Shown here: one piece after another, positions 1-32,000 of the stretch
Layout: each line of letters starts with the position of its first letter
How positions within the stretch are numbered: the first letter of the stretch is position 1
Made by a program: the position numbers and the translations under genes
Origin: Promethearchaeum syntrophicum
Lineage (GTDB): Archaea; Asgardarchaeota; Lokiarchaeia; Sigyniarchaeales; Promethearchaeaceae
Length of the DNA: 32,000 nucleotides
Direction: 5' to 3'
Assembly: GCF_008000775.2 (NCBI RefSeq)
Contig: NZ_CP042905.2
Coordinates: forward strand, 3,420,001 to 3,452,000
The notes under the pieces: generated by a model
Told to the model about the DNA's origin: nothing
What the model saw: the letters and a program-made list of their open reading frames with translations, nothing else
Databases searched by the model: none

Positions 1-395
1 CCAAGAATGGTCTTGGAATTCGGATCTCACGCAAAGGAATGACAAATTTTTTTTCGATATGATCGGGCGAACCGAGTCACATAAAAAGAACATTGTTCTC
101 CAGTCCCCTTGGGATCCGCCTGCAACGAGTAGATTGGCGGTAATTATTATTTTGTCGGCAGATTATTTAATACTTTCGGAGTGCTAAGTGCTCCAAAAAG
201 TCTTTTGGTGATGGATTCCTAAGTATGAATTCCAAAATTACACAAATTCAAAGAGCTTTCCTTTTCTATAAGTAAAAATCATGTTTAAGATGAAAATGGC
301 GAAGGAGTTGAGTTGGAGAAATGACCTTCTTCAAAATAAAGCAAAAAATCGTAATTTAAGGAACTTCAAAAAAAAATATAATAAAAAATTAAATA

Positions 396-1520
396 TTATT
401 CTTCTACAGCAGCAGTAACATTACCTTTTATTGATTTCATATGGGCATAATATTCTTCTCTCATTAATTCTAATGCTTTTACCAATACATTTGAATTTTG
501 AGCCCGACTGCGGTATTGTTTTCGAATTGTGTCAACTAAATACCGGGGGTAGAATTTATCTATATAGAAATCACAAGTTAAGCAAAAGTATTCATTACCT
601 TTGTCATCTTTAAACACTGCAACCATTTTTGTTTCCCAAAAGGATTTTAATACTCTATCAACATCGTCTACTCCCTTTTTCCGTAATTTCTCTAAATCAT
701 TGCGAGTGACTATTGCTTCACGCATTAATTTTAACACTTCATAACATGCAGGATCCAATAATACTTTTTCAATGATTTCTATATTGTCTCGCTCACTTGG
801 TGTATAATGTTTGAAGAAATTACGAATTTCAGAGGTATATTCGCCCACTAACGATTGAGGTAGGTGTCTATCAACGGGATCCTTTATTAATTCTGCAGGA
901 GGGACTCTGAGAGCCATAATATCTTCAGAAAGAAATACTAAATCGGAAGACATGCCTTTGACAGAAGCAATTTTAGCAATCCCAAGTTTGACCATCGCAT
1001 TTAATATGTTTTCAATATCTACAAAACCTTCTTTGTACTGATCTTTTAACCATATAGAGATTTCAGATTTGGAAATGACACATTCTTCTCTGAGTCTCTC
1101 TAAAATCATACGTTTAATCTCGCTGTTTAGAAACATTCCATATCTCTGTTCTTCCTTTAGAGTTGGATAAACAGATAAGCGTTGGAATAAGGGAGGTAGA
1201 ATCGCATTCAAAGAATCCGACTCTAAATTCATAAGAATTTGACGTGTAATATCAGACAAACCCTCTTCATATACATCTCCATCTTCTTCCATGGATAGAA
1301 TCAGAATAACGTAAATTGCTGATTCTGGACCGGTATAATAGGAGGCCAGATTAACAGCGCCGGCTGCGATTGAAACTAACCCTGCTTCCCCAGTAAATTC
1401 GTGTTGGGAATAGAGTTGCATCAGTGTTTTTTCTTGAATTGTGGCTTCTTGTGGATAGGCCCCAAGTACTTCGACACCCATACGTTCATCCCAATGCATT
1501 ATGACTAATCCGGAAGGCAT
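396..1520 (-). CDS. Hypothetical cytosolic protein. The N-terminal ~110 aa show a longin/roadblock-like beta-beta-alpha-beta-beta-beta-alpha pattern, followed by two winged-helix-like segments.
   Basis: 374-aa ORF with no TM segments. GGAGGG lies 9 nt upstream of the ATG, inside the last codons of the upstream gene, and the gap to that gene's stop is 2 nt. The N-terminus (GLVIMHWD / VEVLGAYP / helix IQEKTLMQLYSQ / LVSIAAG / VNLASYYTG / IYVILILSMEE / helix LSDITRQILMNL) matches the longin strand/helix order by eye. The wHTH-like segments are IKRMILERLREECVISKSEISIWLK...VKLGIAKI and YEVLKLMREAIVTRNDLEKLRKKG...MVAVFKDDKGNEYF. The fold assignment is inference only. Confidence 0.55.
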   Translation of the reverse strand: MPSGLVIMHWDERMGVEVLGAYPQEATIQEKTLMQLYSQHEFTGEAGLVSIAAGAVNLASYYTGPESAIYVILILSMEEDGDVYEEGLSDITRQILMNLESDSLNAILPPLFQRLSVYPTLKEEQRYGMFLNSEIKRMILERLREECVISKSEISIWLKDQYKEGFVDIENILNAMVKLGIAKIASVKGMSSDLVFLSEDIMALRVPPAELIKDPVDRHLPQSLVGEYTSEIRNFFKHYTPSERDNIEIIEKVLLDPACYEVLKLMREAIVTRNDLEKLRKKGVDDVDRVLKSFWETKMVAVFKDDKGNEYFCLTCDFYIDKFYPRYLVDTIRKQYRSRAQNSNVLVKALELMREEYYAHMKSIKGNVTAAVEE

Positions 1521-1522
1521 TT

Positions 1523-4500
1523 TTAGATCCCTCCTGTAGCTTCTTCACTAGATGATAATAATTCATCACTAGGAACAGATTCTTTACCAATTCCAAGAAT
1601 CTCATTTAAATTCAAATCAAGTAATTTCCAATACTCATCAAATTTCTCAATAATTTCTTCGTTAGCTGAAACAGAGATATTGTCATCAGATATGGTCTTC
1701 TTTCCAGAAATATCGGATAAAACTTTGTTAATCATCTTAACAAATGCAGGAATTCGAGCATTTTGCACAAGTTTATACCCAACTAAAGATCCAACTAAAA
1801 TTACTACTGCTCCTACTCCCAATAACAGATAGAAGGTTGGAAAACCATCAAAGATTTCATCCATTTTAATGGTGATTGAAATAGTTTCTGATACTTCAGA
1901 ATAATGATCAGCAGTAATGGTTAAAGTTCCTTGGAAGGTATTATCACGGAAGAATGCATTTATTTGTTCCTTAGAATAGCTAACATTAGCAGTATACACA
2001 CCATCATTATCATCATCAGTTAGAGAAATTGGAGCTTTTCCGTCATTAAACGTTATTATTACTGTAGCATTCAATAAAGGATCTCCAGTAACATTATCTA
2101 CTAAATTCACCGAGAATATTAAAACGTTTCCAGCTACTTTAATTATACTTGGACCTTCGAAATCACCAAGTAAATCTACAGAAACTTCCCGTTTTTCAAT
2201 TGTTAGGAAAATCATTGCTTGTTTTTGTTCATAATTTAATTCTCCCAACGTTACTAATAAGATATAACTCCCCGCTTCCAAAATGGTAGTGTTGAAATCT
2301 AGTTTATATTGATCTCCATCTACAGTAATATTTCCTGTGCTTGGAAGATCTTCAGTTGAAGTGTCATCCCATGAAAACAATTGAATAGATGTATCCGTAA
2401 TAGATTGATTTGTAAACTCTTCAATATATTTAAAAGAAAATCCGAAGTTATCAGTCTCTTGTAGGTTTATAGACAGTGTATACAATCCAGATGCTGGATC
2501 GTTATCATTCAATTGAATCTGAGTTTCAATTTCTTTGATAGTTAATTGAAGATACTCTGGTAAACTAAAATGATTTGCTAGGTTAGCGTCAATTTTTAAA
2601 CTATAATCTCCCGCATAAGTAAAAATTGAAGTATTTACCTCAACTGAATACCATCCAAGACCTTTACTTATGTTTCTCTCTAATACTCCAGAAATTGTAG
2701 GATTAATAACTAAATTCCATGTAATAGTAGCATTATCCAAACCATCTCCAGATACTAGCTCTTCGAATTGCACATCAATACTGAAATTATCATTCCAATA
2801 TACATCAATTGATTCATCCTCAATATTTAAGCTAGTTGAAATTGCTGTTATGTCAAAATCAAAGTCATATATTTGTGTTTCATAATTTTGTAGAGTAGCT
2901 GAAATTTTAATATAAATTGTGCCAATTTCATTAAAAACTTCTGATGAATTTAGCTCAATATCATACCACCCATCATTATCATTATCAGTTAGGATACCAT
3001 TAATTTCAGGATTGCTTAAATCAACATAAGATACTTCCGCACCAAGAATTGGAAGATCATTAAAAGTATCATTGTAAAATACAGATAATGTTTTATTTTC
3101 TCGCCATTCAATTGAGGTTGGCATTCCACTATTAGGAGTTAATGTTGTATTAATGTTAGCTAATTGAATATTTGAAATACCTACCAGAGGTGTATAACCA
3201 TCTTTACTTACAGTCACCCTTAAAGTATATCCTATTCCAGCTAATAAATCAAATCCTTCCAATTGATAATCCAGAGTATTATAAGAATAACCATTTAAAT
3301 CTGTGTTAAGAAATACCCCTTCACCAACAATTTCATCCCTTGATTGAATTAGATAAGTTACATCAGCGCCATCAATTGGAATTGAATCATTATAGCTGTA
3401 AGTAATATTGTAAACTAAATTTTGACCCCAAATTGTATAAGTATTATTTTCATCATCTTTCCAATCCACGGGAGAGAGATCTGTCAAAGTCATGGAAGTA
3501 TTAAAATCATAAATCTGAGTAGTAATATTGTGATAGGATAACGATTCCATATTAATTTGAAGATCTTGGTAGAAAGGTGCACCACCTGTTGAAGAAATAT
3601 AGCGATTATTAGGTCCTAAGAATTTACAAGTGAAATTAATTTGGGTTAGGTCTGCTGTGAAATTTGTCCATCTTAAAGTAGCATTTCCATTAATATCCGT
3701 TAATTCTGAACCAATGGTTCCATAAGTTCCTGTAGAATTCTCTTCATAATTTATTAAAGCTCCAACAAGACTATCTCCATTAATTGATTCAAAATGCAAT
3801 ACCAAACTTGTCATATTTACCAAAAATGATACTATTTTGGTGTTCAGATATGTAGTTTCGGTGTGATTAATGGATACGATATGCTCTCCTAAGGAAAGAA
3901 TATTTGAACCTCCATAAGGAGCATAGGTTAGGTTAACTGTATACGTATCATTTAGAATACTGTAAAAAGTAACATTTCCATCATCATTTGTTAATTCTGA
4001 ATCTACGTAATTAAGTCCTGTTTCATTTAAAAGTGTGACATTCAAACCAGGAACATTGTTTCCATCATGGTCATACACATTAATAACAAAATTAAAGAAT
4101 CGAGATTCTTCTTCTCCAAGTGTAATTATTGGATCTGTTGTTAATGACTGATAATAATCATCAAAATAATCTTTAGCATTTGCAGCGTTCGTATATGAAT
4201 CAACATCACTTCTAAGATAAGACCAATAATCGACTGTTATTGAATACGTTGAACCGTAGCTCGCTGTATCTAAATTAGTTTCATTTCCAGGTATGAAATT
4301 AATTATATCATCTACATCGTTAACGCTTATTTTCCATTTTAATTCATCAAAAGTCATACTTGGATAATTTACTTGTTTGTTTGTAATAAATAACCCTAGG
4401 GCAGTGTAATAATTATTTCCATCAAAATCATGCAAAACAGTATAGTTTTCTGGTGTAAAATCAACATTAGAATGACCTTCATGCATTTGATCATCATAAA

Positions 4501-6157
4501 AATACCAATCTTGAGTAACTAATTGCCCATCATAAGTGTCCCAATTATAAAATGTATTCCAAGCAGCAAATTGATTTCCAACAATAGGATCTATAACTGA
4601 ATCCCAGAAATAGGTTCGATTTACTTTCCAAACATTTAAAGATCGATAAAACGACCATGTATCTTGTACTGTCATTGATATACCAGAAATTACAGTTGTG
4701 TCCTCCCATAAAACATCATAAACAGACATTACATCCCCTTTAATAACTTCACTTATACTATTTATTGATGAAACTCGGCCTGGTAGTTCTTTGGTTAGGT
4801 TTATATCATCTCCACTCAAGGCCGAACTATATATTCTTACTTCATCTAATGAACCGATCCACTCATTATTTGGACCTACAGTTCCATCAAAAGAATTTGC
4901 TTCAGAACCAGTACCTATAAAACCATATCTTGCAGGGTATGAACTATATCCAAGATCAAAACCAGAATGAGCACTTTCACTATCTTGATGTTCCCCATCA
5001 ACATATATGGATACAGTTTGTGAAACTGGATCATACAAAGCTGCAATATGATGCCAATTTCCATCATTAATAGTTATTGAAGGAGTAACATAAAAATCAT
5101 TGATATTGTTAGATTTTGTTGCCCATAATATCTGATTATTTCCAGTAACGGCTAATCTCCAATATTCTGAACGATCCCATGAGCCAATTATTCGTTCTCC
5201 ACTAGTACTGGTCGTTTTTATCCATGCCATTACGGTAATTCCTTCATTATATCCCATTCCACCATATAGACTTTCATCACCATTAACAGCATAATAATCA
5301 CCTGAACCATCCATAACGATAGCTTCACCGTACTTTCCAGGCTCATAAGTGGGATTACCATGTACTACATATCCAACTCCTGCACCACCCGGAACATTTC
5401 CAGTTTGTTCTTGTGGAGTATCATCATCAAAATTCCAATATCCTACCAAATTTTTCTCCAAATCAAGAACTCCAGGAGAAGTGGAATTATCATTAAATCG
5501 ATTTACTCCATAATTATCTTCTAGTTTGTAAGCACCGTAATATTCATCCATTTCCAAATGGTAATCTTTACCGAACGCATCATCCCAATCAACTGTCAAA
5601 TTATTTCCTGTTAAAGTAGTGCTAAAGGTGTTTCCAGATAAATCAACAGGATCGAATGTTTCTATAGGATCATAGTAAACATAATACATATTTGACCCTG
5701 GATTAAGGTTATTTTCAACAAATGTTATGGTAGCTTCATCCAAAAAGTCACCATTAAGTGTTGAATTCCAAACTTGACTCGGTATAGGAGTCCAAGTTTC
5801 ATCTTCACCACTAATGGAATACTTCACTATTCGGATTGAATCTTTATGGGCATTACCAGATGGAAATGTTAAAAATAAATCAATAGGTTTACTTTCTGAA
5901 AAGCTATTTGAGTTATTTATCTCAACACCTAGTCGGAATTGATAAGACTCATTCCACCAAGTTGATGGTATTTCTCCAGCAGAAGCAATAGGGTTATTTG
6001 TCAATCCTTCATCATTATTCATCAAGTTATTCGTATCTGCTATTTTTTCAACATTATCCGAATAATTTATATTTTGAAGAAGCGAAGATCCCATTGCTTG
6101 AATTAAGAGAAAAGATAAAATTATAAGAGAAATTCTCTTTTTATCATGTTTTTTCAT
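1523..6157 (-). CDS. Large secreted, membrane-anchored surface protein. It has a signal peptide, a LamG/concanavalin-A-like lectin domain, CarboxypepD_reg-like and Ig-like repeats, a C-terminal TM helix and an ~80-aa cytoplasmic tail.
   Basis: 1544-aa ORF with GGAG 8 nt upstream of the ATG. The N-terminus MKKHDKKRISLIILSFLLIQAMG looks like a signal peptide. LamG_3-type motifs are present: LVGYWNFDDD...GEAIVMDGSGDYYAV...VMAWIKT...GNWHHIAALYD...VSIYVDGE...GSLDEVRIYSSALS. Modules of the type NVYDHDGNNVPGLNVTLL...TNDDGNVTF...TYTVNLTY recur. I counted more than 30 N-x-S/T sequons by eye. The TM segment FPTFYLLLGVGAVVILVGSLVGYKLV lies near the C-terminus. Confidence 0.85.
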   Translation of the reverse strand: MKKHDKKRISLIILSFLLIQAMGSSLLQNINYSDNVEKIADTNNLMNNDEGLTNNPIASAGEIPSTWWNESYQFRLGVEINNSNSFSESKPIDLFLTFPSGNAHKDSIRIVKYSISGEDETWTPIPSQVWNSTLNGDFLDEATITFVENNLNPGSNMYYVYYDPIETFDPVDLSGNTFSTTLTGNNLTVDWDDAFGKDYHLEMDEYYGAYKLEDNYGVNRFNDNSTSPGVLDLEKNLVGYWNFDDDTPQEQTGNVPGGAGVGYVVHGNPTYEPGKYGEAIVMDGSGDYYAVNGDESLYGGMGYNEGITVMAWIKTTSTSGERIIGSWDRSEYWRLAVTGNNQILWATKSNNINDFYVTPSITINDGNWHHIAALYDPVSQTVSIYVDGEHQDSESAHSGFDLGYSSYPARYGFIGTGSEANSFDGTVGPNNEWIGSLDEVRIYSSALSGDDINLTKELPGRVSSINSISEVIKGDVMSVYDVLWEDTTVISGISMTVQDTWSFYRSLNVWKVNRTYFWDSVIDPIVGNQFAAWNTFYNWDTYDGQLVTQDWYFYDDQMHEGHSNVDFTPENYTVLHDFDGNNYYTALGLFITNKQVNYPSMTFDELKWKISVNDVDDIINFIPGNETNLDTASYGSTYSITVDYWSYLRSDVDSYTNAANAKDYFDDYYQSLTTDPIITLGEEESRFFNFVINVYDHDGNNVPGLNVTLLNETGLNYVDSELTNDDGNVTFYSILNDTYTVNLTYAPYGGSNILSLGEHIVSINHTETTYLNTKIVSFLVNMTSLVLHFESINGDSLVGALINYEENSTGTYGTIGSELTDINGNATLRWTNFTADLTQINFTCKFLGPNNRYISSTGGAPFYQDLQINMESLSYHNITTQIYDFNTSMTLTDLSPVDWKDDENNTYTIWGQNLVYNITYSYNDSIPIDGADVTYLIQSRDEIVGEGVFLNTDLNGYSYNTLDYQLEGFDLLAGIGYTLRVTVSKDGYTPLVGISNIQLANINTTLTPNSGMPTSIEWRENKTLSVFYNDTFNDLPILGAEVSYVDLSNPEINGILTDNDNDGWYDIELNSSEVFNEIGTIYIKISATLQNYETQIYDFDFDITAISTSLNIEDESIDVYWNDNFSIDVQFEELVSGDGLDNATITWNLVINPTISGVLERNISKGLGWYSVEVNTSIFTYAGDYSLKIDANLANHFSLPEYLQLTIKEIETQIQLNDNDPASGLYTLSINLQETDNFGFSFKYIEEFTNQSITDTSIQLFSWDDTSTEDLPSTGNITVDGDQYKLDFNTTILEAGSYILLVTLGELNYEQKQAMIFLTIEKREVSVDLLGDFEGPSIIKVAGNVLIFSVNLVDNVTGDPLLNATVIITFNDGKAPISLTDDDNDGVYTANVSYSKEQINAFFRDNTFQGTLTITADHYSEVSETISITIKMDEIFDGFPTFYLLLGVGAVVILVGSLVGYKLVQNARIPAFVKMINKVLSDISGKKTISDDNISVSANEEIIEKFDEYWKLLDLNLNEILGIGKESVPSDELLSSSEEATGGI

Positions 6158-6402
6158 ATTTAAATCTCCTAACTATCAATAAAAATATTGTAACCTAATA
6201 TATTTTTTATATTATGTAAATGATTGATTTTCAGCCTTAAAATTTATTTAATTGAAAAGTTTTGGGATTTTATTAAAAATTTTTTTCGATTTTTTAAAAA
6301 TTACTTAAAAACGGCATAAAGTTTGAAATTTCATATTTAAACCTAATTAACTCAAATAAATCATAAAGACAGATTTAAATTATTATGATATAAAATAATT
6401 AA

Positions 6403-6777
6403 ATGGAGATAAAAATGTTGGAAACTCAAAAAATTTTAATTATAGATGATGAGCCCATTTTACTTAAAATTTTAAGCAAATTTCTCCAAAAGCTTAATAT
6501 TCCTTCAGATACAGCAGAATCGGGAGAAATAGGAATAAAATTAGTTAAAAAAGAACCTTCTACATTTTCATACGCATTCATTGATTATAATTTACCTGGG
6601 CTTTCACCAAAAGAAATTATATCCCAAATTAGGAGTATAAATCCAAAAATTAAAATAATTCTTTCAACAGGTTATTCAGTTGAAGATATTAAAAGAGAAC
6701 TCCAACCAATAGAAATTGATGGAACCTTACAGAAACCCTTTACTTTCAATGATGTAAAAAAAGTTTTAGGAGAATAA
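6403..6777 (+). CDS. Stand-alone response-regulator receiver (CheY-like REC) domain protein.
   Basis: The REC signature residues are all present: ILIIDDEP (acidic pair), AFIDYNLPG (phospho-acceptor Asp), ILSTGY (Ser/Thr) and LQKPF (Lys). GGAG lies 7 nt upstream of the second ATG at 6415, so the true start is probably 6415 (MLETQKILIIDD...). Confidence 0.9.
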   Translation: MEIKMLETQKILIIDDEPILLKILSKFLQKLNIPSDTAESGEIGIKLVKKEPSTFSYAFIDYNLPGLSPKEIISQIRSINPKIKIILSTGYSVEDIKRELQPIEIDGTLQKPFTFNDVKKVLGE

Positions 6778-6785
6778 TTCAAAAT

Positions 6786-8831
6786 TCAATGAGATAATGC
6801 ATTTGCAATTTCAGTGATTAAATGCATTAATTTTGAGGATAAATCGCTCAAGGATTTTAATATTACATATTGATTTGGTTTATATATTTTTGATAAATAA
6901 GAACTCTGACTTGAATCAATACTAATTGCATAAAGTTTTACTCCCATCCTTTGTATTGAAAATATGGCTTTACGAGTATCTTCAATTGCTTTTGGTCCTA
7001 AATAAGAAGTACCGCCATGGTGTGGTTGTCCATCTGAAATAATGATTAAAATCGGTGTAGAGTTTGTAGATGATTGTGATTGAAAATGATTCTTAACAAC
7101 AGTCCGAAATGATGTTCCATCTCTGTTTTCATTAAAAGCAGAAGCGACACTAATGGATCCGACTTTTGAAGGATTTAATTGTTCGTTTATATCTTTATAG
7201 ATTTTTTCACAAATGGAATTTTTGGAATACTTTGCACCAAACCCAATGATAGCATAGGAAATCCTAGTATTTTTTAAGGATTCCGCTAAAATTATACAAG
7301 ATTCCCTTGCTATTTTTATTCTCATCCCATTCATTGATCCAGATTCATCTACCAATAAAACTAGCTGAGCACCTTTATCAAAATTATGATATTTAAAGGG
7401 AGATTTAAATTGACCTCTACTAATTTTGACTTGAGCTAAATCTCTACCACATACATAGCCCCTTCGTTGACCTCTACGCATATTTGTCGATTTTTTTATA
7501 GGTGAAAATTTAATTTTTAATTTCTGAATTAAAATTGAATGAGTATTTACGATTTTCTTATAAATTTCAGCGGGATTTCTTACATTATTCAAATTTTGAA
7601 TAGCTTTTTCATTTCTAAAGAATTCTATTGAAATTATATCATCAAAATTTCGTATTTCTGGAGAAATTTCTCTGAATTTACTTTTACAACTTTTTTTTTC
7701 CTTCATTTCTTGTAAAATGGAGAGAATTTCTTCTTTAGATATATTTAATTCTTCTGAATTATCTTCAATGAATTCTTGAAAGTCAACCGCAGAATCCAAT
7801 TTCTTGGATTTTAGACTTCCCCTAATTTTTTTGAGTATTTCTTGGGACTTTTTATTTAATCTTATAGATTGAATTCCACTCGATGAAAATTTTATTTGGG
7901 ATTTGAATTTTTTTGAAATTGTGGTTTGAATCTCTTTTATCAATTCATCTTTTTTAGAAGCTTTTTCAAGTTCCTTCTCTTTGGGTAATCTTGATTCTTT
8001 AAACCCTTTAATTTGTGATTTATCACCTTCTTCTTTGGAACTAGCTTCATTTTTAGAACTTGCTTCTTTTTTGGAACAAGTTTCTTCTTTCTTTTTTCTA
8101 TCTTCAAGTTTTGGAAAAAAATCATCTTTAGAATCAAAGTATTTAAGTATTGAATGAATTATTCGCTTCGTTGCTATTAGAGTGGCTGCAAATGTCTGAT
8201 GGCTGCGAATAAATTTTAATGAATTTGAAATTTCCCTCCAAAAAAGACCTAATTGGGAAGATTCAAATTTAAATTTCCCACCTTCCGATAAGAGAAGATC
8301 AAATAATAATTCAGAATGTTGACATCCCTCAAAAGATAAAAAATTGATTAATAATTCAATTGCTTCGGGTTCAAATTTTTTTTCAATGGGGAATTGGGCA
8401 ATTTTTTTAATTTTTTGAGATAGCAATCTTAAATTTAAAATATCTATTTCATCCCAAAACCCTGGAAATGTTTCTTTGAGTAATAGCTCGACTCTTGCAT
8501 CTTCACAAATATTTAAGATAATCTGAGCAAAGCGAGGATTTTTAGGAAAAAGTTCTTTAGGGATTTGTGGATCGTTGATACTTTTAAACCTTATATGACT
8601 CCCCTCATGAGCGGCTAAACCTTCCAAATCTTCAAATGTTAATGATTTATCGCTAAATGGTAAAAAAATATTTACGCCATCTGTTCTGGGAATTCCATTT
8701 TTTACTACACATTGTGGAGAATCTGAAACTCTTTGAGCAATATTCTTCAAAATTCGTTGATCCGATAATTTAATGGTGTTTAGTTTGTTTTTTAAAAACA
8801 ACGGGGTTGATTTCATTATAAATATTAACAA
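6786..8831 (-). CDS. VWA-domain protein with an N-terminal HExxH (putative metallopeptidase-like) region. It is the partner of the adjacent AAA_5/MoxR ATPase and resembles the NorD/CbbO/CobT or DUF2201 classes.
   Basis: The C-terminal VWA domain has a complete MIDAS: D-E-S-G-S at 7335..7349, then RDGTSF and ISDGQP. HEGSH lies at 8595..8609, followed by NICEDARVE. A Lys/Glu/Ser-rich low-complexity linker occupies residues ~246-300. The ORF-track start at 8831 is TTG. The ATG at 8816 (MKSTPLF...) lies ~28 nt from an 'aaatatataaa' TATA-like element and is the more likely start. Confidence 0.8.
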   Translation of the reverse strand: MLIFIMKSTPLFLKNKLNTIKLSDQRILKNIAQRVSDSPQCVVKNGIPRTDGVNIFLPFSDKSLTFEDLEGLAAHEGSHIRFKSINDPQIPKELFPKNPRFAQIILNICEDARVELLLKETFPGFWDEIDILNLRLLSQKIKKIAQFPIEKKFEPEAIELLINFLSFEGCQHSELLFDLLLSEGGKFKFESSQLGLFWREISNSLKFIRSHQTFAATLIATKRIIHSILKYFDSKDDFFPKLEDRKKKEETCSKKEASSKNEASSKEEGDKSQIKGFKESRLPKEKELEKASKKDELIKEIQTTISKKFKSQIKFSSSGIQSIRLNKKSQEILKKIRGSLKSKKLDSAVDFQEFIEDNSEELNISKEEILSILQEMKEKKSCKSKFREISPEIRNFDDIISIEFFRNEKAIQNLNNVRNPAEIYKKIVNTHSILIQKLKIKFSPIKKSTNMRRGQRRGYVCGRDLAQVKISRGQFKSPFKYHNFDKGAQLVLLVDESGSMNGMRIKIARESCIILAESLKNTRISYAIIGFGAKYSKNSICEKIYKDINEQLNPSKVGSISVASAFNENRDGTSFRTVVKNHFQSQSSTNSTPILIIISDGQPHHGGTSYLGPKAIEDTRKAIFSIQRMGVKLYAISIDSSQSSYLSKIYKPNQYVILKSLSDLSSKLMHLITEIANALSH

Positions 8832-8880
8832 AAAGGAGTTTATATATTTCGATAAAAATTATCAAACAATTACTTCTTAG
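8832..8880. promoter_or_regulatory. Compact divergent promoter region between the VWA gene and the AAA_5 ATPase gene.
   Basis: The spacer is 49 bp. It contains tttatatattt (8839..8849) and gataaaaattatc (8851..8863; GATAA-N3-TTATC inverted repeat). Spacing to ATG 8816 on the minus strand and GTG 8881 on the plus strand fits TATA boxes ~24-28 nt upstream of leaderless starts. This is based on pattern only. Confidence 0.3.
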
Positions 8881-10152
8881 GTGATAATTATCACACTTCA
8901 ATCAGATAAATCCAAAAATAATGAGTTTAATGAGGCATATTCGGGGAAAACATCATCAAAAAAACATAACATAAAAGAAAACTCTATTGATATCCTTGAA
9001 AACAAATCCCCTACAACTCAAAAGGCTTTACCTTATAATGTTATTTACCCTAATAAAAATCAACAGATTTATTACCCAGTTCTTGAGTTTGAAGGAGAAA
9101 ATTTGGAGAAAATTAACGAATTAGAATTGATACGCTTAGCAGTTGAGAGAGATCGACTCTCTGGTTCAAAGCATGTTTCAACATTTTATTTTTTTAGCCC
9201 ACCAGGTCTAGGAAAAACAGTGTTAGGTAGTTTTTTAGCAGCATGTTATAAATGTCCATATCAAATTGTAAATTGTGTAAATTCTATGATAGATCTTGAT
9301 TTATTAGGGAGTCAAATCCTTATAGGAGAAGGAACAAAATGGCAAGATGGTCCTATTCCTTCGATTATTCGTGCAGCAAATCATCATAAAATGGCAATTT
9401 TAATTATTAATGAATTAAATGCACTAACAGTAAATGCACAGATGGGTCTTAATCCTTTATTAGATAAGCAACAAGGAGTAATACTGACCCAAAATAATAA
9501 TGAATTTGTAAATCTATCTGAGGATAGCCAACTTTTAATCATAGCAACAATGAATCCAGATGTTATGGGAATAAATGATTTACAAGCTTCCGTTCGAGAT
9601 CGTGCTTCAGCAATTATTGAAATGAGCTATCCTTCTCTTGAAAAAGAATCATGGTTAATTCAACAGCTTACAGGATTGGATCAAAAATGGGCTCTAATGT
9701 ATTGTGAAGTTATTGCAGAATGTAGGAGAGCAAAATTTATCGATAACACAGTAACAAAGGCTCCAAGTACTCGCGCTATTATTGACTGGATTAATTATTC
9801 AAAAGTTTGGGGGGCGATGTTGTCATTTAAATTGACCATAGCCAATCGCTACTGTGCAGGAGATAATGAAATGGAAAAAAAAATATTGATACGAATTGCC
9901 ACAGGAAAGGGAGTTCAAAAATGGAAAATCCCAAAAGATGAAGATAAATTTAAGGAGATAAAATATCAAGATAGATTTCATTTTCCAACTAGCCAACCAA
10001 TGAAAAAAAAGAAACCTACTGAACTTGGGAAAAAAGGCTTGACACCAAGACAGAAAAAAGAAATCAAACAGCAAAAATTAGCTCAGAAATTAAATTTAGT
10101 CCCCTTGGATAATTTCTTTGGAAAGAAAGATAAAAAGTCTGTCATTAAATAA
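8881..10152 (+). CDS. AAA+ ATPase of the AAA_5/MoxR (CbbQ/NorQ/CobS-like) class, with an N-terminal ~95-aa extension and a basic C-terminal tail.
   Basis: Walker A is SPPGLGKT (9196..9219). The Walker B position reads IINELN, with Asn-Glu instead of Asp-Glu (9409..9414). Sensor-1 is IIATMNP, followed by SVRDRASAI. The GTG start is forced: an in-frame TAG immediately precedes it and there is no in-frame ATG before the P-loop. Confidence 0.8.
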   Translation: MIIITLQSDKSKNNEFNEAYSGKTSSKKHNIKENSIDILENKSPTTQKALPYNVIYPNKNQQIYYPVLEFEGENLEKINELELIRLAVERDRLSGSKHVSTFYFFSPPGLGKTVLGSFLAACYKCPYQIVNCVNSMIDLDLLGSQILIGEGTKWQDGPIPSIIRAANHHKMAILIINELNALTVNAQMGLNPLLDKQQGVILTQNNNEFVNLSEDSQLLIIATMNPDVMGINDLQASVRDRASAIIEMSYPSLEKESWLIQQLTGLDQKWALMYCEVIAECRRAKFIDNTVTKAPSTRAIIDWINYSKVWGAMLSFKLTIANRYCAGDNEMEKKILIRIATGKGVQKWKIPKDEDKFKEIKYQDRFHFPTSQPMKKKKPTELGKKGLTPRQKKEIKQQKLAQKLNLVPLDNFFGKKDKKSVIK

Positions 10153-10204
10153 AGAGTTACATAAATGCATAATCATTAAATATATGATGGGAAATAATTA
10201 AATT

Positions 10205-11029
10205 ATGAAATTAGATTTAGAGAAAGTTAACGATGGTTTGTTTAGTAGGTGGTGGATTTATATAGATTGTGAAAATTTTATTTATCAAAAAAATGTTCCA
10301 GAAAATGATGTAAAAGACGATGATATATTAATTCATAAAGAAATTAAAGAGGGAGAGACATTTCCAACCCTACGTTATCATACAATTTTAGATGAAGATG
10401 TATTAGAAATTGATGGAAAGATAGCCAGAGAAATGTTAAGTGCCAAATTAAAAGAATTTATATTAAAACATAAAAAAATCCCGTATTCCGTTGATTTTAA
10501 TAAAATACAAAAAAATGGATTAGTAATTTTCAAGTATTCACCAACCAAATTTGATAATTTTCAGCTCAAAATACCGGTATCAGATTTTGATTTAGAGAAA
10601 GATGAAGCGGAAGAATTTTTCACAAATATTGAGAATTTGGAAGGAATTCCTGTAGATGGAGAATTAAAGATTAATTTAATGCCTGATAATCCAGTTATTG
10701 AAAAAATCGCTTCAGAGAGTGGTGCAAATCGAGTATATATTTTTGAAGCGGAAGTAAAAGAGATGGAAAAGAGAAGTTCTGAATATATGGGCCACGTAAG
10801 TGAATTCTTTATTCTAGATCTTCAAAAAGGAAAAGCTGCTTCTGATAATAAGAAAAATTCAATGAAAAGAGATTTTGAGAGAGTAATAGTCAAAATTAGT
10901 GAGAAAACATTAACGACAGCAGAAATTAAAGTTGGAGATAAAGTATCCCTAAGTGGAAAAACAAAAATGAACAATGAATTTAAGTTTATTATTCAAAATA
11001 TACGTAAAATCACTAAGAATGAAGAATAA
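10205..11029 (+). CDS. Hypothetical protein with no recognised domain. It lies on the same strand, 52 bp downstream of the AAA_5 ATPase.
   Basis: 274-aa ORF with coding-like composition and no TM segments. I recognise no motifs. Confidence 0.6.
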   Translation: MKLDLEKVNDGLFSRWWIYIDCENFIYQKNVPENDVKDDDILIHKEIKEGETFPTLRYHTILDEDVLEIDGKIAREMLSAKLKEFILKHKKIPYSVDFNKIQKNGLVIFKYSPTKFDNFQLKIPVSDFDLEKDEAEEFFTNIENLEGIPVDGELKINLMPDNPVIEKIASESGANRVYIFEAEVKEMEKRSSEYMGHVSEFFILDLQKGKAASDNKKNSMKRDFERVIVKISEKTLTTAEIKVGDKVSLSGKTKMNNEFKFIIQNIRKITKNEE

Positions 11030-11030
11030 T

Positions 11031-11312
11031 TTAAAATACAATTTCAAAATCTTGAAATCCTTCTTCTTTTACATCGAAATAATGTTCTACATTGGTAACT
11101 TTAGCGTATTTTGGCCCTTTTTTTAACCATTCTAACATTTTATCGATCTTTTCTTTTGCTCCTTCACAGGCAACCTCAACTTTACCATCCCATCTATTTT
11201 TAACCCACCCAGTTAAACCCAGTTCATATGCTTTATTCTTAGTATTAACTCGGAAAAAAACTCCTTGAACTCTTCCACTAATAATAGCATACAACTTCAA
11301 TTTTTCCACCAA
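11031..11312 (-). CDS. acyP: Acylphosphatase.
   Basis: The protein is 93 aa. It carries the signature ISGRVQGVFFR and GLTGWVKNRWDGKVEV, and the length is typical of the family. Confidence 0.9.
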   Translation of the reverse strand: MVEKLKLYAIISGRVQGVFFRVNTKNKAYELGLTGWVKNRWDGKVEVACEGAKEKIDKMLEWLKKGPKYAKVTNVEHYFDVKEEGFQDFEIVF

Positions 11313-11329
11313 ATAAAATTATATTTTTA

Positions 11330-12517
11330 TTATTCAAATGAAACACCGATTGCGTTTCCAATGCCCAAAATCAGAACAATTTCATTAGGTTTTGTTTGTG
11401 AACGTATTATTTTCTTTAAAGTTCTAATAATTTTTGGAATCGCTAATTTTATCGGTTCACTCATTGGGGAAACGGCTTCTTCTAAGCTTTCTCTGCATAC
11501 AACGGCCTCAAATGGGATAGAAGGGGATTCTTTCATACATAATGTTTCAATTTGGAATTTTTCGATCATATTATGTGAATCTCCTCCAATTACAATACCT
11601 AAACCTTGCGCAACAGTTCCAAGTTTTTCACCTTCTAGACGAGTCATAGCGTCTACAGTAATTACGATAGAAGGATGTTGATTCTTTTCGCGCAATTCAA
11701 TAATAACATTTTCAACCGCTTCTCCTATATTTCCCACAATAGCATCAGGTCCCTTAGGGCGTAAGCATACACATTTACGGTTTTCATAAGATATTTCAGA
11801 TGAATAGATTCCATTTGAGCGTTCATGCAAATTTCGCTCGAGGTCAAGGGCTCTATTATTTTTTTGAATTTCTTTAATGAATTCATTAACTGAAAGTGGA
11901 CCTATTGAATCTCCAATTGGTTGCTTATCTTTAAAAGAATCTAATGCCGTTCTATAAGCACGTGCTTTTACCATCATTTGTGTTAAATCTGATGCAGATG
12001 AAAGCAAAAACAGATAGCTTTTTGTTCTTTCACCAATTATTAAATTGTGTCGGATTTTTTTATGAAGATTATGAATTTCTGTTGTAGCATTCAGTAATGC
12101 AGAAATTGTTGCTAGTGAACTTCTATCAATATTTGGGAGAAATTGTTTAATTAATTGGGAAAGTCTCTCTTCTCGATATGACATTACATATCGCAATTTC
12201 TCATATATAGGAGGATCTAATTGAGACGGCGGAATTACAAAGAAATCTAACATTTTATTAATGAATTCTGTTATTTCACGAGGAGTAATACCTTCAGATG
12301 ATCTTGGTTCAATAATATTTTGGATCAGATTAATCCCATGTTTCTTCCATTTGTTCAATCTCTTCAAGGATTTTTTAATCTGTTGTCCTGCGTACCATCC
12401 CTGCCAATTTTGCCCGTAGAAGAATACTAGAAGTAATAAAATGATGAAAAATGTTGTAAGAAACTCATTAAACTGAGCAAGAAAATCTGAAAATTGTGAC
12501 ATAAGCAATGCATACAA
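11330..12517 (-). CDS. Conserved archaeal membrane-anchored protein of unknown function, possibly of the DUF1512 type.
   Basis: 395-aa ORF with a single N-terminal TM segment (FLTTFFIILLLLVFFYG) and a soluble remainder. The family assignment is from memory of size and architecture only. Confidence 0.6.
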   Translation of the reverse strand: MYALLMSQFSDFLAQFNEFLTTFFIILLLLVFFYGQNWQGWYAGQQIKKSLKRLNKWKKHGINLIQNIIEPRSSEGITPREITEFINKMLDFFVIPPSQLDPPIYEKLRYVMSYREERLSQLIKQFLPNIDRSSLATISALLNATTEIHNLHKKIRHNLIIGERTKSYLFLLSSASDLTQMMVKARAYRTALDSFKDKQPIGDSIGPLSVNEFIKEIQKNNRALDLERNLHERSNGIYSSEISYENRKCVCLRPKGPDAIVGNIGEAVENVIIELREKNQHPSIVITVDAMTRLEGEKLGTVAQGLGIVIGGDSHNMIEKFQIETLCMKESPSIPFEAVVCRESLEEAVSPMSEPIKLAIPKIIRTLKKIIRSQTKPNEIVLILGIGNAIGVSFE

Positions 12518-12598
12518 TTATTTTATTTAGTAAAACATAGGTAATTTCCAAATAAAAATACATACTTATAATTTTCATAATTTACTAATATCAAAATA

Positions 12599-13069
12599 AT
12601 GGCTGATTTTCCCCGAAATGAATTCATTTATGATCTTATTGGATTAGGAGGAACTTTTGATCAGTTTCATTTAGGTCACGCAGAACTAATTAAAACTGCT
12701 TTTAGATTTGGGAAACATGTGGCAATCGGGTTAACCACTGAAAAATTATTAGATAACAAAATAATGAAAGAAAAAATTCACTCTTATACTCAAAGAGAAC
12801 AAAACTTAAAAAAATATATTCAAGATGAAATTGGTGTTTCAAAGCAAAACTACACAATAATTCCCTTAAATGATCCTTTCGGCCCTGCAATTACAGATGA
12901 AAACCTTCAAGCTCATGTAAGTAGCATGGAAACTTATAAAATTGCAATAAAAATTAATGAAATCCGAATAAAAAAGGGATTACCGCCTTTAGTTTTGATT
13001 GTAATCCCAATAATTTTAAATCAATCTGGAAACAAGTATAGTTCTAGTGAAATTCGGAAGAATTCGTAA
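12599..13069 (+). CDS. Phosphopantetheine adenylyltransferase, archaeal/eukaryal type (cytidylyltransferase-like fold).
   Basis: The GGTFDQFHLGH (HxGH) nucleotidyltransferase motif is present. The ~156-aa size and C-terminal SSSEIR are typical of archaeal PPAT (COG1019 class). Confidence 0.8.
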   Translation: MADFPRNEFIYDLIGLGGTFDQFHLGHAELIKTAFRFGKHVAIGLTTEKLLDNKIMKEKIHSYTQREQNLKKYIQDEIGVSKQNYTIIPLNDPFGPAITDENLQAHVSSMETYKIAIKINEIRIKKGLPPLVLIVIPIILNQSGNKYSSSEIRKNS

Positions 13070-13098
13070 ATATAAAATTTAATGGCATTCTTATAATT

Positions 13099-14664
13099 TT
13101 GATAATTTTGAAAATATCAATAAAAACTGAACATTTCGCAATTCTTCAGAAATTACAAAAAATTAGAAAACCAATCGAAGCACGTAGTCTAAGTGAAAAA
13201 TTGAAAATTCCCTATGAAAAATTGATGTCTGGAGCAATTTTTTCACTAGAACAAGTAGGTTTGGCTAAATTTCAAGAAGAAGAATTGGAATTAATAACAT
13301 TAACCAAGGAAGCAAAAAGCTATCTTAATTTAGGACTCCCGGAACGACAAATCTTTAATATGCTGGGAAAAAATGATCGAAAAGAAGTCAAATTGCTGGA
13401 TTTCGCAAAAGAAATTGAAGAGAAATTAAATTTTCAAAAGAGATTATTTTTTGTTGGAATTTCAAAGATGAAGAAAAATCGGTGGATACTTTCTTCAAAA
13501 TCGATGGGATATGAACAAATTTTTATTAACAAGGAATCACCAGAAAAAACTGAAGAGGAACAAGTGCTAGATTTATTTAAAGACAAAATTTCATATTCGT
13601 TATCAGAAATACCTAAAAAATTACGTGAAGCAATAAATTCAATATACAATCGTAAGTTAGTCAAAAAAAACAAAAGAATATTGCGGTTAGTAGAATTGAC
13701 TCCAAAAGGTAAAATAATTACAAAAGAAGAACTTCAATTAATTGATGAAGAAATCAACTTGATATCAAGTGAGATGTTAAAAGATGGATCTTGGAAGAAA
13801 AACCTATCAAATCTAAAAAATTATGAAGTAAATGCATTAGGCCCAAATATAACTGCAGGAAAATATCATCCATTAACAATTATTATAAATGAAGTTCGTG
13901 AGGTATTTCATTCAATGGGTTTCGAAGAAATTAAAGGTCCAATTGTTGAAGAAGCATTTTATAATTTCGATTGTTTATTCCAACCTCAAGATCACCCAGC
14001 TCGTGAAATGCAAGATACTTTTTATTTAAAAAATCCTGCTGAGGGAAAATTACCCAAGAAAAAAATTGTTGAGGTCATAAAAAATACACATGAAAATGGG
14101 GGGACCACTGGTTCAACTGGTTGGGGATATAAATGGTCTGAAGAGATTGCAAAAAAAATGTTGCTAAGAACACACACTACAGCTACGACAATTCGGCGTT
14201 TATCTCACATAACGAAAAAATCAAAACTCCCGATGAAAGTCTTCTGTGTAGATAGAGTTTTTAGAAATGAAAGTGAAGACAAGACCCATCTTGCTCAATT
14301 TATGCAAATTGATGGAATAGTAATTGGAGAAAATTTGACATTATCCGATTTAATCGGTCAATTAGTTGAGTTTTACAAACGGATGGGTTTTGAAAAGGTT
14401 GTAACCCGTCCAGGTTTCTTTCCTTATACCGAACCATCAATGGAAATATCTGTTTATTCAAAAGAACTTGGAGCTTGGTTAGAAATGGGAGGAAGTGGAA
14501 TGTTTCGGCCCGAAGTAACCTATGCATGGGGAGTTAAAGATCCCGTTCGAGTTTTGGCATGGGGAATGGGATTAGAAAGACTTGCGATGCTAAAACTGAA
14601 ACGAAATGATATTAGAGATCTGTATCAAAGCCCAATAGAATGGTTAAGGGAGGCTTCATATTAA
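13099..14664 (+). CDS. pheS: Phenylalanine--tRNA ligase alpha subunit (archaeal/eukaryal type).
   Basis: Class II aaRS motifs are present: HPLT...FQPQDHPAREMQDTFY, LLRTHTT, FRNE...DKTHLAQFMQIDG and GMGLERLAML. An N-terminal winged-helix extension is present. The start is a forced TTG (13099 or 13108), because there is no in-frame ATG upstream of conserved sequence. Confidence 0.95.
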   Translation: MIILKISIKTEHFAILQKLQKIRKPIEARSLSEKLKIPYEKLMSGAIFSLEQVGLAKFQEEELELITLTKEAKSYLNLGLPERQIFNMLGKNDRKEVKLLDFAKEIEEKLNFQKRLFFVGISKMKKNRWILSSKSMGYEQIFINKESPEKTEEEQVLDLFKDKISYSLSEIPKKLREAINSIYNRKLVKKNKRILRLVELTPKGKIITKEELQLIDEEINLISSEMLKDGSWKKNLSNLKNYEVNALGPNITAGKYHPLTIIINEVREVFHSMGFEEIKGPIVEEAFYNFDCLFQPQDHPAREMQDTFYLKNPAEGKLPKKKIVEVIKNTHENGGTTGSTGWGYKWSEEIAKKMLLRTHTTATTIRRLSHITKKSKLPMKVFCVDRVFRNESEDKTHLAQFMQIDGIVIGENLTLSDLIGQLVEFYKRMGFEKVVTRPGFFPYTEPSMEISVYSKELGAWLEMGGSGMFRPEVTYAWGVKDPVRVLAWGMGLERLAMLKLKRNDIRDLYQSPIEWLREASY

Positions 14665-14665
14665 A

Positions 14666-16360
14666 ATGCCCTCATTAACATTAAAATTGGATCGATTGGA
14701 AAAACTTGTAGGAAAAGAATTGAAAATCGAGGATTTAGAATATGATTTACAATGGATTGGATTGGATGTTGATGATGTAAATCAAGAAGAAAATGAAATT
14801 AAAGTCGAATACGATCCTAACCGTCCCGATTATTCTAGTCCAGAAGGAATTGCAAGGAGTCTTAAGGGTTATTATCAACTAGAAACCGGTTTACCAGAAT
14901 TTCAAATTAATGAAGGAACTGAAAAAATAAAAGTAAATCCAAAAGTTCGAGACATAAGACCTTATGTTGTTGGCGCTATTGTCCGTAATATTGATTTAGA
15001 TGAGGACCAAGTAGGAACATTAATGAATATTCAAGAAGCATTACATTGGGCATTAGGTAGAGATAGAAAGAAGGTAGCGATTGGAATACATGATTACGAT
15101 CAGGTTAAGGGACCTTATATTTATACTACAGTTAAACCTGAGGGAGTAAAATTCCGTCCACTTCATATGGAGGCATATGAAATGACACCTAAAGAAATAT
15201 TGGAAGAACATGAAATGGGAATAAGATATGCCCATTTATTAAAAGATGCGAGAGAATACCCAATAATTTATGATGCTGAAGGAAAGGTTGTCTCTCTTCC
15301 TCCTATTATTAACGGTACGTATACTACTGTTACTGAAAAAACAAGAAATCTTCTTTTAGATTTAACAGGTACTGATTTCAATGCAGTTAATTATTCTTTA
15401 AATATCATTGCCGCAACATTTGCTGATATGGGTGCAAATCTCGAAACAATAGATGTTATTTATGATGATAAACCAGAAGAAATTATAAAAGTTCCTGATT
15501 TCACACCTCAAAAGATGCAAGTAAATATAAATTACATCAATTCATATCTGGGATTAAAATTATCAGCTAGTGATATAATAAAGTGCTTGAATAAGGTTCG
15601 CTTGGATGCTTCTAAAACAAAAGATAAACATAAAATGAATGTAAAGATTCCAGCTTTTCGTTGTGATTTCATGCATGAAGTGGATATAGTTGAAGAGGTC
15701 GCTATTGGATATGGTTATCAGAACTTAATTCCAATTGTTAAGGAAGGAGGATTTGGAAAATACCATCCAGCCGAGGTTTTTGCAAATAAATCTCGTGATA
15801 TTATGATTGGGGCAGGACATCTTGAAATGGTAAATTCAACACTGTCTTCACAGAAGGATTATGAAAATCTTGGGCTAAAATTTGATGAAAAGGAACAGAT
15901 TGTTCTTTTAAATCCCGTTTCAGAAAAATTTAATACAACACGTGCAAATCTATTAGTTGGTTTAATGAAAAATCTTGCTTTTAATCGTTCAGCAGAGAAA
16001 CCTTTCTATCTATTTGAGGTAGGTGATATTCTTCAATTGAATAAAACTCGAGATGTGGGAGCAAGTAGAGAATTGCATTTAGGAGCAATAACTCTTTCAG
16101 AAAGAGCGGATTATTCTCAAATTAAATCGCTTCTAGATCACTATTTTCGCACTTTAGGAGTTTTAGATGGAATTATTGTCAAACCGTGTTCCAATCCAAC
16201 TTTTATAGAAGGTCGAACTGGAGAAATTTATTATAAGAAAAAGAAAATTGGATTAGTTGGAGAAATTTACCCACAAGTGATCCTCAATTTTGGATTAAAC
16301 TATCCCGTTGCAGCATTTGAAATCAATTTAATGCCATTTTTCAAGGACCAAGAAGAATAA
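14666..16360 (+). CDS. pheT: Phenylalanine--tRNA ligase beta subunit (archaeal type).
   Basis: The gene begins 1 nt after the pheS stop, with GGAGG upstream. B3/4 and B5 domain-like sequence is present (DPNRPDYSSPEGIARSL, RPYVVGAIVRNI). The 564-aa length is typical of archaeal PheT. Confidence 0.95.
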   Translation: MPSLTLKLDRLEKLVGKELKIEDLEYDLQWIGLDVDDVNQEENEIKVEYDPNRPDYSSPEGIARSLKGYYQLETGLPEFQINEGTEKIKVNPKVRDIRPYVVGAIVRNIDLDEDQVGTLMNIQEALHWALGRDRKKVAIGIHDYDQVKGPYIYTTVKPEGVKFRPLHMEAYEMTPKEILEEHEMGIRYAHLLKDAREYPIIYDAEGKVVSLPPIINGTYTTVTEKTRNLLLDLTGTDFNAVNYSLNIIAATFADMGANLETIDVIYDDKPEEIIKVPDFTPQKMQVNINYINSYLGLKLSASDIIKCLNKVRLDASKTKDKHKMNVKIPAFRCDFMHEVDIVEEVAIGYGYQNLIPIVKEGGFGKYHPAEVFANKSRDIMIGAGHLEMVNSTLSSQKDYENLGLKFDEKEQIVLLNPVSEKFNTTRANLLVGLMKNLAFNRSAEKPFYLFEVGDILQLNKTRDVGASRELHLGAITLSERADYSQIKSLLDHYFRTLGVLDGIIVKPCSNPTFIEGRTGEIYYKKKKIGLVGEIYPQVILNFGLNYPVAAFEINLMPFFKDQEE

Positions 16361-16381
16361 AAAAAAAATTCAATTATTTTG

Positions 16382-17110
16382 CTATAAATTGAGCAATTTT
16401 TTTATATATATTATTATTTCGGAATTTCCTTTTACCGCCAAATCTAGTAGTTGATTTAATTCATCTCTAGAAAAATTCTTCCCTTCAGCAGTGCCTTGAA
16501 TTTCTATAAATTTTCCATCTTCCGAACTGATTATATTCATATCTACTTCAGCTTGACTATCTTCGACATAAGGAAGATCTAACATTGGAATTCCTTTGAT
16601 AATTCCTACAGAGATTGCAGAAATAACACTAAATGAAGGCATTTTTACAATTATACGATTTTCAACTGCTTTTTGTATTGCATCATAAGTTGCAACGAAA
16701 GATCCAACAATTGAAGCGCAACGTGTACCACCGTCTGCTTGAATGACATCTGCATCAATTTTAATAGATATTTCTCCAATATTATCAATATCAAATGCTG
16801 CGCGTATACTTCTTCCAATTAAGCGCTGAATTTCCATACTTCTACCTGGAATTTTTCGATTTCTATCTCGATTACGGCGCCGATCTGTTGCTCTGGGAAG
16901 CATATCGTATTCAGCAGTTATCCAACCTTTTCCAGAATCTCTTAAAAATCTCGGAACTGATTCTTCAACACTAGCAGTGATAATTACTTTAGTCTCTCCT
17001 ACTTCAACAAGTACACTACCTTCAGGCCATTTTAGGTAATTTCGTGTAATTTTTAAAGGTCTAATCTCATCATTTGCTCGTCCATCTTTTCTAATTGGTG
17101 ATTCACTCAT
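16382..17110 (-). CDS. rph: Ribonuclease PH, bacterial-type.
   Basis: By eye it aligns along its full length with E. coli Rph: RPLKITRNY...EGSVLVE.G.TKV..TASVEE.VPRFL...GWITAEY.MLPR.T..R..R......GR..EIQRLIGRS.RAA...DADV.QADGGTR.AS...FVA...YVEDS.AE.DMN......G.FIE.QGTAEG..F. Confidence 0.9.
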   Translation of the reverse strand: MSESPIRKDGRANDEIRPLKITRNYLKWPEGSVLVEVGETKVIITASVEESVPRFLRDSGKGWITAEYDMLPRATDRRRNRDRNRKIPGRSMEIQRLIGRSIRAAFDIDNIGEISIKIDADVIQADGGTRCASIVGSFVATYDAIQKAVENRIIVKMPSFSVISAISVGIIKGIPMLDLPYVEDSQAEVDMNIISSEDGKFIEIQGTAEGKNFSRDELNQLLDLAVKGNSEIIIYIKKLLNL

Positions 17111-17447
17111 AAAAATGCACTTAATTTAATTATAAATACCCTAAATTAAGGTTTCATTTGAATTTTTCGACAATCTTTGATAATTTGCTTCCAATTCTTA
17201 CGGTTATCTTCTTTACTTATTATTTTACTATGATTTTCTACGTTTTGGTTTTTTTTTTATTTCACTGTCTTCTTGAATTACAACAAAATCTTTATTGTTT
17301 TTTATGTTTCCAATTAATATGATACCGTTATCCTTTCAAACCTTACGTGAACAAGCTAATTATCAATAAAATCGTATTTTAATCATATATCTTCATTATT
17401 TTCCCTATTTTTATTTTCTACATAATGTTTATTGCAAGGAAAAATAA

Positions 17448-17744
17448 ATGTTATTTATGGGAGTAGAAGTGTCTGAACTGGACCTAATCCGTTTAGTGAG
17501 AAAAGATCCTTCCGTAATTGAATTGTATTCTATGGATCCGAAAACTGAAATTTATATAAAGAAATTAGGCACAGAAGCATTGGATCTTTTACAAAAAGAA
17601 TTCCCGAATTTCCTGCCTTCAAATTTACAAAGTGTATTCAATATTAATGTAATCTCCAGTAAAATGATTTCTTCTTCAGGATATAAAAAAATTCGCTTCT
17701 ATATTTCTGTAACAGGGAAATTACTTAAACGAATTGAGAGTTAA
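17448..17744 (+). CDS. Small hypothetical protein.
   Basis: 98-aa ORF in an otherwise non-coding gap upstream of the P-type ATPase. There are several candidate starts (ATG 17448, ATG 17457, GTG 17469) and no recognised motifs. Confidence 0.4.
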   Translation: MLFMGVEVSELDLIRLVRKDPSVIELYSMDPKTEIYIKKLGTEALDLLQKEFPNFLPSNLQSVFNINVISSKMISSSGYKKIRFYISVTGKLLKRIES

Positions 17745-17843
17745 ATCTATAACATGCGGAGAAATTTTCTATTTAATTTATATGATAAAAGATAATATAT
17801 AATTATTATAAGATCTGAGTTAAGGATCAGAGTTGAGACTAAA

Positions 17844-20687
17844 ATGGATGCGTATAATTTATCTATTCAAGATATTTTCGAGCAATTAAAAACAAGTAAA
17901 GAAGGCTTAACTGAAGAAAAAGTCCAGAATATTAGAAAATTATCAGGAAACAACATTTTGCCAAAAAAGAAAGTCAATTTTTATCAGAAATACATTAAAC
18001 CATCCTTTAATTTGATGATTATTATTCTATTAATTGCCGCTTTTGCCCAATTGTACATGGCTTATTCTTCAAATGGAACTGCAGTAGACTACGTTTCCCC
18101 TATAATAATTCTTGTAATTCTGGGAATTAACATCATGATCGCTATGATTCAACAACGTAAAGTGGAGAAAACTCTTGAAGCTTTGGAACAGCTTACATCA
18201 TTCAAAGCAAATGTATTTCGAAATGGAACTATAGAAGAAATTGAAATGAAAAATTTAGTCCCTGGAGATATTTTAGAATTAAAACAAGGAGATTACATTG
18301 GAGCAGATTGTAGATTGTTTCAAGAAAATGATTTAACAATAATCGAATCAAACCTCACCGGGGAACCAACTGCAGTTGAAAAGATAACTGAAAAAATTGA
18401 AGGGTCTAATTTACCAATTCAAGATCAAAGAAATATGTTGTTTAGTTCCACATTTGTTACTTCTGGAAATGGGCGGGCGATTGTTACAGCAATTGGAACA
18501 GAAACACAAATAGGGATAATTTCCAAAGGAATAGCCACTAAGGAAAGTAGAGACATCCCTTTAAACAAAGCGATGAACAAAATGTCAACAGTGTTTGGTC
18601 TAATTGTTATCGGAATTATTATCTTAATTTTTCTTTATAGGTATTTCACTTTACCGGCTGATGAACTTCAGGGAGAAATTCCATGGTTGGTGAGTTTAGC
18701 TGTAGCAGCTATTCCTTTTAATTTTCCAATTATAACTACAATAATTTTATTAACGGGGGCATTGAAACTTGGTAAAAATCAAGCAATTGTTCGACATTTA
18801 AATTCAATCGAAACTATGGGAAGATTAAATTTTATTTGTTCAGATAAAACAGGGACACTTACACAAAATCAGATGACGGTTCAAAAAATATTCATTGATA
18901 ACAAAATATTAGAAGTAACCGGCGTTGGTTATAAAAATAACGGAGATATATTAAATAACGGTCAGAAATATATTGTAGAACAAAATAATAATTTAAAAAA
19001 CCTTGTTTTTAATGGAATGATCAATAACAATGCAGAATTTCGAGAAGAGACAATTTCACTTAAAAATGGTTCCACCCAGGTTATAAAAGTCGTGGGTTTG
19101 CCCACAGAAGGTGCTTTACTAACACTTGGGCAAAAAGCAGGATTTGATTATTCGAAGGTAAGATCTAATTATGAAATTATAAAGGAATTGAGCTTTACTT
19201 CAGAACGAAAAATTATGTCTAAAATTGTAAAATCTGAAGATAGTTATATATGCTTTTCTAAGGGTGCTCCTGAAAAAATACCCAAAATATGTGATTATAT
19301 ATTTGTAAAAAATAACCTTGTTCCCATTACAGAAGAATTAAAATTTGATATAATTCAAAAAATGGAGGATTTTGCTACTAAAGGATATCGAACTTTGGGT
19401 TTTGCCCAAAAACCTCTATCTTCAGACGATATTATGAATATAGAAAATATTAGCTATGAAGAAATTGAAAATCATTTGGTTTTTATTGGTTTTGTAGCAA
19501 TTTTAGACCCTCCTCGTAGTGATGTTAAACAAGCTATTAAAATCTGTCAAGGTGCTGGAATTAATATAGCAATGATTACAGGTGATCATTCTCTAACTGC
19601 AAAATCAATTGCAAAAGAGTTGAATATTTTTAAATTAGGAGACTATTCAGTAAGTGGAAACGAAATTAAAACTATAAGCACTGAAAAGATTGCACAAACG
19701 AGAGTTTTTTCTCGTGTTGCACCTGAAGATAAAGAAACAATAGTAAAAGCACTTCAACAAGAAGGATATATAGTTGCAATGACAGGTGATGGTGTTAATG
19801 ATGCTCTTGCTTTAGAAAATGCTGATGTAGGCATAGCAATGGGAATTTCTGGAACAGATGTAGCAAAAAATGCTGCAGATCTAATATTAACTGATGATAG
19901 CTTTTCTACCATTGAAACTGCTATTTTTCATGGCCGAGGGCTTTTTGGTAATATTCGGTCAAACATTGTATTTTTATTAGTAATTCTCTTCAGTGAAATG
20001 ATTGTTCTAAGCCTCGTTTATTTAATTTTTGATTATCAAATATTCAATCCACTGCAACTTGTAATTTTGTATGGTTCTATTCATTTCTTCCCTCCTTTTG
20101 GTTTGATGTTTGATAAATATGATGAAAGGATAATGAAAGAACCTCCTAAGGATCCAAAAGAGCCATTGATAAATAAAAAGTACCTGTTAATGATGATTCT
20201 TCAAATTACAACTATTGCAATAGTCATAATTACACTTTGGTTAATGATTATGAATGATGGAATCCCTATTTTTGACGAGAATCTAATTGATCCAAGGTTC
20301 ACACCACCATGGGATGTTGAGGGGGAAAGAATTGGATATGTCTTCGAACGATTGCCCTATAGTTTTTCAGATGAGGAAAACATTAATTTTGAATTATTGA
20401 GAGAATGGAAAGCTCAAACAGTTTGCCTTGTATCCTTATTTTTTTCAGAAATATGGATGGCATATGAAGCAAGATCAATTAAAGTAGGGATATTTAAAGG
20501 GTCAAAAAATATTACTTTATTCATTTTAATTGCATTTGTTGTGGGAATTCTTTTGTTGATAACAATCTGGGATTTTGCACAATATTATCTAGTGATCTTA
20601 ACATTATCTCCATGGGATTGGTTGATTGCATTTGGAGCTTCATTAATTGTTCTCATTGTATCTGAATTTTATAAAAAGATTGAGTAG
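17844..20687 (+). CDS. P-type ATPase, type II/III-like (SERCA-like scaffold); transported substrate unresolved.
   Basis: The family motifs are present: LTGEP (actuator TGES-type), ICSDKTGTLTQNQM (D at 18843..18845), KGAPE, LDPPR, MITGDH and MTGDGVNDALAL. Ten TM segments are predicted by eye. The M4 PEGLP motif is replaced by PFNFP (18711..18728). Confidence 0.9.
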   Translation: MDAYNLSIQDIFEQLKTSKEGLTEEKVQNIRKLSGNNILPKKKVNFYQKYIKPSFNLMIIILLIAAFAQLYMAYSSNGTAVDYVSPIIILVILGINIMIAMIQQRKVEKTLEALEQLTSFKANVFRNGTIEEIEMKNLVPGDILELKQGDYIGADCRLFQENDLTIIESNLTGEPTAVEKITEKIEGSNLPIQDQRNMLFSSTFVTSGNGRAIVTAIGTETQIGIISKGIATKESRDIPLNKAMNKMSTVFGLIVIGIIILIFLYRYFTLPADELQGEIPWLVSLAVAAIPFNFPIITTIILLTGALKLGKNQAIVRHLNSIETMGRLNFICSDKTGTLTQNQMTVQKIFIDNKILEVTGVGYKNNGDILNNGQKYIVEQNNNLKNLVFNGMINNNAEFREETISLKNGSTQVIKVVGLPTEGALLTLGQKAGFDYSKVRSNYEIIKELSFTSERKIMSKIVKSEDSYICFSKGAPEKIPKICDYIFVKNNLVPITEELKFDIIQKMEDFATKGYRTLGFAQKPLSSDDIMNIENISYEEIENHLVFIGFVAILDPPRSDVKQAIKICQGAGINIAMITGDHSLTAKSIAKELNIFKLGDYSVSGNEIKTISTEKIAQTRVFSRVAPEDKETIVKALQQEGYIVAMTGDGVNDALALENADVGIAMGISGTDVAKNAADLILTDDSFSTIETAIFHGRGLFGNIRSNIVFLLVILFSEMIVLSLVYLIFDYQIFNPLQLVILYGSIHFFPPFGLMFDKYDERIMKEPPKDPKEPLINKKYLLMMILQITTIAIVIITLWLMIMNDGIPIFDENLIDPRFTPPWDVEGERIGYVFERLPYSFSDEENINFELLREWKAQTVCLVSLFFSEIWMAYEARSIKVGIFKGSKNITLFILIAFVVGILLLITIWDFAQYYLVILTLSPWDWLIAFGASLIVLIVSEFYKKIE

Positions 20688-20709
20688 TTTTTTATTCCTT
20701 TTTTTTCCT

Positions 20710-20728
20710 CAGTCTTTAAGGTTATAAA
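20710..20728. repeat. IS left terminal inverted repeat.
   Basis: cagtctttaaggttataaa matches the reverse complement of 22168..22186 (cagtcttcaaggttataaa) with one mismatch. Confidence 0.85.
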
Positions 20729-22081
20729 TTAACTTTCAAAATATAACCTCCTTCTTTTTTTCTGTAAATATTTTAAATTATAACTCACTGATTGTTCAAT
20801 TAGATTATAGATCCTCCATTCTAATATCTCTAAAAACACAGCTAAAGTTCTCTTTGAGGCTTTAATTCCTGATTTTTCTGCTTCTCTTTTGAAATATTGC
20901 CAATTGTTATAAATTATTGCTCTCATATAGAGCTGAGATAATTGCACATTCGGATAATGATTCCGGAAACTTTTGTGAATATCATTCAACTTACTGAACC
21001 CCGTCTCTTCATTCCATCTTTTTTTATATGCTCGTGAAAGCCATTTAGCCCATCGTGAATGATTTTTCCAAGGTTTGAGAGTTGTAAAGAACCCTGCTAA
21101 CTGTTTTATTGCTTCATCGAACGTTAAAATACCTTGTCTGAATTGGCGCCGTATTTCGGTTGCTAATACATTTTTATGGCCAATAACGACAAAATTCACA
21201 TGAACCGAACTCGGCCATGGTTTTACCTTTTGGGTTTGTGAAAAGTGATAAACTGATACCAATGGACCTATTCCGAGCAAGAAATCTTTGATTTTTCTTT
21301 TAATTCCGGGATATTTCTTCGCGGGAATAAGAACTGGAAGTTTACAGGTTTTAAGATCTTTGATTAAGGCGGCGCGGTAAAATTCTCTATCCATGAGAGA
21401 ATAGGAAAGATTAATTCCCGACCACCTTATCCATTCTACCGAATGAGGGATGTTAAGACAACGATATTTCCCTTTTTGAAGTAAATAGAAATCAGTAAAC
21501 AATGTCATTCCAGATCCGTGAAGTGCATGCCCTTGAAACATGCGACAGAACCGAGTTCCTGGTTTTCGATTGGTTCCAATTTCAAAAAGCGAGTTGGGCT
21601 TGCCATAATATGCATATTCAGTGTTGTCAACTAAGAATCTGAGTTTTGATCCTCCGATACATCTAGCTTTAACCTTCAGTACAACGTTCATTAATAGATT
21701 TCCGAACAACATATTGACTTCTTTTTCAGATAACAATCTGAAAAATTTATCAACATCGGTTTGATGTGGTACTAAGCGCCGTTTACGAACTCCGTCTTGA
21801 AAATTTTTTGGTTTTAACTTGTATTTCTTGAAATATTGGAATATCAGCCATTTATTAAGGCGTTCCGAAGCTCTTTCTATCGGCGTCGAAGTTATTAAAG
21901 CATAAAATTTAACAAACACAAAATCTGCATATGAATAGAGCCTGGGCTTAAATCTTTTCGCGATTCCTAATCGAGTGACCAAACTGTTAACCAAAGATTT
22001 AAATTCTCCGAGGAGAAATATATCTTTAGGGAAAGGAAGGGTTTTCGATCTGGAAATCGAACGACTCCTTGCAATATTCAT
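20729..22081 (-). CDS. DDE transposase (IS4/ISH3-like, DDE_Tnp_1 type).
   Basis: Candidate catalytic triad contexts are FLVDNTEYAYYG, SLMDREFYRAALI...VLIPAKK and the Y-x2-R-x3-E motif YKKRWNEETGFSKLN. The gene lies inside the IR/TSD-bounded element. Confidence 0.85.
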   Translation of the reverse strand: MNIARSRSISRSKTLPFPKDIFLLGEFKSLVNSLVTRLGIAKRFKPRLYSYADFVFVKFYALITSTPIERASERLNKWLIFQYFKKYKLKPKNFQDGVRKRRLVPHQTDVDKFFRLLSEKEVNMLFGNLLMNVVLKVKARCIGGSKLRFLVDNTEYAYYGKPNSLFEIGTNRKPGTRFCRMFQGHALHGSGMTLFTDFYLLQKGKYRCLNIPHSVEWIRWSGINLSYSLMDREFYRAALIKDLKTCKLPVLIPAKKYPGIKRKIKDFLLGIGPLVSVYHFSQTQKVKPWPSSVHVNFVVIGHKNVLATEIRRQFRQGILTFDEAIKQLAGFFTTLKPWKNHSRWAKWLSRAYKKRWNEETGFSKLNDIHKSFRNHYPNVQLSQLYMRAIIYNNWQYFKREAEKSGIKASKRTLAVFLEILEWRIYNLIEQSVSYNLKYLQKKRRRLYFES

Positions 22082-22167
22082 AGATTATCATATAAATATT
22101 CTCCTTTCCCCTTTATATCTTCTATCGTTTTCATAGATTAGACTTAAGGACGTTTTTTGTCGTCGAG

Positions 22168-22186
22168 TTTATAACCTTGAAGACTG
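22168..22186. repeat. IS right terminal inverted repeat.
   Basis: tttataaccttgaagactg is the inverted copy of 20710..20728. It is followed directly by the TTTCCT target-site duplication. Confidence 0.85.
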
Positions 22187-22200
22187 TTTCCTCATTTTAA

Positions 22201-23052
22201 ATGAAAGTTAGATTAATTAGTCCGAATTTTATTAAATATATAGATATGACTGGAATTTTTAGAAATTCATCATTTTCCATTGAAGATTCAATTCTAACTA
22301 AGGATTTTACTCAAGAAAATTTATCAAAAATTAAGGATAAAATGAGAGAATTATTAAAAAAATCAAAAAGTAATAACAACTCAGTAGCAAAAGCTTTAGA
22401 AAAAATCGCACTGCTCTTAGTAGATGAAAATAAGGATATTAGAAAAATAACAGTTAATTTCTTTGAAGATCTTGATCAAGAACGATTTAAATTGCATACC
22501 ACAGAAGGTAATATTATCGCTCTTCTACCAGAATACCTTAAATCAAAGGTTCTTGAAGAACTCTTAAAAAAAGTACCTAATGGAGATAACAAATATAAGA
22601 TATTTGGAATATTTTGGTTAGGAATACTTGTATTTAAACCTGCTTTTCCATTTTTATTAAAATCACTCTCAGATCCCCATAAAAGAGTTGTTCGATCAGC
22701 AATTGTAGCATTGGGGATTTTCGGAGATACAAATGCAATTGATAAATTAACCCCATTTATATATGAGACCAAATTTATTCAAATTAGAAATAAAGCAATA
22801 GAATCAATCGGATCACTTGGAAACGATGGCCTCCAAGCATTAATACACCAACTTTATTTAAAGGGAGATGTGAATCCACCATTTTTAGAAACTCACATTA
22901 TGACCTTTGGAGGTCGTATAATGAACTTGCTTTCAATGGAAATAGAAATTGAATTGGATCCTCGGCGTAAAAAACTATTAATGAAATTTTTAAGAAAAGT
23001 TAGCGAGCATTATCAAGTAGAAATATCCCAAAATTTTAAGATTCTTCTTTAA
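22201..23052 (+). CDS. HEAT/PBS-lyase-like repeat protein.
   Basis: Helical repeats of the HEAT_2/PBS-lyase type recur: DPHKRVVRSAIVALGIFGDTNAIDKL and IQIRNKAIESIGSLGNDG. Confidence 0.65.
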   Translation: MKVRLISPNFIKYIDMTGIFRNSSFSIEDSILTKDFTQENLSKIKDKMRELLKKSKSNNNSVAKALEKIALLLVDENKDIRKITVNFFEDLDQERFKLHTTEGNIIALLPEYLKSKVLEELLKKVPNGDNKYKIFGIFWLGILVFKPAFPFLLKSLSDPHKRVVRSAIVALGIFGDTNAIDKLTPFIYETKFIQIRNKAIESIGSLGNDGLQALIHQLYLKGDVNPPFLETHIMTFGGRIMNLLSMEIEIELDPRRKKLLMKFLRKVSEHYQVEISQNFKILL

Positions 23053-23054
23053 TT

Positions 23055-24206
23055 TTGCTTAAATCTAAAATGCTTAAACCTAAAATTGGTAAAGAAATTT
23101 ATTTTTTCTTCTTTGCTATAGTTTGTTTTATTATTGGATTCGTGATTTTTTCTTTTAGGAAATATAATTCTCTGTTTTTTATTATATGTTCTCAAATTTA
23201 TTTCATCATATTTGGATCAATTAATCTTCTTTACACTATCAAGTCGCGCAATTCCCATTTGAAAAAGAAGATTAAAGGATTTTTAATAAATGAAATCTTG
23301 GTTGCGGTTGGATATTATATTTTAGCAATTATATACCCTTTTCTTTTCAATTTTGTAGAGAATACTTCTATTGAACAAATGTTGTATTTCCATTTATGGG
23401 ATTCATTAACCGTACACTTTTTTTGTTGGAAAATTTATCTCTATTTTGCAAAAAGAAACAATAGAAAATATAAAAGAGAAATGAATTACGTACAATGGAA
23501 AGAGCATTTCTTGGATAAATATTCGGAAATGGGCGAGTTTAAAAAGGATACAAAAAGAAAACTTGCACATTTCTACCCTGCTATAATAATTATTGGATGT
23601 TATTTTTTAGGAGAGGTTTTGGAGTCCTTTACAATCATATATGGAATTGATTCTCAATCTTTTAGTAAATATTGGCAACTTGCAATCGCTATTCATTTCT
23701 TATGGATGATTAATATTGCTGATCTATTTCGGCTAAACAAATTTGAGAAACTGGGAAAATTTGCTACTCGCTGGTTTGATAATTCGCTTCGTCCGACTGA
23801 ATTGGATACTTTTGCTCAAGGTTCAATTATGATATTATCATGGATTCCATTTTTCCTAGCGGATATTCAAATTTTATTAGCAATAGTCCTAATTAGTTCG
23901 ATTAGTGATGGAATAACGAGCATTATTGGTATAAAATTTGGTAAAACAATAATAAGAGGAACAACAAAGAAATTGGAAGGAACAATTGCGGGAACAATTA
24001 CAACTTATTTAATCGTAATTTTCATAAACTTATTTTTACCATTTCAAGGATTAATAAATCTCGAACTTCAGATAATCGCGTTATCTGCAGCAATTGGTTT
24101 TGCTTTAGTGGACATCTTTAGTAGAAAAATCACTGATAACTTCTTAAACCCCATAGTCACGGGCTCAATACTTTGGATCTTGCTTTTGATATTTCAGTCT
24201 TTTTAA
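23055..24206 (+). CDS. Polytopic membrane protein with a C-terminal polyprenol (dolichol/phytol) kinase / CTP-transferase-1-like domain.
   Basis: It has multiple TM helices. The C-terminal motif ISSISDGITSIIGIKFGKT...TKKLEGTIAG resembles the D..A..vG..fG....K(S/T).EGs.ag signature of dolichol kinase/CdsA-type enzymes, and TKRKLAHF lies upstream. The track start is TTG 23055; ATG 23070 is a likely alternative. Confidence 0.6.
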   Translation: MLKSKMLKPKIGKEIYFFFFAIVCFIIGFVIFSFRKYNSLFFIICSQIYFIIFGSINLLYTIKSRNSHLKKKIKGFLINEILVAVGYYILAIIYPFLFNFVENTSIEQMLYFHLWDSLTVHFFCWKIYLYFAKRNNRKYKREMNYVQWKEHFLDKYSEMGEFKKDTKRKLAHFYPAIIIIGCYFLGEVLESFTIIYGIDSQSFSKYWQLAIAIHFLWMINIADLFRLNKFEKLGKFATRWFDNSLRPTELDTFAQGSIMILSWIPFFLADIQILLAIVLISSISDGITSIIGIKFGKTIIRGTTKKLEGTIAGTITTYLIVIFINLFLPFQGLINLELQIIALSAAIGFALVDIFSRKITDNFLNPIVTGSILWILLLIFQSF

Positions 24207-24968
24207 TAATTTTTTAGCAGCAATTTTTTCAGATTGTTTTATAGTTGAAGCTTCTCCTTTAGCAGATATAATAGAATGAGAAGATAATTGAATAGAATAT
24301 TGAGATGTAAAAACTTTTTTATGAGGAGGACCCATTTCACTTATTAATTTTAAAGTGCTGCTTGGTAGTTTATTTTTTAAAATATATTCACTTAATTGAT
24401 TTTTTGGATTGTTTTGATTTTTATTTGTCAAATTTGGTACATAATCTCGATTTTTCATATCTTTGAGAATGTCATGGAATAAAAATTCAAATGATTGTTT
24501 ACAAAAATCATAAGAATTAAATCCGATTTCCTGATTATATTTAAAAATAGAACCAAAAATTGCTTCTATTGCATCTGCAAGTTGTTTATCATGAATAGAT
24601 ACACCTTCTCCTTTTAAAATAAGGGAATTTAGTCCAATTTTTTTACCCAATTTACCCAAAACCGAATTCGAGACAATTTCACTTCGTAATTGAGTATAAG
24701 TCCCTTCATTACCTTGAAAATGATCATATAACCAATCAAATGAAAGCAGATCTAAAACACTATCCCCCAATGCTTCTAACCTTTCATTAGATGGAGTAAC
24801 AGGATTAATTATATGATAAGAATCATGAGTAGTGGCAATATTTAGCCATTCTACTGTGATGGGTAGTTTATATTTTTCAATAAATTCTACTAATTGTTCC
24901 TTTCTACGGAGTTTCATTTGAGAACCTCTTTTAATTAACACTATATACTTTAAATTTGAGATGCCCAT
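24165..24968 (-). CDS. rnc: Ribonuclease III with a C-terminal dsRNA-binding domain.
   Basis: The RNase III signature NERLEALGDSVLDL and the second catalytic region LADAIEAIFGSIF are present. The C-terminal dsRBD-like region reads NPKNQLSEYILKN...PPHKKVFTSQYSI...KGEASTIKQSEKIAAKKLLKRL. AGAGGT lies 8 nt upstream of the internal ATG at 24917, so the probable true start is 24917 (MKLRRKEQ...). Confidence 0.88.
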   Translation of the reverse strand: MGISNLKYIVLIKRGSQMKLRRKEQLVEFIEKYKLPITVEWLNIATTHDSYHIINPVTPSNERLEALGDSVLDLLSFDWLYDHFQGNEGTYTQLRSEIVSNSVLGKLGKKIGLNSLILKGEGVSIHDKQLADAIEAIFGSIFKYNQEIGFNSYDFCKQSFEFLFHDILKDMKNRDYVPNLTNKNQNNPKNQLSEYILKNKLPSSTLKLISEMGPPHKKVFTSQYSIQLSSHSIISAKGEASTIKQSEKIAAKKLLKRLKYQKQDPKY

Positions 24969-25011
24969 TATATTTATTTAAATTGAATTTTATAAGTGTA
25001 AAGGATAAAAA

Positions 25012-25498
25012 ATGAATCTATTTTATAAAAAAAACGATCAAAAATATGAGGAAGCTACATTCGGGGTTTCTGAATTTGACATTATGTCATATTGGATAAT
25101 TATTAGAAAAAATTTTGAATTAAAATGCTGAATTTCATGAGAATGGATTTATACAAAAAATTTTTTTAAAGGATCTGGAAATATTTTAAAAAATTCAATG
25201 GGCGAAATTGGTTATTCAGAAGTATGAAATTAGTGTTTAAGTTGAAGAAATTTTAGCTACAAGAGATGAACAGATACCATGGATTATAACGGGAACACCT
25301 AAAACAACTGATAATAGTGATCTTTATGTATTTTTATGGGATGCATTTAATCCATACGACCCGCTAAATGATGATACAAAAGAGTGGTTTTCAAGATATT
25401 GGACGATTCAAGTATCCCAGACAGGAATTAACAAAATTCTCCCAAAATATGTTTTATTTGAATTTGATGAAGAATTATCTGCAGTTAAAAAAGAGTAA
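25012..25498 (+). pseudogene. Probable decayed gene, read as fragments in three different frames.
   Basis: A 39-codon ATG ORF (25012..25131) is followed by short stop-interrupted pieces. The last piece is an 85-codon stop-free segment (25241..25498, VEEILATRDEQIPWIITGTPK...FEFDEELSAVKKE) with no ATG/GTG/TTG start. An ATG at 25224 sits in a neighbouring frame across an aaatttt run. Confidence 0.3.
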
Positions 25499-25509
25499 AC
25501 AGAAAATTA

Positions 25510-26073
25510 TTATTTTTTATCAAAAATATAAGCGTTAATCAATCCACCCTTCTTAATTGTAACATTAAGGGATAAATCTCCCATAAATTCAACCGGATTA
25601 GTTGCATTTGGATGACCAGGATAACTTTTTCTTATTTTTTCTATACCCTCTTCAGTAAATTCAAAAATTACAATTTTTCCATAGGGTTTTGGTTTTATTA
25701 TGCGGATCATTTCTGAAAATGCTTTGAATTTATCTGAAAAATGATGGAAAGATCCATTAGCAAAAATTGCATCGAAATAACTATCTTCAAATGGTAAATT
25801 TTCAGCTTGAAAATTCTTAAAAGTAATTTTATCAAACACATTAATTTTTCGTGCATATGTTTGCCAATCTGCCCAATTGTGGCTTTCAGGTTCCCCGGTA
25901 ATTATTTTAAATCCTGAAAGTGCTAAAATGAATGCCATTTTTCCTCTACCTGTTCCAATATCTAAAATTAAAGAATCTGGCTCAAAATTAAGGTTTTTAA
26001 TTACATTTAACATAAAATCGAGATTCTCAGAAAATTTTTCTCCTAATATTCCGATTTTTTTTTTTAAACTCAA
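25510..26073 (-). CDS. Class I SAM-dependent methyltransferase.
   Basis: Motif I is ILDIGTGRGKMAFILA. The acidic post-I residue (ITGEP) and a FDAIFANGSFHH motif-IV-like region are present. The size (187 aa) is typical. Confidence 0.85.
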   Translation of the reverse strand: MSLKKKIGILGEKFSENLDFMLNVIKNLNFEPDSLILDIGTGRGKMAFILALSGFKIITGEPESHNWADWQTYARKINVFDKITFKNFQAENLPFEDSYFDAIFANGSFHHFSDKFKAFSEMIRIIKPKPYGKIVIFEFTEEGIEKIRKSYPGHPNATNPVEFMGDLSLNVTIKKGGLINAYIFDKK

Positions 26074-26163
26074 ATAATATCAAATATTTTATATTTTTGC
26101 GTCAATAATAAGATTAAGAATCCGAATTATAGGATTTTTTAAAATTATTGAGGATAAAATAAA

Positions 26164-27177
26164 TTGATATTGGATGTAGTTTGGGGGTGGATTCCATTTT
26201 CTCTTGCGGTATGGTCGGGATTCTTTTTAGGACTTCTTCATACACTAATGCCTTGTGAAGATAAATTTATCTTCTGTTTTTATGCTTTTGGAGTTAGTAG
26301 AGACTGGAAACAAGCATTTCGAATTGTAAACTTCTATGGATTTGGTTTATTCCTAACAAACCTTATAATTGGAGCGATTTTATCATATATTTCTTCAATT
26401 TTAGGACAGACATTACTGGAAAATCTTGAGGAGTATAGATTTTTAATAAATGCGCTTTCTGGAATATTTTTAATAATAAGTGGATTAATCATGCTTTTTC
26501 AAGTATTGAAAAAAAAATATTGGCCCCATAGCGATCAACTTCAAGAATTGATTGAAAATTTACCAACATTACGCTCAAGGAAGCGAACGGGATTTCTTTT
26601 AGGTGTTTTAGCAGGGATTCCACCTTGCATTTTCGAAATAGGAGTATATACTTATGCTTCTTTAACATCAGCAACCAATGGGTGGGGTAATGGAGTCTGG
26701 ATTGTATTCTTTTTTGGAATTGGGACTTGGTTGGGATTAATTCCATTGGCGATTCTCGGTACAATGAGTGGTAAACTTTCAAAAGTTATGCAAAAATCAT
26801 CTATGGCTCGGTTTCATTTTAAAATTTCGCGCAATAAAAAGAAAAAAAAGGATGAATCACATGAAACTGAAGCAATTGAGAGCAATACCACTGATTCGGA
26901 ACAAACTAAAAGTTCATTTAATTTAGAAATCATTAGTGCAGGATTTATGATTGTAATAGGTATTATTTTTCTAATTTTTGCGATTTTAAACATTAATATT
27001 ATTCCATTAGAGGAGGTTCCACGTACAACTTGGCCTTTCAATGAAGATAATGTGCACTATTTTTGGATTGGATCCTTAATTTTATTTATTCTTGGTATTT
27101 TAACCTATGTTTTTACAAATCAAGTTAAAAAATCGAAATTTAGAGAGGAAGAAAAATTCCTTGAAACAATTAAGTAA
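26164..27177 (+). CDS. Polytopic membrane protein, possibly of the DsbD_2/CcdA-like family, with a Lys-rich cytoplasmic insert.
   Basis: It has about 7 TM helices. Two membrane-embedded Pro-Cys motifs are present (LLHTLMPCEDK and GIPPCIFEIG). The charged insert reads RNKKKKKDESHETEAIESN. The TTG start is forced, since there is no in-frame ATG before TM1. The family call is weak. Confidence 0.45.
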   Translation: MILDVVWGWIPFSLAVWSGFFLGLLHTLMPCEDKFIFCFYAFGVSRDWKQAFRIVNFYGFGLFLTNLIIGAILSYISSILGQTLLENLEEYRFLINALSGIFLIISGLIMLFQVLKKKYWPHSDQLQELIENLPTLRSRKRTGFLLGVLAGIPPCIFEIGVYTYASLTSATNGWGNGVWIVFFFGIGTWLGLIPLAILGTMSGKLSKVMQKSSMARFHFKISRNKKKKKDESHETEAIESNTTDSEQTKSSFNLEIISAGFMIVIGIIFLIFAILNINIIPLEEVPRTTWPFNEDNVHYFWIGSLILFILGILTYVFTNQVKKSKFREEEKFLETIK

Positions 27178-27179
27178 AA

Positions 27180-28106
27180 TTAAATAGGAAAGATTTTCAT
27201 ATTTTTTTTTAATTTTCTCATCCCTTCAGAATAAATATCCATTCTATTATAGTTTAAACCAAATTGAAAATAAGGAACACAGGTGCGGGAATATAGGAAT
27301 TTCATTCTATTAAAAAAATTTTCTTCCTTAATCCCCTTATAGTTGTCTAAAATATGTTTTAGAAAAATTTTTCCTTCATCGTAAAAAAGGAAATCAGCAG
27401 CTGGATCAAAAATACTTGATTCTTCAAAATCTATGATTCCAGTAATGTTGTAACTCTTGGGGTCAACTAGAATATTCGACGTATCGAAATCTCCATGAAT
27501 GACACAAGGAGTAAATTCAAAATTCTGATTATCTTCTAAAAAATCTGAGAATACATTGTCTAACCAATTTTTTTGCTTAGAGTTTAATTTAGGAATTATA
27601 TCTTTTCTCATTTCCTTATTTATTTTCATCCAATAATTACGATATTCTTTTATGGATAATGGTTTTAATTCTGAAGATTCGTCTAATCTTAATGAATGTA
27701 ATTCTGATAAAAAATGAGCAATTTGATTTGCTACTTTTTGCTTCTGAGTTTTATTTAATTCATTAAAACATTTAGATAACGAAACACCAGGAATTTTCTC
27801 GTAAACCATGAATGGATTTTCTGTATTCAATGAAAAATGAAGAGGTTTTGGAATTTTAAATGATAAGAAAGATCGTAAGAGATTTAAAATATCAATTTCA
27901 TTTTTAATTAATTGCGATCCTTTCTCATTTCTTAGAGATTTATCAGGAAAGCGCGCTATGAAGCGATTTTCCACTTGAAAAACATTATACGTCCCATGGT
28001 AGAAAAAGTGAATGTTTTTCTTTAAAAGATCAGGAAAAAACTCCGTAAGAGCAGAATATACTGTTGAAAGTGATATATCTGAAGGAATATTATCTTCAAA
28101 ACCCAT
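27180..28106 (-). CDS. APH-fold (aminoglycoside phosphotransferase / choline-kinase-like) small-molecule kinase.
   Basis: Brenner motif VIHGDFDTSNILVD is followed by GIIDFEESSIFDPAADF, and the N-lobe-like start reads FFYHGTYNVFQV. The substrate cannot be determined from the sequence. Confidence 0.8.
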   Translation of the reverse strand: MGFEDNIPSDISLSTVYSALTEFFPDLLKKNIHFFYHGTYNVFQVENRFIARFPDKSLRNEKGSQLIKNEIDILNLLRSFLSFKIPKPLHFSLNTENPFMVYEKIPGVSLSKCFNELNKTQKQKVANQIAHFLSELHSLRLDESSELKPLSIKEYRNYWMKINKEMRKDIIPKLNSKQKNWLDNVFSDFLEDNQNFEFTPCVIHGDFDTSNILVDPKSYNITGIIDFEESSIFDPAADFLFYDEGKIFLKHILDNYKGIKEENFFNRMKFLYSRTCVPYFQFGLNYNRMDIYSEGMRKLKKNMKIFPI

Positions 28107-28158
28107 TAATTAAAATTTTCTTTTCTTCATATATTAATTAACACTTCAAAATTTTAAT

Positions 28159-28929
28159 GTGATTTCTGGATTATTAAAATTTGTTAATGGGCGAAGGATG
28201 AATAGCATGGGACTAAGAGATATAGAAGACAGAGCAAAAATGCGAGAATTAATGAAAAAAAAAGCAGCAGAATTACGCATGCATAGGCTTGAAACCGAAA
28301 CTGCGATCACAAAAATGACGAAAGAAAAATTAGCAGATATTGCCAAGAAACACGGAGTTATCCTTGCTCTAGATCCTGATATGAAAGATGTAGTTGAAGA
28401 AATCCGTAAAAAATATAATATTCCTAAAGAACGAATAATTAGAGAACAAATCACTGAAGGAGATGTTCTAAAGAGTGGAAGAAAAATCATATATAAAAAT
28501 TTAGCAATGTTCACTTACCAACGCATAATGTTGGAAAAAACTGAAACTGGGGGGTTACTTACTTTACCTGATGTCTTTGATAGGGTAAATACGGGAATTT
28601 TAAAGAATAGGATTACAATTGGCGATGTTGAAAGAGCAGTTAAGATTCTAAAAAAAGATAATGTAATCCCTGAAATTAATAGATTACCGAGTGGAGTTTT
28701 AGCCATTTCATTTTTCCCAGTTCAATATACCCAGGATCAAACTTCTATCTTAGAAATTGTGAAGAATGATGGTGTTATCAATACAGGCGATGTTTGTAAA
28801 GCTTTAAATTGGACCGTTGATCGTGCGGAAAGAGCTCTCCAGAACTTAGTAGATACGCGCGTTGCAAGGATTACAGAAACCTTTAGAACAGGTAAACAAT
28901 ATTTCTTCCCAAGTTTAAAAATAAATTGA
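28159..28929 (+). CDS. ESCRT-II EAP30-domain protein (Vps22/Vps36-like).
   Basis: By eye, the C-terminal ~130 aa align with human SNF8/VPS22. GGLLTLPDVFDRV matches GGLITLEELHQQV. DVERAVKILKK matches DLIRAIKKLKA. ILEIVKNDGVINTGDVCKALNWTVDRAERALQNLV matches VLQLAEKNGYVTVSEIKASLKWETERARQVLEHLL. QYFFPSL matches HYWLPAL. The track start is GTG 28159; ATG 28198 or 28207 is more likely. Confidence 0.85.
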   Translation: MISGLLKFVNGRRMNSMGLRDIEDRAKMRELMKKKAAELRMHRLETETAITKMTKEKLADIAKKHGVILALDPDMKDVVEEIRKKYNIPKERIIREQITEGDVLKSGRKIIYKNLAMFTYQRIMLEKTETGGLLTLPDVFDRVNTGILKNRITIGDVERAVKILKKDNVIPEINRLPSGVLAISFFPVQYTQDQTSILEIVKNDGVINTGDVCKALNWTVDRAERALQNLVDTRVARITETFRTGKQYFFPSLKIN

Positions 28930-28948
28930 GTGAAAAAAGCGATACAAT

Positions 28949-29533
28949 CTATGAAAACTTAAATTTAATACCAAATTGGTCTTTATCAATTTCAACCATA
29001 TCTGCTTTTCCTTGTTTTTCAATTTTTTTGAAAATTTCTCTGAGATCTTCAACTGGTAATGCCGCAAATTCTTGATCTGAATTTCGAATATCCGGAATCA
29101 TGATAACATCAAAAATAGCATGATCTTGAGCCCATTTCTCTATTACCGAAACCCATTCTTCAATAGATTTCCAGTAGACTCGTAATGCTTCCTTTTTCTT
29201 AATCCATTTTCCTAAATTTTTTTCAACCAAACCCTCTGCGAGTTCATTAATTGCATTTTTTCGATCAATAAATTTATTAAACGGTTTCTCAGTTAGAAGC
29301 CTTTTGAGAAAGATAATATGAAATGTCCCAACTTTCGCATAATCGAGTAGAACTTGAGACCATTCATCTCTCCAAGACATATAATCGTCTTTATTTTTCT
29401 TTTTATTTGGGACCGAATACATAAATCCATATTGAGGTAATTCAATCCATTCATGTAATTCAATTAGTTTTTCATAAGGTGATTTTTCGGCAATTAACGT
29501 TTCAGAAGCAACTTCTTCTTCTAATGCTATCAT
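28949..29533 (-). CDS. vps25: ESCRT-II Vps25-like protein (tandem winged helix).
   Basis: By eye it aligns with human VPS25. [23 protein letters not shown] matches [62 protein letters not shown] matches EFHGLDEATLLRALQALQQEHKAEIITVSDGRGVKFF. The upstream 84 codons are also open in frame (see findings). Confidence 0.85.
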
Positions 29534-29827
29534 GTCTTTTTCTATTTCTACATCACTAATTGAAATCTCAAAAACTTTTTCACCCTTTGTAGCACTTGAA
29601 ATTCCCTTATCGATCGATGACTCTAAGGTTTCTAAACCATCCTCCGATTCTTGTGTTTCAATAGAACTTAATTGCGATTCTAATTCTTCTAATCTTTTAA
29701 GCTTCTCTAATTTTTTTTGCTTATCCTTTTCTTTCTGTTTTAAGATTTCCGAATCTTTATCTCTTACTTTTTCCGCGATTTCTCTTCACCTGTCATCTGT
29801 CATCTGTGATTTTTTAATGGCAATTAC

Positions 29828-31057
29828 CTATCCGCCAAATTCTCCTCTCCATTTTTCGAATTTTTCAATTTCTGAATCCGAAACAACAGGCTTTATGTTT
29901 TCTAATACCTTAATAAAATCTTCTCGAGTAATTTTCCGTAAGGTGAAATCATTATTTGAACTTGATAATTGCCCAGAAACATCCAATTCGCGTACTGGTA
30001 ACATTACAACTTCACGACATACAGTGGCAATATCTGAACCAGAATATCCTTCAGAAATTTCCCCTAATTCTTTGAAATCGACCGTTTCATCCATCTCGAC
30101 TTCTTTAGTGCAAAGTTCAAAGATTTTAGTTCGCCCTTCCACAGTAGGAAGACCACAATATATCTTTTTTTCAAACCTCCGAAGAACAGCATTATCAATA
30201 TCCCATGGAAGATTGGTTGCACCCATTAAAGTCACCAATTTGTCACTAGAACTTTTAACTCCTTGCATTTCCTGTAGAAATTGCGTTTTAATTCTTCGTT
30301 CTCCCCCACCTTCATGACCTCCTCCTCTTTTTCCTGCAAGACTGTCAACTTCATCCATAAAAATTAAAGAAGGAGCGTCTAAACGAGCTACTTTGAATAA
30401 TGTTTTTAGTAATTTTTCTGATTCACCTAACCATTTTGAAACTAAACTAGCAGAATCGGCAGCAAAAAATTGTACTCCACATTCATTTGCAGCCGCTTTT
30501 GCTATCAAAGTTTTCCCGCAACCGGGTGGACCAAATAATAGTATACCACGCCAAGGTTTTCGTGCACCTCTGAAAAGTTCGGGATGAGACATTGGTAGAA
30601 CTACCGCCTCTCTAATTGCTTGTTTTGGGTTCTCCATTCCTGCAACGTCACCCCATGTGATAGTTGGACGTTCAGTTATAATGGTTCCTTCAATAGTTTT
30701 TCTTAATTCCTTCTCATCATCAGACATTTCTGCATCTTCTTCAGATTCTCCTGATTCTTCACCAGTTTTATCTTTCCTATTACTTTTATTGGGAACCCGA
30801 CCAGAAGGAACTTTGAGTTTCTTATTTTTAAGTTGAGTTAGCATATCTGCACGTTTAAAGTACTGAAGGGCTTTTTCTTGAGCCAGTTTTTTCAATTTGG
30901 TGTTTTTACAGAATTTAGCAAATTCATTGAGTGTCTCGGTGGCATTTAAATATTTATCAGCCGCTTCATCAAATTGTTTTTGCTTATCAAGTTCAATTGC
31001 TTCATTAGCTAGTTTTATCGCAGCATTAAAGATTTTGTTATCAGAACTCATTTCCAA
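29828..31057 (-). CDS. vps4: Vps4 / CdvC-type AAA+ ATPase (MIT domain + AAA+ + C-terminal helix).
   Basis: The N-terminal MIT-like three-helix region reads AIKLANEAIELDKQKQFDEAADKYLNA...ALQYFKRADML. An acidic linker follows. The conserved stretch is TWGDVAGME..KQAIREAVVLP...PELF.G.RKPWRGILLFGPPGCGKT (Walker A). Walker B is IFMDEVDS, sensor-1 is MGATNLPWDID and the Arg finger is LRRF. Confidence 0.95.
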   Translation of the reverse strand: MEMSSDNKIFNAAIKLANEAIELDKQKQFDEAADKYLNATETLNEFAKFCKNTKLKKLAQEKALQYFKRADMLTQLKNKKLKVPSGRVPNKSNRKDKTGEESGESEEDAEMSDDEKELRKTIEGTIITERPTITWGDVAGMENPKQAIREAVVLPMSHPELFRGARKPWRGILLFGPPGCGKTLIAKAAANECGVQFFAADSASLVSKWLGESEKLLKTLFKVARLDAPSLIFMDEVDSLAGKRGGGHEGGGERRIKTQFLQEMQGVKSSSDKLVTLMGATNLPWDIDNAVLRRFEKKIYCGLPTVEGRTKIFELCTKEVEMDETVDFKELGEISEGYSGSDIATVCREVVMLPVRELDVSGQLSSSNNDFTLRKITREDFIKVLENIKPVVSDSEIEKFEKWRGEFGG

Positions 31058-31393
31058 TAAAGAATAATCTTTACAAACTTTAATATTCTATTTATTTTTT
31101 AATCAATAAAAATCCCAATAAGAATGAATTAAGAATGATAATTTCAAAATTATTAAGTTTAACCTTCATGATCCTTTGCTTTGCATTGAAAAATTCATGA
31201 ATATCTGCATATTTTTAGCCTCGATTTCAGTTTTCTTAATATATTTAAGAGGTCATTGCCAATAAATATGAATCTACTCAATTCCAGTGTACGAACGCCA
31301 GAGAACGAATCAAATATACTTTAAAAAATAAAGTACTAAAAAATGCAAAGCTATTAATAGATTAAAGTTCTTAAAATAATAAAGGTTATAAAA

Positions 31394-32000
31394 ATGGATA
31401 AACATAATTTTACAGCTGAATCAGTTGATTTGAAAAAAATCGAAAAAAACGCATTTTTAATCTATTTTCAAGATGGAATTTGGGATATGTTGCTTGGATG
31501 GGTGCTTATTTCTTTTGGAATAGCGGCATTACTTTATGATATCCTTCCAATACCGCTGAACTCCTTATTCGGTATGATTTTATTCACCTTTGGTCTAATA
31601 ATGTATTTTCTGATAAAATTCCGAATTATAATGCCAAGAATCGGTTATGTTAAATTCTCTCCTAGCCGAAAAAAGAATACGTTAATTTTAGGAGTAGCAA
31701 TAACCTCCTTCCTCATTATAACAGTTGTGTTTTCAATTTTGGTATGGACCGGAGTAATAAGTTCAACTGTAACCCCTGGAACCAATATGGCTTTAGTCTT
31801 TGCACTGATACCGCTTATTATTTTTAGTGTATTGTCTTTTATCCTAAAATTTCCTAGAATGTTTTTAATTGGTGTCTTTTTTGCTTTAGCAATGTTCTTT
31901 ACGGAATATTGGAACCGTTCTGGAGAAGATCTATTAGGGTCTTTAGCTCAATTTTTCGCAGGAATTCCGGTTTTTTTATGGGGAATCGTGTATTTCATCA
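31394..32000 (+). CDS. Multi-pass membrane protein of unknown function (partial; runs off the right edge).
   Basis: I translated manually from ATG 31394 and found no stop through 32000 (202 codons). Hydrophobic helices repeat, for example MLLGWVLISFGIAALLY, LFGMILFTFGLIMYFLI, LILGVAITSFLIITVVFSILVW and MALVFALIPLIIFSVLSFIL. It is absent from the ORF track because it has no stop in the window. Confidence 0.7.
   Translation, partial: MDKHNFTAESVDLKKIEKNAFLIYFQDGIWDMLLGWVLISFGIAALLYDILPIPLNSLFGMILFTFGLIMYFLIKFRIIMPRIGYVKFSPSRKKNTLILGVAITSFLIITVVFSILVWTGVISSTVTPGTNMALVFALIPLIIFSVLSFILKFPRMFLIGVFFALAMFFTEYWNRSGEDLLGSLAQFFAGIPVFLWGIVYFI

Follow-up and report, generated by a model that had tools for sequence, protein, structure and literature searches.

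Does the ESCRT-II and Vps4 locus of a cultured Asgard archaeon encode Vps25 as annotated, or a longer protein whose reading frame holds no normal start codon? The locus lies in a window of 32,000 nucleotides, the whole stretch of Promethearchaeum syntrophicum DNA that was analysed. The earlier note had placed adjacent genes for an EAP30 protein, a Vps25 and a MIT-AAA Vps4 there, and all three open reading frames are found, with matches above the gathering scores in profile searches for EAP30, Vps25, MIT, AAA and Vps4_C. The genes and their immediate neighbors are these.

26164..27177, plus strand: DsbD_2-family polytopic membrane protein, EAP30 neighbor (Pfam DsbD_2, 4.9e-16)
27180..28106, minus strand: APH-fold kinase, flanking and outside the module (Pfam APH, 1.9e-22)
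28207..28929, plus strand: EAP30/Vps22-like ESCRT-II subunit, 240 aa (DSAG12_03697, QEE17859.1)
28949..29533, minus strand: Vps25 as annotated, tandem winged-helix core, 194 aa (DSAG12_03698, QEE17860.1)
29534..29779, minus strand: putative Vps25 N-terminal extension, 246 nt, 82 codons, in frame with the annotated ORF
29828..31051, minus strand: Vps4 ATPase, 407 aa (DSAG12_03699, QEE17861.1)

EAP30 on the plus strand converges with Vps25, which runs in the same direction as Vps4 on the minus strand. Two starts move inward: EAP30 from GTG 28159 to ATG 28207, where homologs begin MGIRKIED and the deposited protein has 240 aa, and Vps4 from TTG 31057 to ATG 31051, giving 407 aa as in the deposited protein. 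By exact look-up the three proteins have the very sequences of QEE17859-61 (DSAG12_03697-03699) on the 4.32-Mb MK-D1 chromosome, and we are highly confident that the locus is the one encoding ESCRT-II and Vps4 in P. syntrophicum MK-D1. The assignment to an Asgard genome is thereby borne out, as is the archaeal character of the remaining window, which holds PheRS alpha and beta and an archaeal PPAT. Related loci also carry archaeal labels (80/80 of those kept from species-representative genomes are labeled Asgard or bare "uncultured archaeon"), and the closed Lokiarchaeum ossiferum chromosome has identical gene order, so eukaryotic contamination is excluded.

The novelty first claimed for the module was overrated. 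Asgard ESCRT genes had reportedly already been published by Spang in 2015. The module itself is already published (Imachi 2020; Hatano 2022, PMC9192718; bioRxiv 10.1101/2025.11.01.685982), and Imachi et al. 2020 list the three genes as expressed eukaryotic signature proteins. Given that listing, the identity with QEE17859-61 and that of Vps25 with PDB ID: 9UYV, the finding of the module is correct but known. What appears to be fresh is a single point: Vps25, as annotated and crystallized, is probably without 82 conserved N-terminal residues whose frame holds no normal start codon.

The module counts among the arguments that eukaryotic membrane-remodeling machinery is older than eukaryotes, a case already made for MK-D1, which is among the few cultured Asgard archaea and whose ESCRT proteins are now being crystallized and heterologously expressed. 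If Vps25 has 276 aa, then the GenBank protein, the 9UYV construct and the human-cell constructs would all be without a conserved part of an ESCRT-II subunit, and the part left out would be one that Asgard lineages share and that selection holds as tightly as the folded core. Non-canonical start selection or recoding would then also be documented for an Asgard archaeon, a member of a group with eukaryote-like translation-initiation factors.

The annotated Vps25 and the frame upstream of it

As annotated, Vps25 matches Pfam ESCRT-II/Vps25 PF05871 with E = 4.4e-10 (40.4 bits against a gathering score of 27), and its 194 aa are 100% identical to the crystallized chain 9uyv_A. Besides 9UYV, the closest solved homolog is Odinarchaeota Vps25, PDB ID: 7PB9 (E = 6.7e-21; Foldseek 1.7e-10), and human VPS25, 3cuq_C, matches at 1.5e-4; yeast Vps25 is matched as well. 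The AlphaFold2 core has block-mean pLDDT of 84-96, and Foldseek with this model gives 7 matches at E ≤ 0.001, all of them Vps25, with a TM-score up to 0.77, that to human 3cuq_C. Vps25 thus folds as a tandem winged helix that can be superposed on the solved Vps25 structures. The 194-aa protein folds, crystallizes and localizes in human cells, which shows the core to be stable, at least, on its own.

The apparent 295-bp gap (29534..29827) between Vps25 and Vps4 is not intergenic, the Vps25 frame continuing through 29534..29779. This frame encodes K/E-rich helices and a motif GISSATKGE, and shares homology with the N-terminal parts of 293-317-aa Vps25 proteins from other Asgard archaea, in which the median Vps25 length is 300 aa. 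Many of these ~300-aa proteins start MAE exactly at the position of an ATC codon in MK-D1. No in-frame ATG, GTG or TTG stands anywhere in 29534..29779.

Substitution patterns nevertheless look like those of coding sequence. The dN/dS of the extension is 0.04-0.36 (≤0.2 in most pairs, 0.36 in one) versus 0.04-0.11 for the core, at dS values of ~0.1 to >2, median near 0.9, which we call near-saturated. Third-position bias sets in at the ATC codon, and the variable columns of the first 11 codons divide 4/3/9 among the three codon positions when read in the Vps25 frame. These comparisons indicate that the extension is under purifying selection, with constraint close to core values. From the alignments, the real MK-D1 product is likely to be 276 aa rather than 194 aa, with the extension translated.

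Where translation would begin

Three elements at the head of the extension bear on its start.

29779..29777, minus strand: proposed Vps25 start codon, ATC
29786..29791, minus strand: hexamer AGGTGA, resembling a Shine-Dalgarno site, 6 nt before ATC
29786..29803, minus strand: six-codon mini-ORF ATG ACA GAT GAC AGG TGA, in the Vps25 frame

Within the hexamer lie an in-frame TGA (29788..29786) and a GTG (29789..29787) displaced by +1 from the frame. Other genera have this GTG in frame, overlapping the stop codon of Vps4. The mini-ORF is the remnant of a 13-codon ORF whose ATG, in relatives, abuts the Vps4 stop. In one related locus, L093, TGA is replaced by AGA and the mini-ORF reads through into Vps25. 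Whichever upstream variant is present, the succession AGG(T/A)GA, 5-6 nt, AT(C/A) holds without exception in 12/12 genus-level sequences, the spacer being substituted (AAGAGAA, AAGAAAA, AAAAAAA, AATAAAA) with its length kept. The codon at the start position is never ATT, though ATC is only 12% of Ile codons in the window genes. A neighbor-joining tree has the configuration with no canonical start at the genus root and in both clades. It is rather probable, judging from these sequences, that MK-D1 and most of its genus make a 276-aa, ~32-kDa Vps25 without AUG, GUG or UUG, by a near-cognate start at AUC/AUA or by recoding.

All the sequence marks of a near-cognate (AUH) start are present: a Shine-Dalgarno-like element at a fixed short distance, a conserved AUC/AUA, and coding constraint from that codon onward. 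Initiation at AUC 29779 is the route that we tentatively take, with a little less than even confidence, as the most parsimonious one to a long Vps25. The ribosome would start at this near-cognate AUC, 6 nt past AGGUGA, on a Vps4-Vps25 co-transcript. A Shine-Dalgarno role is disfavored by the lack of enrichment of AGGTGA in the window (13 sites versus 10 expected), where many genes look leaderless, and AUC initiation is weak in systems where it has been measured. Bacterial infC and NCBI translation table 11 provide known near-cognate AUU, AUC and AUA starts, and bacterial prfB a known programmed +1 frameshift. Vps25 is like these genes in being a conserved ORF without AUG, GUG or UUG and with a Shine-Dalgarno-like element immediately ahead of the decisive site. 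It is unlike them in that no autoregulatory logic is evident, the mechanism is one we infer, and the literature searched gave no archaeal precedent, including for AUC initiation.

A somewhat unlikely alternative is that the extension is untranslated in MK-D1 and the product is the annotated 194 aa from ATG 29533, the frame being preserved, in the manner of a phase-variable contingency locus, only by recurring selected in-frame alleles (GTG + A7). A single base does separate the A7 and A8 tracts, with in-frame forms in several sub-lineages, and several natural relatives carry the GTG in frame, as a frequently reverting "off" state would have it; but most sequences have the configuration that lacks a canonical start, which is basal in the tree and outlasted spacer substitutions in MK-D1 and in relative L091, where no homopolymer remains to revert. 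A mostly untranslated extension also predicts dN/dS approaching 1, against the 0.04-0.2 measured. That no canonical start stands in frame and that the 194-aa protein is foldable both suit the shorter product, yet ATG 29533 has no Shine-Dalgarno-like site and its Met is not conserved beyond the closest genera. The Vps25 gene is identical in MK-D1 and its 98%-identical relative L001, a pair uninformative on recent decay.

It is quite unlikely that a long Vps25 is instead reached by recoding, for which there are two conceivable routes. The first starts at GUG 29789 and shifts +1 on the A-rich spacer. Most genus members have GTG + A8 there, where tRNA-Lys could re-pair at +1, but the spacers of MK-D1 (AAG AGA A) and L091 (AAT AAA A) are poor slippery sites, and the one archaeal programmed frameshift documented in the literature searched is a -1 event. 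A contig from an RNA-seq run has the 10-nt spacing unchanged, which makes bulk transcriptional slippage unlikely. The second route starts at the upstream AUG 29803, with read-through of UGA 29788 or re-initiation after it. It draws on the mini-ORF of the MK-D1 sub-clade, which ends at UGA in the Vps25 frame, on the single T-to-A change that fuses the two in L093, and on the Sec machinery possessed by Lokiarchaeia (PMC8211752), but no upstream in-frame ATG precedes the UGA in L004, L058, L085-87, L090 and L091.

EAP30 and Vps4

EAP30 scores 49.3 bits (E = 6.9e-13) on Pfam EAP30 PF04157, whose cut-off is 26.8, over residues 28-233 of the 256-aa ORF. Against PDB, phmmer scores human SNF8/VPS22 at 1.6e-7 and VPS36 at 0.3. 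With an AlphaFold2 model of pLDDT 71, Foldseek ranks human VPS22 (3cuq_A, 2zme_A) and yeast Vps22 first, then Vps36. The protein is modeled with N-terminal helices and two winged-helix domains, nearer Vps22 than Vps36. A single EAP30 paralog had been pointed out; that holds at the locus, but not for the genome, which has a second EAP30, DSAG12_02218, elsewhere (Imachi 2020). One Vps22-like gene is the published Asgard norm, and Asgard Vps22 is reported to homodimerize into a stalk that binds two Vps25, for Heimdall, Loki and Thor homologs by SEC-MALS, cross-linking and yeast two-hybrid (Hatano 2022, PMC9192718).

Vps4, scanned as ORF 29828..31057, has the expected architecture of an N-terminal MIT (residues 12-74, 6.9e-11), a single AAA cassette (172-302, 1e-37) with AAA_lid_3 (326-358), and a C-terminal Vps4_C helix (372-408, 1.3e-8), all Pfam matches above cut-offs. 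Its translation contains GPPGCGKT and LIFMDEVD, which we take to be Walker A and Walker B, SKWLGESE, with KWLGE presumably the pore loop and its Trp, and NAVLRRFEKK, whose RR we take to be the arginine fingers of the second region of homology. Among PDB matches that cover the full length in a single stretch, human VPS4B 2zam scores best (311 bits, residues 1-357); CDC48 and PAN are likewise matched by the AAA core. Against the CdvC equivalog NCBIfam NF041006 the protein scores 285.6 bits, short of the cut-off of 650. Asgard Vps4 is reported to fall with the eukaryotic Vps4 proteins and to rescue a yeast vps4 deletion (Lu 2020, PMC7240154), and Vps4-ESCRT-III interactions have been reported (Hatano 2022, PMC9192718).

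Gene order, proposed function and known systems

The order EAP30-Vps25-Vps4 is found in at least 73/82 Asgard loci. In 73-75 of them EAP30 and Vps25 converge and Vps4 precedes Vps25 on a shared strand, and Snf7 follows Vps4 in 58. That the genes are not ESCRT, but winged-helix transcription factors beside a generic AAA ATPase or CdvC, or eukaryotic contamination, has negligible probability and is refuted as far as sequence analysis goes, since family-specific Pfam cut-offs are passed: a weak HTH_24 match of EAP30 (E = 0.12) and the CDC48 and PAN matches are outweighed by top fold matches to only Vps22/36 and Vps25, by MIT and Vps4_C with the CdvC cut-off missed, by the gene order just given, and by the seat of the genes on closed archaeal chromosomes.

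The canonical Asgard arrangement, PUA(UPF0113)< EAP30> Vps25< Vps4< Snf7> (Ras, 340-aa family), occurs in Thor-, Hermod-, Hod- and Odin-labeled MAGs and shares with MK-D1 the convergent EAP30/Vps25 and co-directional upstream Vps4. The Lokiarchaeum/Promethearchaeum clade differs in having lost the adjacent Snf7 gene, and is without the PUA gene, with DsbD_2 upstream as a conserved EAP30 neighbor instead. DsbD_2 adjoins EAP30 in 13 loci, some without Vps25 and Vps4; the APH kinase between them is found only in genus Promethearchaeum among the loci compared. A reduced or rearranged cluster, as the earlier note put it, is therefore a fair description of the locus, but as a clade trait rather than one of MK-D1 alone, and with parts encoded elsewhere.

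Pfam searches agree with that note that the window has no ESCRT-III, ESCRT-I or ubiquitin genes: no Snf7, Vps28, UEV or ubiquitin family is found in its ORFs of ≥90 aa, antisense shadows of longer genes left out. In L001, the 7 kb past the window end has no Snf7 by Pfam listing, ORF clustering and a scan of three unannotated genes, in which Vps28, UEV and ubiquitin families were not found either. With no Snf7, ESCRT-I or ubiquitin gene nearby, this is not a complete contiguous Asgard ubiquitin-ESCRT cluster. Supplementary Table 3 of Imachi et al. 2020 has Snf7 genes DSAG12_03711 and DSAG12_02101 and ubiquitin-like DSAG12_00424 elsewhere in the genome. The words "Vps28" and "steadiness" are absent from the part of the supplementary text searched.

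By analogy with published Asgard and eukaryotic homologs, from which complex architecture and order of action are carried over, a Vps22-like dimer would carry two Vps25 arms. Vps25 would recruit an ESCRT-IIIB (Vps20/32/60-like) subunit, nucleating Snf7-type filaments on the membrane, and the Vps4 MIT domain would bind ESCRT-III tails for ATP-driven filament disassembly. The ESCRT-III, second EAP30 and ubiquitin-like genes required would be those encoded elsewhere in the genome. In Asgard lineages other than this one, yeast two-hybrid assays have detected Vps25-ESCRT-IIIB interactions (Hatano 2022, PMC9192718).

The Lokiarchaeum GC14_75 cluster Lokiarch_37450-37480 (Spang et al. 2015, cross-referenced in Imachi 2020) has the same EAP30, Vps25-like, Vps4 order, with similarities to the MK-D1 proteins of 46%, 41% and 52%, respectively (Imachi 2020 Supplementary Table 3). 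There a Vps2/24/46-like Snf7 gene (37480) directly follows Vps4, whereas the nearest MK-D1 Snf7, DSAG12_03711, is twelve locus tags off, and MK-D1 has the APH kinase between DsbD_2 and EAP30. In the CdvABC system of Sulfolobales and other TACK archaea, CdvC is a Vps4-related MIT-AAA ATPase working with ESCRT-III-like CdvB; the MK-D1 locus is without CdvA, and Cdv systems are without ESCRT-II subunits.

Eukaryotic Vps25 has a short N-terminus bearing PPXY motifs, whereas Asgard Vps25 has a charged helical N-terminal extension of ~80-110 aa. Eukaryotic ESCRT-II (human SNF8/VPS36/VPS25 3CUQ; yeast 1U5T) has the tandem winged-helix fold in common with the MK-D1 proteins, and presumably the ESCRT-III-recruiting role, but the locus has no Vps36 with a GLUE domain. 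Odin Vps25 is also extended at the N-terminus, and residues 1-58 were deleted for crystallization (Hatano et al. 2022, PMC9192718). Nothing reported there suggests an unusual start for the Odin gene; the MK-D1 extension differs in having no canonical start and in being absent from the deposited protein. If it is made, this conserved, charged extension may mediate binding to Vps22, membrane or ESCRT-III.

The ESCRT-II and Vps4 genes

The earlier note on this DNA had described three adjacent genes, for an EAP30 protein, a Vps25-like protein and a MIT-AAA+ Vps4, and the three ORFs are indeed present.

Positions of the module in the window
28207-28929, + strand: EAP30 (Vps22-like), start ATG 28207, 240 aa
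28949-29533, − strand: Vps25 as annotated, start ATG 29533, 194 aa
29534-29779, − strand: 82 in-frame codons upstream of the annotated Vps25 (the extension)
29779-29777, − strand: ATC, candidate start
29786-29791, − strand: AGGTGA, holding TGA 29788 and GTG 29789
29828-31051, − strand: Vps4, start ATG 31051, 407 aa

EAP30 is convergent with Vps25, their stop codons being 19 bp apart, and Vps4 is upstream of Vps25 on the same strand. The EAP30 and Vps4 starts agree with homologues and with the deposited proteins; a TTG start for Vps4 was rejected, an exact look-up with it giving no match and the deposited protein beginning at the ATG two codons later. All three proteins are exact matches to entries of Promethearchaeum (formerly Prometheoarchaeum) syntrophicum MK-D1 on a 4,324,194-bp record, EAP30 to QEE17859.1 (DSAG12_03697), Vps25 to QEE17860.1 (DSAG12_03698), and Vps4 to QEE17861.1. 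PDB chain 9uyv_A, named "ESCRT-II complex subunit", has exactly the sequence of the 194-aa Vps25, and an X-ray structure of MK-D1 VPS25 is given in a preprint (10.1101/2025.11.01.685982).

Profile HMM searches, proposed in the note as a check, place all three proteins above Pfam gathering scores: EAP30 (PF04157) at E = 6.9 × 10−13, ESCRT-II/Vps25 (PF05871) at E = 4.4 × 10−10, and each of MIT, AAA, AAA_lid_3 and Vps4_C in the Vps4 ORF. By sequence search the EAP30 protein matches human SNF8/VPS22 at 1.6 × 10−7 and VPS36 at only 0.3. Its AlphaFold model (pLDDT 71) has N-terminal helices and two winged-helix domains, and the structure search puts human and yeast Vps22 at the top with Vps36 next. 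The Vps25 core is modeled with block-mean pLDDT of 84-96 and matches Vps25 structures only, namely Odin 7PB9, human 3CUQ_C (TM-score 0.77) and yeast 1XB4. Human VPS4B is the strongest PDB hit to Vps4 as one full-length stretch (311 bits, residues 1-357). On the NCBI CdvC equivalog model Vps4 reaches 285.6 bits, short of the 650-bit cut-off; its translation contains both Walker motifs (A and B), a KWLGE pore loop and, from the second region of homology, the RR pair.

In Asgard archaea, a Vps22 homodimer replaces the Vps22/Vps36 pair, and ESCRT-IIIB and ESCRT-III are the partners of Vps25 and Vps4, respectively (PMC9192718). By analogy, the MK-D1 Vps22-like protein may form a homodimer instead of a Vps22/Vps36 pair, and MK-D1 Vps25 and Vps4 would bind ESCRT-IIIB and ESCRT-III, respectively. 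Asgard Vps4 clusters with eukaryotic Vps4 and is more effective than CdvC in complementing a vps4 deletion in yeast (PMC7240154). The MK-D1 module is not a Cdv system, and it differs from eukaryotic ESCRT-II in having no GLUE-domain Vps36 and in the long charged N-terminus of its Vps25.

Named homologues of the EAP30 protein are all from Asgard archaea, except one labelled "miscellaneous Crenarchaeota group archaeon SMTZ-80", and the 80 related loci retained from collections with one genome per species are all labelled either as Asgard or with a bare "uncultured archaeon". Among these loci is the closed Lokiarchaeum ossiferum chromosome, on which gene order is identical, and the remainder of the window is archaeal in character, as the note had it, with PheRS alpha and beta and an archaeal PPAT. 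Eukaryotic contamination, which the note had named among the ways its reading could fail, is excluded as the source of the module by the Asgard-labelled relatives and the closed-chromosome gene order. The module belongs to the ESCRT-II/Vps4 genes already known from Asgard archaea. It was previously published for the MK-D1 genome (Imachi et al. 2020), and its Vps25 structure has been solved; what is new here is the anomaly of the Vps25 gene model and start codon, a modest addition that concerns those who study the ESCRT proteins of MK-D1.

Cluster arrangement and ESCRT genes elsewhere

That there is a single EAP30 paralogue holds true for the window, and one Vps22-type EAP30 gene is the usual Asgard state (PMC9192718). 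Supplementary Table 3 of Imachi et al. 2020 lists a second EAP30-domain gene in MK-D1 (DSAG12_02218, 215 aa), Snf7 genes DSAG12_02101 and DSAG12_03711, the latter at a distance of twelve locus tags, and a ubiquitin-like gene DSAG12_00424, and it records expression of each of the three window genes. A 2025 preprint (10.1101/2025.11.01.685982) names a VPS36-like protein whose N-terminus has an OB fold.

Among window ORFs of at least 90 aa, excluding antisense shadows, there is no ESCRT-III, ESCRT-I or ubiquitin gene, in agreement with the note. Two long shadows are ORFs of 122 aa (28146-28514, −) and 261 aa (29532-30317, +) lying opposite EAP30 and opposite Vps25/Vps4; they were rejected as genes, being low-complexity, Ser/Leu/Phe-rich reflections of purine-rich sense codons, and codon-position bias favors the sense frame. 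Four ORFs have no Pfam or NCBIfam family at permissive thresholds.

ORFs without a family match
396-1520, − strand: 374 aa
10205-11029, + strand: 274 aa
17448-17744, + strand: 98 aa
23055-24206, + strand: 383 aa

As divergent Snf7 or Vps28 proteins these four were rejected, neither family being matched at a threshold as loose as E ≤ 1. A hidden ESCRT-III is likewise rejected at the window edge, where the ORF leaving at 31394 codes for a membrane protein that matches no family, and in the Vps4-Vps25 gap, which is the Vps25 extension. The next 7 kb past the window end, represented by L001, a contig 98% identical to MK-D1, have no ESCRT-III, ESCRT-I or ubiquitin gene by a scan of three genes, a precomputed Pfam listing and ORF clustering.

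To compare arrangements, the ORFs of 82 Asgard loci were clustered. A Snf7 gene is found in 58 of them, mostly immediately upstream of Vps4 and divergent, in the recurrent order PUA(UPF0113)< EAP30> Vps25< Vps4< Snf7>. The clade of Promethearchaeum, Lokiarchaeum ossiferum and Harpocratesius has the order DsbD_2> EAP30> Vps25< Vps4<, with Snf7 absent within 10 kb, and the APH kinase insertion is confined to the genus Promethearchaeum among the loci clustered. Compared with Lokiarchaeum GC14_75 (Lokiarch_37450-37480), MK-D1 has lost the Snf7 adjacency. The "reduced or rearranged cluster" of the note is therefore a real rearrangement, not a peculiarity of one genome but a lineage trait.

The polytopic membrane protein of the DsbD_2 family (26164-27177, +) adjoins EAP30 in 13 loci in 2 arrangements (loci L005-L010, L012, L030 and L064 are those named for this neighbor), and in L010, L012, L030 and L064 the adjacency occurs with neither Vps25 nor Vps4 nearby. 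A functional link with the Vps22-like protein is possible.

The N-terminal extension and possible start of Vps25

Asgard Vps25 ORFs have a median of 300 aa, making the 194 aa of MK-D1 an outlier. Upstream of the annotated ATG the Vps25 frame stays open across the gap to Vps4, and the gap shows clear homology to the N-terminal extensions of many Vps25 proteins, among them the 293-aa one of L. ossiferum, many homologues beginning MAE precisely at the MK-D1 ATC-GCG-GAA. AlphaFold predicts the extension as 3 low-confidence helices (residues 9-41, 49-62 and 76-91). An extension in a non-translated state is possible. In the extension dN/dS is 0.04-0.2 in most genus pairs (0.36 in one), against 0.04-0.11 in the core, with dS mostly 0.5 to above 2. 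Over the first 11 codons of the extension the variable columns fall 4/3/9 by codon position. The low dN/dS and this codon-position pattern argue that the extension has probably been translated all through the history of the genus.

In MK-D1, there is no ATG, GTG or TTG in the Vps25 frame upstream of ATG 29533. In other Lokiarchaeia genera Vps25 starts at a GTG within GG-GTG-A, overlapping the Vps4 stop, whereas in MK-D1 48 nt separate the Vps4 stop from the ATC codon downstream of it; AGGTGA is kept, its GTG is +1 out of frame, and the Vps25 frame reads TGA AGA GAA ATC. Independent assemblies of the genus have this configuration, which is basal and in both clades of a neighbor-joining tree. 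The spacer varies in sequence (AAGAGAA, AAGAAAA, AAAAAAA, AATAAAA) at constant length. There are derived variants, an A7 spacer in several relatives that brings the GTG into frame, and, in one relative, a change of TGA to AGA that joins an upstream ATG mini-ORF to Vps25.

The sole feature invariant across variants is AGG(T/A)GA followed, at a distance of 5-6 nt, by an AT(C/A) codon of the Vps25 frame, and ATC makes up only 12% of Ile codons in window genes. On these grounds we tentatively favor, as a plausible candidate, near-cognate initiation at AUC 29779, placed by a Shine-Dalgarno-like site, which would give a Vps25 of 276 aa and 32.4 kDa. The window has no excess of AGGTGA, so enrichment is not usable as support for Shine-Dalgarno use. 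Recoding that yields a long Vps25 is possible too; the literature searched provided no archaeal precedent for such initiation or recoding, and the one archaeal frameshift that a review lists is of the −1 type.

Selenocysteine or read-through as a general route past TGA 29788 is rejected because an ATG upstream in the frame is missing from 5 lineages of the genus. Also rejected is a homopolymer sequencing error, since at least 10 independent assemblies agree in the spacing, including non-homopolymer spacers. A Vps4-Vps25 read-through fusion fails as well, the common frame occurring in MK-D1 only, with 2 stops between, and not in the related loci L004 or L058. The "Trp" at the TGA in P0210, a protein called on the related locus L092, evidently arises from gene calling under genetic code 4, the DNA itself reading TGA; this public call is a spurious 300-aa protein that could mislead searches for full-length Vps25 homologues.

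Other features of the window and data set

The 16.9-kb L001, from the Logan assembly of DRR199588, is 97.9% identical to MK-D1 over 22187-32000, the 203 differences being substitutions of ordinary kinds, and its Vps4 protein differs. DRR199588 is, according to Imachi et al. 2020, an MK-D1 gene-expression run, and it seems to include a second, closely related strain. L001 was rejected as MK-D1 sequence, and, as a 98% relative, is unusable as RNA-level evidence for the reference strain.

Further features
6786-10152: divergent pair, VWA-domain protein, 681 aa (−), and AAA_5 (MoxR-like) ATPase, 423 aa (+)
20710-22186: insertion sequence, 450-aa DDE transposase (Pfam DDE_Tnp_1, weak ISH3-family match)
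24165-24968, − strand: bacterial-type RNase III with dsRNA-binding domain (Pfam Ribonuclease_3 and dsrm)

Bacterial-type RNase III is uncommon in archaea; the window protein scores 117 bits on NCBIfam RNaseIII, under the equivalog cut-off of 166. Neither an Rfam scan nor a tRNA scan gave a hit in the window. The insertion sequence is bounded by 19-nt inverted repeats (20710-20728 and 22168-22186) and is placed between a P-type ATPase gene and a HEAT-repeat gene, the latter of 283 aa in the window versus 583 aa in L. ossiferum, where the 2 genes adjoin. The 374-aa protein, judged by eye, begins with an alpha/beta region, after which come 2 segments resembling winged helices. The AAA_5 ORF starts at a GTG inside AGGTGA with an ATC 5 nt on, a pattern as at Vps25 in other Lokiarchaeia.

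Follow-up and report, generated by a model that had tools for sequence, protein, structure and literature searches.

A conserved N-terminal region of Vps25 without a canonical start codon in the genus Promethearchaeum, and a near-cognate AUC as its proposed initiation codon

We analyzed a 32,000-nucleotide stretch of the Promethearchaeum syntrophicum genome (GCF_008000775.2 NZ_CP042905.2:3420001-3452000), referred to here as the window, with attention to the junction between the genes for Vps4 and Vps25. Vps4 and a gene for an EAP30 (Vps22/36-like) protein adjoin Vps25 both in the window and in relatives, an association that follows the pattern described in PMC9192718. The parts of the locus are as follows.

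29828 to 31057, minus strand: Vps4 (MIT, AAA and Vps4_C, assigned by domains), the upstream cistron, lying upstream of Vps25 in related loci too
29792 to 29827, minus strand: variable non-coding spacer from the Vps4 stop to the Shine-Dalgarno (SD) motif, holding cagatga x2.4 and a window-specific ATG at 29803-29801
29786 to 29791, minus strand: AGGTGA, an SD-like core, containing the in-frame TGA at 29788-29786 and an out-of-frame GTG at 29789-29787
29780 to 29785, minus strand: AGAGAA, the spacer from SD-like core to proposed start, 6 nt in 10 lineages and 5 nt in one (L001)
29777 to 29779, minus strand: ATC, the proposed initiation codon, aligned with the ATG start of homologues
29534 to 29776, minus strand: conserved Vps25 N-terminal region, 81 codons after the proposed start, charged and helical (alignment, dN/dS, AF2)
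28949 to 29533, minus strand: annotated short Vps25, 194 aa, linker and tandem winged-helix core (PF05871), stop included
28159 to 28929, plus strand: EAP30 (Vps22/36-like) ESCRT-II partner gene, convergent with Vps25, a neighbor in relatives too

Vps4 ends in ..EFGG followed by a TAG stop at 29830-29828 on the minus strand, and the first canonical start in the Vps25 frame is the ATG at 29533, leaving a gap of 294 nt between the two genes. A sequence-only reading of this DNA had proposed that the gap does not look intergenic, and all of its coordinates were confirmed: the Vps25 frame is open over 84 codons (29785-29534, minus strand), while the two remaining sense frames of the same stretch hold 10 and 9 stops. 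A frame scan likewise bore out that no in-frame ATG, GTG or TTG occurs within the 84 codons. The run had been called unexpectedly long, and only 4 of 20,000 shuffles of the region were free of stops, with P of about 3e-4 to 1e-3 from base composition. Among the ~22 long open frames in the window, only that of Vps25 extends more than 16 codons ahead of its first canonical start. Immediately upstream and in frame, the sequence reads ATG (29803-29801) ACA GAT GAC AGG TGA (29788-29786), and the 7-nt cagatga stands in tandem at 29806-29793 (x2.4 when counted over 29806-29790), again as first reported. On the opposite strand, an antisense open frame of 279 codons (29478-30317, plus strand) faces the Vps25 N-terminal region and the Vps4 3' end, and frame 1 opposite the 84-codon stretch has 0 stops. 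The frame at 29478-30317 looks like a shadow ORF of purine-rich coding sequence rather than a gene.

Searching with the extended 278-aa translation as query gave 48 protein homologues, most of them 280-317 aa long with query coverage of ~100%, whose N-termini read M-x-x-IAE[KQ]..R.K or MAEKQR. The N-terminus of the closest homologue in this search (P0001) resembles that of the window. Across ~135 distinct related Asgard loci, Vps25 is ~280-320 aa long, and in every one of them a single open frame, as a rule with one ATG at its head, covers both extension and core. Conserved blocks in the aligned extension comprise an N-terminal motif, a KLxKLxKLxxL helix, the segment L..LE..I...SATKGE and an EL..LE.E helix that precedes the winged-helix core; the long-form N-terminal motif M-(A)-E-[KR]-Q-R.., the KLxKLxxL helix and the L..LE..I...SATKGE segment are all present, in one frame with the core. 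Vps25 matches PF05871 at 39.3 bits against a gathering cut-off of 27 (E = 9e-10), and its sequence matches to solved structures include 7PB9 (Odin Vps25, 7e-21) and 3CUQ_C (human VPS25). In the AF2 model, block-mean pLDDT is ~82-95 from residue ~100 onward, with a winged-helix-type order of helices and strands and a tandem winged-helix arrangement; the extension is modeled as three helices (residues 10-45, 51-65 and 78-93) at a pLDDT of 50-72.

These comparisons identify the 84 codons as the N-terminal region of Vps25, conserved across Asgard archaea and contiguous with the rest of its coding sequence. The earlier proposal that the gap is coding and part of Vps25 is thus upheld, with homologues that span the extension in a single frame under purifying selection (see below). 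An alignment of Vps25 orthologues with their upstream regions had been suggested as a check, and it shows the N-terminal region to be conserved across Asgard loci. Protein-level conservation therefore does not begin at the equivalent of the annotated MIALEEE; orthologues conserve the stretch and start upstream of that Met. Charged, helical and predicted as isolated helices, the region might also be taken for a separate small coiled-coil ESCRT accessory gene, another option of the sequence-only reading. We give this almost no weight, as the extension has neither a stop nor a start codon of its own, runs as one continuous frame into the winged-helix core in all loci, usually from a single ATG, and never occurs separately in the ~135 distinct loci.

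With the region assigned to Vps25, the question becomes where translation starts. The comparison drew on 172 related loci in all, mostly MAG or metagenome contigs, and anchoring on the conserved N-terminal motif covered 167 of them (135 distinct); anchors were set by a motif regex, and 11 loci were left unanchored. An ATG stands at the anchor in 122 distinct loci (from MAGs of Promethearchaeota, Thor-, Hermod-, Hod- and Odinarchaeota), which read ATG GAA AGA CAA AGA (MERQRE..) or ATG GCx GAA (MAEKQR..) a few nucleotides past the Vps4 stop. At the same aligned position, 12 distinct Lokiarchaeales loci, the window among them, have ATC or ATA; L168 and L169 raise the count to 14, and the junction of L170 duplicates that of L002. 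Two further candidates for ATH-anchored lineages, taken from unusually short gene calls, were rejected. L171 (P0022) has an ATG at the anchor, 5 nt past the Vps4 stop, where the gene caller took the second ATG, and L172 (P0034) has AGG at the anchor with an ATG two codons on. The L172 junction (CAYQLU010000031.1, 1489-1503) reads ..AGG GCT GAA ATG CAG AGA, with AGG at the family start and an ATT overlapping the Vps4 TAA, and may represent either a shifted N-terminus or another near-cognate start.

Outside the genus, the anchor is ATC in L. ossiferum (L010), Harpocratesius (L013), L012 and L014. In this sister group the Vps4 gene ends ..GGA GGG TGA exactly 5 nt ahead of the ATC, and an in-frame GTG overlaps the stop (a GTGA overlap). 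Two of the four sister lineages, L012 and L013, have in addition an in-frame ATG in the 6 nt between GTG and ATC (gtgATGaatATC, gtgataATGATC), which is above chance for a hexamer rich in A and T and looks like the return of a canonical start. Since a canonical start is at hand 1-3 codons upstream in the sister group, the ATC there may simply encode Ile. Across L010-14, L171 and L172, the Vps4 stop lies exactly 5 nt before the Vps25 start position, be the codon ATG, ATC or AGG, and in the sister lineages the Gly-Gly-stop at the Vps4 C-terminus (GGAGGGTGA) doubles as an SD-like sequence. The geometry of the sister-lineage junctions suggests termination-reinitiation coupling.

The Promethearchaeum clade itself comprises 11 distinct lineages: the window, L001, L089, L168, L169, L170, L002-5, L088, L006/7/9, L008 and L090. 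Its assemblies are independent, with L002-5 coming from four samples and L006/7/9 from three sources, and the MAGs nearest to the window have 86-93% amino acid identity. In 10 of the 11 lineages the junction has one layout, [A/G]GGTGA followed by a 6-nt A-rich spacer and AT[C/A] GCG GAA; in the same 10, the TGA falls in frame with Vps25 and the GTG is offset by +1, and a canonical start is absent ahead of the conserved residues. Eight lineages have AAAAAA as the spacer, while the outgroup L090 has ATAAAA and the window AGAGAA, in which two A-to-G changes are derived; in a neighbor-joining tree, the position of the window inside the clade has bootstrap values below 35%. Only L001 differs in length, with a 5-nt spacer, one A fewer, that puts the GTG in frame. 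Such tolerance of a 1-nt change in spacer length is as would be expected of non-coding sequence. GGTGA is invariant in all 11 lineages, while its flanks diverge. Farther upstream, the spacer ahead of GGTGA differs in length by ~37 nt among the clade (from a minimum in L002, L088 and L090 to a maximum in L006), and tandem duplications differ by lineage, with cagatga x2.4 in the window and tgttagc x2 and gatagca x2 in L006/L009 (L006 1700-1745). This hypervariability of the Vps4-Vps25 spacer suggests replication slippage in a tolerated non-coding stretch. In L088 (LGVD01081913.1), the Vps25 frame runs for 340 codons rather than ~276; either the usual stop is apparently absent or the contig diverges at its 3' end.

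The extension behaves as coding sequence throughout the clade. It contains 0 stops across the 11 lineages, and its only indels, of -2 and +7 codons, are multiples of 3. Nei-Gojobori dN/dS of the extension against the window is 0.05-0.11 at dS of 0.6-2.3 (dS being saturated for L090), compared with 0.04-0.06 for the winged-helix core, and the range is 0.06-0.36 for pairs made up of two start-less lineages. Between the window and its close relative L169, the values are 0.066 for the extension and 0.057 for the core, whereas neutral drift over a quarter of that path would give about 0.3. With dN/dS at the level of the core, no stops and indels in multiples of 3, the extension is coding and selected in the start-less lineages. 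The codon-level conservation that had been suggested as a further check thus takes the form of strong purifying selection.

This record bears on several ways in which the missing start might be explained. One would be a fault in sequencing or assembly, or a recent nonsense mutation, both of which the sequence-only reading had allowed for, or else a recent frameshift. Homopolymers are error-prone, and the loss of one A in L001 does place the GTG in frame. However, 10 lineages from independent assemblies all have the 6-nt spacer, that of the window is of the same length yet is not a homopolymer, and the outgroup L090 has the same layout, which makes the layout ancestral. Given its presence in 10 of 11 lineages and the strong purifying selection on the extension, we consider error or recent mutation barely credible.

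Another option, which gave that reading its headline, was a longer isoform that starts at the ATG at 29803 and passes through the TGA at 29788-29786 by read-through or recoding (Sec, Trp or suppression). The layout is real, with ATG and TGA in one frame in the window; its significance is not, as the ATG was made by the window-specific 7-nt duplication and the arrangement appears coincidental. L089, L006 and L008 have no in-frame start before the TGA, and other relatives have unrelated starts inside Vps4 upstream of it. Whether the TGA position is a sense codon in orthologues had been suggested as a check. The TGA lies upstream of the family N-terminus, which begins past it, and forms part of the conserved GGTGA. 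A SECIS or other Rfam element is also absent. We therefore think read-through very improbable.

Alternatively, only the annotated 194-aa protein might be made from the ATG at 29533, either because the upstream 82 codons were very recently silenced or because the short form is the main isoform with a trace of the long one. That ATG is the first canonical start in the frame, and 10 of 11 clade members retain a Met at its position; the 194-aa protein is able to fold and crystallize (PDB 9UYV; bioRxiv 10.1101/2025.11.01.685982), and the two spacer changes in the window are derived. Against this, the extension is intact and its dN/dS on the paths to the window equals that of the core, and the start-less layout is ancestral to the whole clade rather than specific to the window. 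There is no SD before the ATG at 29533, and its position is a Leu in L090 and many homologues. Production of the short form alone or in the main is, in our judgment, distinctly unlikely. The best explanation of the sequence data would be a gene that extends from 29779 to 28949 (276 codons, 32.4 kDa) and not the form from the ATG at 29533 (194 aa, 23.1 kDa).

The consensus AGGAGGTGATC is the archaeal SD consensus, the complement of the conserved 3' end of 16S rRNA. AGGTGA (29791-29786) lies 6 nt upstream of the ATC and is an exact 6-nt match to AGGAGGTGATC at an aligned spacing of 9, the consensus being a general archaeal one that may not be that of the host. An SD-core match of 5-6 nt at an aligned spacing of 8-9 is found in 12 of 12 distinct ATH-anchored loci, which represent about two clades and are phylogenetically non-independent, compared with ~10% of the 122 ATG-anchored loci and 5% in shuffles. 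Across the window, SD-like motifs before gene starts are rare. One, GGAGG at 1534, lies 9 nt before the ATG of a distal cistron at ~1520 with an aligned spacing equal to that of AGGTGA, and this cistron abuts the stop of the gene upstream. The other clear SD-like case is GAGGT, 6 nt ahead of the ATG at ~24917. SD motifs are rare overall in P. syntrophicum MK-D1, and in archaea they matter mainly for distal cistrons (PMC7531240).

Between the in-frame TGA and the conserved AEKVR there are three codons, AGA, GAA and ATC, and only ATC is one base from AUG. Since translation of the extension must start between the TGA and AEKVR, and ATC is the only near-cognate codon there, we propose AUC as the start. 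The initiation region folds no better than shuffles (z = 0.45), and a search of Rfam families over 28800-30000 gave no match at E <= 1. In the mechanism that we envisage, the ancestral ATG start would have become ATC or ATA in this genus, and Vps25 would presumably be co-transcribed with Vps4, which lies directly upstream on the same strand. The conserved AGGTGA core would position the ribosome 6 nt upstream of the AUC, and initiator Met-tRNA would read the AUC at 29779-29777 as Met, giving a 276-aa, 32.4-kDa product. Output from a near-cognate start would be low, so that Vps25 would be set well below Vps4. An A/T-rich box, attaaaaaat, at 29818-29809 could be a TATA element, but relatives in which the Vps4 stop directly adjoins the motif lack it.

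On balance, we favor SD-directed initiation at a near-cognate AUC as the best explanation, with somewhat better than even confidence. Non-canonical initiation, one of the options first listed for this stretch, thereby becomes the best-supported mechanism, resting on the SD-like core and on an ATC aligned with the ATG of the family. From the sequence, we infer that the AUC may actually be used, that GGTGA may act as an SD and that the weak start may tune expression, and an AUC/AUA start conserved throughout the genus is plausible. Several observations count against the proposal. In the systems tested, AUC starts translation very weakly; the genome as a whole has few SD motifs (PMC7531240), and the SD census covers only about two clades. 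The sister group has an in-frame GTG or ATG 1-3 codons upstream, which leaves its ATC possibly a plain Ile codon, and the GTG within a second AGGTGA in the window is probably the true start of the gene at 8881, which would mean that AGGTGA is not always an SD. In our literature search, we did not find a natural AUC start confirmed in an archaeon, nor AUC/AUA starts or a Vps25 start-codon problem in Asgard archaea. In E. coli, AUA, AUC and AUU initiate at 1-2% of the level of AUG and give an N-terminal Met, and infC and pcnB start with AUU (bioRxiv 10.1101/063800). In Haloferax volcanii, ~30% of putative alternative initiation sites are near-cognate (PMC7261190).

The gene at 8881 encodes a MoxR-like AAA_5 ATPase (8881-10152, plus strand) that begins AGGTGAtaattATC, the window reading ttAGGTGAtaATTATC at 8876-8895. 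Ahead of codon 135, the sole canonical start of this gene is a GTG that sits within AGGTGA. We considered the gene as a second case of an SD with an ATC start and rejected it; its homologues begin M/V-I-N-I-T-L-Q, which makes the in-frame GTG the probable true start. By this comparison, which weighs mildly against taking every AGGTGA for an SD, the motif is probably not always an SD in this genome.

A GTG within AGGTGA might likewise be asked to do the work at Vps25. Here translation would start at the GTG at 29789-29787 within AGGTGA and reach the Vps25 frame by a +1 shift within three codons, or by RNA polymerase slippage on the A-run, giving a product that begins M-K-x-IAEK. Conserved in all 11 lineages, this GTG shares the Vps25 frame in L001 and in the sister group (L010, L012-14). 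An A8 run comes after it in eight lineages and an A5 run in L090, and on such runs tRNA-Lys could re-pair in +1 or the polymerase slip; the A-rich spacer is also more conserved than neutral sites, and a GTG in AGGTGA seems to be the genuine start of the AAA_5 gene at 8881. The slippery sequence, however, is present only in relatives with A8 or A5 runs and is absent in the window, where GTG AAG AGA AAT CGC makes re-pairing of the P-site tRNA in +1 impossible before the 0-frame TAA. The window extension is nonetheless as constrained as the core (dN/dS of 0.066 and 0.057 against L169). A stimulatory structure or known recoding element is lacking (fold z = 0.45; no Rfam match), no SD lies upstream of the GTG, and a GTG start leaves unexplained the conserved G-G before it and the A after it. 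We regard a GTG start with a shift or slippage as unlikely, though it is the main rival to the AUC start, and the probable GTG start at 8881 keeps it alive. That the out-of-frame GUG in GGUGA is the real start, and that the genus enters the Vps25 frame through an obligatory recoding step (+1 shift or slippage) within the first three codons, seems to us a decidedly long shot. If it were true, it would constitute a previously undescribed initiation-proximal recoding switch on an Asgard ESCRT-II gene, one that MK-D1 would have lost or would operate by shifting without a slippery site.

Initiation at the AUC, the reading that we prefer, would have consequences of its own. The host, an Asgard archaeon, has a eukaryote-like initiation apparatus (aIF1, aIF1A, aIF2). 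If AUC or AUA is the true start, it would be a naturally conserved near-cognate start in an archaeon with eukaryote-like initiation machinery, and it may act as a device that sets stoichiometry in the Vps4-Vps25 operon.

The N-terminal region also matters for work on the protein. In eukaryotes, the N-terminus of Vps25 contacts Vps22 and Vps36. Chain A of PDB 9UYV ("ESCRT-II complex subunit", 194 aa) matches residues 85-278 of our extended translation at 100% identity. A 2025 preprint describes work with a synthesized gene for VPS25 of Ca. Prometheoarchaeum syntrophicum MK-D1, reporting an X-ray structure of the protein and its expression in HeLa cells (bioRxiv 10.1101/2025.11.01.685982), and PDB 9UYV is very probably the MK-D1 VPS25 of that preprint. 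The published work therefore probably used a truncated Vps25 that lacks the N-terminal 82 residues, which across Asgard Vps25 are conserved and subject to purifying selection. As the long form is truncated in the 194-aa construct, conclusions on Asgard ESCRT-II binding, localization and structure may miss a functional module. Similarly, gene callers shorten Vps25 across the MAGs of the genus, to 195, 225, 228 and 267 aa, the start-less layout leading them to truncate it differently in each MAG.

Parts of this locus resemble systems known elsewhere. In the E. coli genes infC and pcnB, as proposed for the window, a conserved near-cognate AUH with a third-base mismatch to AUG follows an upstream SD, and their weak initiation is believed to determine how much product is made, to which we liken the role proposed for the AUC. 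They differ in that their codon is AUU rather than AUC or AUA, that the host here is an Asgard archaeon, and that the start in the window is proposed from sequence alone; their autoregulatory logic has no known counterpart for Vps25 of the window.

The bacterial prfB gene is a case of programmed +1 frameshifting, and the -1 site of fucA1 of Sulfolobus solfataricus, a case of slippage on an A-run, is A-AAA-AAT. Most relatives of the window share with these a conserved out-of-frame start, an A-run and an SD-like element nearby. The window, by contrast, lacks both a slippery site and a stimulatory structure, and neither an in-frame stop nor a hungry codon stands at a shift site. Translational coupling of adjacent or overlapping cistrons offers a further parallel, termination-reinitiation coupling in archaea being credited to Huber et al. 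2019 as cited in PMC7531240. The sister lineages fit this arrangement, with the Vps4 stop 5 nt before the start and GGAGGGTGA in the role of SD. In the window, by contrast, the Vps4 stop lies 48 nt before the ATC and GGTGA is free-standing, so that reinitiation is less obvious.

There is also a likeness to Vps25 of other Asgard archaea (Odin, PDB 7PB9; L. ossiferum, NEF87_001465), which have the tandem winged-helix core, the Vps4 and EAP30 neighbors and the long charged N-terminal region found in the window; in Odinarchaeota, Hatano et al. deleted residues 1-58 of Vps25 to obtain crystals (PMC9192718). What sets the genus Promethearchaeum apart from these is that its N-terminal region lacks a canonical start and that the annotation begins 82 residues late. 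The N-terminal region of Asgard Vps25 and non-canonical starts are thus each of a known kind, and what is new is their coincidence in a flagship organism, with the systematic mis-annotation that it causes.
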